DNA of 64,000 nt from positions 4,278,001-4,342,000 of the forward strand of contig CM035353.1 of assembly GCA_020137815.1 (NCBI GenBank). Reading direction: 5' to 3'. The notes beneath the pieces were generated by a model. The model had not been told where the DNA came from. It did no database searches and saw only the letters and a program-made list of their open reading frames with translations. The first letter of the stretch is position 1. Each line of letters opens with the position of its first letter. Below, piece by piece: positions 1 to 64,000 of this stretch. Source of the DNA: Hormiphora californensis. Its lineage: Eukaryota > Animalia > Ctenophora. Both the position numbers and the translations under genes were made by a program.

Positions 1-15
1 ACCGAACTCGCCCTC

Positions 16-137
<122 letters not shown>

Positions 138-208
138 CCACTTTCTACCTAACTGCCCTCCCCCTCTCTCCATTCCACTTTCTACCTAACTCGCCCCTAT
201 TTCCACAG

Positions 209-3200
209 TCCATATTAGACCGGACATATTCCGCTATTATTTATACCGGGGAAAGCTTCTACTGGAAATGGGTCAACTGGACCTGGCATCGAAACACATC
301 AGATTCGCATCAGTCCTGACTCCCAACACAACAAGTGGTTCTTCGGCACTTCAGCGGGCCGTGGTACAGAGCTTCCTTCAGAATTATGACGAGGCGATAT
401 TTGTTTTGGATAGGGCTGCGGGCCTTGATCCATCTCCCTTCCAATACATCCTACTAGGTGAGTTCTAATATATCCATGATCCATCTCCCTTCCAATACAT
501 CCTGCTAGGTGAGTTCTAATACCCTTGATCCATCTCCCTTCCAATACATCCTGCTAGGTGAGTTCTAATACCCTTGATCCATCTCCCTTCCAATACATCC
601 TGCTAGGTGAGTTCTAATACCCTTGATCCATCTCCCTTCCAATACATCCTACTAGGTGAGTTCTAATTATATCCATGATCCATCTCCCTTCCAATACATC
701 CTGCTAGGTGAGTTCTTATACCCTTGATCCATCTCCCTTCCAATACATCCTGCTAGGTGAGTTCTAATATATCCATGATCCATCTCCCTTCCAATACATC
801 CTGCTAGGTGAGTTCTAATACCCTTGATCCATCTCCCTTCCAATACATCCTGCTAGGTGAGTTCTAATACCCTTGATCCATCTCCCTTCCAATACATCCT
901 GCTAGGTGAGTTCTAATATATCCTTGATCCATCTCCCTTCCAATACATCCTGCTAGGTGAGTTCTAATACCCATGATCCATCTCCCTTCCAATACATCCT
1001 ACTAGGTGAGTTCTAATACCCTTGATCCATCTCCCTTCCAATACATCCTACTAGGTGAGTTCTAATATCCATGATCCATCTCCCTTCCAATACATCCTAC
1101 TAGGTGAGTTCTAATACCCTTGATCCATCTCCCTTCCAATACATCCTACAAGGTGAGTTCTAATACCCTTGATCCATCTCCCTTCCAATACATCCTGCTA
1201 GGTGAGTTCTAATATCCATGATCCATCTCCCTTCCAATACATCCTGCTAGGTGAGTTCTAATATCCATGATCCATCTCCCTTCCAATACATCCTGCTAGG
1301 TGAGTTCTAATATCCTTGATCCATCTCCCTTCCAATACATCCTGCTAGGTGAGTTCTAATACCCTTGATCCATCTCCCTTCCAATACATCCTGCTAGGTG
1401 AGTTCTAATACCCTTGATCCATCCCCCTTCCAATACATCCTGCTAGGTGAGTTCTAATACCCTTGATCCATCTCCCTTCCAATACATCCTGCTAGGTGAG
1501 TTCTAATATCCTTGATCCATCTCCCTTCCAATACATCCTACTAGGTGAGTTCTAATATCCATGATCCATTTCCCTTCCAATACATCCTGCTAGGTGAGTT
1601 CTAATATCCATGATCCATCTCCCTTCCAATACATCCTACTAGGTGAGTTCTAATATATCCATGATAGGTCCAGTGCGCATCAGCTACTATATAATAGCTA
1701 AGACCCCTTTCCAATTTCCTGTGGTACTTTGTTTAAACGCAGCAAGCGGTACTAAGTACCACGTCATTTCAGGGAAGACTTATCTAAAAGCAAAACGATA
1801 TCACGAGGCAGTTGATAACTTTGAAAAAGCTCTCATGTACCTGGTTAGTAAGGCCAGATCTTTTTCAAGCCATCATTTTGAGCTTTCTTCTAGCTATTAG
1901 GCTACTTTTTAGTTACCTTACTCTCGTTTTTTAAGAAACGCTTTAGTAAGAAACTATTTTATAAGAAACTTTTCAAATGTAAATCACACAATTCAGAGAC
2001 ACCACAACAAAATAGAACACCCCTAACTTGTTTATTTTCTTGATAAAGGAGAAATTCTTTTTGTTTTTGGATTGCTTACACCAGTAGTTTCCTAGAAAAA
2101 AAGTTTCTTATTTAAAAGTTTCTTGAAATATGCGAGCTTAATTAACGAGAGTAAGGTACTTTTTTATCTCTCTCTTGAGCCCGTTCTTATGTTGTGTACA
2201 GCGGCGATGTAGAAGTACTGTTGTACCAGTCGTGGATGGGCTGGAGGACTTCAAAACGGATCTTCATAATTTGGGCAAGGTGCCAAAAGTGTTTTCTGTG
2301 CGTGTGTGAAGTACACAATTTAGGTGCCGTGTTGTTACCATGGTTACCATAGCTGGTATGGGCAGTGTTGTTACCATGGTTACCATAGCTGGGATGGGCA
2401 GTGTTGTTACCATGGTTACCATGGCTGGGATGGGCAGTGTTGTTACCATGGTTACCATAGCTGGGATGGGCAGTGTTGTTACCATGGTTACCATGGCTGG
2501 GCGGTGTTTGTCGTACTGTTACCATATGGTGACCATGGTTATGTGAAGCTGTGTCGTCGCATCTAACCATATACATAGATATAGATACTTTAAACACTAA
2601 TCTCCATGTTCAACGAAGCACTAACATTAAAAACTAACATTGACACTTTAGTCCTTTCAGAAACCTAAAACACTAAAACAGGAAATGCCAAAATCTGCAT
2701 CGGAGGTCTATTTTCTTATTGGTAAGGTTAATCTCATACATGTTGTATAACCTAAGCTATCTAGATGTAGTTAACCCCTGCCCATGTTAACCACTACCCA
2801 ATACCGATGTTAACCCCTACCCATGTTGGTAGGCGGACTCTAGTGCTAACGGACTCTATATCTAAACCCAAGGAGGACTCTATATATATATATATTATAT
2901 ATATCTAACCCTAACCTTTACACTAACCCCTAAACTCGAACCCAAATAACTGATAACGGCCCTAACACTTATAAATGAGTATAGAGGCACAGAAAACTCT
3001 CGTTTCCGGCCTAACGGCCGAAATCTCGAGTTCGCTTTTCTTGATTTTAGCACTAGAGTCCGTTTACCACCCATGTTAACCTATACGTTAACCTCAGGAA
3101 AGTGCCATGTTGAATCGGGCAACTATTCTGCTGCACTGGAGGCGCTAAACAGTGCAATTCGTATCAATCCATCATACGCCGAGGTAATAGTTCCAGTACT

Positions 3201-6200
3201 TGTCAGTACTTACCAGTACTTACCAGTACTTACCAGTACTTACAATATTCTAACCTTGTGTGAATCACTGAATCACACCGCATTTTATAAGATATCCAGT
3301 GTGAGGTTAGATCAACTCTAACCCTCTTTACAATTTGTGTGGTGTGAGTTAGTGTCGAGCAAGGCATGTCAGTGTTAGTACTACTAACTTTCGTTGCCAA
3401 TATTTGCCCACCATTACCCCCTCCTGCCCTTATGACCCATCCTGTTTTTGCGCCTACTGCAAAGAGGTCTAGCCTAGAACTTTGGACCAGCTCTCCCTGC
3501 TAGATCTAACCTTGGCCCCGTAATCCTAGTTTCCCAAGCACTACCCTCGGCACGTACTTGGCAACTAGGACGATTCCAAATGGGCAATGTCATCCCCTAC
3601 TAGTAACGAAGCCCTAACAGATCTATGTCTCGATGGCTATAACCAGTCAGGCACCTAATTAGGATCTGGGGGTATCTTTCAGGTCGGTTACTAGTAGTAG
3701 CAAGCGTGTTTTATGCTTTTATTGGAATACTGTCCCTGTTGCAAACCATCACACCCTATGGTAACTATGCGCTTAAGTCCCGTTTTACGATTTGATGAAT
3801 GGTCGGGACCTATGGCACTCGTATAAGTTTGTGATGGGTATGTCGAACCCGATTAACGTTTGGCTTGAAACTCTGGGTTTGTTTATCATGGAGATGTTAA
3901 GATTTTGCTCTTTGAGATGTTTGAGCCCAGTTGTTTGGCAGGTAACGTTTTGCTTGAGGTTTGCATAGATTACTTTTCGGAACAGGTACATTTTGCCTCA
4001 GCGGAATTGGATTGGTCTGGATCGAGGTAACGTTTGCCTTTGCGAGTGGGTCTGTTGGTGGCGCTATAGCTAGCTAAAAAACAGTAATAAAATATAATCA
4101 ATCTCTCAATCGCCACATCCACTTTTCAAATCCAATGCTACATAATATCATTTAAAATGTGAACACAATAGATGGACAGACAATACGGACAGATTGAATT
4201 TACAGCATTTTGATGCATGATTGATACCGTGACTTCTTGATGATGAGTATTGAGATGTGAAGTGTGTCCACTGTCCATTTCCAGTAGAGACAAAGATAAA
4301 CGAAAACGATCAAACACAAATAAGGGGTAGGACAGATTGTAGAGCTAATGGAATGTAAGATGTTCTAGAAGATAAGTCGGGTGGGCCAGATAAGAACAAT
4401 GAACATTTGTTAATTGTTACACGCGATAAGCGACTTAGTGCACCAAAACACAAGGATTGTCTCTGTAGTGGCGTGTTTCACAAAGTCCTCTAAATTGGGA
4501 AGGGCCAGGGGGGGGGGGAGGTGGGTGGGGTGGAGGGGTGGGTGGTGGCTAGTACAAGAAAACGAGCATGTATTGAGTGCGTTAGAGATCAGATATTAGA
4601 GGTACTGTGTTGAAAGATACAGGGAAGGAGCACTATTTGACAGAATGACTGAACCAAACTAGGCGATACGGTTGTTAAGTGATAGATTTAGGATTAAAGA
4701 GAGACTTAGACGGGTGTATGTCAGTGTAACAGAGCATTCAAAATGAAACAAATATGAAACTGCAAATGTATCTGGCAGCTCTTGTGTGGTTATTTTAGAT
4801 GAGAGTAATAGGTACAACGATCCCGTGATTTACCCTTGAAACTGAGAACTCGTGCAGCTAGCATTTAGATCAAAATGTTTGAGATTTGTTCATGATGATT
4901 TCTAACTCAAAGTTATTTGTAGGATTCAACCTAACAGTGTTAGGGCCTACCTGTATCGGGGAGCGTTAAAGTTTGAAACTAAGAACTACCCCCTTGCTAT
5001 TCAAGATCTTTCCTCTGCCATCAAGCTGGGTGAGTTATCTACTGATCAGGAAATATTGGTCCCTGATTGGCTGATAACCAGTCACGTGACCTAAATAACG
5101 AGTTCTGAATGGTTGTTTTCTTGTTTCGATCGGTTCCTGGTGAGTTATCTACCGATCACCATGGATCGTACCAGACTGACGCCACTCCCAGGATACACAC
5201 CATAATAACGGGGCCACACGACTCCCCCCCCCCCATACTAATCAGCATGACTACCTCATATATCCCCATGATACTAATCAGCATGACTCCCCCTCCCCCA
5301 TATATCCCCATACTAATCAGCATGACTATCCCCCTCAGATCCTATGTGTAGTCTGGCTTACTACAACAGAGCAGTGTGTTACCAGCACGTTGGCTCTGCA
5401 AAGGATGCCCTTCGCGACTACGGGGTCGTACTACTTCTAGAGAAGGATATGAACCAAAAGGTGAATAAATTATACTACTTTAATTAGTATTTTAATTAGT
5501 ATTTTAATTAGTACTTAAGTACTTTGTACTTGGATTAGTACTTTAATTAATACTTCGATTTGTACAATGCCCAACTAAATTCATGTACAATTATAGGTGT
5601 TGTTGAACCGAGGGCTACTGTATTACCAAGGGGGTGAGTATAATAACGCCCTGGTTGATTTCAAACTGGCGGTCAAGGATGCCCCTGATAATGCGCTCCT
5701 CTTCCACACACTGGGACTCTGTTACCATAGAAACAATCAAATAACCAAGGCACTGGAAACTCTAACTCACGCGATGTCCTTGCAGGTACCAGCTCTCTCT
5801 CTCTCTCTCTCTCTCCCTCTCTCTCTCTCCCCTCTCTCTCCCTCTCTCTCTCCCTCCTCTCTCTCCCCCCTCTATCTCTCTCTCCCTCTCTCTCTCTCTC
5901 TCCCAGGAACACTTTATCCAAGCCTACATATCCCGTGGTAATGTGTACATGAGTATGAACACCGAGAAGGGGTACACCCTAAGTAAAAGGGACTATTGTA
6001 GGGCCCTACATTATGACCCGACAAACTTGGCTGCTCATACTAACTTGGGGATAGCTCTGCAAAGCAATGGTAACAATTTTTATAAGTTTTATAAAACCCT
6101 AATTCGTTATCACCCTAATTCGTTATGACCCTAATTCGTTATGAACACTCATGCAACCCCAACATTTACCTTCCAGAAAAAATGAATGAGGGCTGGAAAC

Positions 6201-7302
6201 AATTCACGGCGGCCATTAGGATTTCCCCCGATTGCCACGCCGCACTTGAAGCACGAAGCATAACCAACCTTCAGATGGGACATCTCTTCGGGGCGTTTAG
6301 TGACATAAACCAGGCCGTTCAACTGTACCCCACTCCTACCATGCTAACGAACAGAGGTAACTAGTAATTAGTTGTTACCCTCAGGTGTTATCCAGCACAG
6401 TGCTAACAGTTGTTACCCTCAGGTGTTATCCAGCACAGTGCTAACAGTTGTTACCCTCAGGTGTTATCCAACAATATATGGGAGAGGCCAGGAACGCAAT
6501 GGCGGATTTCCAACAAGCAATAGAAGCCGACCCAAAATACTCCCTAGCTTATTTCAACGCGGCTAGCCTTTACTTCAATCTACGGCTATTTGAGAAAGCC
6601 CTAAAGTAAGATAATCAAGTTCTTACAGGTTATTTTGCCTTTGAGCTCGACCCTCTCTGGAGGAGGGTTAGAACATAACAAAGTCTATTTACTTCTTATT
6701 TCTCTCAGGTATTACGATGAAGCTGTTAAAAACTGTCCTGATGATGAAAGTGCCGTTCTAAACAGGTCTGTAATAGTTATCTAATTAACTCATTAGAAGA
6801 TAATTAGTGATTTAATTAAGTATTAACTCATTAGTTAATAATTAGTCGATTAAACTAATGATCCCAAAATTCCCACAGAGCTATCGCAAGAGTAATGTTG
6901 AAGCACTATGATGCGGCAATGGATGATTTCAATACTGCAGTTTCCCTAAACCCCTTCGCAGCTCATTCCTACTTCAACAGAGGAAACCTCCACTTAACAC
7001 TCGGTAACCACTCCTCATGTCTCGACCCCCAACCTCGACCCCCCCCCCTTTCACAGTCCTCTTAGCACCTGGATTTTTTGCTGAAACTTTGTGTTTTTTG
7101 CTGAAACTCTGTGTTTTTGCTGACACTCTGTTTCTTCCCAGGTAACAATATAGAGGCAGAGGAAGATTTTAGGAAAGCCCTTTCTTTACAACCCAAAGAT
7201 AGTGCTTCATTTACCCAGCTTGCAGTGGCCCTCGGGAGGCAATTCAGGAAGGAAGAAGCGCTTGAGAATTATAGAAAATCAATAAAACTATCAGAAGGTT
7301 GA
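209..7302 (+). CDS. Multi-exon tetratricopeptide-repeat protein, TTC6-like (5' part outside window). Approximate exons: 209-457, 1773-1843, 2652-2721, 3098-3183, 4924-5029, 5339-5460, 5597-5785, 5907-6069, 6177-6356, 6461-6605, 6709-6765, 6879-7003, 7142-7302
   Basis: GT-AG bounded exons encode consecutive TPR motifs ([65 protein letters not shown]); stop TGA at 7300-7302. Phases join except between 3183 and 4924. Confidence 0.85.
423..1665 (+). repeat. Tandem array of about 24 units of 49-52 bp spanning an exon/intron boundary
   Basis: Unit GTGAGTTCTAATACCCTTGATCCATCTCCCTTCCAATACATCCTGCTAG; GTGAG recurs from 458 to 1643. Confidence 0.95.
1914..2158. mobile_element. Small MITE
   Basis: TIR TACCTTACTCTCGTT ... 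AACGAGAGTAAGGTA, with internal AAGAAAC/GTTTCTT subrepeats. Confidence 0.65.
2329..2540. repeat. 36-bp intronic minisatellite, about 5 copies
   Basis: Unit GTGTTGTTACCATGGTTACCATAGCTGGGATGGGCA. Confidence 0.9.
5045..5139. mobile_element. 109-bp MITE family (hAT-like), copy with one end truncated
   Basis: Matches 13926-14034; ends CGGTTCCTG; flanked by the duplicated donor GTGAGTTATCTAC(T/C)GATCA. Confidence 0.85.
6371..6470 (+). repeat. 38-bp tandem repeat containing a 3' splice site (about 2.6 copies)
   Basis: Unit GTTGTTACCCTCAG|GTGTTATCCAGCACAGTGCTAACA; the last copy runs into the exon at 6461. Confidence 0.9.
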
Positions 7303-8122
7303 AAGAGACTGTAAACAAATGTAAATAGTTAATATTTTGTATTTTTTTAGTTTTCCATTCTCTAAATCTGTTCTTTGGCAGTGCAGTTGTCCCTGTAGAC
7401 CCCCGTCACACGACAGTTACGGAACGCGCGGTACATTTCTTACATTTAAAGTAAAGCCACCGCGCGCAGTTGCTATGGGAATTGGTCCATGTGGGGTCGT
7501 GCTGAGCAATACCCCCGCTAACCCGTCAGGCCAATGCTCTGACAGGACCTAACCGCCCTCTCTCATTATCAAGGAATGGACGTGGTGTCCAGGGGATCAA
7601 CCAAGTATATAGAGTCGAGGCTAGGAACACTGTAACACTCAACAACTGTTAGAGAAACTTTAAGTTGTTGAATGTTTTACTGAATGAAACAAATTCATTT
7701 TCATGTTTTTGGAATTGCAACGTTTAATCAAAATATAATTTAAATGATAACTAAATAAAATTAGTTTAAGTTTATTAAATAAAGTTTCCATGAAATTTTA
7801 AAATGTAGGTTAATTTCTAAAATCAAAGAAATAAAATCTGGGACGGGTATATCCCTTATCATATCAGGAAAGTTCCCCCTCTCTGAGTTTGAATAATATT
7901 TTTCTCTCTCTTTCTGTCTGTCTGTCTGTCTGTGTCTGTCTGTCTGTGTCTGTCTGTCTGTCTGTATATCTGTCCGTCTGTCTGTTTTTCTCTCTATCTC
8001 TCCCTCTTATTCTCACCTCTCAGTCTCTAACACACAATTCTTTGGACAGCGTCTAATCAAACAGCTTTTAAAACGAAACTCTATATCTCTTTCTATCACT
8101 CTGTATCACGCCCTCTCTATCT

Positions 8123-9256
8123 CTAAGAGTTTATAAGAATAGGAGAGTCCAGTGGAGATTGGCGGTGATGGGAAGTTGTTGAAGAGGGCTCAGGAATTGT
8201 GTCAAAATCAAAGGTAAAACTGCACGGCATCTTGCCGGTGTAATGTTCCCTCGAGCTGGTGCTGGGACTATCTGGGGTGTCCTCGCTGGCTGACCTAGGC
8301 AACTTCCGAGACACATCCGTCCTGGGGAAGAAGCTGTTTTAAGGAGGTGAGAGGAGGAAGGGAGGAAGCTGTTTTAAGGAGGTGAGAGGAGGAAGGGATG
8401 GAAGCTGTTTTAAGGATGTGAGAGGAGGAAGGGAGGAAGCTGTTTTAAAGAGGTGAGAGGAGGAAGGGATGGAAGCTGTTTTAAGGAGGTGAGAGGAGAA
8501 AGGGATGGAGGTGTAGACGGGATGGAGAGAGAAGGGAAGGAGAGAGAAGGAAGGTTTTAAGGAGGTGAGAGGAGGAAGGGATGGAGGTGTAGACGGGATG
8601 GGGAGAGAAGGAAGGGATGGAGGTGTAGAAGGGATGGAGAGAGAAGGGACGGGAGGTGTAGATGGGATGGGGAGAGGAAGGATGGGGAGATCGAGAGTCG
8701 TTTTGTTCAAACTCTTTTTATTTTATTCTATAAGAAGGGTCGAACAAGGCAAGCGGAGAGAAGGGAGGACGGATAAAGAGGAGAAAGATGGACAAGTTTG
8801 TCTCTGGTAAGGTCCATATCGATCTCTGCAGTGGCAACACCTACCTCCCGTAATCAAGGGAAAAGGATGATTTAGTTAAAGATACAGGAGTTTTAAGGAA
8901 CCCATGGGGATTGCTCTTCAGCAGGTTTTGGGGGTCTCAGCTGTTCGGTGGATTCAACGTCCGAGGAGAAGTCAAAGGCAGGCACTCTCTTTAAGTGTGA
9001 TATCTTGCCTGCAGTAGGAGAGCATTAGTGTCCAATGGTTATAATTGTGACAGTATAGTATTATGGTAAGTAATATATATGATAGAGATGAAAATCAAAT
9101 GCTTATTTTTTACCCTCTACCGAAAGTTCTACTCACGTTTTGAACTCTTTTCCATGAGTTTAGATAGCTGTAGGAGAGAGGGTGGCTTGGGACTATCCGG
9201 AGAGGGTATATCAACTTCTGAAATGTAGCTGCATGTGAATACACGAAGAGAGAGAG

Positions 9257-9341
<85 letters not shown>

Positions 9342-9880
9342 AGAGGGGAGAGAGAGAGAGAAAAATAGATGGAGCGATTGTCATGTCTCTTGGCTGTAAA
9401 GCTTCTCAAAGTGTGTTTCTGTCAATTATCACTGCTTATAATAATGTTTTTCCTTAGCCAACATGACAATGACAATTCCAGTCATATCTTGGCAGTAAAT
9501 TGTTGTTGCCTTTTGAAACGTGTTACCCGTCGATTTATCGGGGTGAGAGAGGCCTTGATAAACAGAATTGCTAATAAGCAGTTTATACTATAGGGTTGAG
9601 CCTCGCTATAAACAGTTTGTACTAGAGGGTTGAGCCTTAATCAGTTGAAGTACTGTAGAAAGATGTCAGAGCTAAGGGGTTACCATGTCATGGTGATAGT
9701 GTTGGGTGTAATGATATCAGCAGCGATATTGTTGTGTTGGATAACATGGAGATTTCGATACAAAATAGTTCTCCGAACTGCGGTACGGAATTATTCAAGT
9801 CTGTCTGTCTGTCATGTCTGTCATGTCTGTCATGTCTGTCATGTCTGTCATGTCTGTCTGTCATGTCTGTCTGTCTGTCA

Positions 9881-9972
<92 letters not shown>

Positions 9973-12900
9973 ATGCCGGTATCTGTCTATCTATGCTTGA
10001 GAGTATTTATCATCTCAATTACAGGTCCAGAACCCACAAATGACCTTCGTCAAGGTTTGGTCTTTGAGACGTATCACGACTTGGAATTTAACACCAATAC
10101 TGGGATACCGCCATCATTAGTCCCAGCGGCGGGGGGTAGGAGGGGGCTGCCAGCAGCTGTAGCCGGTAGAAGAGGACTACCGGGGATAAGAGGGGGAGGG
10201 CCAGTTAGGGGAGTTAGGGGGATCAGGAGCGGGAATCTTATCCCCAGAACCCTTTCGGAGGTTAAATTCAGCTCCGGTAAAGTAATGTCATTGATGAACC
10301 CTGTTGAACTTCCCCCGCAACCCGCTGAACCAGAGTAAGGCCCACACGAGTACATAGTATTATAATATATTAACATGTACTACAACTGTTTACTGTGAAC
10401 ATGGGACTTGTCAATCACGTGTAATATGAAATATCCGTTTAGATAAGATGGAACTAAATTTCAAAAATACACCCTGCAGGTGCCCAAAAGAGGTTGTCAG
10501 GAAGAGAAAGAGGAGGAGACCCTTCATGAAGCACCTTCCCACCACCCCAGAACACCTGGGTGACATCTCAGATAATGATCCACTTACTGAACTAAACCTA
10601 CAGCTCACCAAGCTACAGAGAGATCTGGGAGAGGAGGGGGAGAGGAGGGGGAGAGATCTGGGAGAGGAGGGGGATCATGGTGATCCAACCGCGGGGGAAT
10701 GGGATCCAGAGGTGAGAGAATGGAACCCTGAAGAGGATCAACCCACCCAAGACCTAGTTCCCAGTATCATGGATGACAAGTATTGGGACACGGTGAGGAA
10801 GGAACTCCGACAGACAGTCATAGTAAACCCTCTAGCTGAACAAGACGATACTACGCCCATACATGGTGTGTCACGTGATGCCCATATTCGGTCACACGAT
10901 GGGGACAACCCCTACGAGGTGGGGGAAGATGGCGAAATGCCCACTACCACAAGGTCGGCTATGGAAAGGACTGACTCAGAAACGTGGAACCCCGCGGAAA
11001 TGGATGAACAATTGGGACCTTTTTGTTGAAGTTGTCTTATGTCCATATATGGTGTTATGATATGCCCTTATATAGTCATTATACCTGGGGGTAAGGAGAT
11101 GTAGCTGGGTAGAGATGTAGATGTGATATCTATGTGATCTGGGATACTGCATCTGCTCACGGAATAGGACATTCTCCGAGGCATGGCATAAAGCTCTGAA
11201 ACAGAGGGGGAATTGTTAGCATAACGCAGGAACCGACCGACACAAGTAAACAACCAATCAGAACTCGTTATTTAGGTCACGTGACTGGTTATCAGCCAAT
11301 CAGGGACCAGTATTTCCTGATTCGGTCGGTTCTTGGCATAACGCTCTGAAATAATAAATGGCGTGTGCGTCGCGTCGCGTCTTGCCCATATAATATATGG
11401 CGTGTATATAAAGTGCGTTTCAAACGACTTGACCTGAGATTCCTGGAAATTCAGGATTTCCCCTTTGTAAATACACACGCAACGCGCCAAATTCCAAGAA
11501 TTACGGGTCAAGTCGCTTGAAACGGACTTTACCTTCTGGAGCGCCTTCGTGTGAGAATGATGATTTCCGGAGGCCCTTGAAGCGGTGTTTGTTCCTGGTT
11601 GACACCTCATACCGTAACAGGGCTCGATGTATAAACTCGTACTGTTCAAGGGTCTGAACCATTCCTCCCCTGTTACGAAATATTGTTGTTGTAATAGGCG
11701 GTCACGTGATATGTCCAAATATGGCAAGTTACGTGTCCGAATATGGCAAGTAACGTGATATGTCCAAATATGGTGTTTACCTGTCTAATCGCATGCTGGC
11801 TACAATTTTTAGCACGTCCACAACTTTGTCCTGACGGAGAGCCTGGATACCAATATCAACAGCAATAAAGCAGCCCGTTCTGCCCAGTCCTGCACTACAG
11901 TGGACCACTAATGGTGATATACCTGCGAGAAGGGTGTATCACGTGGTATGCCCAAACATGGTGTTGTGTGTCACGTGGTATGCCCATATATGGTGTTGTG
12001 TGTCACGTGGTATGACCAATTCATGATGTTGTGTGTCACGTGGTATGCCCATATATGGTGTTGTACCTGTGTTCCAGATGGAGTGGACACATGAGAGTAG
12101 GGATAATAGTTGTCTGGATGACTCAGGGACACCCTGGTCAGGCCAACTCCACATCCACAAATGACAAACCTTGTGCACCTCCTGAAATTTGTTATGTGTG
12201 GACTTGCATTGTTCCTGGGGGACTAAGCTGGGGGATAAGGCGGGGACTGGGATTGGTGGTGTGGCTCAAATGTGGGAGGGGGCACTTCTAGGATTGGTAT
12301 TTTGTTTGAACTGCACCCCCTCGGCGTGGTAATGAAATTACCCCTCGTCCCGTATTAGGGGTGAATTCTAAACAACCACCCCTAGCCTCCTAAACTCACA
12401 ATTCCATCGGTAACAAGCATGGAGGTAACAGTGAACCCCTCATAGTGAGTGCTATCTCGAACTGTCACAGTAAACGGTCCATACGATTCAACAGTCTCGG
12501 GCCAATAAACACTGCACTTGCTCCGTCCTTTCTCCTAAGGGATGGGTGTCACGTGATGTCCATATATGGTGTTGTGTATGTCACGTGGTATATCAGCCCA
12601 AATATGGTCAATGAGCCACTTACCTGGATTTTGGTGATCATTACAATGGTAGAAACTTTCTCTTGCCAGACCATGTCCCAAAAGTCGACAATAGTGTTCT
12701 TTAGGGGTCCCTGGGTTGCTATGTAAACCCTTGGAGCCCCCTTGAAACCCTGAAAGAAGGGGGTGGGTGACGGCACTAAATCTAGAATCCAGGAAGCCGG
12801 GTGGGGCCAGCCGGGTTATAAGGAGTGCTATATGTCCCTGCTCTATTATAGAGCAGGGACATTGTACTCGCGGGGATAATACAGGGTGTCCCACTGTCTT

Positions 12901-14183
12901 TGTACTCGCGGTTACAATACAGGGTGTCCCACTGTCTTTGTACTCGCGGGTACAATACAGGGTGTCCCACTGTCTTTGTACTTGCGGGTACAATACAGGG
13001 TGTCCCACTGTCTTTGTACTTGCGGGTACAATACAGGGTGTCCCACTGTCTTTGTACTCGCGGGTACAATACAGGGTGTCCCGCTGTCTTTGTACTCGCG
13101 GGGATAATACAGGGTGTCCTGCTGTCTTTGTACTCGCGGGTACAATACAGGGTGTCCCACTGTCTTTGTACTCGCGGGTACAATATGCAGGGTGTCCCAC
13201 TGTCTTTGTACTCGCGGGTACAATATAGGGTGTTCCACTGTCTTTGTACTCGCGGGTACAATACAGGGTGTCCCGCTGTCTTTGTACTCGCGGGTACAAT
13301 ACAGGGTGTCCCACTGTCTTTGTACTCGCGGGTACAATACAGAGTGTCCCGCTGTCTTTGTACTCGCGGGTACAATATAGGGTGTTCCACTGTCTTTGTA
13401 CTCGCGGGTACAATACAGGGTGTCCCACTGTCTTTGTACTCGCGGTTACAATACAGGGTGTCCCACTGTCTTTGTACTCGCGGGTACAATACAGGGTGTC
13501 CCACTGTCTTTGTACTCGCGGGTACAATTATATGCAGGGTGTCCCACTGTCTTTGTACTCGCGGGTACAATATAGGGTGTTCCACTGTCTTTGTACTCGC
13601 GGGTACAATACAGGGTGTCCCGCTGTCTTTGTACTCGCGGGTACAATACAGGGTGTCCCACTGTCTTTGTACTCGCGGGTACAATACAGGGTGTCCCACT
13701 GTCTTTGTACTCGTGGGTACAATACTACATGGGGTATAATTGTTGTAAGTGGGGCATCGTATTACAGTATCTTAGTGTGGTAATAGGATATATTGAACAG
13801 CGGGTATAGGCGGCACATCAATCGTCATAGTATAATGTATCAGAGTATTTTGAGGCTCAGAGTACGTTGATAAATTGATGTCCCAAATCCCAGTGTATGT
13901 GAGCTACACAAGTAATACAACATACCAGGAACCGACCGAATCAGGAAATACTGGTCCCTGATTGGCTGATAACCAGTCACGTGACCTAAATAACGAGTTC
14001 TGATTGGTTGTTTACTTGATTCGGTCGGTTCCTGCAACATACCCTGATGTAGTTGGCGTTAATGTAACCATCCAGCGAGTTCCCTAACTTCACTCTTGTG
14101 TGGAGATCTGGAGGGGGTTGGGTGATAGAGAGAGATATATAGAGACAGAGAGAGAGAGATAGAGAGATAGAGATAGAGAGAGA

Positions 14184-14230
<47 letters not shown>

Positions 14231-14979
14231 GTGTGTGCATTGACAGACAGCTATGTCTGACCACGGGCACAGCAGGTACTCAGAGGCAAGGTACTCAGAG
14301 GCAAGCTTTTCCACAGAAGATAGAACAGAGCTAAATGATTTTTTGCCCAAAAGCGATTAGCTCTGTTCTACTAAGAAGCAGAACATGTTTAATGAAAGTT
14401 TTGAAGCATGCACGAGGATAAACGTAACAAATTTTAAGTTTGTCTCGTGGCACAAGTAGTCCTTTCATCTCACTGTACGGCGGCGCCATACCCCATTTGA
14501 TTGATCATCCGATTTAGTGGCACCCCGATTTAGTGGCAGGATTTCCCCCCGAGGATGCCACTAAATCGGGGTCCGACTGTACTTCCTACTCCTCCAGTTT
14601 CTTCAGCAGCCTCTCATGTGGAAATGTAGCCCCCTACTGGCAGTGTCCGGTGCTAGCATATAGAAGGTATCAAAATCCTACAATGTACACACACAGTACA
14701 TAGTATACTGGGATAATACTTGAATTGTTCATATACTTTTAGTGACTGTACAGCGACTCGAGATAAAACATTGTATTGTTTGAATTGTACTACACTTAGC
14801 AGCTACGCTAACTCCCTGAGAGAGAAAGTGTAGAATGTTGCTCTTTTTTACTCTATCTCTCTCTGCTATAGCTCTCTCTCTCTCTCCCTCTATCTCTCTG
14901 CTATACCTCTCTGTTATTATAGCTCTCTCTCTCTCTCTCTATCTCCCTCTATCTCTCTGTTATACCTCTCTGTTATTAT

Positions 14980-15018
<39 letters not shown>

Positions 15019-15489
15019 CCTCTTTCTCTCTGTTATAGCTCGCTTGATAATGACAGGGCGTGGCCTCCCTCCCCTCTCTCTATCGCTCTCTCTCTCCCTC
15101 ACTAACTTTCCGCCATGTCTCTCACTTTATCTTACAAACACATTATGGCGCGCGCGATCATTTTCTGCGCACTCTACAGACACAAACCGTACAGTGGTGT
15201 CTTCGCGCCCTACTACACTTACTCGGCAAGACTCCCTTATATCGGTTCTTGAGAGAGGGAGCCCGCGAGCCACGCGTCTCTTCATTTGCTGGTAGTGCCT
15301 GGATGATAGAAAGGTGTCAGGTGCGTGTCGAAATATATTATATGAGGTGAATATATTTAATAGTGAGGATTACCAATTTTAGTGGTACTTACAGAAAATT
15401 CGGCATACAGAAGTGCTGGGTTGTCAAGCCTCTGTCGCAACTGCAAGGGTGTCAAGGGATTGGTCCGGGACTGTAGCGCTTCTTTAATT
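8123..15489 (-). CDS. Classical protein tyrosine phosphatase resembling the KIM family (PTPRR/PTPN5/PTPN7). Exons: 15489-15393, 15298-15223, 14107-14043, 12749-12624, 12534-12400, 12181-12067, 11922-11781, 11669-11533, 11195-11085, then probably 9217-9137, 9008-8845, 8321-8123. The 5' end is lost in the noisy region
   Basis: Spliced translation gives [66 protein letters not shown] and [13 protein letters not shown]. The catalytic exons are secure; the last three S/P-rich exons are less certain. Confidence 0.88.
8327..8690. repeat. Purine-rich minisatellites (about 33-bp GGAAGCTGTTTTAAGGAGGTGAGAGGAGGAAGG and GGGATGGAGGTGTAGA units)
   Basis: Directly visible repeats in an intron. Confidence 0.85.
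9663..11029 (+). CDS. Putative single-pass membrane protein, 3 exons (about 9663-9798, 10025-10334, 10480-11029)
   Basis: N-terminal hydrophobic helix ([21 protein letters not shown]) followed by RFRYK; CAG acceptors at 10024 and 10479; phases join if the GTCTGT donor at 9799 is used; no recognisable domain. Confidence 0.5.
9798..9975. repeat. (TGTC)n/(TGTCA) microsatellite
   Basis: Visible tetranucleotide run; explains several spurious ORFs. Confidence 0.95.
11227..11335. mobile_element. 109-bp hAT-like MITE
   Basis: TIR CAGGAACCGACCGA...TCGGTCGGTTCTTG; perfect 8-bp TSD GCATAACG (11219-11226 and 11336-11343). Confidence 0.92.
11936..12062. repeat. About 31-bp tandem repeat filling a PTP intron
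   Basis: TGTCACGTGGTATGCCCATATATGGTGTTGTG, about 4 copies. Confidence 0.9.
12862..13724. repeat. About 39-bp intronic minisatellite, about 22 copies
   Basis: Unit TGTACTCGCGGGTACAATACAGGGTGTCCCACTGTCTT. Confidence 0.95.
13926..14034. mobile_element. 109-bp hAT-like MITE
   Basis: Perfect TIR CAGGAACCGACCGAATCA...TGATTCGGTCGGTTCCTG; 8-bp TSD CAACATAC (13918-13925 and 14035-14042). Confidence 0.95.
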
Positions 15490-15739
15490 CTGAGGAATAG
15501 AGAGACATAGTCATTAGTAAGTGTAATTCAAGGAGACACATCTGTCTCTGTCTCTGTCTCTCTGTCTCTGTCTCTCTGTCTCTGTCTCTGTCTCTGTCTC
15601 TGTCTCTGTCTCTGTCTCTGTCTCTGTCTCTGTCTCTGTCTCTGTCTCTCTCTTACTCATGTATCTCTTTCTTCCTCTACCTCTAATCTGTCTATTTGGA
15701 CACCTTGTCGCAATCTTTGCAACATATCACAATAAATTC

Positions 15740-16284
15740 AAATAAAAAGGCGTGGGCCCTGTTTCGCTTGAAAAAAATGCCCAAAAGTGGCGAAAAGGGA
15801 AAAGAGGGGAAAAACAGAGAGAGTTTTAATAGTTTAAAAAAGAGTACAAAAAAGGGGGGAAAAGAAAAAGGGGGGGTTTTGGGGGTTTTAAAAATAACCG
15901 TTTTTTAAAAAGCGGGTAATTTTGGGGTTCGTGGGAAAAACAAAAAAAGGGAAAAAAATAACAACATAGGAAAAAAGCAAACAAGAAAAAAAAGAAAAAC
16001 CAAAAAACAAAAAAACAAAAAAAAAAGAAAAAACCAAAAAAACCAGAGAAAAAAAAAAACCAGGGAAAAAAAAAAAACGAGGCCCCAAACCCAAAAACAA
16101 AAAAAAACCCAAAAAACCCCGAGGGAAAAACCCCCAACTAAAACAGAAAAAAAAAAAGGAAAAAAACAAACAAAAAGAGAAAAAAAACAAAAAAGGGGAA
16201 AAAAAACAAACAGAGAAAAAAAAAAACAAACAAAAAAACAAAACTAACGGGAGGAAAAAACTAAAAAGGAACAAAAAAAAAGAG

Positions 16285-16316
<32 letters not shown>

Positions 16317-19300
16317 AAAAAATAAAAGAAAAACAGAGGAAAAAAAAATAAAAACAAAAAAAAAAAAACCCAGGGGAAAAAAAATTTGAAAAAAAAAGAA
16401 AAAAAACAAAAAGAAAAAAAAAATGAACATTTAAACCCAAAACTGAAATGAAAGAAAAATAAAAAAAAAAGGGAATGGTCCCAAGTAAATCAAACCCCTC
16501 CTCTCTCTTTTCTCTCCCCCTCTTCTTTCCCCCTCTCCCCTCTCTTTCTCTCTCTTTCTCCTCTTCTTTCTAACATCCCCTGGGGGGAGAGGGGTCATTT
16601 GTCATTTGCCATCCCCCCTGCTATTTTGTAGAAAAAAAGTTAAAGGGGTTCGGGGTTTGTAGGGGCCAACTTTCGCCTAGATTGAATACTACCGTCCCGG
16701 CCTGTTGTTTAAAAAGTTTAGGGAGATAAAAAAATTAAAAAGATAGAAAATATATTTTTTTGCTTTTTTCATTTAAAAATGTTGGTTTTTTGGTGTGAAA
16801 AATGGGGGCTTCTTTTTTAGCCCCCCCGGGGGCGCGGCTGGGGGTGGGGTTTGGCTGCGTCCCCCTTTTTGGTTTTGCGCCCAAAAATTTTTTAACTGCG
16901 TAAACACCAAATTTCTAGTTTTCTTTTTTTTTGGGAACCCCCACTTCCCCCAGTTTTTGGAGGCCCCCCCTTTCTTTCGTTTTTAAATTATCCACAGAAA
17001 TGGGGGGATGAAGAGGGGGCCACAAAAAAAAACCCCCGAGGAAAGAGAGAGAAAGAGAGAGAAAAGAGAGAGAGAGGGGAAAAGAGAGAGAGGAGAGAAG
17101 AGAAGAGAAGAAAAGGGGAGGGCCCCCCCAGGTCCCCCCCCGCCCCCCCCCCGCCCCCCCCAAAACCCGCCCCCACCTGGGGCCTCCCCCTGGCCCTTTC
17201 CCCCCCCCAACCCCGGGGAACTCCCTTTTGAAAGACGGCGGGCCAAATTTTAAAAAAAAATTTAAAAAGACCCCCCCTTGAAAGAGCCCCCCCCGCTCCC
17301 CCGGGCCCTTTTTCCTTTGAAACTGCCCCCCGGGCCCCCCCAACAGTCCCGGCGGGGGCCCCCCGGGCCCCCCCCCGGGGAAACCCCCTTTGGGAAATTT
17401 TTGGGAAAATTTTTGGGGGGAAAAAGGGGAAAAGGGGGGGGGGGAAAAAAAAGGGGCAAAAAAGGGGAAATTTAATTTTTTAAAAAAAAGAAATTTATTT
17501 AAAAAAACCCCCCTTTTGGTTCCTTTTTTATCTCTTTACCTTACTAAAATTCACCAATAATTCACCTAACCTTATTACCAAAAACCATTCCAAATTTTCC
17601 CAAAATTTTTCCAAGGGAAAAAGGGGAAAAAAAGGGGAAGAAAAAGAGAAAAAAGGGAAAAATTTTTTTTAACCCCCCCCCCCCGAAAGGGAAACCTTCC
17701 GGGGTTTTATTAATTCCCCCCCTTCAATACTCCCCAATGTACCCCCCCAAATTTACCATCCTTTTAAAACCGCCTTGTAATTCAACCCCAAATACATCCC
17801 CCTTTTCCTCCTCATTAACCATTCCAAAATCTCCCCAAATTTTTCCTTGCCCATTCTATTTTATCTCTCTCTCCCCAAAAGCTTTTCTCAAACCCTCCCC
17901 TTCTCTTCTCTTCTCTTCCCCCAACCCCTTTCTCTTCTCTCATTCTTCCCCCTCTATCTCTTTCCCCCTTCTCACCCTTACCATCTCAAGTCTTTCTTTC
18001 TTCTCTGACTAAAAAAGGAAGTTCAAAAAAACCCTCTTTTCTTTTTCTTTCTCTATTTCTCCTCTAAATTTTCCCCTCCCCTCTCTCAAATTTCTTTTTC
18101 CTACCCTCTCTCCTCTTTCTCCTCTCCGTCTCTTTTTCTCTCTCTCTCCCCTTTCTCTCTCTTTTCTTTTCCTCTCATCTCCCCTTCTCTCTCCCCTCAC
18201 CATTCTTTCTCTCTATTTCCCCTCTTTATCTCTCCCCCCCGAAAAATTTTTACAAACAAAAGGGAGCAACGGGGAAACCAAGCTAGAAACGCTTTAAATA
18301 ATGTAAAAACCTTTTAAAATTTTAAACCCCAATACTAAACACGATTCTATCCCTAAATCTATTCTTCAGTCCGTCTCTCTAATGTTATATATTTACTTTT
18401 TTTATTTTTTATAACCAAATTAGGGGGTTTTTTCCCTTTATAAGACCCAAAAGAATAAAAAACCCCCCAAAAAGCCTACTCCCAAAAGGGGGGTTTCCCG
18501 GGGGGAATTCCGAGGGTTCCTGAAGACAAGGATTAAATCAAAAACCCGGGTTTTTAAAAACCACATATATGGGGTGGGCCCCCTTTTTCCCCCGGGGACC
18601 CGATAACCCCTCGTTCTGAAAATTTTGGGAGTAATCGCGGGAAATTGGGTGAAAAAAGGGGATTACTTGATCTCCCAAAACCCGAGGGTGTGTAATTGGG
18701 CTTTTAAGGTTTTAAACGATTTACGGGGGAAAAGGTGCACCCCGGGTTTAGTTCCCAAAAGGAGGGCTATTGGGGGATTGGGGTTTTGCGCCCATGATTA
18801 GATCAAATTCATCGATGGCAGGAAAGACAATATGATACGGGAGTCCCGATTTTATTATTTGGGAGATAGGGGGAGGGGGGGGTCCTTTAAATTTTAAATC
18901 AAGTTTATAAAGGGATTTTTTACCTTTTTGGCCCTCGGTGATGGGTTTGTAATTAATTTGGTGCAAGTGACTGCAATCTGCGCTTTAAAAGATCCAACAG
19001 CCCGCGGGAAATTATCCCGACACCCCCTCCCTACTGCAGGGAAACCGGGAGGGTACGACGTCCACGTACCCCGCTGCAAGGTGATTTTGGTTGGAAAGGG
19101 CGTAAATGTCCCGCCCAAAATACCCTTTTTGGGAGTGGTGGAGGGGCGACACTGCCCAAAATTTTGGGTTTACAAAGTTACGAAGCCCCCCTTCCCCACG
19201 CGCGCGAAGGGTCCCCCCCAACAGAGGGTGAGGTGTTTTCGAAAACCAAACCCCAAAAAATCCCCTTGACACCCCAACTGGGGAAAACATAGAACGGACG

Positions 19301-22300
19301 GGCCCGCCCGTTTCCAAAGTTCCCCTGGAATTTTACCTTGTGGGAAAAAAAAAAAGAGGGATGAAGGGGCCCAAGTTTGGGCCAAAACCCCTCATGGGAG
19401 TTTAGGTATTTGTCTTTGGGGAAAAACCGTAAATAAAAACCTTCCAGATTTAAAAAAAAGGGGGGGGGTACCATGCCCAATACAAGGGGGCCCATAATTA
19501 TGGGGCCCGGGGGAAACGAGCTGTACCCCCCGAAAGGGTTTGTGTTGTGCTAAAAAAAAACCCGGGAACATTTTGGAAAACCAATTCCTTGGTTTTTTTA
19601 AAAAATAATGGTTTTTATTCAAAATTCATTTTTTTTCATAAAATAAAACGTTCTTAATGAATTGGGACTCTTTTTTAAAGAAAGGGGACCCTTTTTTTTG
19701 GGTTGAATTTATTTTTCCAATGAGCACCATAAAAATAAAATTTGAAGCACGGGGAAAAACAGGGCTTTTTTGGAAAATGCCCCTGCAGGGTTTTTTGGTC
19801 TTCCGGGAGCTTTTCAATACCCTGTTAACGGCAAAACCCTTTTTTTAAAAACCTTTTTTAAAAATTGGGGTAAACGATAAAAAGATCTTTGCTCACAAAA
19901 AAATAAAGGTCAAACAAAATTCTTTTTTTGATTTTGGGGTAGTTTTTTCCACTCATTCGGACCAAACACCCTAAGTGATAAAAGGTTGGGGGTTTGCTTT
20001 GGGGCCCCACCCTGCATATGGAAGGTTAAAAACACGTTTCCGGGCTATTTTTGGGGTTCCTGTGATCATATGATACGACCCTCTTCTGGCCCTATCAAGG
20101 GGTTTTCTCGAAACAAACTGTGATTTGGGTTATCTGTGATTGGTATCGGCAGCAAGTTGAAAATCTCATAGCCCTCGAAATTTGATTAGCCCCATAATGA
20201 GTTATTTTGGGGTGAAAAATAGTTTATTCTTTTTACGTCCTTTTTAATCTCTTTATCTAAATCAACTCATTTCTTGAGCTAATCATAATTTTTTTAGGGG
20301 CTATGAGATCTCTCAACTTGCTGACGATACCGATCACAGATAACCCAAATCACAGCTTGATTCGAGAAACCCCTTTATTATGGCTCAGAAAAGGGGTCAG
20401 ATATCATCCTATCACTGACCCCATAAACCCGCCCGGAAAAGTTTTTTTACACCCCTCCATCCGCGGGTATGGGCCAACAAAAACCCACTTTTTTCCTTTT
20501 GGAGTTTGGGTTTCCCGAATGAGTGGAAGAACTACCAAAACGAAAAAAAGAACTTCCCGTTTTGACCTTGATTTTTCTTTTGACAAAAAAACTTTCTTAT
20601 CCCAAAGTTCACCCAAAATTTTTAAAAAATTGAACAAAATTTTGCCTATACGCGTTGAAAGTCCAGGGAAAACCCAAAAACTGCATGTCATTTTCTCAAA
20701 ATGCCATGTGACCTGGGCTTCAAATTTTTTTTTCTGGTCTCATTGAAAGATAAAATTCAACCCAAACAAAATGGGTCACTCTCTTAAATTAGAGTCCTTA
20801 AATTTATTAAAGAAAGTGTTAATTTCATAATGAAAAATGAACTTTGAATAAAAAAACTCATTATTTGCAAAAATTTCCAAGGAAATTTTTCCCATGTTCC
20901 CGTATTTGTTTTAACCCCATACCGTTTTGGGTACGCTCTCCCCCGGCCTCATAAATTTTTGGCCCCTTTATGGGCGTGCCTTTTTCTGGAAAAGGGCCCA
21001 CTTTTGTCCCGAACATCAAAATTTGCTGTAAATGGTAAAACGTGTGATGGGGGTTTCAAACTATAAATTGGGTCTTTGCTTGGGGGCTAACACATTCAAG
21101 GAAAATTTTTTACCCAAAAAAAGGGGCCCCTGAAAACAAACAGGGAAGGGTCACCGGGTGGCGGTTTCTAAAATGGTTAGGCCAAAACATCACTGGTCTA
21201 AAAATCCCCAAATTTTTTCTCTATAACCTTCCCAGGGTTTTCACCGTCATTTTTTAACCTCGCGAAAGAATAAAAGATGAACTTTCAAATCATACTATAA
21301 AAAGTCAAAAGGTAAGATCCAAAGATACATGCCAGAAAGAAAGATTCAATTTTTAAAATTTTAAAAAGTTAAAAAATTCCCAAAAATTGGACAATATCAT
21401 GGACAACACTAAACCAAAAAATAAAAAAAATCGTTCATTGGGCGTCGGTAAAGGACCGAAACCGGGGGGGGAAAAGGGAAATTAAGGGGTTGGGAATTTA
21501 CTAAAAATTTTTGGCATTGTTACGGTATAACGTACTGAAACCAAATCTATACATACAAAATTTTTAAAATAAAAATTTGGGTTTAGCTTTTGGTTATCCC
21601 TGTACATTTACAATAATATATCATGTACATTATGGTGCTAAAAACCCTTTTTAGAAAACCGTTAACGGGGGAAAAAGGAATCAGTTTCCGACACAATGTT
21701 TACCAAGCTGTAAAGGGGGGTGGGGAATTTTAAACCTGGCATCTACAATTAATGTAGATACCTAAAAATCTGTACCTAAAAAAAAAGAAACGGGTTTTCC
21801 GGTAAAATGCAAAAGCAATATTAGCATTCACTTTTTTTCCTTAAAACGTAAATACCCCGATATTTTAAAATTTTTTCGGGGGGAAGAGCAATTTCAAACT
21901 CCGCAGGGTTTTTTTGTAGGGTTAGTTTTTCCCTTTAAAATTCCCGGGGCCCAAAGTTTTTTTTAAAAAGGTAAAAAATTTGTATGTGTAAAGAAAAAAA
22001 AACACATTTTTTTTCGCAATATTTATATAAAATTTTAATATATTTTTATTTTTAAAAAATTTATTTTAAAACCTACTCCGACATAATTTTCGAAGAGGAG
22101 AAGAAGAAAAGAGAGAGAGAGAGGATAGAAAATTACTTCGTTTCCCTTTTCCCCGGTTTTTGTTGTTTAAAAGAACCTTCTCCCCCTTTTCTCTCCCCCT
22201 TCTCTCTCTTTCCCTCTATCTATCCCCCCCTTTTTCCCAATTTCTCCGGCTTCTCCCCTTCTTTTCCCCTCTATTTTCCCAAGTCCCCTCTTTTCTCTCT

Positions 22301-23100
22301 CGCTACTTTTCTCTCCCTCTCCCCCCCCCCTTTTCTCTTTTCTCCCCCCTCTCTTTTTTCCCCCCTTTTTTCTCTCTTCTTCCTCTCTTTCTCTCTCCCG
22401 TCTCCATTTTTCTGTCCTTCTCTCCCTCTCTGCTTTTCCCGCGCCCCTCCTTTCCTCCCTTTTCTCCCCTTTCCCTCTCCCTTTCTGCCTCCTCTCTCGG
22501 CCTCGCTCCCGTTTCTCCTCTTCCCCTCCTCTTCTCCCCCCTTTTCCCTCCCCCTCTTCCCCTCCTCCCTCTATCCGTCTCCCCCTAAGGGGAAAAAGGG
22601 GTTCTTTTTCCTTCTCCCCCTTTTCCCCCTTTCTTTTCTTTTCCTTTATCCTCCCCTTCCCTGGGAAATTTTAATTTTTTTTGAAAAATTCTTTTTTTCT
22701 TTTTCCACTTTTGTTTTCCTTTGTTAAATTTTGAACTGAAAAAAAATCTTGGTCCATTATCTTTAAAAAAAAATAAAAACCCCCTATTTTGGTTACAAAC
22801 TTTTGGTTTAAAAAAATCCCCCCCCCTTACGGGGTTACTATTTGGGTTTTAAAAAAAAAAAAAAAAAAAATTAAAATCAACCCCTATCCCCCCTTCCTCC
22901 CTTTCCGGGACGGGAAAAGGGGTAAACCCCTTATCTGTAGTCCCTCTCCCAATTTTTTATTTCTATTTAAACCCCCAACCTTGAAGAAAAAAATCCCGGG
23001 CTTGCCGGGGGAAAAATTTTAAAAAAAAAAAAAAAACCGGACCTAAAAAATCAAGGGGAAAACCCCCCACTTGAAACGTGGTACCTTGGGGGGTCCTACG
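15740..23100. other. Low-quality, homopolymer-inflated sequence (probably unpolished single long-read segment)
   Basis: Long runs of A/C/G/T throughout; 22995-23100 is a corrupted reverse complement of the clean 24278-24358. Confidence 0.85.
19480..20990. mobile_element. Degraded foldback element of about 1.5 kb centred near 20235
   Basis: CTGTGATTTGGGTTATCTGTGATTGGTATCG (about 20118) pairs with CGATACCGATCACAGATAACCCAAATCACAG (about 20325); outer arms also pair loosely. Confidence 0.7.
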
Positions 23101-24358
23101 AATGGCACTACGGTGCGGGATAAAAAAATCCATTCCCTAAAATCTTTTTTTTTACTTTTATTTGATTTGGGTCAAAATTGGCTATATTAAACGTGGTCCC
23201 GAAAAATCCATAATGACTTAGCACACGAAATATGTCACCCCCACCTATTTTTGCACGTAGAATCGATTGCCGTTGAAGTCGAATCTCTAAAATGACTGTA
23301 AAATGGTCAAAAGTTGATTTTTTACCATTTTTTGGAGGTTTTTGGCCCCTAAACCATTGAAAACGTTGAGATAGGAATTTGAAACTTGTGCCAATCGTTA
23401 AAATGGTCATTTTTCTACCAAGAACCAAGTTTTCGTGTATATCCGATTTATGGTTAGATTTGGGCAAATTGTTGAAATCTGCCAACTAGGAGAACCGTAA
23501 CTTGATTTTCTTGTTTTTTGGATTTTGGCATTTTTGACAAACTTCTGATTGAAATGGTCAATCGGGACCATGCTTAAGTTGTTTATGGGACAATTTTCGA
23601 CTAAAATCCAAGATTTCATACCAATCCAATAACAGATCGTTGATTTATAGAAAATTTAAGTAGGCAAAACGGTCAAAACAACAACTTTTCTTGCTTATTT
23701 TGACCGTTTTGCCTACTTAAATTTTCTATAAATCAACGATCTGTTATTGGATTGGTATGAAATCTTGGATTTTAGTCGAAAATTGTCCCATAAACAACTT
23801 AAGCATGGTCCCGATTGACCATTTCAATCAGAAGTTTGTCAAAAATGCCAAAATCCAAAAAACAAGAAAATCAAGTTACGGTTCTCCTAGTTGGCAGATT
23901 TCAACAATTTGCCCAAATCTAACCATAAATCGGATATACACGAAAACTTGGTTCTTGGTAGAAAAATGACCATTTTAACGATTGGCACAAGTTTCAAATT
24001 CCTATCTCAACGTTTTCAATGGTTTAGGGGCCAAAAACCTCCAAAAAATGGTAAAAAATCAACTTTTGACCATTTTACAGTCATTTTAGAGATTCGACTT
24101 CAACGGCAATCGATTCTACGTGCAAAAATAGGTGGGGGTGACATATTTCGTGTGCTAAGTCATTATGGATTTTTCGGGACCACGTTTAATATAGCCAATT
24201 TTGACCCAAATCAAATAAAAGTAAAAAAAAAGATTTTAGGGAATGGATTTTTTTATCCCGCACCGTAGTGCCATTCTGTAGACCCTCAGCTACCACGTAC
24301 AAGTGGTGGTTTCCCGTTGCATGCTAGGTCGTGTTAAAATTTCACCAGGCACGCCGTG
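22995..24358. mobile_element. Foldback (palindromic) DNA element of about 1.36 kb
   Basis: 23101-23679 is the exact reverse complement of 23698-24276, with an 18-nt spacer; pairing continues outward in noisy form; right end ...GGCACGCCGTG followed by TA. Confidence 0.85.
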
Positions 24359-24362
24359 TATA

Positions 24363-25309
24363 ATGGCGTCTAATGTGAAGTTGGTTATAGTTGGTGATGG
24401 GGCAGTTGGGAAAACATGTTTGATAATGTCATACAAGCTGGAAATTTTCCCAGATGAAAGTGAATACCTCCCAACGTAAGGAGTTTTACAATTTGCTAAT
24501 TAAAATTTGGCTGATACTACTCAATTTGAGATGATATCTAACTAACCCTCATAATTAGAAACTCAATCCTCCTCATATCAGTGTTTATGAGTACTGTTCA
24601 TGCAATCTGACTGTTGATGAGAATCAAGTATCTCTTGGTTTATGGGACACCGCTGGACAGAAAGACTATGATCGCATCCGACCTTTTTCCTACCCGAGAA
24701 CCGATGTTCTCCTTCTATGCTTCTCCGTGGACAATAGAGACTCATTTGGTCATGTTGAATCAATATGGATGCCAGAGGTAATAAAGATACGTTTGGGCTG
24801 TTAAACCGAGCGAAACAAGTAAACAACTAAACAGAACTCGTGAATTAGGTCACGTGACTGGTTATCAGCCAATCAGGTACCAGTATTTCCTGATTCGGTC
24901 GGTTCCTGGCCTGTTTTTTGTAAAGTGCAAACTAGGCCCTATCATTAAATCACCCCTTTAGTTGTCTCATCACTGCCCGGGAGTACCCATCATTCTGGTG
25001 GGGACCAAGGCAGACCTCCGACATGATCCCAATCTGTCGTGCGTTGGTTTAGCAGAGGGAGTGGGCATGGCAAGGAAGATTGGAGCGGTGAAGTTTATGG
25101 AATGTTCTGCTCTAAAGCAGGAAGGTATGTCCATTCAGTGTCCCCCAATTTACACTTTATTTAAATGTTATGTTACCTGGACTCTGATCACTACTGTAGC
25201 TAAACCACCTTGTTTTCACGCAGGACTAAAAGAAGTGTTTGACGAAGCCATTAGGGCTGCTATTGCTGGACAGAATAAGGCCAAGAAAGCTAAATGTACT
25301 CTTTCGTGA
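24363..25309 (+). CDS. Rac/Rho-family small GTPase, paralogue 1 (exons 24363-24475, 24582-24777, 24962-25124, 25224-25309)
   Basis: [39 protein letters not shown], polybasic tail plus CAAX (CTLS). Confidence 0.93.
24803..24908. mobile_element. 109-bp MITE family, diverged copy in GTPase intron 2
   Basis: GGTCACGTGACTGGTTATCAGCCAATCAGG...TCGGTCGGTTCCTG; absent from the homologous intron of paralogue 2. Confidence 0.88.
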
Positions 25310-26016
25310 AACCAGTTCTGTAAACTGTTTTTTAGTCATTTATGTGTGTGTAGTACACACTGTGAACTGTGTATTTTACTTCATGCTTTTTATGGTCGTG
25401 ACCAAATATTGAATTTTTGAATTCTCCAGTGTGTCATGCATGAAAATGATTTACTAATATCTTACACACATAAACTATTATCACATTATGTATCAAACAC
25501 CGAACAATTGAAGGTCTGTACTAGGAGCAGGCATCAGGGAGGACGCTGTGTGAAACGGTATCTTTATTGGAATCAGCCAACTCTACAGAAAACTTTGGCT
25601 TGACATGCGCTATAGTCTCCTCTTGGGATGCGTGAGTGGGGGCTGTAACACATTGTCCCCTGCCCTTCGGGCTTCGGTATTCACCGGATGATCATTTCAG
25701 TGGAACGTGTACTAAAGGAAGACTATCCTCCTCTCTCTCTCCTTTCCCGGGGTCCGAATGTAATTGGTATTCGACTCTGTTAGTTGTTACCCAGATAATT
25801 CTGACACTATGGTAACGCATTTAGGAAGTAATTTGCTGGTGATGCCTCACTTTTGTTTAGTTAGCACACACATTTCAAACCTGCTGTTGAATTGCTTTAC
25901 TGCACATTTACCACGCTGATTCATTGAACTAATAAGTTTTTACGAGCTCTGGAAGTGTCAATCTTAACCTTCTCGGCCAATCTACCAATATAACTCTACC
26001 ATTGCAGCACTATATA

Positions 26017-26850
26017 ATGGCGTCTAATGTGAAGGTAGTTATAGTTGGTGATGGGGCAGTTGGGAAAACATGTTTGCTAATTACTTATACCGAGGACACT
26101 TTTCCGAGTGAATACATCCCAACGTAAGGAGTTCTACTAATTACTAGCCAGGCTGAATAACACTGCTAGAACTGTACTTAATTTAAGGCGACTTATTGTG
26201 AATTATTGTGACTTACTAACACTACACTACTGATATCAGTGTTGGTGAGAACTACCAGACCACCCTAATTGTTGAGGAGAATCCAGTATCTCTTCAGTTT
26301 TGGGACACTGCAGGACAAGAAGACTATGATCGTCTTCGACCTCTATCCTATCCGGGAACTGATGTTTTCATTTTGTGTTTTTCCGTGGACAATAGAGATT
26401 CATTTGAGCATACTGAATCAATGTGGATGCCAGAGGTAATAAAAATAAATCCTTAAAAGATAACTTTGGCCTGTATATCCCAAATTTTGGAATTTCAGTC
26501 ACCTGTTAATTCCCTTTAGTTGTCTCACCACTGCCCGGGAGTACCCATCATTCTGGTGGGGACCAAGGCAGACCTCCGATATGATCCCAATCTGTCGTGC
26601 GTTGGTTTAGCAGAGGGAGTGGGCATGGCAAGGAAGATTGGAGCGGTGAAGTTTATGGAATGTTCTGCTCTAAACCAGGAAGGTATGTCCATTCAGTGTC
26701 CCCCAATTTAGCTAAATGAATGCCAACAACCTGGTAACTACTGAACCACTTTGTTTTTATATAGGCTTAAAAGAAGTGTTTGACGAAGCCATTAGGGCTG
26801 CTCTTGCTGGACAGAAGAAGTCCAAGAAAACTAAGTGTACTCTGGCATAA
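26017..26850 (+). CDS. Rac/Rho-family small GTPase, paralogue 2 (exons 26017-26123, 26240-26435, 26520-26681, 26765-26850)
   Basis: [61 protein letters not shown]. Confidence 0.95.
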
Positions 26851-27167
26851 ACTGTTTTTTAGTTATGTATGTACCAAAATACTTAGTTCATTGATTGCTA
26901 TTTACTGTAGAACTGATTAATTTTCAATAATGTACTTTTCTCGTAGATGTTTAAGTCTGTATTGCGTGACATGTTTAGACCAATCACAGCTCCAACACGC
27001 ATGACGCATTCGTGGCCAGTGGAGTCAAAATTTAAAAAATAATATACGCACTGGAAACTGCAGTGCAAGTCAGTAAGTCAGTAAAATAAGAACAGTATGG
27101 GGTTAATTTCTACAGTTCCCATTCACAGTGTGGGATCAGGGACGCAGCTGGGCCTTCGGCCCAGCGC

Positions 27168-27415
27168 GGGGCGCCGTTACGATCTGGGTGTTTGGTGGCC
27201 TGTTTACAGGTGCGCGCTGCCAAAAAAGTTGATTCACTAAAACGGCTCTAACCGCCGAACCACTCAACCGTTTTGGCTCATCCAAAGTTTATCTAGTAGG
27301 CAATGTCAAGGCCTAACCCCAACCCAAACCCCAACCCTAACCCTAACCCTACTTTAGCCCTAACCCTAAAAAACCGTTTGTCAGCACTCACGAAACACCC
27401 AGATTTTAACGCTGG
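27168..27415 (+). repeat. Interspersed repeat of about 270 bp with a telomere-like CCCTAA tract (other copies in opposite orientation at 29275-29488, 30413-30689, 35496-35575; partial at 28300-28352)
   Basis: Shared GCCTGTTTACAGGTGCGCGCTGCCAAAAAAGTTGATTCACTAAAA and CCCTAACCCTAA segments. Confidence 0.85.
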
Positions 27416-27899
27416 CCCCCAGCGCGTACCTGTGCGTTCAGGGGTCTTGGGCGCTAGCCCGGGTCAGGGGGCGTGGGGGGTGAAACCCCCCACAAGCGGG
27501 GTCCAGGGGCGCAGCCCCGGCGGGGGTTTAGGGGATAATGCATCGCATTTCAAGCGCTTCAAAGGTTTTAAAAAAAAGTAAATCTAAGATTTTTCAAGGT
27601 TGTTGAAAACTGTAAAGTTTCAAGTTATCAGAGAACCGTGCTAGGAGCAGGCAGTCTGCTGCAGTCCCTTTCAAATGAAGGAAAACGAGTTGTCTGTAAT
27701 TAAACTGTGTCAGTGCGGGATATAAACTGTCATTTTTATTATTATTATTATTATTATATTACTTAAGCTTAAGCGTAAAAACAGTGCGCGTGCGTTCGCG
27801 GCGTAAATTCTGATTTTGCGCGTGACGAAGCAAATTGTTGCGCTGCGCGCTCGATAATGGATATATATACCATATATATATTTTTTATACTGCTGAATA

Positions 27900-28125
27900 T
27901 AAAGTCGGATTTTTTGAAACTGTCACCCCCCTGGGTATTTTCAAATTTCGTAAATGACCATAAATCCGGTTCCTGACGAGATAGAGACTTGAAATTTGGA
28001 GGTTACGAAGATCTTGCTAAGTTCTTCCGAACCTCCAAATTTCAAGTCTCTATCTTATCAGGAACCGGAAATATGGCAAATTTTGTTATTTCAGGGGGGT
28101 GACAGTTTCAAAAAATCCGACTTTA
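27900..28125. mobile_element. Palindromic MITE (related copy near 61605-61758)
   Basis: TAAAGTCGGATTTTTTGAAACTGTCACCCCCCTG ... CAGGGGGGTGACAGTTTCAAAAAATCCGACTTTA. Confidence 0.85.
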
Positions 28126-28511
28126 AAGTCCATTTTTATTCAACTGTTCACCCTCCAACTCGTGCGCGTGCGATATTTTAATTTACGCTGCGCGCGTTAC
28201 ACGTTAACATGTGATAGACGCGCAAAACAATTCCGCGCACGACTTTGGGGGGTGAACAGTTGAAAAAAAATGGAGTATAAAAAAAGTGAAAAACGGAAAA
28301 CGTTAAAATCTGGGTGCCTTGCAGCCTGTTTACAGGTGCGCGCTACCAAAAGAGTATAAAGTCCATTTTTATTCAACTGTTCACCCTCCAACTCGTGCGC
28401 GTGCGATATTTTAATTTACGCTGCGCGCGCTACACGTTAACATGTGATAGACGCGCAAAACATTTCCGCGCACGACTTTGGGGGGTGAACAGTTGAAAAA
28501 AAATGGACTTT
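28125..28511. mobile_element. Two copies of a MITE of about 150 bp (28125-28275, 28358-28511); degenerate copy at 36300-36425
   Basis: AAAGTCCATTTTTATTCAACTGTTCACCC...GGGTGAACAGTTGAAAAAAAATGGA. Confidence 0.8.
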
Positions 28512-29488
28512 ACTTAGACCGACTTTTTTCAAACGGCTATAGCCATGGAACCACTTGGAATGCGCTGCAGCCCCCTCATGCGCGCACCCCCGCAACGAGG
28601 GGACTGGAGGGAATGCCGCGCGCGCGTTTGGCCTGATCCCGGCTGGGTCGAAGATAACTTTGCGGTCGAAAAAACGGCGGTGCTTATAACTTTGGCTCCT
28701 GAAGTCCGTTTGACTTGATTCTTTCACCAGTTGTTAGATCTGACGATTATCTACCTTGCTGTTTTTGAGAGAAGTTAATTGGACTTAAGGAGGCTGAGCA
28801 ATAGCCGTTGAAAGATGGGTTGTTTTCAAAAAGTGACGTCACAGATTCTTGCAGGGACACCTTTTTTAAAATTTCATTCAAATTTTGATTTTACCGCACT
28901 CGATTTTGCGGAGTTTGGTTCATATCTCCTGTTCCTGATAAGATAGAGACCTGAAACCGGTTGCATTTGAAAGCTGTTATCTTCCTCTTTCCAACGCTAC
29001 CAAAACGATTTCTGTACCTTATCTGGAACCGGAGATATGATTGATTATGTATTCCCCCCTAGCGCGGTATTCCCTCCAGGCCCCTTATATTATATTATAA
29101 GGGGCCTGCAACGTATGCCAATGGAACCACATGGCCGATTTGAGTAAACTAAACGGTATCAGTTAGAGAATCGATAGCCCTAACCGATAACCCCAAACCA
29201 AACCCTAACCAGACCCTAACGGATAGCCCTAACCCGTCGCGCGCGCCAAAACTACGAATTGTTAGCAATGAAAGGCACCCAGATTTTAACGTTTTCCGTG
29301 AAAAACGGCCAGCCTTAAAATCTGGGTGTTTTGGGAGTGCTGACAAACGGTTTTCTAGGGTTAGGGCTAAAGTAGGGTTAGGGTTAGGGTTGGGGTTGGG
29401 GTTTGGGTTGGGGTTAGGCCTTGACATTCCCTACCAGATAAACTGTGAATCAGCCAAAACGGTTGAGTGGTTTGGCGGTTAGAGCCAT

Positions 29489-30412
29489 GGGCCAAACTGG
29501 TAAACGGTCTTTCACCCAGGTTGTATATTTCTGTATCATTGCTCGGCTTTTTACCTAGGTTTGGGTATAGTCCAATTTTCTACTCGAGTGGCGGGGTGCC
29601 GGGCACTTAATTCTTTTCTCTGGTCTTGTCTTGGTGGTATGGGGCTTGATCCTGGTATCACTGGATAGGTCTCTGCCTTGTCGAGCGTCACTGGTTCAGC
29701 CAGTTTCACATCTGTTGAGCGAGTTGGTGTGTGGCGACCTGTCGCTTGAGTGGGAAATTGGACTTTAGTTTGTATTTTGCTATCTTTGGATCCCTTGATC
29801 CAAGAGCGTTTTATATCTTTCTGAACTGCATTTGCAGTTGTGGTTGCTCTTTCAATTTTCGTTTCATGTAGAAATCTATCAACTCTCTATTCACAGGATA
29901 TCACATCACAATGTTGCCAAAAGGGATTTGAAGTTTTATCGTTCACTATCATACTCTGCAAGACACGAGTACACCATTTTTCAAGACCAAGCTCAACATT
30001 ACCTGATTAAGACCTCATCTTTTCCATGACGGGCACACCTTTGACCTTTCAAGTTCCTTATTGAGACTGGTGTAGTAATTTTTTACGTTGAGATCTATGG
30101 CCTCTGTTGCGCTATATTTTTCTAGACTTTTGTATGATTCTATCTTGTGGATATTCAGTGTTCAGTTTATGCTGTTTTGATTAACTTATTTATTAATTAT
30201 ATGTGACAGTTTATGCTGTTTTTTAATTAACTTATTAACTATGTATTTAATTATATGACAACGAGGACTTTCGGAAGGACATTGATACGAAGATGCGCTT
30301 TAGAAAGCGAGTTTTGATCGAAAGGACGCTTTAGTATAAGTCGATCGAGATAAACACTTTTCGCTCAAAAGCGATTTATAAATGTTAAATGTTATTGTTA
30401 TTGTTATTGTTA
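29489..30412 (+). mobile_element. 5'-truncated, decayed LINE 3' fragment (L2/CR1-like)
   Basis: Interrupts the host repeat at AGAGCCAT|TTTAGTGAATC; ends AAAAGCGATTTATAAAT plus (GTTATT)n; FKTKL-like remnant near 29980. Confidence 0.55.
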
Positions 30413-30790
30413 TTTTAGTGAATCAACTTTTTTGGCAGCGCGCACCTGTAAACAGCCAGATCGTAACGGCGCCCGTGAAAAACGGCCAGGGTTAAAATCT
30501 GGGTGTTTGGTGAGTAAAAAAGTTAGAGTGCTGACAGATAAACGGTTTTTTAGGGTTAGGGTTGAAGTAGGGCTAGGGTTAGTGTTGGGGTTTGGGTTGG
30601 GGATAGGCCTTGGCATTTCCTACCAGATAAACTTTGAATTAGCCAAAACGGTTGAGTGGTTTGGCGGTTAGAGCCATTTTAGTGAATCTTGAAACTTTAA
30701 AAATAATTAAGGCTATCAACAAAAACATGACCACCTCTCAAGACTTTATTTCACAGTACAAAAGTTCGATTATTAGTTAAATAAAAATAA

Positions 30791-30824
<34 letters not shown>

Positions 30825-31143
30825 TTCCGCGCTTATATACCGCCCATACCCGACGGAAACATGTCAAAATATTGGCGATGTTCCGACGAGTCATCAGAGC
30901 GGTATATCCTAGAGTAAAAATATCGCACACGAACAATTCTGGTTGAAAAAGACAATATATGGAAAACCAAATTAACTGGACTTATCAAACTGGGGGAATA
31001 ACTGGTCCCATAAACCTGTAGATATAATTTTAAACACGCTATACTCACACCTGCTCAAAAAAGGATACCAGATAGCGACTTAATAACATGACTAGAGAGA
31101 GGATGACACTGATTGCCCGCAGACCCCACAACTACAACAAACA

Positions 31144-34137
31144 TTACAACTCAGCCATGGGTTCCCCATCACCCACTCCAAATGCACCAACGAAGAGATG
31201 TGTTTTCAGGCGAGCTTTAAAGGTATCAACGTTGGGGATCGACCTTAACTCGAGGGGTAGCTCATTCCAAATAGCAGGCAGAAATACTGATAGTCTCCTA
31301 CGTCTCAATTTAGAATTGGCGTTGATACTGGTCATCTTGGGGTGTTTTAATCTGTAAGGATCAATAACACTAGTCATCCTTGTTGTCCTGGAGACTCCCC
31401 AGCTTTTATCAAGAGGAACCATTTCCTGGAGGTAACCTGGTGCCGTTCCATAGACTATCTTATAAGCGATTAGACAGGCTTTGAAGTCCAGTCTGTAGGA
31501 GATGGGTAAAATATGACACTGCCTGAAGTATTCCGAGTAATCCTCTTGATGCCCATGGATGTTGAATATAAAGCGTACACAGGAGTTTAGTGTTTTCTGG
31601 AGCCCACCAAGAACTCGGGCCGGAAGTCCACAGTACAGAATATTACTGTAATCAATCCTCGATATAATCAATTGTTTGACCAGCATTATCTTCGTTTGAA
31701 TATCAAAACATCTGTGTAACTGCCAAAGATTCCGTAGTATCAGCCCACACTGTTTCCTCACATTGTTAACCTGTCGTTCAAGATTAAGATTGTGGTCCAA
31801 GAGTATTCCCAAGGTTTTCCCATCTGCTCCACTACATTCACTGGGGAAGATTTCCGTTCCTCCAAAGTTGATAACTGGATCGAAAGAGATTTTACTCAAA
31901 GAACTGCGCTTTCCAAGCAGGATGAATTCCGTTTTGGCCTCATTACACTTCAACCACTGCCCCACCATCCACCGTTTCACCTTCGCCAGACACTCCTCAA
32001 TATCCACCTTCGTCCTAGACCAGCCAGTAGAATCCGTAGGAACCAAACTCACATAGAGCTGGGAGTCGTCTGCATATAACTTTATCCGGAGTCCATATGG
32101 TTCCACAATATCTTGCACAGCTTCAATGTAAAGTAGAAACAAAATAGGACCAAGAAGAGACCCCTGGGGCACTCCACAGAGTAAGGCCAGGGTATCCGAG
32201 AGACAATCACCAACCGAGACTCTAAAAGATCTGGAACTCAGGTAGCTCTTAAACCATTGAAGAGGATCACCATCCACTCCAAACCGTTTCTGCAACACCT
32301 CCAACAACTTTCCATGATCCACTGTGTCAAACGCAGCGCTCATGTCCAAACAGATCAGAGCAACAACATTTCCTTTATCCATCTCACCTAATACATCATC
32401 AAACATGCTGGCTAACAGCGTTTCGCAACTGTGACCAGCACGATAACCGGATTGATGCTTGCCCAGAAGTGAATTGCTTTCAAGGTACTCATTCAGCTGC
32501 GTGAGCACCACCTTTTCTAGGAGCTTAGAAAGGAATGGGATATTAGAGACAGGACGATAGTTACTGAGAGCTTCCCTATCTCCGTACAGATTCTTGATGG
32601 TAGGAAACACGATAGCTTTCTGGAGAGATTCCGCAACTGTAGACTGATGTAGAGATTGGTTTACCATCGATGTTAATACCGGAGCAAGATCCCTAATGCA
32701 CTCCTTTACTACCCAAGTGGGCAACGGATCAAGGTCACAATGTTTGCTTGACATAGACTTCACCACCTTAACAAGTTCCTCCTCCGATATCTCTTTGAAT
32801 TCCTTCCATGTTGAATGACAGGCTTTTCCGGGTTCCTCAAAGTCGCCAGCTTGCTTCTGCTCCTCATTGACTTGGGTTCGAATTTTTTCCACTTTGGAAC
32901 TAAAGAACTGGGAGAAATCATCTGCCAAGTTCTTGGTGTTTGTTGTTTCAGGAAGAATTGTTTCAGCTTTTCCAAGGAGTTTCTGGAGCTTACTTTGCAA
33001 TTTCTTTGGGTCACCTTTGGCAGCAACCAAGTCCTCTTTAATGAAAAGTGACCTCTTTTCCCTATCCATCTTTCCATACAGTTTCTTCAGGTCATTAAAT
33101 CTCCGTTTCGCATCCATAGTTCCAAGTTTCCGCCAACACCGTTCTGCATTCCTCCTCTCTCGAAGTAATCCTCTAAGTTCCTCATCCCTCCATGGCTTAA
33201 ACTTTTTACCAGTCCTCACCCGTTTCCTCGGTACTCGCTTCTCCACTATACCTTCCAGCCAACGATAGAAATTCACCACGCCCTCCTCTGGATCCCTACC
33301 TCCTTCAAAATCTGCCTTCCGCAAGTCCTCTTTAAATCCTTCCAAATCCACTGACTTGTAATCCATGTATTCTCGATGCACTGATTTCTTCAGACAGGAG
33401 TTCGACAGGTCAGGTCTCACTTGAATCCCAAACTGTACTAGGAAGTGATCTGATGTAGTACCATTAGGAAATATGGATATGTCACCTAGAGAAGTTTCTC
33501 TTGTAGTTATCACCAAGTCCAAGGTTCCTCCCAGCTGGTGAGTAGGCAACATTGGTACTCTTTGTTGAAGATCAAATGAATCCAGCAGCTCCAAAAGTTT
33601 CCTTGCATAGAAGTTATTATCATCTTGCACCTGGAAGTTTAGGTCACCAGCGATGATCGGAGTACCTTGCTTCATAACAAGCTCGGAAAGGTAGTCACCA
33701 AACTCCGACAGGAAAGTTGCTTCTGTAAGTCTCGACCTCGGTGTGTACGGAGGACGATAGACATTACAGATTCTCTTCGGTTGATCTCTGTCACTGATCA
33801 GAACCTCTTGTACTTGAAAAGACTTATACTTGGTCTTCACTGGACACTGCCGAAGAACTATGCCATCTCGAAAAAGTATTCCGATTCCTCCACCTCCTCT
33901 GTCTCCTCTGGGGCATGAGAAAATGTCCCATCCATTATCTCTGATTTCTTGAAGTTTTCCAGTGTCCGTTGATTTCAAAAATGTCTCCTGTATAAGACAA
34001 ATATCACAATCCTCCTCTTCCAGATGCGAAATAACACCTCCAGTTTTGTTAATAAGAGAGCGGACATTTAGTGTCCCAATCTTCCAAGTCTTTTCCTGTG
34101 TAGCTCCTCCTTGGTCCTCGTCCAGTACAGGTTTTTT
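31144..34137 (-). CDS. LINE A ORF2: APE endonuclease plus reverse transcriptase (frame extends upstream to the slippery site)
   Basis: IGTLNV, LIQET, GDLNF, SDHF, NYRPVSN, LDMSAAFDTVDH, GVPQGSLLGP, YADD; uninterrupted. Confidence 0.95.
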   Translation of the reverse strand, partial: KKPVLDEDQGGATQEKTWKIGTLNVRSLINKTGGVISHLEEEDCDICLIQETFLKSTDTGKLQEIRDNGWDIFSCPRGDRGGGGIGILFRDGIVLRQCPVKTKYKSFQVQEVLISDRDQPKRICNVYRPPYTPRSRLTEATFLSEFGDYLSELVMKQGTPIIAGDLNFQVQDDNNFYARKLLELLDSFDLQQRVPMLPTHQLGGTLDLVITTRETSLGDISIFPNGTTSDHFLVQFGIQVRPDLSNSCLKKSVHREYMDYKSVDLEGFKEDLRKADFEGGRDPEEGVVNFYRWLEGIVEKRVPRKRVRTGKKFKPWRDEELRGLLRERRNAERCWRKLGTMDAKRRFNDLKKLYGKMDREKRSLFIKEDLVAAKGDPKKLQSKLQKLLGKAETILPETTNTKNLADDFSQFFSSKVEKIRTQVNEEQKQAGDFEEPGKACHSTWKEFKEISEEELVKVVKSMSSKHCDLDPLPTWVVKECIRDLAPVLTSMVNQSLHQSTVAESLQKAIVFPTIKNLYGDREALSNYRPVSNIPFLSKLLEKVVLTQLNEYLESNSLLGKHQSGYRAGHSCETLLASMFDDVLGEMDKGNVVALICLDMSAAFDTVDHGKLLEVLQKRFGVDGDPLQWFKSYLSSRSFRVSVGDCLSDTLALLCGVPQGSLLGPILFLLYIEAVQDIVEPYGLRIKLYADDSQLYVSLVPTDSTGWSRTKVDIEECLAKVKRWMVGQWLKCNEAKTEFILLGKRSSLSKISFDPVINFGGTEIFPSECSGADGKTLGILLDHNLNLERQVNNVRKQCGLILRNLWQLHRCFDIQTKIMLVKQLIISRIDYSNILYCGLPARVLGGLQKTLNSCVRFIFNIHGHQEDYSEYFRQCHILPISYRLDFKACLIAYKIVYGTAPGYLQEMVPLDKSWGVSRTTRMTSVIDPYRLKHPKMTSINANSKLRRRRLSVFLPAIWNELPLELRSIPNVDTFKARLKTHLFVGAFGVGDGEPMAEL

Positions 34138-35309
34138 TCCTCTTTGCTTACACCTGCAGTCCTCTCCATAAGCCGTGCTCGTTCATTGATGTAGGAAGGG
34201 CACCACATACTTGAAGCCGTATGGGTCTTCGAATACTTCTTGTCCTCTCTTGATCCTCCAACTTCACAGTTCACACATTTCATCCTACCAGTCTCGTTGT
34301 TCTTCTTTGCTCTACAGTCTTTCGTCTGATGCGATCCAGCACAGAAGCAGCATATTGGAGTATCCTTTTGGGGGCAGTAAATCGATCCTGCTATATGCCC
34401 AAATCCTTGACAGTGAAAACACTGTATCACATGATACCTGTTCTTGACAAAGTGTTGCCGAAGACCCAAGTTGATCTTATCCCCGTTAGTAGACAAAAGC
34501 CTCCGGATCTCTGGAGCCATCTGGATCACTGCATACCTGTCTCTTTCGCTCACAAACACCACCTTCAACTTCTTGTCCTCATGATAAAGTTTTCTGATAT
34601 CCACATTCTTGTCCAAAATCGCTGCCAGGATAGTCTCCTTTTTCAGTAGGTCTGGGTCCAAATCATTTATAGTTACCTTTGGTTCAAGCTTCTTGGCCTC
34701 CTCTGAGAAAAATGACATGGAACAGTCCTGTGCAAGTGGAGTCAAAACTTTCTCTGCTTCCTTCATCTGGTCTTCATCAGGGAAATACAGCCGGGTATGG
34801 TCACTGTTCACTCTGGATCTCACCACCGGTATCGTCTTCAACGCAGTTTCCACTTTGGGTTTGACCTCATCAGTCCACTTCTTCGCACAGAATCCTGGCC
34901 CTCCTTCCTCATTGATGCCAGTTTTAATATTCACATAGTGTTTCATCGTAGGTGTAACCGGTTCCTCTGGATCACCACCACCAATATCACTTCTACTATT
35001 CTCCATAGGTTTGACCAAAGCAGAGATAGTGGAAACCAGATCCTTGTGCAGCTTTGCAAACGACTCTTTCAGATCAGTCTGGTCTCCAGGAACAGAAAAC
35101 GGTGCCGACGCCGGAAGCATGTTGTAACAGGCTTTGAGAAGATGCCACAACTGAGGTTTATGGACAGACGACGGACAAACAGTGTCACCCCTCCCAAGGC
35201 ACACTAACAAATCACTACCCTTATAATCATTACTAAATACTTCTCCTGCTAACACGTCTTCAAAATCACTCTTAGTGATACATATGTCATAATTACTCGT
35301 AACGGTCAT
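34068..35309 (-). CDS. LINE A ORF1 (gag-like, zinc knuckles)
   Basis: 413 aa with CFHCQGFGH...C, CCFCAGSH...C and CVNC...H...C. Confidence 0.92.
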   Translation of the reverse strand: MTVTSNYDICITKSDFEDVLAGEVFSNDYKGSDLLVCLGRGDTVCPSSVHKPQLWHLLKACYNMLPASAPFSVPGDQTDLKESFAKLHKDLVSTISALVKPMENSRSDIGGGDPEEPVTPTMKHYVNIKTGINEEGGPGFCAKKWTDEVKPKVETALKTIPVVRSRVNSDHTRLYFPDEDQMKEAEKVLTPLAQDCSMSFFSEEAKKLEPKVTINDLDPDLLKKETILAAILDKNVDIRKLYHEDKKLKVVFVSERDRYAVIQMAPEIRRLLSTNGDKINLGLRQHFVKNRYHVIQCFHCQGFGHIAGSIYCPQKDTPICCFCAGSHQTKDCRAKKNNETGRMKCVNCEVGGSREDKKYSKTHTASSMWCPSYINERARLMERTAGVSKEEKNLYWTRTKEELHRKRLGRLGH

Positions 35310-35450
35310 CCTAAAACACCCGTTGCACGCCGGCCAACAACAAACTCTTCACTGATATCACTCGTAAGTTAAGTTAAAGTAGGCCTAACAGAGATCTAAA
35401 AGATTAGAGAATAGATGCTAACACAGTTATCAGGAACGATTGACGGCAAA

Positions 35451-35491
35451 CTCAAATTAATTTGTTTAAAGTAGTGTTGAAAAGTTTGAAA
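35451..35491 (-). other. Spliced-leader exon sequence at the 5' terminus of LINE A
   Basis: TTTCAAACTTTTCAACACTACTTTAAACAAATTAATTTGAG, identical over 40 nt to 39360-39399; SL identity recalled from the ctenophore literature. Confidence 0.85.
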
Positions 35492-35744
35492 ATAAAATCA
35501 ACTTTTTTGGCAGCGTGCACCTGTAAACAGGCCTCCAAACACCCAGATCGTAACGGCGCCCGTGAAAAACGGTCCGTCGAGTGGACACATCGCAAGCTTT
35601 TCTTTGTTCTGTGTTTCTGTTTCTGTGTGCCTTGTTGGTGTTTCGGGTTTGGTGTTTCGGGTTTGGTGTTTCGGGTTTGGTGTTTTGGCCATTTTTGCGT
35701 GGCGGTGCCCTGAACCCTTATGCCCCTTTTTCTCCCATCAAGGT

Positions 35745-37600
35745 ATGGCAAAGAGATCACTTAGATCTGGTACTGGAGAGTCAGTAAAAATCATCACTAG
35801 ATCTGCTAGAAAGTTTGTAATTCCTCCCCTCCTGAAAACAGAACAAATTATGGTGGAAGATATCATCAAACCAGAGATCGACCCACCCTGCACAGACTCC
35901 AAGAGTTCGGAGATTACCGGTATAGCAGATAACACCATCTATTACACATGTGGTGGTTGTGGGGAATCGGGTGTTCACCATTTGGGTTTAGAGTACCGAC
36001 TAGTTAGAACAGCCACGTTAGTGGAGGTTGGTTCTCAAACTGGTGATGCCTCTGAGATTCAAGTAAAGGCTTCTGGAATGATAGGATCAGAGGTTGGAAT
36101 CTTAGACGATGCAATGGAAAGGAATAACCAAAACAATCCTGTCCTAGTTTCTGTTTCTGCTTCTTCGCCAATTATTGCGTCTTCTGCATCTAATAATGGT
36201 AAGTTTTGTGGGGAATCTTTCCAATAACATTCCGTTGCCTTTTACTATGTACTTTGTCAGTTAATTTTTGTCTATTTTCACGCAAACCTATCCAAACCTA
36301 TACTTTCAACTTCCACCTCCAAAGTCGTGCACAGAATTGTTTTGTGCGTTTATCAAATTAACGTGTAACACGTGCAAAAAATTCCAAATTTCAATTTTGG
36401 GGGAACAGATGCAAAAAGTGGATTTTTTATTTTATAAAGTTCTAACCCTCCTTTTTATTTTCAGAAGATACTTCCGAAGATGAGGCTTGCTCTGACTCAG
36501 ATGAAGAGGGATCTTTGGATGAATCTAGTGGTGAGGAAGAGGTTAGCAGCTCTGAAGATGACATGATGCTATGTCTCACAGATGAGACACTCAGTGATTC
36601 CAGTGAAGAAGAAGAAAGTGTTCCACAGAATTCTTCCCAGAAACCCAACTCTACAAAACTCCCTGTTCCCCAGTCACAAATCCTACCTCCGCAATCTATT
36701 AATAACCAACCGACCACTTCCAATCCTGATTGTCGTCGGAAATCTGCCAGGAATAAAAGAGCTAAAGCTGGTCCAGATCAAGAGTCCCTACTGTATTTGT
36801 CTCCTGGGTCCTCGAGTGAAAGAGAGGTCGGTCCTGCTCAAAATAAAACACTCGGTAAAAACATTCGAAATTCGTTAGCAGAGGATTCGACTGAGAAAAA
36901 TGTGCAGAAATCTGGTTACCAGTGTAAAATTGTTCGGTGCTCGGTCGTAAAATCTTCGGAGAAGGACTTGTTTGAGCACGTTAGGATTAAACACTCTGAC
37001 AGAAAACACCGGTGTAATGTCTGTCCAATAGCTTTTAAGCAATCTGGTCACCTTAATCGGCACAAACGCATCCACAGTGGAGATAAACCTCACCAATGTG
37101 ACGAGTGTGGAATGAAGTTTGTTACGAGAAGCACTCTTGAGCGACATCAACTTTCTACTCATAATGACAAAAAAATTGTTTCTTGCCAAAGAAAAAATTG
37201 TGGCGTGAGAGTATTCAAGAATGAGTTGTTCGACCACATCATAACGGCACACCCGAAAGAGAAGTTTCAATGTGATATTTGTCCTATGAGTTTCAAGTCA
37301 TCTAAGAATTTAATGGAGCATGCACGAAACCATAATGGTAATAAACCATACATATGTGAGATCTGTGGGAAGAATTTTTCTTATTTTAGTTCTTATAAAA
37401 GACATGTTGTTGTGCATAATGGAATGCTTCCATTCAAATGTGAGGTCTGTGGTAAACTGTTTTCTCGAGCAGATGATATTAGGAAACATATGAGAATGCA
37501 CACTGGCGAGAAACCGTTTCAATGTTCTTTCTGTGAGAAATGCTTCACATTTCCTTCTCCCAGAAGCGTTCATGAGCTTTCTTGTTCTGCGAAACAATAA
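35745..37600 (+). CDS. C2H2 zinc-finger protein (exons 35745-36198, 36465-37600)
   Basis: Phase-1 intron joins in frame; acidic region then about 8 C2H2 fingers with HTGEKPF/HSGDKPH linkers; pyrimidine tract plus AG just before the ATG (candidate trans-splice acceptor). Confidence 0.9.
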
Positions 37601-38734
37601 TGACAGTCTTGATAATATTAAAGGTTGACATTTGACAATATACCTAGAACTTTCCTCTATCCGATTCCCTCGACCCCTCAGGAGCCTCAAGCATTTTCCA
37701 GATACCCTCGCCTTCCAGAAAAACATTCAAAATCATGTTATGTTTTCTCAACTCATTTATAGATTTATGAAAGGGGAAACCTTGAGGAATGCCACAAATG
37801 AAACTACCGCTGACAATACTTTGAAACAGTTCAGCCACGCCATGCATGTCAAGGTATCCAATTTATTGATTTAGCTTGAATTTGAAATAATTTTAGTTCT
37901 GAGATTCGTTGTCCAGTTAAGATGCGACAATCCCATGTTGTGTAACCAACCCCTTTTGTTATTAGTTGGGGTAAAAAGAAGATTATAAAGAGAAAGAAGA
38001 CGATTATCTTCAATTTATCTGTAAAACTTCAAGTAGAGTCCATCTAGCAAGAACAAGAAAACTCTTTATCAAGGTAGAATATTTCATGTTTTATACTGAT
38101 CGAACGTATTCTCGTTTTGATTCGTTGATATAGGTAGCGAAGTTTCAAGTTACCCAGCCTTTCGCTTGCACCTCTGGGAGATCTCCCGGTGACATCCCCC
38201 AGAAATATCCCTGCTGGGTGGATTATAATTGATTGGCTACCTAGACTGTGTTTCGCAGAACATAACAAACAATTGATGCATTTTCTGCCCTGTGAAACAT
38301 GGTCATACATTTTAACACCCCTCTCTCTCTCTCTCTCTGCAGATCGGATAGGAATGGAGTGGGGGGAGGTTGATAACAAAGGACTTCCGGCTTGACATGT
38401 ACCAAGTAAGAGTGTGCAGTGAGAGACGCTTTGTTATAACGGTCCTCCCTTACAAGTTGCAAGACGTGTATGGTAGAGATGCCCTCTCATTTTGTGTACC
38501 TCTTGAAAGCGGTGGGTGGTTTGTGTGAGAGAGAGAGAAGGAGAGAGAGAGGCCCTCTCACCGTGCACCTATTGAGTGCGGAGAGAGAGAGGCTCTCTCT
38601 TCCTCTGTGGTTACTCCGCTCTTTAATTGTGGGGGCCGAGCAACTACAGAGGAAGCTCATTTCCGGGTGTAAAACTGTGTGAGGGACCCTAATTTGTTGG
38701 AATATTCTGACCCTCAGGGTATTCAATATTCATG

Positions 38735-38903
38735 TGGTGGGCAGTGTGAGGGAGGGTGGAGAAACTAGAGAGAGAGGGCGGGTGGAGAAACTAGTTAGAG
38801 AGGGAGGGTGGAGAAACTAGTTAGAGAGGGAGGGTGGAGTGGTGGGCAGTGTGAGGGAGGGTGGAGTGGTGGGCAGTGTGAGGAGGGTGGAGAAACTAGA
38901 GAG
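38735..38903. repeat. G-rich minisatellite
   Basis: GAGGGAGGGTGGAGAAACTAG(TTA)GA and GTGGTGGGCAGTGT units. Confidence 0.8.
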
Positions 38904-39359
38904 ATGTCTCACTTGGCAGATGAAACTTCCATATGAATAAACTAAATCTGCAGTGTGTGACTTTGCCAGTTAATATATATGTTCTAACCATCCCTTACAA
39001 GTCATGGGCGGTGGGCGAGAGGTTCAAGCATTAAAGTAAATTAATTAAATTAGTGTTTTTAATAGATAATCATAGCTTCCGTTCTTTTGTCTGGACAGAT
39101 GACTGACGTAGAGAAGTTGAAGTTTCAAACTTATCTTTTCTCGTCCCACTCACACTTCAATTCCTCTTCTTCGCTGAACGACTTGAAGTCAGATGGTGCT
39201 CAATCTCTGAGCTTCATGTCCCTGGATCAGGGATCGTGACACTGCTTTGCAGCTTGTTCAACATTCATACGATACTACCAGCACTCAGCACACACAACAC
39301 CTCTGCAGCTGCAGTTGTCGAGGTGTTGTGATCAGAGGAAAGGTTTTTTCTGTCAAGAC

Positions 39360-39399
39360 TTCAAACTTTTCAACACTACTTTAAACAAATTAATTTGAG
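39360..39399 (+). other. Spliced-leader exon sequence at the 5' terminus of LINE B
   Basis: TTCAAACTTTTCAACACTACTTTAAACAAATTAATTTGAG directly after the TSD. Confidence 0.85.
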
Positions 39400-39557
39400 T
39401 GTTCCGCTTGTAATCTCTTTGGCGATCCGTGTCAGTGCTAATTTTCTGGTTTTTGATATCTCTAAGTAGCGTAAATCTCTGTGGGCTTTTTTGAACGTTC
39501 TTGGAGTATTGGGAGTCAGTTTTAGTGCTGTCCAGGAGTGTGAACCGGTGTTTTAGG

Positions 39558-40847
39558 ATGAACGATTTTGATGAAGTTACGAATAGAGAGGAGTTTGATA
39601 GTACTATGGCTAGAACTGTTTTTTCTGATAGGTCGGGGGGTCAGGGTTGTGTTGTCCTGAGGCGTCTGCTCGACGCGGGAAAGGCTCCGGAGGGGGTCAC
39701 CAAAGACCAGCTCTGGATACTCCTGATGAAGACCCATTCTCTGCTACCTTCTGGAACAAGAACACGTTTCGACAGTTGCGGAAGCTCAGTAGCTGACATC
39801 TCTATCGGACATGCAGACTTACTGAAGGAAAGTTTTGAGAGTCTTAAATCTGATTTATTGAGTACGATCGAAAGGAAAGTGGAGGACAAGGTGACAGCGA
39901 TTTTACAGAAAACTGTTTCTGATAATGAAGAGGAGAAAGTGGCTGTACCCCCAATGAGACGTTATGTTGATATCAAGCTAGATACAACTGTCACTGAGGA
40001 TGATGAATCGGTACCGGTGTGTCCTAAAGTGCAATGGGCTGATCATGTAAGGCCTAAAGTGGAGGAGGCACTGAAAGGAGTTCCAGTATTGAATACAGTA
40101 GTCAACAAGGGGAGTGTTAGACTATCGTTCCAGACAGAGGACCAGCTCAAGGAGGCTAAGGATGTTCTATCCCCGGTGTTTGCGCAGGATGTCCAGATGT
40201 TTACGGAAAAGAAAGCCTATCTCGACCCAAGAATTGCGATAAATGATTTGGGAGAGGATTTACTAAACAAGGAGGCACTGTTTGCAGAATTGGCAAGTGT
40301 GAAGAATGAGAGAATCAAGACTCTTGTTGACCAAGGAGAGACATTGAAGGTCATCCATATCAATTCTAGAGGAAAATTTGCGGTGCTTCAGGTGTCACCA
40401 GAGATCCGGAGGGTTATTGCATCGAACAAAGATAAGATATTCCTGAGACTTCGGCAACATTCTGTGCGAGATCGGTTCCATGTAATTCAGTGCTTTCACT
40501 GTCAGGAATTTGGACATGTGGCAGGCTCGATCAGGTGCTCAAAGAAGGATGATTCAGCAGTTTGTGCATTCTGTTCTGGAAGGCATGAGACAAGGGAGTG
40601 TAACAACAGGAAGAGGAATGATGTGGGAAGGATGGTGTGTGTTAACTGTAACAACAGTAGCAGTAGAGAGGACAAAAGATATGCCAAGACCCATATGGCT
40701 TCAAGTGCATTGTGTCCGTACTACATCAATGAACGTGGACGACTGATGGATAGGACAAGTGGTGTGACCAAAGAGGAAAAAAACGGCTACAGGACGAGGG
40801 CAATGGAGGATCTGCGAACAAAACGACTTGGAGGATCGGGACGTTAA
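39558..40847 (+). CDS. LINE B ORF1 (gag-like, zinc knuckles)
   Basis: ATG at 39558 in the same context as LINE A; CFHCQEFGH...C, CAFCSGRH...C, CVNC...H...C. Confidence 0.92.
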   Translation: MNDFDEVTNREEFDSTMARTVFSDRSGGQGCVVLRRLLDAGKAPEGVTKDQLWILLMKTHSLLPSGTRTRFDSCGSSVADISIGHADLLKESFESLKSDLLSTIERKVEDKVTAILQKTVSDNEEEKVAVPPMRRYVDIKLDTTVTEDDESVPVCPKVQWADHVRPKVEEALKGVPVLNTVVNKGSVRLSFQTEDQLKEAKDVLSPVFAQDVQMFTEKKAYLDPRIAINDLGEDLLNKEALFAELASVKNERIKTLVDQGETLKVIHINSRGKFAVLQVSPEIRRVIASNKDKIFLRLRQHSVRDRFHVIQCFHCQEFGHVAGSIRCSKKDDSAVCAFCSGRHETRECNNRKRNDVGRMVCVNCNNSSSREDKRYAKTHMASSALCPYYINERGRLMDRTSGVTKEEKNGYRTRAMEDLRTKRLGGSGR

Positions 40848-43774
40848 ATGTGCATTCGATTATGAACAAAACAGGAGGAGTTATTGCACATCTGGAGGAG
40901 AAGGAATGTGACGTGTGTCTTATCCAAGAAACATATCTGAAGGTCACTGACACGGCTAAAATACAGGAAATAAGAGATAATGGCTGGAACATCTTTTCGA
41001 GTCCGAGGAATGAGCGGTCTGGAGGTGGAATTGGAGTCTTATACCGGGATGGAGTGATGGTAAAATTGGCACCAGTGAAGTACAAGTTTAAAACTTTTCA
41101 AGTCCAGGAGGTTCTAATCGGAGGAGAAGAGGATTTACTGAGACTCTGTAACATTTACAGACCCCCATATACTGGAAAGGCAAGATACACAGAGGCAAAC
41201 TTCCTTGATGAAATCAATGATTACTTCTCTGACCTACTAATGAAAACTGGCAACCCCTTAATTATGGGTGACTTCAATTTTCAAGTTCAGGATGAGGAAA
41301 ATTTCTATGCACGGAAGCTGCTAGAAATGTTGGATTCTTTCGATTTCATGCAGAATGTTCCAGCAGAACCTACTCATGTTAGAGGAGGAACCCTGGATCT
41401 GGTCATTTGTCAACGGGATTTGGCTGGTAAGATGAGGAGGCTTAATATCTTTCCTGAAGGAACTTTGTCGGATCATTTCTTGGTAACAGTGGATGTGGAA
41501 CTTAATACCCCTGGAAAGGATTTCATTACTCGGAAAAGGATTAACATGTATCGTGACTTCAAGTCTGTGGATGTGGAGGCTTTCAGGAGGGAGTTGCAAG
41601 GAGAGTGTCTTGAGGTTCCAGATGGTGCATCAGTGGAGGATACGCTTGGAATTTATGACAAAGCACTGAATAGTGTTGTGGAACGCCTGGTCCAGATGAA
41701 GCGGCGAAAACCAATGAAGAACCGGAGACCTTGGAGGGATAGACAAGATGTGAGAGAAGCTCTCAGAAAGAGGAGGCAAGCGGAGAGAGCTTGGGAGAAA
41801 AACAAGACCGGTTTAAACAAGGCACAGTACAAAGACCTCCAGAGGAAATTTAACAAGATTGACAAAGAGGCAAGGATGGAGTTTGTGAAGAGGAATCTAG
41901 AGGAGGTTAAGGATGACCCAGCGGCTCTCCAGAAGAGACTTGGGCATGTACTGGGGAAGACGGAGACATCGTTACCAAGTGGACCTTCAGATAAGAAATT
42001 GGCGGATGAATTTGCATCATTCTTTAGTGGAAAGATTGAAAAGATCAGGTCGGTTATCCTTGAGGAACAGGAGAGGAATCCGGATGAGGAACCCGTGTCA
42101 TCGGCGGTACATGGAGGATGTACGCTTAATCAGTTTGAGGAAATCTCGGTTGGTGGGCTGATCCAGATGGTGAAGGAACTTTCCAGTAAGACGTGTGATT
42201 TAGACCCTATCCCTACTTGGCTGGTGAAGGACTGTCTCGAGGAGTTAGCGCCAATCCTAACGGAAATTGTAAACAAATCACTGAAGCGGGCATGTGTTCC
42301 TGATGCTCTGCAAGGAGCACTGGTTATGCCTACTATCAAGAACCCGAACGGTGATAAGGACCTGCTGTCGAACTACAGACCGGTATCGAACATAGCGTTT
42401 GTTTCAAAGCTACTGGAAAAGGTTGTCCTCACTCAGTTGAATGGATACCTATGGAAAAATGATCTTCTTAACCCCAACCAATCGGGGTATAGAGTTGGGC
42501 ACAGCTGTGAGACTCTTCTTGCGGGTATGTTTGATGACCTTCTAAAGGATTTGGACTCTGGAAAAGTTGCTGCACTCATGCTTCTTGACATGAGCGCGGC
42601 ATTCGACACGGTGGACCATCAGGCGCTAATTGGAGTATTAGAGAGGAGATTTGGTGTTACTGGATTGGCGTTGGACTGGTTTAGGAGTTACCTAGGATCG
42701 AGGAATTTTCAAGTGAACATACGAGGAGAACTTTCAGCGGCTATTGCCCTTATCTGTGGGGTTCCACAAGGATCTCTGTTGGGACCGGTTCTTTTTCTAC
42801 TTTACATTGAGGAATTACAGGATATTGCCCGGCCATACGGTTTGAGCATCAAGCTCTATGCTGATGACTCTCAACTGTATGTTAGCCTGATACCGACTGA
42901 TGCGGATGGATGGAATGTAACGAAGCAGGCAGTGGAGGAGTGCCTTGGTAACATGAAGAAGTGGATGGTCTCTAACTGGCTAAAGTGTAATGAAGACAAG
43001 ACAGAGTTTGTCCTCCTTGGGAAATCTAGCTCTTTGGAAAAGCTCAATTTTGATCCGGTAATAAACTTTGGGGGTACGTCATTAGTACCAATGAAATGCC
43101 AAGGACAGACTGGAAAAACACTAGGAGTACTACTTGATGATCACCTTACGTTGGAGCGTCAGGTAAATAATGTGAAACGACAATGTGGACTGATGCTGAA
43201 GAACCTCTGGCAAGTTAACAAGTGCCTAGACAAGAGTACTAAGATCCTTCTTGTAAAGCAGTTGGTGATATCAAAGATTGACTATTGTAATATCTTGTAC
43301 TATGGACTGCCACAACGAATCCTTCAAAATCTACAGAAGACTCTGAACTCCTGTATACGGTTTGTCTTTAATCTGAATGGTCATCAAGATGATTACATGG
43401 AGTATTTCAGAGAGGCTCACATTCTTCCGATACAGCAGAGATTAACTTTTAAGGCATGCCTGCTGGCTTACAAGATTGTTCGAGGAACTGCCCCTAGGTA
43501 CTTGTTGGATCTGGTACCTAGGGATGAGGAATATGGATCACTGAGGATGACGAGGGCTACAACTGTTCCAGACTTTTTCCGGCTAAAATATCCCAAACTG
43601 TCAAGTATCAATGCAAACTCGAAGTTGCGTCGAAGAAGACTTTCAGTGTTTCTTCCTGACGTATGGAATGATCTCCCCCTTGAGCTCAGATCAGTTCATC
43701 CTGTTGATCTGTTTAAGACAAGACTAAAGACAAGGTTATTTCAGGAGGCATTCGGATCTGCTTCAGAGTTGTAA
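40778..43774 (+). CDS. LINE B ORF2: APE endonuclease plus reverse transcriptase (frame extends upstream to the slippery site)
   Basis: IGTLNV, LIQET, GDFNF, SDHF, LDMSAAFDTVDH, GVPQGSLLGP, YADD; uninterrupted. Confidence 0.95.
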   Translation, partial: KKRLQDEGNGGSANKTTWRIGTLNVHSIMNKTGGVIAHLEEKECDVCLIQETYLKVTDTAKIQEIRDNGWNIFSSPRNERSGGGIGVLYRDGVMVKLAPVKYKFKTFQVQEVLIGGEEDLLRLCNIYRPPYTGKARYTEANFLDEINDYFSDLLMKTGNPLIMGDFNFQVQDEENFYARKLLEMLDSFDFMQNVPAEPTHVRGGTLDLVICQRDLAGKMRRLNIFPEGTLSDHFLVTVDVELNTPGKDFITRKRINMYRDFKSVDVEAFRRELQGECLEVPDGASVEDTLGIYDKALNSVVERLVQMKRRKPMKNRRPWRDRQDVREALRKRRQAERAWEKNKTGLNKAQYKDLQRKFNKIDKEARMEFVKRNLEEVKDDPAALQKRLGHVLGKTETSLPSGPSDKKLADEFASFFSGKIEKIRSVILEEQERNPDEEPVSSAVHGGCTLNQFEEISVGGLIQMVKELSSKTCDLDPIPTWLVKDCLEELAPILTEIVNKSLKRACVPDALQGALVMPTIKNPNGDKDLLSNYRPVSNIAFVSKLLEKVVLTQLNGYLWKNDLLNPNQSGYRVGHSCETLLAGMFDDLLKDLDSGKVAALMLLDMSAAFDTVDHQALIGVLERRFGVTGLALDWFRSYLGSRNFQVNIRGELSAAIALICGVPQGSLLGPVLFLLYIEELQDIARPYGLSIKLYADDSQLYVSLIPTDADGWNVTKQAVEECLGNMKKWMVSNWLKCNEDKTEFVLLGKSSSLEKLNFDPVINFGGTSLVPMKCQGQTGKTLGVLLDDHLTLERQVNNVKRQCGLMLKNLWQVNKCLDKSTKILLVKQLVISKIDYCNILYYGLPQRILQNLQKTLNSCIRFVFNLNGHQDDYMEYFREAHILPIQQRLTFKACLLAYKIVRGTAPRYLLDLVPRDEEYGSLRMTRATTVPDFFRLKYPKLSSINANSKLRRRRLSVFLPDVWNDLPLELRSVHPVDLFKTRLKTRLFQEAFGSASEL

Positions 43775-44796
43775 TCGGAGGTGTCCTATCCTTCCCCTTT
43801 CCCGTGTCGAGCAGACAATTCTAGCATAGCAATTCCTTACTATTTCCCTTCCTAGGGCTATTATAGCAGGGGGGCTGCTGATGCAGTTGAGCTGACTTTT
43901 GTTTGTAGCATGAGGGCTGCTGGCTCTGTTTCTTTATCCCGATTTATAGTCTGTTATTTAATTGCAGCTAACAAGTTGTTTTCCAGAAGTTTATGTGTCC
44001 CGTTTTTCCTTAGGCTTTTTTCAATTTTTTTGGAGTATATAATCAGTAGATGTGTCTATTTTGTTCTAAGTGAGTCAGGATATTAACAATCTTGGTGTAC
44101 CGCTCTGAATCTGGGCAGTGTTGGACTCATGTCAATGATCCAGCCCTGTCTGGACTGAGCGGTATACTAAAAACCCTTATTATTATTATTAAGACTTTAC
44201 GTAACGCGCAGCCATCTCTCAATAGATGTCATAGCGCGCGCACACCATATATAGAGTCGGATTAGCATATACAGGGTGGTTCAGAAACATGGAGCCACTT
44301 TGAGATAACTAATGTGTCAATACAGTTCGCTCTCCGATGTACAGTGTAATTAGAAACGTATTTTCACAGTCTCTTGACTAGAAAAAGCTTCCCCTGAGAA
44401 TTGAGATCGACAGAGAGTCACTCTTTCCTAAAAATTATCAGCATGTCAACTGACACTGTCAGTTGACAGGCTGATAATGATACAAAGCACCAAGATTTAA
44501 AATATAAATCAAGATCTAATAATAACTAATTAATCAGATATATTTCATCTCTGTCAAGCTGAAGATCCTAGATCTCAAGTGAATGACAGAATTATTACTC
44601 CGAGCATGAACTCCATGATCGCTTTCATGCCCCATCTATCGGGTTCCCGGTATCAACAATATATTTCAGTGCATGGGCTAGTTGTGCCGTGGAGTCGACT
44701 ACCATGTGGTAAGTCCTCCTGTATATCTCTCTTGACGCTATCCACGGTTTCCTCGTTTATCTCCCCTCTAGCCAGTTGGAATCCGAGTTTCAAAGG

Positions 44797-45294
44797 CTAT
44801 TCGTAGCACTGTGTTGTCGCTTTGTGTGCTACTATGTTTTTCCTCTCCAGCTGTCTGGTTGAAAGGTCCTTACATATCTGTAAGGTCTCTAGCTTTTCGT
44901 CCGTGGTAAGGCTTCCTCTTACCACATCGTTGACCCCTTTGGTCCAGATTTTCGTTATTTCTCTAGCCGCCTTGATGTGCTTCCAGAGTAACTTCTTGTA
45001 TTTTGCTATTGCTGGATTATCTCCGAATGTGTTTACATGTTCCTCAATTTTCAATCCATCTTTTGCAAAAATCTCGGCTACGCGCTGGCCTGCACTAGCT
45101 CCCCTTTTTTCGGTTTCTTCAAGCACGATTCCAATGAAGGATGCCGAGTTTTTCCATCTTTTTGTGAGGGCCACCAGTACAAATGCAGTCACATAGTCGG
45201 CACTCTTCATATCTGTAGGAGTTGGTGTCACCAAATATACATCAATCATTGTCGTCATTGTAATTGTTCCAATGTTTAACGTCTCTGACGACAT
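44797..45294 (-). CDS. Hypothetical 165-aa helical protein
   Basis: ATG-initiated ORF with normal composition; no motif recognised; three 30-bp tandem repeats cover the start. Confidence 0.35.
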   Translation of the reverse strand: MSSETLNIGTITMTTMIDVYLVTPTPTDMKSADYVTAFVLVALTKRWKNSASFIGIVLEETEKRGASAGQRVAEIFAKDGLKIEEHVNTFGDNPAIAKYKKLLWKHIKAAREITKIWTKGVNDVVRGSLTTDEKLETLQICKDLSTRQLERKNIVAHKATTQCYE

Positions 45295-45374
45295 ATAGTC
45301 CAGTGTTTAACGTCTCTGACGACATATAGTCCAGTGTTTAACGTCTCTGACGACATATAGTCCAGTATTTAAAG

Positions 45375-45950
45375 GGCCTAAAAACCCAAATTTTATTTAT
45401 TTATTTTGAACACTCCATCGTAACAAGCATGCTATTGGAGTCCCAAAAAACATAGGTACACGCCACATGGACCCCAGGTGAGCCCAGGGGGAGCCCCTCA
45501 AGTTGGGGCCCATTTAGGGTCCACTTGTAAACGCGCTTGTACTCCTTGAAACGCTAACAATATGATCCTCTCTCAAATATAAAATTTAGGATAGAAATGA
45601 TCCTTGTGTTTTAGTAGATTTCATAATTTTTCTCATCAATTATTATTTAAGCCTATCAAAACTAGGAGAAAAGTTACCAGAATACAGAGACAAGAAAGAT
45701 TATGTATTCACCTGAAACACAAAGATAATTTTACCCAAAACTTCAAATTTCGGAGAGGATCATATTGTTAGCATTTCAAGGAGTACAAGCGCGTTTACAA
45801 GGGGACCCCAACTGGGCCCCAACTTGAGGGGCTCCCCCTGGGTTCACCTTGGGTCCATGGGGCGTGTACCTATGTTTTTTGGGACTCCAATAGCATGCTT
45901 GTTACGATGTAGTGTTCAAAATAATTAAATAAAATTTGGGTTTTTAGGCC
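45375..45950. mobile_element. Palindromic MITE of about 575 bp
   Basis: GGCCTAAAAACCCAAATTTTATTTA ... TAAATAAAATTTGGGTTTTTAGGCC, arms about 200 bp. Confidence 0.88.
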
Positions 45951-46419
45951 TGTCATTGTTCCTCCCCGACTACATCCAAAAATTGATATCCAAAAGTGGC
46001 ATGCCTCATCTTGCTACTAATTATTGCGTTGGGTAAATATATTATACTCCCATGTCGAGTTCGTCGATTAAATATATAATTAAAATTTTCTATTTAGATT
46101 TATCGAGCACAATGCTCAATTTCAAGTAGGATGCAATTGGTCACGCCTACTCAACTTCGTGACTACATCCTGTAATCTGTACACAGCAACAATATCTAAG
46201 TCCTACGTGGCTCGTGTCCGACGTTACTCCTCTGCAGATTACTTGTATCCTGACTCCTGATTCTAGGTAAGACATCAAAAGGCAGGGCGGCTCGCGGCAT
46301 CTCCGGCCACGAGATGCCCTAACCGTCCGGGGCCTGGGGCGCCAGCCCCGGTAAGGGGGTTTGGGGGGTGAAACCCCCCATAAACAGGGTCCAGGGGCGT
46401 AGCCCCGGCGGGGGTGTAG

Positions 46420-46563
46420 ATTATAAGGACCTCCTTCTCTTAGCTTCTCTCCCCCAGGAGCACGTAGGTCTATCCATTGATTGTCAATAGATCCCCTCAT
46501 AAATTCTAACACTTTCAATATTATTGATGTCTGATCTCTTTCCTTTCGCAATTCTCCTTCCAT
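46420..46563 (-). pseudogene. Nucleotidyltransferase (PAP-associated region) fragment
   Basis: KVLEFMRGSIDNQWIDLRAPGGEKLREGGP aligns with 60210-60437; cut off by a GC-rich repeat. Confidence 0.6.
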
Positions 46564-47217
46564 CTTCTTCGTATTGATATCGACATGCTGGACTGTAGAC
46601 TACTGATACACTATAGTAGCTGAACAGTTATTCCGCCGTGGGTAGGATTTGGAACAAGGGTCAAACGCAGTAATTTTACCGTTTCACCAATAACTGTATC
46701 TATTATATTTTATCAACATCATCCACAATTATACAATTCAATTTAATACTCAATCATGAGTATCTGGTAACAATCACGCCCCACACTCCGCATTAGAAAG
46801 TCTATTCTGTAGTTGTAGTGGTGGTCCCAGCAGCATCGGCGCCACCAGTCACAGGCACCTGTACCATTGCTATTCTTTCTCCCGTCTGATTCTCCTTCAA
46901 TGGAATACCAATGTTAGAATTATACTTATTTATTTGTTATTATATATTTCAATTAGTACCATTATCCCCCCAATTCTTTTAGATTTCTAGATTAATTACC
47001 CAGGGTCTCATCCTTTCAAAAGTGATCTCTAACTCGTCAGTGGTGTATATTACCCACTTCTCCTGTTCCATTTCCTTCCAGATTAGCACAGTCATTGTGT
47101 GTGACATTTTTCTATACAAATACATATGTTCAATTATTAGTACTATGCTAGATTTACGTACAATATCTAGTTCTTAAATTAAGCAATAACGGCATCAATT
47201 ATTTCTAATTAATGAAT

Positions 47218-47609
47218 TTATTTTTTAAATTTGATTACTCTCCAAATCAGCACAACAACGCCCCCACACAAAACGATGGCCCCACACAAAATCCATATTG
47301 CCACTTCCAAAACCTTCTTCTCTTTCCTACAATGTTCAATCTCCCTCTCTTTCTTCTCCTCTCTCTTCACTTTCCCTTTTAATCTCTCTCTCTCTCTTTT
47401 TCTCCCCCCTTCCTCTCTCTGATGTTGTGCCTCCAACAGGTACTGGGCCTGCACATTGCACAAGTCAGTAATGCAGTTCCTGCATTTCTCCAAACTCTGG
47501 ATACACGGACCGCACCCAGTGTCCCCTCCGACATCCCCCACGTGGCATACCGGATATTTGTCTCTGAAATGCGATCACTAAGGTAATTTAACAAAGTTTT
47601 CTTCGACAT
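47218..47609 (-). pseudogene. Small Cys-rich/coiled-coil/C-terminal TM ORF, frameshifted; paralogue at 57713-58030
   Basis: GDTGCGPCI...DLCNVQAQYLLEAQ shared by both copies; hydrophobic C-terminus. Confidence 0.5.
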
Positions 47610-48211
47610 TTAATTATTTAAAGAGCCTCATATTTACTAATCACTTACCCAACATCACACTCTACAATTTTAGTGTCCTCAAAACACATCAATCCCGTTA
47701 TGTAGGGAACACAGTAAACCAAACAGATTATAGCGAACATTTTTGTGACTGAACTAATCTTTTACCCTTTATCTATAACCAATTTTTTATCTGATCATCT
47801 GATCACATATCCCCTTCTTATTTCAAGTTACCAAAATCCCCCTCATTCCCACTGTATCATCTCACCTTTTTTTCACTCGTGTCGGTTTATTTTTATTTCT
47901 CTTCCTCTTATTTTGCAACCTCTCACTATACCTCCTTTTTGGCCCCTGTTCTATTCTCTTACGCTCCTCTTCTCTTTCTATTCGCTCGTATTTTAATTTT
48001 GCCAACGCCGCTCCTCTCATAACATGATCCTCCAAATCATTGAATCCCACCCACTCTGTATGTAGGAATTTAGCCACCCACCAGGTGACATATATGTCAG
48101 TCATCATCACGATATCTCACCAGTTCAAATAATTATTCAATTTAGAATCCATACCGATTCAATGTTCACACACTATTTTCAATTTAACTTTCTATATTTT
48201 TACCCATTTCT

Positions 48212-51140
48212 CTACGTCAAAGAATTCCCTCATTCTAGTTCTTTTTGGTAGCTTGTACCAATTTTCAGTCGCCCTTACTACTTCCCACTTAACATCCCTC
48301 CATCTTCTTACTGGAAGGTGTTCTAGATAGTATGAAACGATATTCCACCTAATCTCCTTAGTGCTGTCTTGTTGAGTCCTGTAGAGATCCTTTTCTTCGA
48401 AAGAATCTTTGATCTTGGGCGATCCTGTTTCAATTTTTTTCTCCTAGTTTCTTCCTCAAATCTATTGTACTATTGTCTAAGCCTTCCATACTATCACTCA
48501 TAAACTCCAGGACCACGGTGTTCACGATCCTTTCCTTGTTTGATGGAGCTATTCCTCTCATTGATGATGTTCAATTGTCCAGTGATTGACGGGTCGTCCT
48601 TCTCTTTCTAGAGCTTCTGAGTCACTTGATGAGCCGATTATGTCTCCCTATTTCCACATTTGTCCTCAGTTTCCGGACTAGTACCGTAGTTGAATCTAAT
48701 ACTAGGCACCTCAGAAATTCCTGTTTCGCGAGTTCCTTCCATGAGTCCGTAACTTTCCTTTGGGACATCTGAAACGGGAGAGTCCAAAAGTTCTCGTAGA
48801 TTTGGGCCCTGGTTTTTTCCATTGCCCATTCATATTCCAGGTTCCTCTCCAACAGTCGCAGGCTCACGTCTTTACAGATTTCGATGGTTTTTTTATGACG
48901 AGTAGTCATAAATAGTAATGACTGGCCACCAGTGGTAACGAGTAGTGATATTATTATTACTCTCACATTGTTTCATGCTGTCTCTCTATTCTCTATTGCA
49001 TGACCACAACTGAAGCCACAAATTGTTCTAATTGTTATCTATTGTTCTCGACAGCTACAATCTGTCTACAAAGCTTTCTGTATCTATGCTTACAATTAAC
49101 TAAATAATACTTTTCAGACAGTACAAGAGATCCTTTTCTTCGAAAGGATCTTTGATCTTGGGCGATCCTGTTTCAATTTTTTCTTCTAGTTTCTTCCTCA
49201 AATCTATTGTACTATTGTCTAAGTCTTCCATACTATCACTCATAAACTCCAGGACCGTCATGATGGCTGATTTTCCACTCAAATCATCCCGCGTTATCCC
49301 CTTTTTGCATCCTCCATCAATACTAGCCTCCTTTATCATTTTTCTTTCCTCTAGGACTGCCCGTATCACTATCGTGATTGCATAATTCGACACTCCCCCT
49401 TTGGATGCCTGTAATACCGGTGTCCCCTCAAATAATGTTTTGATCGCTTGTACGGTTACCCTGAATACTTCTTCTTGTGTGAACCTGCATAATATAATCG
49501 TTCAAACTTTCATCAATTACAACGTAAAGTTTTTATTGAGGACGCTTATTGTATTGGGAAATGAGCCATTCGAATTAAATTCTTCTGCGGTGGCAATGCC
49601 ACAGCCCCTAAAAGCCGCCGTGTTTTCATGAATAATATAATGTATAATCCTATTTTTATTAATCTAGATTTTAATATCTTACCACTACGTCAAAGAATTC
49701 CCTCATTCTAGTTCTTTTTGGTAGCTTGTACCAATTTTCAGTCGCCCTTACTACTTCCCACTTAACATCCCTCCATCTTCTTACTGGAAGGTGTTCTAGA
49801 TAGTATGAAACGATATTCCACCTAATCTCCTTAGTGCTGTCTTGTTGAGTCCTGTAGAGATCCTTTTCTTCGAAAGGATCTTTGATCTTGGGCGATCCTG
49901 TTTCAATTTTTTCTCCTAGTTTCTTCCTCAAATCTATTGTACTATTGTCTAAGCCTTCCATACTATCACTCATAAACTCCAGGACCACGGTGTTCACGAT
50001 CCTTTCCTTGTTTGATGGAGCTATTCCTCTCATTGATGATGTTCAATTGTCCAGTGATTGACGGGTCGTCCTTCTCTTTCTAGAGCTTCTGAGTCTCTTG
50101 ATGAGCCGATTCTGTCTCCCTATTTCCACATTTGTCCTCAGTTTCCGGACTAGTACCGTAGTTGAATCTAATACTAGGCACCTCAGAAATTCCTGTTTCG
50201 CGAGTTCCTTCCATGAGTCCGTAACTTTCCTTTGGGACATCTGAAACGGGAGAATCCAAAAGTTCTCGTAGATTTGGGCCCTGGTTTTTTCCATTGCCCA
50301 TTCATATTCCAGGTTTCTCTCCAACAGTCGCAGGCTCACGTCTTTACAGATTTCGATGGTTTTTTTATGACGAGTAGTCATAAATAGTAATGACTGGCCA
50401 CCAGTGGTAACAAGTAGTGATATTATTATTACTCTCACATTGTTTCATGCTGTCTCTCTATTCTCTATTGCATGACCACAACTGAAGCCACAAATTGTTC
50501 TAATTGTTATCTATTGTTCTCGACAGCTACAATCTGTCTACAAAGCTTTCTGTATCTATGCTTACAATTAACTAAATAATACTTTTCAGACAGTACAAGA
50601 GATCCTTTTCTTCGAAAGGATCTTTGATCTTGGGCGATCCTGTTTCAATTTTTTCTCCTAGTTTCTTCCTCAAATCTATTGTACTATTGTCTAAGCCTTC
50701 CATACTATCACTCATAAACTCCAGGACCGTCATGATGGCTGATTTTCCACTCAAATCATCCCGCGTTATCCCCTTTTTGCATCCTCCATCAATACTAGCC
50801 TCCTTTATCATTTTTCTTTCCTCTAGGACTGCCTGTATCACTATCGTGATTGCATAATTCGACACTCCCCCTTTGGATGCCTGTAATACCGGTGTCCCCT
50901 CAAATAATGTTACCCGGAATACTTCTTCTTGTGTGAACCTGCATAATATAATCGTTCAAACTTTCATCAATTACAACGTAAAGTTTTTATTGATGACGCT
51001 TATTGTATTGGGAAATGAGCCATTCGAATTAAATTCTTCTGCGGTGGCAATGCCACAGCCCCTAAAAGCCGCCGTGTTTTCATGAATAATATAATGTATA
51101 ATCCTATTTTTATTAATCTAGATTTTAATATCTTACCACT
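48212..51140 (-). repeat. Near-identical tandem duplication (period about 1473 bp) carrying TENT-like fragments
   Basis: 48212-49684 matches 49685-51140; ORFs with ASKGGVSNYA and IKDPFEEKDL are duplicated. Confidence 0.92.
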
Positions 51141-51819
51141 TAATTAAGTTAGAATTCCAAAGAACCCTCTCTTTTCTGTCGTTTACTGATGCGCAGCAAA
51201 AAATCCACCTTTATATTGGATTCATGCTTGAACGTTATAACCCCTAGCTTGTTCACCTGATGGATTGCAACTTTATACGAATTCAATTCGACATTTTAAA
51301 CGACATATTACAGTAAAGTTATTATTACCACTATAATGTTATTTCACCAAGCCAAATCTTAACTCCCCTTTTTTACGAATTTGAATTTCTTTCCTCTATT
51401 CTTTTCTCCACACTTTTCTACACTTCTCCAAGTTCGTAGTACAAGGTCCACAACCAGTGTCCCCCGCTCTCTCTCTCGGCTATATGGATAGGACCGTCCA
51501 AATTTAGATCCAAGAGGAATCCCTTTCTTTTGGTAATTATACTGTTATAAATAAAATGCCCAATATAGCAATAAAGTATTTCTAATTAAATAATATAAGA
51601 TGCCACCCCGGCATCCAGGGCAGTCAGGTACACCGGTCAACCAGTGGTGCCGGGGGGGGGGGGTCGGATGGTACACGCTTCACAGACCAGGAAGTGGGGG
51701 GGGGCAGCACCGGCTCAACCCCCCGTACTTTTAGTAGGACATCAGTCCACAAAGGCAGTACCGGTAGGGACCGCATTTGAGGACTGGCCGGTGACCCATC
51801 CAGGGGCACTGAAACAGTA

Positions 51820-53514
51820 TAATCCATGGAATATGGGTATCGAACCCTGCATAGTGGAAGGGCAAAGGTTTCTTTTCACCAAAGTGTAGCCTAAGGGGTC
51901 CTTAATCACCAAAAAAAAGTTTACATCCCAGAAGTGGGGGATAAGGGTCGTAATTGGCCATAATTGGGTACCTGTATTTTCAGGCTGAGGCCAAAACCAT
52001 AAGTCCCCTTAAAATAGGAGTAGAGACAAATCTAAGACTAAAGTGATCAGCGTCCTCGCATTACTGGGGGTAGGAGTCTCTATCTCATCTGGTTAATTAG
52101 ATAATTGGATAATTAGATTTGCGCATAACCGTTTTTAGGCTATATATGGCTATAGCCACTTAGGAATGGTTTAGAGACTTTTCACTGGTGCCATTTTGTA
52201 GGCAATGGCCAAGTTATGGAGGGTCGACGTCGGACTTTTAAGCTCTATCTCCAACCGTTTAGCCGTTAATTGGCTTTTAAGGTGCTGAAAATGACCAAAA
52301 ATCGGGCTTTTTACCGTTTTTGCTCATTTTCAGAGTAAAAAGCCCGATTTTGAGCACCTTTAAAGCCAAATAACGGCTAAACGGTTGGAAATAGAGCTTA
52401 AAAGTCCGACGTCGACCCCCCATAACTTGGCCATTGCCTACAAAATGGCACCAGTGAAAAGTCTCTAAACCATTCCTAAGTGGCTATAGCCATATAGCCT
52501 AAAAACGGTTATGCGCAAACCGAATTATCCAATTATCTAATTAACCAGATGAGATAGAGACTTAAAGTAAGAGTGGCCCGCCGTGTTTTCTCACAAAACT
52601 TAGTGGATGAACGGGGAGTACCACCAGGACCATTGGTACGGTATCGAAAATTTCCAATTCTGTCTCGTTCATTAGTTATGACGTAATATGTTCATTATTT
52701 AAACTTTTATAAAATTGCTCTTCAGAAAAATCCGTGCATTGTGGATTGAAATGGATGCTTGCATCGTGTTCAGCGTCAAAAAATAGCCGGGGTACCAAAT
52801 TTTGGTGTCTCTACCTTGTCTGTGACGCGAGATATCGACAAATATCAAAAACGACCAAAGTGAGAGAAAGAGAGATTGTTATCTTTGGGTGCTAGTTGTT
52901 TGTGCGCGCCACCCACTTGTAACAAACTCTCTTTCTCTCACTTTGGTCGTTTTTGATATTTGTCGATATCTCGCGTCACAGACAAGGTAGAGACACCAAA
53001 ATTTGGTACCCCGGCTATTTTTTGACGCTGAACACGATGCAAGCATCCATTTCAATCCACAATGCACGGATTTTTCTGAAGAGCAATTTTATAAAAGTTT
53101 AAATAATGAACATATTACGTCATAACTAATGAACGAGACAGAATTGGAAATTTTCGATACCGTACCAATGGTCCTGGTGGTACTCCCCGTTCATCCACTA
53201 AGTTTTGTGACAAAACACGGCGCGCCACTCTTACTTTAATTCCGGCACCTACCCCCACTAATGCGAGGACGCTGATCACTTTAGTGCCCTCAGATTTGTC
53301 TCTACTCCTATTTTAAGGGTACTCATGATTTTGACCTCAGGCTGAAAATACAGGTACCCAATTATAGCCAATTACGACCCTTATCCCCCACTTCTGGGAT
53401 GTAAACTTTTTTTTGGTGATAAAGGACCCCTTAGACTACACTTTGGTGAAGAGAAACCTTTGCCCTTCCACTATGCAGGGTTCGTCAAAAATTTGACCCA
53501 TATTCCATGGATTA
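51820..53514. mobile_element. Nested palindromic composite: outer inverted arms (51820-52074 and 53248-53514) enclosing hairpins 52075-52562 and 52562-53239
   Basis: Each pair verified by reverse-complement matching; the second hairpin is bounded by TTAA at both ends. Confidence 0.9.
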
Positions 53515-54375
53515 GTACGCCACATCTTGTAACTTATTCTTCTTCTGACTTCTCATATAGTTTTAATAATGCGAACGGGGGGCACACAAAAAACTTTCCC
53601 ACGCACCGTGGTGGCCGCACTACTGCTCCATCTGAACTGGGCGAATAACTCTCTGTCTGCCGATTTGTGCGCAGCCTCCCTCACTGCTATCTCTATATCC
53701 CTGCTCAGAAAGCGTACAAGATTTAATCCGTCACGAAGGCTGTTCAAACCTCTGTTATCCGCAGTATCCAATACATGGTAAAGAGATTCCCGGACTTCTG
53801 TTTGATATTGTTCATGCCATTGCCCCGAGAAAGGTTGTAACGACATACGCCATCGACTTTGCAGTCTAGGCACATCGTTCGCACGTCCATCATAACGAAC
53901 TCTGAAGATGACTCTCCCGTCGTTGTGGAGACCACTTAGCGCCGCGTCCCTCTCTCTTCGTAGGGGCTATAGTATAAGAGTCTTAATAGACGAAGATAAA
54001 CACGGAGATTTGAGTAACAAGTAAGTAAAGTAAACGAGTTGCAATACAAACGAAAATGGTCCATATTGGAAGTGAAGGTTTCTAGTTCAGCTATCTAGCT
54101 ATACTCAGGTGACGTCCCGTCACCAGACGTTACAACATGTTACAAGATGTAACGAGTGGTCATTTCTGGTAACGAGTGGTGATATTACTACTACTCTCAT
54201 GCATTGTTCTATGAGGCTACTATATTCTCTATTGCATGTCTTATATTGTCCTGAGTCTATTGTCCTTTCAGTGACAGTGGTAATGGGCGACTGTCTATAT
54301 CTATGTTTACAATTAAATAAAGAATACTTTTCAGACACTACAAAGTCTACCACTTCCGTCACCATTTGTGAAAAA

Positions 54376-54552
54376 TGACCAATAAAATTATGATAAATGA
54401 CTATTGACCAATAAAATAATGAAAGATGATCAATAAAGTATTGAAAGATGACCAATAAAGTAATAAAAGATGATCAATAAAGTAATGAAAGATGACCAAT
54501 AAAGTAATCAATTATGATCAATAAAGTAATGAAAGATCACCAATAAAGTAAA
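54376..54552. repeat. About 22-bp AT-rich tandem repeat
   Basis: GATGACCAATAAAGTAATGAAA units. Confidence 0.85.
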
Positions 54553-57195
54553 ACATGTTTTGACATAAATAATTAATCTTATTATCGTATCAAGTTCTTA
54601 TTAAGTTCTTATCAAGTTCTTATTAAGTTCTATCCTGAGTACCCTTTTCTGGGCCCGAGTGTCCAAATATGACATTAACAGGTCAACATTGGCCCAGTCA
54701 CCGTCCTTGATGTTGGAGGCACGAGCATAAACTTTGAATCGGACACATATTTCGATGGCCTCAATGCCACCGCCGTGGTCTTATCTCTCATCTTATCAAT
54801 GGCCTTTTGTTTCTTGGCCAACTCCGTCTCCAACTCCTGCTGTTTCTGTTGTCCGGATCTCTGAACTTTCTCGAGGGTAGCTAATCCCTCCAGAGCCTCC
54901 GCACACTGGTCTTCGGTGTACCCTGGGACGGTCATGTCAATAGCACGGATATCCACTTCCAGGGTGGCTGTAACCGAGCCACCCTCCTCCTCCATCTTTT
55001 TTCTAGATGCCACCCTCTTCTTTAGAAGCAGGGACACCTTGCCTTTCTCCTTGCCAGGAAAGGAGTAACTAAAAGAAGTGTAAGTTTAGCTGGAGCATTC
55101 TCGTTGGATCAGGTTCCCAATATATTCCCTATAGCAGTTCCTTCTTCGATGCAGATCATAAGGTATCTGTAGAATTATCATTATAAATTAATAAAGAAAG
55201 AGAAATTTAAAATATAAATCAAGTCCAATTAATAACAAAGATCGACAGTGTTTTCCATTGCAGTCCAAGAGGAATCCCTTTCTTTTGGTAATTATGCTGT
55301 TATAAATAAGAAGCCCAATAAAACAATAAAGTATGTCTAATTAAATAATAAAAGATGATAAATGTAAGAATATAAAACATGGACTGTAGTATGTGTTGCC
55401 GTGTGTATGTGGCTGGTCGTCTAGAGTAGTCCCAGTCACGTACCTGGTCGAGATGCCGGTGATGAAGACGGATGAAGGTAGATGAAGATAGATGGAGATA
55501 GATGAAGGCGAAGGGTTGCGTTGAGAGTAGTTGAGTACTTGGAGTATAGTAGTTGAAGTAAAACGCGTTGGTTTGGGTAACAAGTAAAAGTAGTAACGAA
55601 ACTCAAGTCGTAAATATAAGAACCTCTTTTGTTAAGAAAAGATGACATTATAATATTATGAATTATACATATATGAAAAGAATCCGAAATGATATCGATG
55701 ATACAAAGTACCCAGATTTAAAATATAAATCAAGATCTAATAAAAACTAATTAATCAGATATATTCCATCTCTGTCAAGCTGAAGATCCTAGATCTTCAG
55801 TTGAAGACAGGCTATGTTAATACGTATGAAAAGACGTTTATTATTTAAAAGGCCGACTGCGGCCATGCTGTCCGCCCACTCCCCGTGGGAGAGTCCTGTA
55901 TTCAAAGCAAAACAGTCACTATTGACTCCCACCAGGAACTCAGGAATGTGAGTCATGTAGAACATTCTCCTGTCGATTATATGTGGTTTATAGATGGCTC
56001 GATATCGGCTTTCTTCTTACTGATCTCTCTCCTTCTTATCTGGAGAGCTCTTGATGGGGGTTCTTCTGTTGCCGCCGTCTCTACAAACAAATCTCATGTC
56101 CCAAATTCTCCTGCCACATTTGAAAAATTTCCACTCGGGGTTAGCCTTGGCGGTCCGAGTCATCTTCTTGAAGCTAGGAGTCATTGAGACGGTCTTCTGA
56201 CTCTGTTGCAGTTGCAACCCCCGCTCATACATCCTCCTTCAGCATAATATGCTCGTCACGTCTCTGAGCTGCCGCCTTATGGATCGCTAGCTCCTTCTTC
56301 CTCACCAACTCCTTCACTGTGGAGGTACGACGTGTGACGTCAGTAGCCGGATGTCTTGGCTAGCAAACGGGTTGGTCTCTTGTGATGGTTCCGGCATTTC
56401 GGTATGCTCCATCAGCATTCAGCAAGTCCCTCTCCTCTCCTAGATCCACAACATTGTCTGCTGTGGACAATGGGCCAGGAAGCCATGGTCACTTCCTGCA
56501 GCAGCTTGTGGTACCAGCGAACTCACCATCTTGATCTAGGGATCCACAGGAGACCTTCGCCGTTTTGGCATGTTCGCCCGGGTTCTCTGTCTATCCTGTA
56601 TCTCCCCACACAGGGTTCAACAATGTACATGGCACATCCACCATCTAAATAAATATTATAAGCTATATAGCTATACTTCCGGGAATAGGCCTGTCGTATC
56701 CCAGAATTCTTTCCTCGTACATTTTAGCCCTCACTTTGGTTTTAGGACTCACATCTTCCAGCTCCTTTATTATCACAACCATAGGTATTCAATAGTCAGT
56801 CAAACTCCTGATAAGAGATTACAGGACAACTCATTACAGGACAACCACGTATTTATTGAAACGTATACTTGGTTTGTTCAGGGTGATGCGAACACGGGTG
56901 AAAGATGAAGTATTATTCATTTTGGTCGGTTATCTTCAAAAGACATGTCTCCATGCATATAAAAATCATAATTACCGAATAATAACAGAGTTAGATAATA
57001 GTAAAGACAGAGTTTGATCTTAACAAACAAACATAAGATTCCACTCCAAACGGACAAGTCAGGTTGAAATGCATGCTGATAGTTGTCTTGTTATAAATGA
57101 CAAAAATTTAGTGTGTAGTAGTTGTTGTGGGTATAGTAGGTTTGAGTCATTATCATATGAAGTGTTTAACGTTGAAGGTCCGGGCACAAAGTATT

Positions 57196-57328
57196 AATAA
57201 GTTGATGTAATAGATAGGGACAAATTGAGACTCGTTGATTTTATTTCAGGAATAACTCAGTTATTGAGTTATTCCTGAAATAAAATCAACGAGTCTCAAT
57301 TTGTCCCTATCTATTACATCAACTTATT
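57196..57328. repeat. Perfect 64-bp-arm hairpin with a 5-nt loop
   Basis: AATAAGTTGATG...GAATAACTCA GTTAT TGAGTTATTC...CATCAACTTATT. Confidence 0.92.
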
Positions 57329-59632
57329 GATAATGAGACTCATATCTAACGTGGCAACACATGAACTTGTTAATTACAAAGTATTAACTCTAGTTTTGCT
57401 CGGGAGCGCTTAATTCACTCCAACACTCACTGCATCTGGTTCCTTCTCTGAACTGGGATTCTGAAATGGGATTAATATTAGGTTTGAGATAATACTCACT
57501 ACTTTCTATATTTTTTAATCAGTACCATCTTTACCTCATTATTTCTCTATTTTCTAATAATTATTACCCATGATGGCAATATCCGTTCGAATGTTATTTG
57601 CAGCTCATCAGTGGTGAAACTGACAGACTGCATTTTTCCGTTTACTTCCCAGTTCAGGAGACAGGACTGTTTTCCCCGTTAGGCAACAACAAACATCAAT
57701 TTATTTTCTTAATTAAAGATTTATTTTTTCAATAAATTTAGATACTCTCCAACTTAAAACCACCCCCACACAAAACAACAACCCCACACAAAATCCACAC
57801 CACAATCTCCAGAACCTTCTTCCCCTTCCTACACTGTCCAGTCTCTTTTTCTTTCTCTCTCTCTTTTCGCACTTCTCCCTGATCTCATTCTCTCTCTTTC
57901 TCTCCTCTTCTTCCTTGTGACGTTGTGCCTCTAACAGGTATTGGGCCTGCACGTTGCAAAGGTCGGAAATGCACGGACCACACCCAGTGTCCCCTCTGGT
58001 GTCCCCCACGTGACACACCGGATATATAAGTCAGTACTTGTTTTTTCCTAAATCTAGGTAAACATCCTCCCGATGCTCTGGGAGATCGGCAATCACTCCT
58101 CCTTTACCTTTCTCCAGGTTTAATGATTGTAGCTTCCAGATCATGTACATTTACTGATGGAATATCTCTTGAATTGGAGGGGTCTCCTGGAAGAACGGTT
58201 ACTCGAGATACTCGTTTATTAGGGCCACTATTTATGATATGATGATATCGGCCTTTTAGACCCCATGATGCACGGTGGAACATCCACACTGTTTAATTTA
58301 GAGCTAAGAGCATTCAGCATCCTGTTTGGAGCTTTTAAGCTCACGGCCAAAATATAAATCTCACGGTTCTCTGTACTGTCTATAACATGCGTCAGTGAAG
58401 TAAGCAAATTGTAGTTCAGAAAATCTATAGTTGATTTAAACCCATGGTACAATTTCCATTTACTGTACGTCCCTCTTAATTGATGCCGGTTTCCTTGGTT
58501 CTAGGTCGTACTTTATCAATTATTTAGTTATCTACATACTCATTTTAGTGCTCAAAGCCCTTCCTTCCAGTTGAAGAAAATCCCGGTGGATCCTCTCTGG
58601 TTGCTCTTCCCTTATGTGCCAACCCTCTCAGCCTATCCAGATCATCCTTTACTTCTTCCCATGGTGGTAACGTAGTTAGTATTTTCTCTGTTAACCCGCT
58701 TTCTGATATCGTCGTTCCGCTTCCCTCGTACGCTGCTTCTGGTGTTCCATTCCACGACATTTGCTATAAATGTTTTTCATTAATAGTTATATATACATAT
58801 ACATATATATAATTTTACATTCCTAACATTATAATACATATCATGCTTCAAATAACACTTATCATGCAATAAATTTAACCACAATATTTTCCGATCTACT
58901 TTACCAGTTTTGGTCAATTATGACTCGTGAATCAACCCCATACCAGTAAAAATTAGCAGGTTTATTGACGTCCAAAAGTTAACCTCGACTGATAAACCGT
59001 CAGTACTTGTTTTTTCCTAAATCTAGGTAAACATCCTCTCGATTCTCTGGGAGATCGGCAATCACTCCTCCTTTACCTCTCTCCAGGACTAATGATTGTA
59101 GCTTCCAGATCATGTACATTTACTGATGGAATATCTCTTGAATTGGTTAGTGCCGGTGGATTCTCGGTCACGGGGAATCTTCCTCCATTTAAAGGATCAG
59201 AAGTCTACTCAGCTATATGGTGCTCAGTACATCTATACCCAGGGATAGAATATCAAACACGGGATTGCGGGTAATAAAGAAATAGATAAGCAACTACAAT
59301 ATGTTCCATACCCTTTTATATATATATTCTCACTCCAATAATGGCAGTGCTGGTGCAGTTCTCAACTTGTCATGATATGGAGACGTATTCAACCGATTTT
59401 GATTTCTTATCTATATCTATACTTTGACAGTAATTCTCTACGTCGAAAGTTTAATTTCTCATTATCGGTGAGCCTTGCTGCGGTTATACCAGTTTCTCAC
59501 CGCCTCCACAACCTCTCCCTGCACGGTTCTCCAGTCTCGCCCTGTCGAGTAAACTTTATGTTATTACTATACCCTTTCTTCCCTTAATTATAAATAGCTA
59601 CAATTCCCTGTAATTTTAACGTTATCTCCCCC

Positions 59633-59935
59633 TTATATTACCAGGAGTTCCTGCTTATCCAGCTGTAGTTCAAACCTGAACTCTGCCTCCCTCCTGATCT
59701 CTGCCTTTATTCTTTCCATTGCTCCCCAGACGTTGCTCCCTCCCCAGACCAGGACGTCCAGGTCCGATGACCGGATCAGGGTATTACTCCGAAGAGACCC
59801 GAATATCTTGTACTGCAATCCCACCTTCGTCAGTACCCTGATAGCATCCTTCCTCACTACCTCTACCCTGCATGTCTGTATCCTCTCGTCCCTCTGGATA
59901 TCTACCCTCATTTTGTGATCCACGTATTCGCACAT
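59633..59935 (-). pseudogene. Pol-beta superfamily nucleotidyltransferase catalytic N-terminal fragment
   Basis: IFGSLRSNTLIRSSDLDVLV matches the hGS-x-DhD signature. Confidence 0.75.
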
Positions 59936-60209
59936 TCCTTTTGATCGTTAATTGGTTAATTATGGGAGTGAGGGAATCGCAGGTGGGCCAGATGTAGGAT
60001 AATAGACAAGACAACAACACAGGTTCTGGGGGTGGATAATAAGTAATAGAAGACAGCAAAACAAACAGAGGATACTGCACGTCGCAGTTTCAATCCTCTC
60101 TCCGATTCGTACTTCAAATGCACAATCAAGATAGAGGGAGGGAATCGTAGTTGGGCCTTGACTATAAATCAATTATCACTCAATCAAATCTATCAAATCA
60201 AATCAATCA

Positions 60210-61033
60210 CTAGTGTATATGAAGCAGAAAAAGCTCTCGTAAGTTAGTGAGATAATAATTTACAATGTTTATTCTCACATTTCTTACTGCCTCGGATTGG
60301 GTCCGGTATAAGTCCTTCTCTTCGAAGGGGTCCTGGATGCAGGGGCCGCCCTCTGTTATTTTTTCTCCTATTGGGGCCCTTAAGTTTATCCTCTTTTGGT
60401 CGAGAGAGCTACCCATAAAATCCAGTACCATCAGCACCGTTGATACCTGCAGCTCCTATTCTGTTGCAACTCTCCCTCTCTGCTTTTCGTACCGATGTTG
60501 GCTCTCAGGACTATTTAATTTTGGAAATGAATAATGTTTAGAATGAGACTTGTCTATGGGGCTCAGTTCCCTATTTCCGCGCACAGGGTGCTACTTACCC
60601 CTTCCCTCTCCAGGATTGCTCGAATCACCAGAGACATAGCATAATTGGATATGCCTCCCTTCGATGCTTGGAGGCAGGGAGTTCCGGTGAACAGGGATTT
60701 TACTGCTTGTACCGTCGTTTTGTACACATAATCATCCGTATACCTAAAAAAAGATAAAATTATCATGGTGTCTCTTTCAATCTTCCATTCCTCGCTCCTC
60801 CTCTCCTTCTTTTTCTCTTTGTGTCTCCTCTTCTCTCTCCCTCTCTTACCATCTTATGAGATCTGAGTTCGAAAGTACTCTCTCCTTCTTGTCCTTTATG
60901 GAGGCAAAGCTCAGGTCCATCTTGATCCCGGAGCTGATATGTCGCAGGACCAAGAGTTCCTGCTTATCCAGCTGTAGTTCAATCTTGAACTCTGCCTCCC
61001 TCCTGATCTCTGCCTTTATTCTTTCCATTGCTC
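60210..61033 (-). pseudogene. Trf4/TENT-like non-canonical poly(A) polymerase, central and C-terminal part (exons 61033-60850, 60743-60599, about 60447-60210)
   Basis: IKMDLSF (third Asp), GGISNYAMSLVI, CIQDPFEEKDL; GTAAG...AG introns join in frame. Confidence 0.72.
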
Positions 61034-62082
61034 CCCTACTACTACTACTACTACGAGTGCCTGGGCTTGCCAACGGCAAGCCCACAGGGGACTATCGCAA
61101 GCGATATCGCCGGCACTAGGAGAGCAGCCCCCCCAATCCCCCCACGAAAAAACCAAGAGGTTACAACAAGGACCTGTCATCTGACACGATCACTTGAAGG
61201 TGGTTCAAGGATTGGAGGTGCGTCTCCTGCGGTAGTTGTTTGATTTGTTTCTATTGTTTCCCTGTTCTGTGTATTTCCCCTGTGCTACCATCAGGGGTTA
61301 TACTCTCCTTATCATGTAACCACGCGCTTGGAACTGATGTCTGGTGGGCTAGCGGACGTTTCTCAGAGCAGAAGATGACCTACGCTGCAGCTACCTCTTC
61401 GTATTGAGGCGCGCGGCGAGGGGATTGCAGCGCATTCGAAAACAAAAGGGAAAATGTACAAACAGAATTTATTTGTTTTTTATTTTTATGCTCGCCCTGG
61501 GGTGCAATGAAGCTTCGCGCGCCGCTAGTCAGTTTGCTCGCACGGTTGTGTTTTAGCGCGTGACAGGGACGGCAGTCTTGCTTTCCGGAGATTTTTCCCG
61601 TGGTTAAAATCTGATTTTTGAAGATGTCACCCCCTGGGTGACGCGCGATGTTTTATTTGCGCGTCGTAAACATTTATGCTAGTTTTTTGGCTCTCCCACC
61701 TTTGTTTCTTGACCACGCGTGAGAGGGGAGGAGACAACTTCAAAAAATCCGACTTTAGGCTATTAAGAGTCGTTTGTTAGGTTTGGAGTTAGAAAATTTA
61801 AAGTTTAAAATTTAAATGGATATTAAAAAGAATAGTTCATCGATTACAGTTCAACACAATGGCCAAAGGATTGTCTGGAGGGGGTATTAGTCATCCATGG
61901 GATGGCTGATGTCCAACACGGATACCCCCTTGACCAACATTCCACTAGCATCTTTAAGTTGGAACGGTTTGAGTCCAGGGTCCTTGGTCTTGGGGCTTGA
62001 GCTTCCAGTCTGTCCCTGTGGTGAGGATGTGTTGTTAGGGGATGGTTTGGGAGAAAACCAGATTTTCTCAGACGTGTGAAAT

Positions 62083-62148
62083 GTTATTTGGGTAAAGTGA
62101 CTGGTTCTCAGCCAATCGGTAAGTAATATTTCCTGGTTCGGTCGGTTA
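62083..62148. mobile_element. Degenerate copy of the 109-bp MITE
   Basis: GTGACTGGTTCTCAGCCAATC...TATTTCCTGGTTCGGTCGGTT. Confidence 0.65.
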
Positions 62149-62175
62149 CTAATTACGTAAGTCTAGTTATAGTAC

Positions 62176-63393
62176 CTGCTTCTTGTCCTTATTCTTGTTC
62201 CTCTTATCCTTTTCTTGTCTGAGTTGGTTCTGTGCTTCTTGTAGTGCTGCTTGGTGTTGCTGGAGTTGCTCCGCCTGTTGCTGCATCAATAGTTGCTGCT
62301 GTGTGATGTATTCTTGCTGCTCCATCTGTTGTCGGGCCAGAGTTTGTATCTCCTGTTGTTGTGCTAACAGAGCCTGTAGGTGGAGTTGCTGTAGGAGGGG
62401 TTAGTTGGGTGGGGTGTGGAGATGGGGGTGAAGGTTATGGGGGGGGGGGGGGGGTGATGGTGTGTATTGTTGAGTTGTACCTGGTTTGTGTTGGCGTTCT
62501 GGTCTAGCATCTGTTGGTTAGCTTGGTCATTCTGGTCCATACGTTCATCCGCTGGTTCATTGTTACCGGGTACTATTCCATTACCGGGTACTACTCCGTG
62601 TCCGGGTACAGCTCCATGTCCAGATACAGCTCCGTTTCCTGGTGTCATTCCGTTGACTCCGGCAACATTTCGGTTTCGGTTCTGTATGGGGGGAGGGGTT
62701 GTTAGTAGGGATTGTTATACTTCATCTTCAGAATTTGATAGTTAGAGGGGGGAGTGGTAATTTGTTTACCAGTCTTATATAAGTTAGGGGGTTGTTAGGG
62801 GGGGGTTGGTAGTGGGTTTGTACTTTTATATTATTCTGAATTCGGTAGTTTTGAAGGAAGGGATTATGGGAGGAGGGGAGGTGTATTTCACTTGCCTGTC
62901 TTATATAGGGAGGTGGGGGCCTAGCTGTTCCCTCTCGTCTTCTTACATTGAGTATTCTGAAACCAGGAACTGGTACGATCAAATCTTGTGCTAAATCTCC
63001 CATTACATAGAGTAGATGATGGCCCTTTATACTGAGTTGGACTGGAGGTCTGGTCAGAATTGCAGGTTCTAACCACCCGAGAATCCTGGACATTGTCTCC
63101 CTCGATTGTAAATGATTAAATGTATCGACGACCCGTAGCGAGTGGGTATGGAGATCATCCTCTTCACATACGTATTGAGCAGGTACACCTGGAATGTTAT
63201 CTGCAGTCAACATCAGGGATCTGCCTCGGTAGTCCCGGTTCGTTAACAAGGGAATGTTTTGTTGCAGGAGGAAAGCCTCCAGATCCTTAAAATCCGCGTC
63301 TTCGAGCGTCAGCATCTCGGTACTATAAATCCTAAGTTGGCGGCCTCTCGGGGCACGCATTATCTTCTGTTGTGGGGTCAGTCTCCTTGCCAT
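62176..63393 (-). CDS. Hypothetical protein: 221-aa ORF (63393-62728) followed by frameshifted GN-repeat and Q-rich coiled-coil segments
   Basis: ATG-initiated ORF; downstream QQQEIQTLARQQMEQQEY segment; frame breaks fall at G homopolymers. Confidence 0.4.
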
Positions 63394-64000
63394 GGTTGCT
63401 ACATGAGAGAATATTGGTTATTTGCTGCTGTCGATAGGGGTGTGAGGGTGGTGGGTTGGGTGTAGAGGGGGTGAGAAGGGAGGGGCGGCGTAATTACAAG
63501 TGGTATTTGGATAATAAGAGACGAGGGAAAGGGGATACTGATATTACACTACTACAGTTGTGTTGGAATGGGGGCAGTAGAGAGCAATATTATTAACAAT
63601 GTCAGATTTTGAGGGAGGGAGGCTAAGGGTGATGCGTTGCAATTATACTATCAAGAGCTTAGGATATTGACAATTGAGACTTGAGATGATGGGGAGAGAG
63701 GTAAGACTGATGTCATCTAATTAGCGGCAGTCGAGAATTGAGATATTATTATACTACAGCATTTAGGAGTTGTGAGGCTACAATATTGCTAACAACATTA
63801 GTGAAATGCGATAGTTGTAGAGGAATACTGTTGCTGCAGTGACTATAGTGATATGGTATAGAGGAACAACTGTACTACTGTCAACAGGCAATGAAAGAGG
63901 AGGTCAGGGAAGAGCGGCGTAACTGCAGGCTACGTTTGAGAAATGAGGTGATGAGAGAGAGAGAGAGATTGCGCGCGCACTGTTCGTTGGTTAGTGGAGT

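Follow-up and report, generated by a model that had tools for sequence, protein, structure and literature searches.

Two intact LINEs within a 64,000-nt stretch of the Hormiphora californensis genome (contig CM035353.1, 4,278,001 to 4,342,000; hereafter the window) are each headed by a copy of the host spliced leader. Very likely their RNA was trans-spliced at least once before it was retrotransposed. This had been proposed in a first-pass annotation of the sequence, and the analysis sustains it: the leader is that of the host, it lies inside the inserted unit, it is family-wide, and the insertions do not occupy an SL-RNA gene. Furthermore, we hold it rather probable that the leader is renewed in each cycle by trans-splicing at its own terminal AG.

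Structure and polymorphism of the two elements

The window contains two exact copies of a 40-mer, at 35451-35490 on the minus strand and 39360-39399 on the plus strand (0 mismatches; no match in 100 shuffled sequences), and both head elements with open ORF1 and ORF2, here LINE A and LINE B (Table 1). Forty nucleotides is the length common to the two, while the copy in A extends over 41 nt of leader sequence instead of the 40 first annotated. Identity had been noted to stop exactly after the final AG, but one further T is shared and a weak match continues (45/47 nt). Of the parts described as visibly diverged, the 5' UTRs are 55% identical (200 shuffles gave 48+/-2%, with a maximum of 54.5%), ORF1 45% and ORF2 60%; a 14-nt motif before the ORF1 ATG is common to both UTRs.

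Table 1. Features of LINE A and LINE B in the window
Feature	Positions	Strand	Remarks
Spliced-leader copy heading LINE A	35451..35491	-	41/43 exon bases; first 2 overlap TSD
LINE A TSD, 5' copy, 8 bp TTTTATTT	35490..35497	-	from sequence only
LINE A TSD, 3' copy, 8 bp TTTTATTT	30779..30786	-	likewise
LINE A 5' UTR	35310..35450	-	141 nt (38% T) with 5 YAG sites and without upstream ATG; conserved acceptor-like motif just before ATG
LINE A ORF1	34068..35309	-	413 aa, with a Cys/His knuckle region that matches the Pfam zinc knuckle weakly (E 0.32)
LINE A slippery heptamer, in phase	34131..34137	-	predicted -1 frameshift into ORF2
LINE A ORF2	31144..34182	-	1012 aa between stops; endonuclease and RT domains; no Met before aa 170
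LINE A 3' hairpin	30831..30907	-	z -3.5
LINE A (TAT)n tail	30787..30824	-	read in the sequence
Fragment hosting A insertion	30685..30778	-	end 84% like 3' end of leader-headed L054, 57 nt
Spliced-leader copy heading LINE B	39360..39399	+	40/43 exon bases; first 2 overlap TSD
LINE B TSD AAGACTT, 5' copy, 7 bp	39355..39361	+	last 2 nt common with leader
LINE B TSD AAGACTT, 3' copy	44191..44197	+	confirmed by empty-site joint
LINE B 5' UTR	39400..39557	+	158 nt (41% T) with 6 YAG sites and without upstream ATG; same terminal conserved motif as A
LINE B ORF1	39558..40847	+	429 aa
LINE B slippery heptamer, in phase	40778..40784	+	predicted -1 frameshift into ORF2
LINE B ORF2	40754..43774	+	1006 aa between stops; endonuclease and RT domains
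LINE B 3' hairpin	44092..44170	+	z -8.6; outer stem common to A
LINE B (TTA)n tail	44177..44190	+	read in the sequence

Both ORF2 products gave Pfam matches above cut-off to RVT_1 and Exo_endo_phos, and both elements encode an N-terminal APE endonuclease domain and no restriction-like endonuclease. The combination of AP endonuclease and RT, short-repeat tails and target site duplications (TSDs) of 8 bp (A) and 7 bp (B) is that of APE-type LINEs, with RT motifs that resemble those of L2. The zinc knuckle of ORF1 matched Pfam weakly (E 0.3-0.7), and the Atlas leads for ORF1, all under 0.9, pointed to a zf-CCHC annotation, carried by 45% of members, and to Gag-like clusters. Relatives of ORF2 were absent from the viral contigs searched; prokaryotic genome contigs yielded one distant match (25% identical), which was not used, and Pfam gave nothing useful for 12 other ORFs of the window. 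The predicted -1 frameshift site joining ORF1 to ORF2 is conserved. LINE A is inserted within a fragment of about 110 nt of another element, which itself lies within a small repeat.

An empty-site allele of LINE B was present in runs X2 and X6, where position 39356 is joined to 44193 and 4836 nt are skipped; this empty site has no leader. This result shows that the B insertion is still polymorphic and that the leader is inside the inserted unit. The earlier placement of the 40-mer within the TSDs was therefore right in that the leader is part of what was inserted, but its first two bases overlap the TSD in A and B. Contigs starting inside the leader ran into the UTR and ORF1 of B in X2 (39380-41951) and into its UTR in X9 (39381-39601), a run labelled as a different organism. 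Both are unbroken across 39557, a hint that B copies spliced at a downstream acceptor are uncommon. Contig depths, which are not copy numbers, were 313.8 (5' contig), 503.8 and 748.1 (3' contigs) and 35.6 (empty-site joint), and fit several full-length copies together with more 5'-cut ones.

The host leader and other elements that carry it

The 40-mer equals the final 40 nt of the published H. californensis spliced leader. A metagenome scan by exact match to 25 nt of the leader returned 106 loci, a selection that biases both the agreement within the matched 25 nt and the proportion of the family that bears a leader. Leader-headed transcripts accounted for 93 of the loci, with 92 distinct downstream 20-mers and the first ATG lying a median of 10 nt behind the leader. 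A further locus (L068) is an SL-RNA/5S array of two 778-bp units, each with a leader exon followed by GT and with a 5S rRNA gene; its SL RNA folds with z -3.7, and its exon is identical to the leader heading A and B. Because of these transcripts and this array, the 40-mer is a real host spliced leader, and its identification as the host leader without the first nucleotides agrees with the published sequence as well. The viral contigs held no leader match. In run X22, which we guess to be RNA, the leader was covered and its loose ends varied; 6 of 30 bins were covered, the LINE bodies hardly at all, in contigs that cannot show absence.

The remaining 12 of the 106 loci are element heads beyond A and B: seven are relatives whose ORF1 is 30-90% identical, four are likely ORF1-only elements, and L063 is a LINE that encodes an endonuclease and a different ORF1. 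An Atlas search with the L009 ORF gave only leads under 0.9. None of the leader copies with flanking sequence heads a host gene; the nine loci with more than 12 nt upstream of the leader comprise one SL gene and eight element heads. The leader is single in every head, with no tandem truncated relics, and the leader/element junction falls exactly at the last exon base in all copies. At the 5' side, 12 of 13 genomic-type copies are without at least the first leader base; four of the 13 extend to leader base +1 or +2, and upstream of the leader no sequence is common to the copies. In a quick tree of 60 of the 120 relative proteins and five leader-headed ORF2s, built without named reference elements and with unlabelled rows standing for unknown 5' ends, the leader-bearing rows fell within a clade of 37 rows, where they occupied three deep branches. 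Together, these data show that the leader head is a family-wide trait across the clade and is found in at least one other LINE group.

Such heads could in principle have come from an SL-RNA gene or from the SL RNA itself, by insertion into the gene or by template switching, as in NeSL/SLACS/CRE elements or snRNA-LINE chimeras. A GT directly follows the leader in L049 and L066, as this origin would have it. In the window, however, both copies are followed by T, neither by a GT donor and SL intron, and there is no SL-gene unit there or in the flanks of the nine heads scored, in accordance with the earlier view that the copies lie outside SL-RNA genes. SL-gene intron, upstream or 5S sequence was likewise absent from the window, where two matches of 16-19 nt were due to chance. 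Eleven of 12 element UTRs are without similarity to the SL-RNA intron, and the exception, L009 (p 0.002-0.004), scores no higher than host transcripts do. Given also the APE kind of endonuclease and a junction that in no copy departs from the exon end, we consider this origin largely refuted and highly improbable. A likeness of the L049 UTR to the SL intron, seen by eye, was not above shuffles (p 0.29-0.35).

Renewal or inheritance of the leader

If the leader is renewed in each cycle, a transcript would start at the integrated copy or upstream of it, either as read-through or from a promoter in the UTR, and would be trans-spliced at the terminal AG of that copy. The old leader would be discarded as outron and the full 43-nt capped leader would replace it. 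ORF1p and an ORF1-ORF2 fusion, the latter by the predicted -1 frameshift, would be made from the leader-spliced RNA. Through its 3' hairpin this RNA would be recognised by the RT and then copied by target-primed reverse transcription, a step in which the leader would lose 0-5 bases from its 5' end, now and then more.

Several observations favour this cycle. The leaders of A and B, a pair not chosen by leader match, are identical at 40/40 positions while their UTRs and ORF2s are at 55% and 60%; the junction is constant at the exon end and nothing is shared upstream of the leader; and leader heads span three deep branches and the unrelated L063. No AG other than the terminal one occurs in the 40-nt copy, and the full ctenophore leader has just one more, at bases 1-2; splicing at any site other than the end of the integrated leader would not reproduce the single leader and constant junction that are observed. 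In further support, L096 has the form expected, by eye, if an L054-like copy was spliced at an AG 6 nt downstream, and re-splicing in dinoflagellates and leader-bearing CR1 transcripts in Hydra provide precedents.

Other features weigh against renewal. The terminal AG stands in a non-consensus GAG context, whereas the host cis-intron acceptors read in the window, from three genes of which two are paralogous, were YAG (CAG or TAG) in 7/7 cases. Three to seven YAG sites are retained in the element UTRs: TTTTAG directly precedes the ORF1 ATG in 7/9 relatives, and TTT(C/T)AG, which efficient trans-splicing should remove, lies directly behind the leader in 3/5 heads of the second group. Splicing at these stronger downstream sites probably also occurs, giving translatable but shortened RNAs. 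T follows the leader in 9/12 genomic-type copies vs 11/93 host transcripts (and follows 4/7 host cis acceptors), and element UTRs of 141-215 nt far exceed the host distance from leader to ATG. Finally, no RNA of either A or B turned up, although assembled contigs cannot show absence.

It is thus possible, if clearly less probable than renewal, that each element group captured the leader once by a past trans-splicing event and has since inherited it like the rest of its DNA; transcription would then begin at the leader copy under the control of promoter elements in leader or UTR, and selection would keep the leader identical as an initiator or translation signal. The GAG context and the kept downstream YAG sites would agree with this, and so would the 14-nt motif before the ORF1 ATG in 7/9 relatives and a hairpin-like UTR motif in 4/5 heads of the second group; these conserved motifs could be promoter elements, which argues against the earlier idea that no promoter is needed. 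Nematode SL genes have promoter elements inside the exon, a further point for inheritance. So is L1Tc of Trypanosoma cruzi, which, according to the portion of the source available, makes unspliced RNA from an internal promoter in a trans-splicing host (PMC1874656). Inheritance, however, requires 40 invariant positions to track the host leader across unalignable UTRs and unrelated groups, and predicts erosion or shared flank-derived 5' bases, given that 12/13 copies are without the first base; neither was seen.

Alternatively, the leader might be a passenger, the element RNAs being spliced like any read-through and the leader copies mostly dead ends, with master elements that start differently. 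About 30% of Hydra TE Iso-Seq reads bear a leader, DNA transposons included (PMC12220107, in the part available), and our leader-based search could not return leader-less copies. Against a passenger role, passive splicing requires a longer master form with a natural acceptor upstream of the junction, and none turned up; X2 and X9 each have one contig running from inside the leader through UTR and ORF1; and A and B have intact ORFs, B being polymorphic. This explanation therefore seems improbable to us, and renewal of the leader at its own terminal AG is the reading that we prefer.

Implications and comparison with known systems

The 5' end of a LINE must be rebuilt in every cycle, and the known solutions are internal promoters and ribozymes. 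If leader renewal is true, host trans-splicing would be another solution, in an animal. LINE heads would also explain directly, and in a way open to counting, the leader copies described from the genomes of H. californensis (718) and Mnemiopsis (491) (PMC8527503); the accessible portions of PMC12460157 and PMC6362198 contain nothing on integrated leaders. More tentatively, and with more doubt than confidence on our part, in several unrelated ctenophore LINE groups the host spliceosome may set the 5' end: the final AG of each integrated leader would act as acceptor for whatever transcript crosses it, releasing an exact, capped RNA of full length and making a promoter dispensable, and their copies may constitute most of the several hundred unexplained leaders in ctenophore genomes. 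Genomic leader copies also mislead gene annotation.

The non-LTR elements NeSL-1, SLACS, CRE and CZAR encode a restriction-like endonuclease and are located in SL-RNA genes. Like A and B they adjoin a leader exon; A and B differ from them in having an APE domain, diverse flanks and a leader that lies within the TSDs. In layout A and B resemble the L2/CR1 group of the Jockey superfamily, a likeness in features. The source, as far as available, describes for that group two ORFs, APE and RT, a knuckle-bearing type I ORF1, in which CCHC knuckles come after an RRM, a short-repeat tail and a 3' hairpin (PMC4120745); the leader head and the predicted -1 frameshift between the ORFs set A and B apart.

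The basic idea that trans-spliced retrotransposon RNA is integrated is in print as a suggestion for parasitic flatworms, where, in the text accessible to us, partial leader copies by LTR and LINE elements were found at 597 loci (PMC12582326). As in the ctenophore, a genomic leader is found next to retrotransposons; the flatworm copies emerged as a by-product of filtering and lie no more than 500 bp from repeats, and the same text gives no anatomy. The ctenophore case goes beyond them in its intact elements, TSDs, empty-site allele, constant junction and clade-wide pattern, and in belonging to another phylum. Hydra likewise has leader-linked LINEs, namely full-length CR1 RNA with a trans-spliced leader; this evidence is at the RNA level only, and genomic leader heads are not stated in the available part of the report (PMC12220107). 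In dinoflagellates, leader-spliced RNA is reverse-transcribed and integrated, and the internal AG of the leader serves as the next acceptor (PMC3229502, citing Slamovits and Keeling 2008, in the excerpt available). That recycling concerns host genes and its internal AG leads to tandem relics, unlike the single ctenophore heads. L1Tc, like A and B a LINE in a host with leader trans-splicing, represents the opposite solution to the one proposed here, with its own promoter and an unspliced RNA, as far as the source at hand describes it (PMC1874656).

Anatomy and insertion of elements A and B

Elements A and B are intact two-ORF retroelements that point apart, with a zinc-finger gene between them. 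In both, the AP endonuclease and reverse transcriptase (RT) domains of ORF2 score above the Pfam cut-offs. They are distant relatives, with 60% identity in ORF2 and 45% in ORF1, and their 5' UTRs are 55% alike (48+/-2% in 200 shuffles). At each 3' end a (TTA)-type tail follows a long hairpin (z -8.6 in B and -3.5 in A) whose outer stem is common to both. Their motifs are presumably like those of L2/CR1-group LINEs. A and B work like LINEs of this group and may belong to it (ORF1 typology from the available part of PMC4120745).

As the first-pass annotation had claimed, an identical 40-mer heads A and B, occurring just twice in the window and in none of 100 shuffles. Its assignment to the ctenophore spliced leader (SL) held on alignment, since it matches the final 40 nt of the Hormiphora californensis leader, which the available text of PMC8527503 gives as 44 nt.

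The leader had also been proposed to be part of the inserted unit, and for B this was shown by empty-site contigs: contigs of the sequencing runs X2 and X6 link 39356 to 44193, omitting 4836 nt, the exact spacing of the two copies of B's 7-bp duplication. This joint implies that B is polymorphic, and hence young, and that at least 38 leader bases arrived with it. Contigs of X2 and of X9, a run labelled as another organism, start within the leader and continue into B's UTR. For A, an 8-bp target-site duplication can be read in the sequence, and no empty site was seen among the contigs of the runs examined. No part of an SL-gene unit was found in the window, so A and B, in agreement with the first reading, are not insertions into an SL gene. 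At A the repeats are nested: a small repeat, present in high copy and containing TAGGGT runs that resemble telomere sequence, is split by a retroelement end of ~110 nt, itself holding A.

Contig depth over the two-exon C2H2 zinc-finger gene (529 aa) far exceeds that of the unique flank, so this gene likely belongs to a multi-copy family; an AAG 2 bases 5' of its start codon is a possible acceptor for trans-splicing. Two tandem Rho-family GTPase genes of four exons each (185 and 183 aa) carry a CAG shortly 5' of the ATG as candidate acceptor. The window also contains a tandem duplication of ~1.47 kb (98% identity) and additional tandem arrays.

Coordinates of features in the window and in leader-matching metagenome loci (L handles)
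Feature	Position	Strand
Element A	35491 to ~30787	minus
Element B	39360 to 44190	plus
Slippery heptamer of A	34131-34137	minus
Slippery heptamer of B	40778-40784	plus
Slippery heptamer of relatives	L020, L029, L032, L049, L066 (ORF1/ORF2 overlap)	
C2H2 zinc-finger gene	35745-37600	plus
Rho-family GTPase genes	24363-25309, 26017-26850	plus
TAGGGT-run repeat at A	30421-30688, 35496-35572	
TAGGGT-run repeat, further copies	27169-27417, 29276-29488	
Tandem duplication	48212-51140	
Tandem arrays	423-1665, 12862-13725	
SL-RNA gene/5S rRNA gene array	L068:263-1600	
Intron-like flank 5' of leader	L063:1-351	

Leader-headed loci in metagenome contigs

A scan of metagenome contigs with the leader's last 25 nt returned 107 stretches, corresponding to 106 loci (L080-L106 with at most 300 nt of flanking sequence per side). 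In 93 loci no more than 12 nt of contig precede the leader, which is followed by 92 distinct 20-mers and a median of 10 nt to the first ATG, the picture expected of trans-spliced mRNAs. L068 consists of tandem 778-bp units, in which an SL-RNA gene (leader exon plus GT donor) alternates with a 5S rRNA gene; this array shows where the leader starts in the genome, and provides the intron and the sequence further upstream. The exon begins there at an A, giving 43 nt, and the extra G of the printed leader is probably a cap artefact. In run X22, which we guess to be RNA, the contigs covering the leader have varied loose ends; on 39361-39399 they include leader variants with 1-4 differences, which would be good tracers for a renewal of the leader. 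Taken together, this points to a pleurobrachiid ctenophore as the likely host.

Twelve other loci are element heads. Six have an ORF1 related to that of A or B at 30-90% identity (the five relatives in the table and L105), and L098 resembles L032 at 94% in its UTR. Another LINE, L063, encodes an endonuclease, but its ORF1 does not align with that of A or B. In a quick RT tree, five leader-headed ORF2s sit on three deep branches within a single 37-row clade. In a second group of five heads, four (L054, L009, L096 and L101) have a common hairpin-like UTR motif; L054 and L009 have a protein in common (E 4e-10), and L054 terminates without an RT gene, which led us to read these four as likely ORF1-only elements, the motif being the sole basis for L096 and L101. 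L054 carries a frameshift and a short-repeat end, and L009 comes from a transcript-rich source. A LINE-like ORF2 relative at 25% identity, on an archaeal MAG contig (L107), is probably contamination.

Among the nine loci with more than 12 nt 5' of the leader, eight are element heads and one is the SL gene; in none does the leader head a host gene. Two genomic-looking sources, which we infer to be DNA assemblies, gave 10 element heads and the SL gene in 11 loci. The leader head is a family trait of the relatives of A and B, although the share of members without it cannot be read from loci picked by leader match. The flank 5' of the L063 leader looks like a complete intron, opening with GT and closing with a pyrimidine-rich stretch and AG, and then 4 nt; this LINE may thus sit just within an exon of the host and owe its transcription to read-through.

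In the seven relatives tested, ORF2 lies in the -1 frame relative to ORF1, and an in-phase heptamer, A AAA AA(C/T), was found within the overlap in 7/7, 67 nt ahead of the ORF1 stop in all but L066 (55 nt). One other in-phase heptamer occurs across the remaining ~8.2 kb of the seven ORF1s, and the first Met in ORF2 of A comes no earlier than residue 170. A -1 ribosomal frameshift is predicted to join the two ORFs and, if used, would yield both proteins from one leader-capped RNA. By eye, the L063 overlap carries a T-run heptamer.

Acquisition and upkeep of the leader

In each of the 13 genomic-type copies, which comprise A, B and 11 loci, the match to the leader stops on the exon's last base, with lengths of 28, 35, 38, 40, 40, 41, 41, 41, 41, 42, 42, 42 and 43 nt. 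Because the junction lies exactly at the exon end, and in unrelated element groups, the best explanation is that in at least one round the element RNA was trans-spliced and then underwent target-primed reverse transcription, which we consider very probable from these junctions.

For its upkeep we lean towards renewal, in which a transcript crossing the integrated leader would be spliced again at the leader's terminal AG in each round. This AG is the sole one in the 40-nt copy and the only site that restores a single leader on an unaltered UTR. Renewal would explain both the 40/40 identity between lineages whose UTRs can barely be aligned and the 5' ends that extend as far as the first base of the leader, with nothing common beyond. 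Several features speak against it, however. The terminal acceptor is GAG, whereas 7/7 host cis acceptors, from three genes of the window, have CAG or TAG. Each UTR keeps 3-7 YAG sites, TTTTAG stands immediately 5' of the ORF1 start in 7/9 relatives, and TTT(C/T)AG is kept right behind the leader in 3/5 second-group heads. The base after the leader is T in 9/12 genomic-type copies (L063 counted) vs 11/93 host transcripts. By eye, L096 has the form expected from splicing at a downstream AG; if so, it would be evidence that the trans-splicing machinery reaches element RNAs, but also that other sites compete with the terminal AG. A leader simply inherited as element DNA, where transcription would now start, appears to us a less likely alternative to renewal. 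No RNA of A or B was seen among the contigs of the runs examined. Conserved UTR motifs would fit a promoter under either reading, leaving the proposed lack of an internal promoter unsupported.

Comparison with published systems

In searches largely without subscription journals and Repbase, we found no published intact leader-headed LINE families in ctenophores and no description of a self-renewing leader on a LINE. The basic idea is already suggested in other systems. According to the available parts of these sources, a 2025 flatworm study set aside partial leader copies close to LTR and LINE elements, 597 in all, and its authors suggest that trans-spliced retrotransposon RNA had been integrated (PMC12582326); in Hydra the leader is on ~30% of TE Iso-Seq reads and on a full-length CR1 transcript (PMC12220107); dinoflagellates re-splice at an AG within the integrated leader (PMC3229502); and L1Tc has its own promoter and an unspliced RNA (PMC1874656). 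The Hormiphora paper counts 718 genomic leader copies, not linked to LINEs in its available text (PMC8527503). Leader-headed LINEs are well supported at the DNA level, and our work adds to these systems the anatomy of the elements, an insertion that is still polymorphic, the occurrence of the trait in more than one LINE group of an animal, and a test that can readily be made.

What the first reader, a model, noticed from the sequence alone, without database searches (positions are those of the whole stretch)
40770..40865. Conserved -1 frameshift signal links ORF1 to ORF2 in LINE B
Seen: ORF1 reads GAG GAA AAA AAC, giving the heptamer A_AAA_AAC at 40778-40784. The -1 frame opens after a TAG near 40751 and runs KRLQDEGNGGSANKTTWRIGTLNVHS into ORF2, overlapping about 65 nt of ORF1. 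The first in-frame AUG (40862) lies after the IGTLNV motif. Knowledge: X_XXY_YYZ heptamers drive -1 PRF in retroviruses and LTR elements, whereas characterised LINEs (L1, SART1) use termination-reinitiation; the Asn of APE motif I is functionally important. Inference: an ORF1-ORF2 fusion, gag-pol style, in a non-LTR element.
Basis: partly seen in the sequence, partly recalled or inferred. Interest (0 to 1): 0.8.

Follow-up and report, generated by a model that had tools for sequence, protein, structure and literature searches.

The report
Ribosome slip site in comb-jelly LINEs
A family of jumping genes (LINE retrotransposons), likely from a comb jelly, keeps the same seven-letter slippery sequence where its two genes overlap and usually has no usable start codon for the second gene, so ribosomes likely make the copying enzyme by slipping back one base and fusing the two proteins, as retroviruses do.

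Summary
Confirmed and extended. A_AAA_AAC (40778-40784) is in ORF1 phase in an intact APE+RT LINE; ORF2 lies in the -1 frame, and its first AUG falls after the essential endonuclease Asn. A second LINE in the window (47% ORF1 identity) and 10 of 10 metagenome loci carry A_AAA_AAC/U at the same place, at saturated synonymous divergence. The preceding codon changes among five amino acids yet always ends in A; 0 of 53 other Lys-Asn sites form the heptamer. The -1 frame closes 1-2 codons upstream in 5 of 11 loci, and 8 of 11 lack an AUG before the Asn. Among distant ORF1 proteins, 106 of 134 keep x-Lys-Asn there. Best reading (0.8): -1 ribosomal frameshifting makes a 1405-aa ORF1-ORF2 fusion. Against: no stimulatory hairpin, pseudoknot or tail pairing was found, and nothing was assayed. 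Full-length copies start with the ctenophore spliced leader. Not wholly new: a review states that Dictyostelium TRE5-A/TRE3-A need a -1 shift, and this scan earlier noted similar junctions and leader-headed LINEs on other DNA.

The parts
39360..39399 (+). Spliced-leader sequence forming the 5' end of LINE B
   Evidence: 40 nt identical to the last 40 nt of the Hormiphora californensis leader given in PMC8527503; RNA contigs of run X15 leave the stretch at 39401-39405 into unrelated sequence
39355..39361 (+). Candidate 7-bp target-site duplication, left copy (right copy 44191-44197); overlaps the first 2 nt of the leader match
   Evidence: short, so weak
39558..40847 (+). LINE B ORF1, 429 aa: predicted tandem RRM-like domains and three CCHC-type knuckles, C-terminal helix
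40778..40784 (+). Slippery heptamer A_AAA_AAC in ORF1 phase, 22 codons after the last knuckle Cys
40785..40847 (+). Dual-frame overlap (ORF1 tail and ORF2 N-terminal linker); purine-rich, with a 7-nt block at 40793-40799 kept in 8 of 8 closer loci; no stable fold
40754..43774 (+). ORF2 frame (-1), APE + RT; predicted trans-frame part begins at 40784
40847..40849 (+). APE motif-I Asn codon, aligned to residue 14 of human L1 endonuclease
40862..40864 (+). First in-frame AUG of ORF2, five codons after the Asn; absent in LINE A
44093..44169 (+). 3'-terminal long hairpin (predicted), outer stem shared with relatives
44177..44190 (+). (TTA)n tail
35451..35490 (-). LINE A: same spliced-leader sequence at its 5' end
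34068..35309 (-). LINE A ORF1 (47% identical to B)
34131..34137 (-). LINE A heptamer A_AAA_AAC in ORF1 phase
31144..34182 (-). LINE A ORF2 frame (-1), APE + RT, 60% identical to B; first AUG 155 codons after the heptamer

Best explanation
This LINE keeps an A_AAA_AAC heptamer in ORF1 phase with ORF2 in the -1 frame and no AUG before the endonuclease Asn, and a fraction of ribosomes likely slip back one base there, which would give a 1405-residue ORF1-ORF2 fusion. Shown: heptamer, phase, frames, missing AUG, conservation. Inferred: tRNA-Lys and tRNA-Asn re-pair one base back after the three zinc knuckles have been made; unshifted ribosomes finish the 429-aa ORF1 protein 63 nt later; shifted ones replace its last 20 residues by a roughly 17-residue linker plus APE and RT, so ORF1 protein is in excess and the enzyme stays tied to an RNA-binding module. 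Not found: the stimulator; it may be a bound protein, the purine-rich block 9-15 nt downstream, or the slip may be unassisted and inefficient.
For: 12 of 12 loci have A_AAA_AAC/U at the homologous site. In the 11 left after dropping L001 (96% identical to B): preceding codon GAA 4, GCA 3, ACA 2, TCA 1, CGA 1; Lys = AAA 11 of 11; mean 4-fold-site identity 0.29. Product of each element's own codon frequencies 1e-10, about 1e-8 if the two close pairs are counted once (my arithmetic). Other Lys-Asn dipeptides: AAA in 7 of 53, heptamer in 0 of 53. -1 frame stop 1-2 codons before the heptamer in 5 of 11 and none between heptamer and APE in 11 of 11, whereas 54 of 238 17-codon windows of ORF1's -1 frame are stop-free. 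No AUG before the Asn in 8 of 11. The Asn aligns to L1 N14; N14A in L1 and N17A in Zorro3 cut retrotransposition to 1% and under 5% (PMC1965478 passages). Distant ORF1 proteins: 106 x-K-N, 10 x-K-K, 5 D/N-F-L, 13 other, of 134 usable among 150 listed; x is a residue whose codon can end in A in 105 of 106, against 431 of 569 at other KN sites; ORF1 ends within 3 residues of the KN in 36 of 100. A_AAA_AAC is among the most shift-prone heptamers for mammalian ribosomes (PMC5009743 passage).
Against: No 3' structure: B +1..+76 folds no better than shuffles (z +0.79); alignment fold gives 0 pairs; 2 of 11 loci have z below -2 over 100 nt and not in a shared helix; junction-to-tail pairing is not above null (29 of 75 and 10 of 78 control windows score as well; similar). 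Three of 11 loci do have an AUG at -1 codon 9. For the distant proteins no DNA was obtained, and x is mostly Ser/Ala/Pro, so a protein-level preference is possible there. Eight other columns of 250 upstream or downstream also keep one third base in all rows apart from the Met column (G or T, never A). No translation data.
Confidence: 0.8

Rival explanations
1. AUG-independent termination-reinitiation, as described for mammalian L1: ribosomes stop at the ORF1 stop, slide back and start ORF2 at a near-cognate codon (or at the AUG that three loci have), giving a free ORF2 protein; the A-run would be a pausing or recycling aid.
For: L1 tolerates any sense codon in place of the ORF2 AUG (PMC1965478 passage; PMC5009743). 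An Ile codon ATT/ATC lies at -1 codon 20-21 in 9 of 11 loci, close to the ORF1 stop and before the Asn; AUG at codon 9 in 3 of 11. No frameshift stimulator.
Against: Does not explain why exactly the seven heptamer positions are fixed 51-63 nt before the stop while the two bases before them vary, nor the stop-free -1 frame from the heptamer on. The Ile is explained by the APE motif. The AUG right after the ORF1 stop is in ORF1 frame, not ORF2 frame.
Confidence: 0.1
2. Transcriptional slippage: RNA polymerase II adds one A in the A6-A7 run in some transcripts, fusing ORF1 and ORF2 without ribosomal recoding.
For: Needs no RNA structure, and none was found. Runs of six A suffice for potyviral polymerases (recalled, no call).
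Against: The run is only 6 A in 7 of 11 and 7 A in 4 of 11 loci, with no drift to longer runs and a fixed codon phase. D/N-F-L in 5 distant proteins fits a U_UUU_UUA-type heptamer (protein only). Slipped RNA would be copied into fused genomic copies; 0 of 12 loci are fused and no insertion is listed at the site in contigs of six runs, though contigs drop rare variants and the RNA runs barely cover the site.
Confidence: 0.06
3. ORF2 has its own mRNA, made by leader trans-splicing (or cis-splicing) at an acceptor in the overlap.
For: The host type trans-splices at least 56% of mRNAs (PMC8527503) and the element's RNA evidently receives the leader. An AG is present 13-15 nt after the heptamer in 11 of 11 loci. 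Mnemiopsis gene models bridge the junction (P0288, P0329).
Against: The leader has no AUG and 8 of 11 loci have none before the Asn, so such an mRNA would give an endonuclease without motif I (LINE A: first AUG at codon 155). The AG follows a purine in most loci and lies in a purine-rich tract. The Mnemiopsis models are predictions and lack the motif-I stretch. It leaves the heptamer unexplained.
Confidence: 0.03

Closest known systems
Dictyostelium TRE5-A and TRE3-A (APE-type non-LTR elements)
   Same: Two ORFs, APE+RT in ORF2; a review figure legend states both require a -1 frameshift for ORF2 (PMC5911963, passages)
   Different: No slippery site or assay is given in the passages read; unrelated ORF1, tRNA-gene targeting, oligo(A) tail. 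Here a defined heptamer is conserved over a broad animal family
Retroviral and LTR-element gag-pol -1 programmed frameshifting (A_AAA_AAC type)
   Same: X_XXY_YYZ heptamer in phase, just after the zinc knuckles, downstream ORF in -1 frame without its own start (PMC5009743 passages)
   Different: No hairpin or pseudoknot 5-9 nt downstream; no protease domain found in ORF2, so the fusion would stay whole unless cut by the host; non-LTR element
L1 and SART1 ORF2 translation (termination-reinitiation, UAAUG coupling)
   Same: Bicistronic LINE RNA whose ORF2 depends on ORF1 translation (PMC2881922 passages)
   Different: ORFs overlap by 63-94 nt; the AUG after the stop is in the wrong frame; predicted product is a fusion
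Drosophila HeT-A gag frameshift; Paramecium LINE groups 1-3
   Same: Recoding proposed in non-LTR elements (PMC5009743; PMC5405496)
   Different: HeT-A has no RT and shifts inside gag; Paramecium elements suggest +1 shift, reinitiation or readthrough
CR1/L2-lineage LINEs with type I ORF1 (RRM + three CCHC)
   Same: ORF1 plan as in L2 subgroups 2, 8, 10 and CR1 subgroup 3 (PMC4120745 passages); PHD-like N-terminus in 23 of 150 distant relatives; short-repeat tail and 3' hairpin
   Different: Clade not tested by tree; that paper and a 2026 CR1-group survey hold no 'frameshift' in their main text

Membership tests
APE-type non-LTR retrotransposon (LINE) | ORF2 with APE followed by RT | tested here: met
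   Pfam Exo_endo_phos and RVT_1 above cut-off in A and B
APE-type non-LTR retrotransposon (LINE) | No LTRs; 3' simple-repeat tail; target-site duplication | tested here: met
   (TTA)n tails in A and B, candidate 7-bp duplication in B; no long direct repeat at the ends among those listed
Type I ORF1 (RRM + CCHC) | RRM domain(s) directly before CCHC knuckles | tested here: met
   Three Cys/His knuckles in alignment; model pLDDT 76 matches tandem-RRM proteins NONO and U2AF65 at E about 1e-4 but low TM-score, so the RRM call is moderate
L2 / CR1 lineage | Placement of the RT domain in a reference tree | not tested
   No reference set on hand; likeness of RT and C-terminal motifs to L2 is recalled only
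Canonical eukaryotic -1 programmed frameshift | X_XXY_YYZ heptamer in zero-frame phase | tested here: met
Canonical eukaryotic -1 programmed frameshift | Nucleotide conservation beyond protein need | tested here: met
   11 of 11 against 0 of 53
Canonical eukaryotic -1 programmed frameshift | -1 frame open from the heptamer into a functional ORF lacking its own start | tested here: met
   11 of 11 open; 8 of 11 without AUG before the Asn
Canonical eukaryotic -1 programmed frameshift | Stem-loop or pseudoknot 5-9 nt downstream | tested here: not met
   long-range pairing to the tail not above null
Canonical eukaryotic -1 programmed frameshift | Trans-frame product shown by reporter, profiling or mass spectrometry | not testable with these tools
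   none
SART1-type UAAUG stop-start coupling | ORF2 AUG overlapping the ORF1 stop in ORF2 frame | tested here: not met
   TAA is followed by ATG in ORF1 frame in 9 of 12 loci (in B a 5-codon ORF); none in ORF2 frame
SL-gene-specific retrotransposons (NeSL, CRE, SLACS; features recalled) | Restriction-like endonuclease and insertion into leader-RNA gene arrays | tested here: not met
   Endonuclease is APE; the DNA in front of the leader differs among A, B, L001-L004, L007

The most novel reading that the evidence does not exclude
A broad group of animal LINEs (at least Pleurobrachia- and Mnemiopsis-type ctenophores, over 100 ORF1 clusters) expresses its endonuclease/RT only as a gag-pol-like fusion by -1 frameshifting on A_AAA_AAC/U (U_UUU_UUA in one branch) with no RNA-structure stimulator, possibly trans-activated by ORF1 protein binding the purine-rich block behind the site, while its RNA is capped by the host's spliced leader: a LINE life cycle with a trans-spliced 5' end and a recoded junction.
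Probability: 0.35. Interest if true: 0.85.

Novelty: new variant of a known kind. Interest (0 to 1): 0.68.

Why it matters
How the second ORF of bicistronic LINE RNA is translated is an open question in the reviews read; the two tested cases (L1, SART1) reinitiate and give a free ORF2 protein. A conserved heptamer with a precise predicted junction makes the alternative, a gag-pol-like fusion, testable with a short reporter, would explain cis-preference and ORF1:ORF2 stoichiometry in one step, and means that automatic gene calls truncate these enzymes (64 of 83 close ORF2 records start after motif I). A heptamer kept without a structural stimulator would also interest the recoding field.

Tried and rejected
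Local stimulator: single folds, alignment fold, per-locus z-scores and stem search: nothing shared. Two-tier G-quadruplex pattern: 4 of 11 loci only. Pairing of the junction with the 3' tail (lead from an earlier scan note): some complementarity to the hairpin's 3' arm, strong only in L002, cognate pairs not best, not above control windows. UAAUG-like stop-start: wrong frame. Natural in-frame fusions: the 'longer' protein search returned 3 Pleurobrachia gene models joined to host domains and no clean ORF1-ORF2 fusion (weak evidence); P0288 and P0329 are Mnemiopsis gene models that skip motif I. More DNA: viral contigs gave nothing, genome contigs 0 loci, no own genome, so the distant x-K-N group could be tested at protein level only. 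RNA evidence is uninformative: only contigs; an X15 contig stops at 40773 and one X17 contig of a relative (depth 3.4) crosses the site with an unedited run. Primary papers on SART1, L1 and ctenophore leaders were not held and are known here through reviews only; supplements were not read.
Full report
1. Observation. The window holds two intact, head-to-head LINEs: B on the + strand (ORF1 39558-40847, ORF2 frame 40754-43774) and A on the - strand (ORF1 35309-34068, ORF2 frame 34182-31144). Both ORF2s carry APE and RT domains above Pfam cut-offs. In B, 40778-40784 reads A_AAA_AAC in ORF1 phase; the -1 frame opens after TAG 40751-40753; the ORF1 stop ends 63 nt after the heptamer; the first -1 AUG is at 40862, five codons after the motif-I Asn. 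That Asn aligns to residue 14 of human L1 endonuclease; the matching substitutions cut retrotransposition to 1% in L1 and under 5% in Zorro3 (PMC1965478, passages).

2. Host. No genome is held. The named relatives are Pleurobrachia bachei and Mnemiopsis leidyi gene models, and the 40 nt at the 5' end of both LINEs equal the last 40 nt of the Hormiphora spliced leader (PMC8527503, passages). A pleurobrachiid ctenophore is therefore likely (inference).

3. Nucleotide conservation. A and B are 47% (ORF1) and 60% (ORF2) identical with four-fold sites at 38-39%, yet share the heptamer, the only in-phase strict one in either ORF1. A metagenome scan with an ORF1 alignment gave 10 loci; all 10 have A_AAA_AAC or A_AAA_AAU at the homologous place with ORF2 in -1. 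L001 (96% identical to B) was dropped for counts. In the remaining 11 (ORF1 identity 29-87%, mean four-fold identity 0.29) the codon before Lys is GAA 4, GCA 3, ACA 2, TCA 1, CGA 1, Lys is AAA 11 of 11 and Asn is AAC 8, AAT 3: only the bases that make up the heptamer are fixed. From each element's own codon use the joint chance is 1e-10, about 1e-8 with the close pairs L002/L004 and L005/L006 counted once. Controls: the other near-invariant Lys columns use AAG (10 of 11; 7 of 10); other Lys-Asn dipeptides use AAA in 7 of 53 and form the heptamer in 0 of 53 (1.3 expected); strict heptamers occur at 10 of 12,426 other positions. Against over-reading: 11 of 250 columns keep one third base in all rows, including two with four different residues, but only the two heptamer columns keep A. 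In contigs of three DNA runs laid on 40660-40960, none of the 40 difference rows shown falls in 40773-40785 although several subfamilies differ on both sides (16 rows not shown; no indel listed).

4. Frame geometry. The -1 frame has a stop 1, 2, 2, 2, 2, 8, 12, 14, 14, 15 and 24 codons before the heptamer and none between it and the APE motif in 11 of 11; 54 of 238 comparable windows in ORF1's -1 frame are stop-free. Eight of 11 have no AUG before the Asn; LINE A has none for 154 codons; L005-L007 have one at codon 9. The AUG right after the ORF1 stop is in ORF1 frame. Of 83 close ORF2 records, 64 were called with a start after motif I.

5. Breadth. A profile search found 4337 proteins at E up to 0.001 and listed 150. 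Of 134 with a usable C-terminus, 106 have x-K-N about 20 residues after the last knuckle Cys, 10 x-K-K, 5 D/N-F-L and 13 neither. x can be coded with a final A in 105 of 106 (the exception is a Met; 100 of 100 with a narrower window), while 138 of 569 other KN sites have an x that cannot. In 36 of 100 the protein ends within three residues of the KN, so the dipeptide is kept where the helix behind it is gone. This is protein-level only, and x is mostly Ser, Ala or Pro.

6. Stimulator: not found. Folds of the 3' region are no better than shuffles in A or B, the 11-sequence alignment gives no pairs, and stems differ among loci. An earlier scan note (e1-9829915) suggested pairing with the element's tail; here it is not above control windows. 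The overlap is purine-rich and a 7-nt block at +9 to +15 is fixed in 8 of 8 closer loci, with Thr always ACG against 40 of 217 elsewhere; this may reflect coding in both frames or a binding site (unresolved).

7. Mechanism. Most likely (0.8) tandem tRNA slippage at A_AAA_AAC gives a 1405-residue product: 409 residues of ORF1 and 996 of ORF2. The ORF1 model (pLDDT 76) shows RRM-like domains, the knuckle region and a last helix at 405-423, so the fusion would keep all RNA-binding modules and lose only that helix. Rivals: L1-type AUG-independent reinitiation (0.10), polymerase slippage on the A6-A7 run (0.06), a separately spliced ORF2 mRNA (0.03). None accounts for the exact seven-base, phase-locked conservation, but none was excluded by experiment, and the RNA contigs available are too thin to judge.

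8. What is known. Reviews describe reinitiation for L1 and SART1 (PMC2881922, passages; PMC5009743, passages), a frameshift within HeT-A gag, proposed +1 shift or readthrough in Paramecium LINEs (PMC5405496, passages), and a required -1 shift for Dictyostelium TRE5-A and TRE3-A (PMC5911963, figure legend; not mentioned in the passages of PMC5006619). Searches showed no paper on a conserved slippery heptamer at a LINE junction or on ctenophore LINE translation; 'non-LTR retrotransposon' with 'slippery' gave 2 papers (one read in passages, one seen as listing). Term searches of PMC13343379 and PMC4120745 found no 'frameshift'; PMC4700185 (passages) added nothing. The library lacks most subscription papers and Repbase notes, so an earlier proposal may exist. 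This scan has noted similar junctions in vertebrate CR1 and other LINEs and leader-headed LINEs in dinoflagellates and sea squirts; no note matched this sequence. Those notes are leads, not support.

9. Verdict. Real, well conserved, and best read as a -1 frameshift site of an APE-type LINE with type I ORF1; it works like gag-pol recoding but fails the stimulatory-structure criterion, and clade membership was not tested. New variant of a known kind; interest 0.68.

Noticed in passing
window 39360-39399 (+), 35490-35451 (-); L001, L002, L003, L004 (partial), L007 5' ends: Seven of the eight closer loci that extend upstream of ORF1 begin with the ctenophore spliced leader (L006 starts only 109 nt before its AUG and lacks it), with different DNA in front; likely retro-copies of trans-spliced RNA. 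Such copies may account for part of the 718 genomic leader matches reported in Hormiphora (my inference). L010 has a different leader-like head; L009 none.
   Followed up: partly
window 39548-39560 (+) and the same place in A, L001-L004: A 10-nt motif ending TTTTAGG directly precedes the ORF1 AUG in six loci (variant in L006, L007); looks like a second splice acceptor or initiation context.
   Followed up: no
window 44093-44169 and relatives' 3' ends: Long terminal hairpin with a shared outer stem and divergent inner arms in A, B, L002, L006, L007, L010; likely the RT recognition element.
   Followed up: partly
ORF1 of A and B: Two-fold degenerate codons are identical in 68 of 88 cases in ORF1 but 124 of 240 in ORF2, while four-fold sites are saturated in both; unexplained, perhaps codon bias of a more heavily translated ORF1.
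   Followed up: no
proteins P0222, P0229, P0234, P0312 and one more: D/N-F-L replaces x-K-N at the same place after the last knuckle, which would fit a switch to a U_UUU_UUA heptamer; DNA not seen.
   Followed up: partly
window 36446-37600 (+): C2H2 zinc-finger exon between the two head-to-head LINEs.
   Followed up: no
window 23091-24285, 52559-53242, 45375-45950: Long near-perfect inverted repeats (591, 333 and 222 nt arms), foldback- or MITE-like; tandem arrays of 49 nt (323-1805), 38 nt (12748-13890) and about 740 nt (48384-50728).
   Followed up: no
P0027, P0166-P0168, P0288, P0329, P0330: Public Pleurobrachia-style and Mnemiopsis gene models fuse ORF1 pieces to host domains, bridge the junction, or start ORF2 after motif I: likely annotation artefacts.
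   Followed up: partly
L005:703-1056; L002:1431-4733: L005 ORF2 frame ends after 117 codons (broken copy or assembly error); L002 ORF2 is about 100 residues longer than the others.
   Followed up: no
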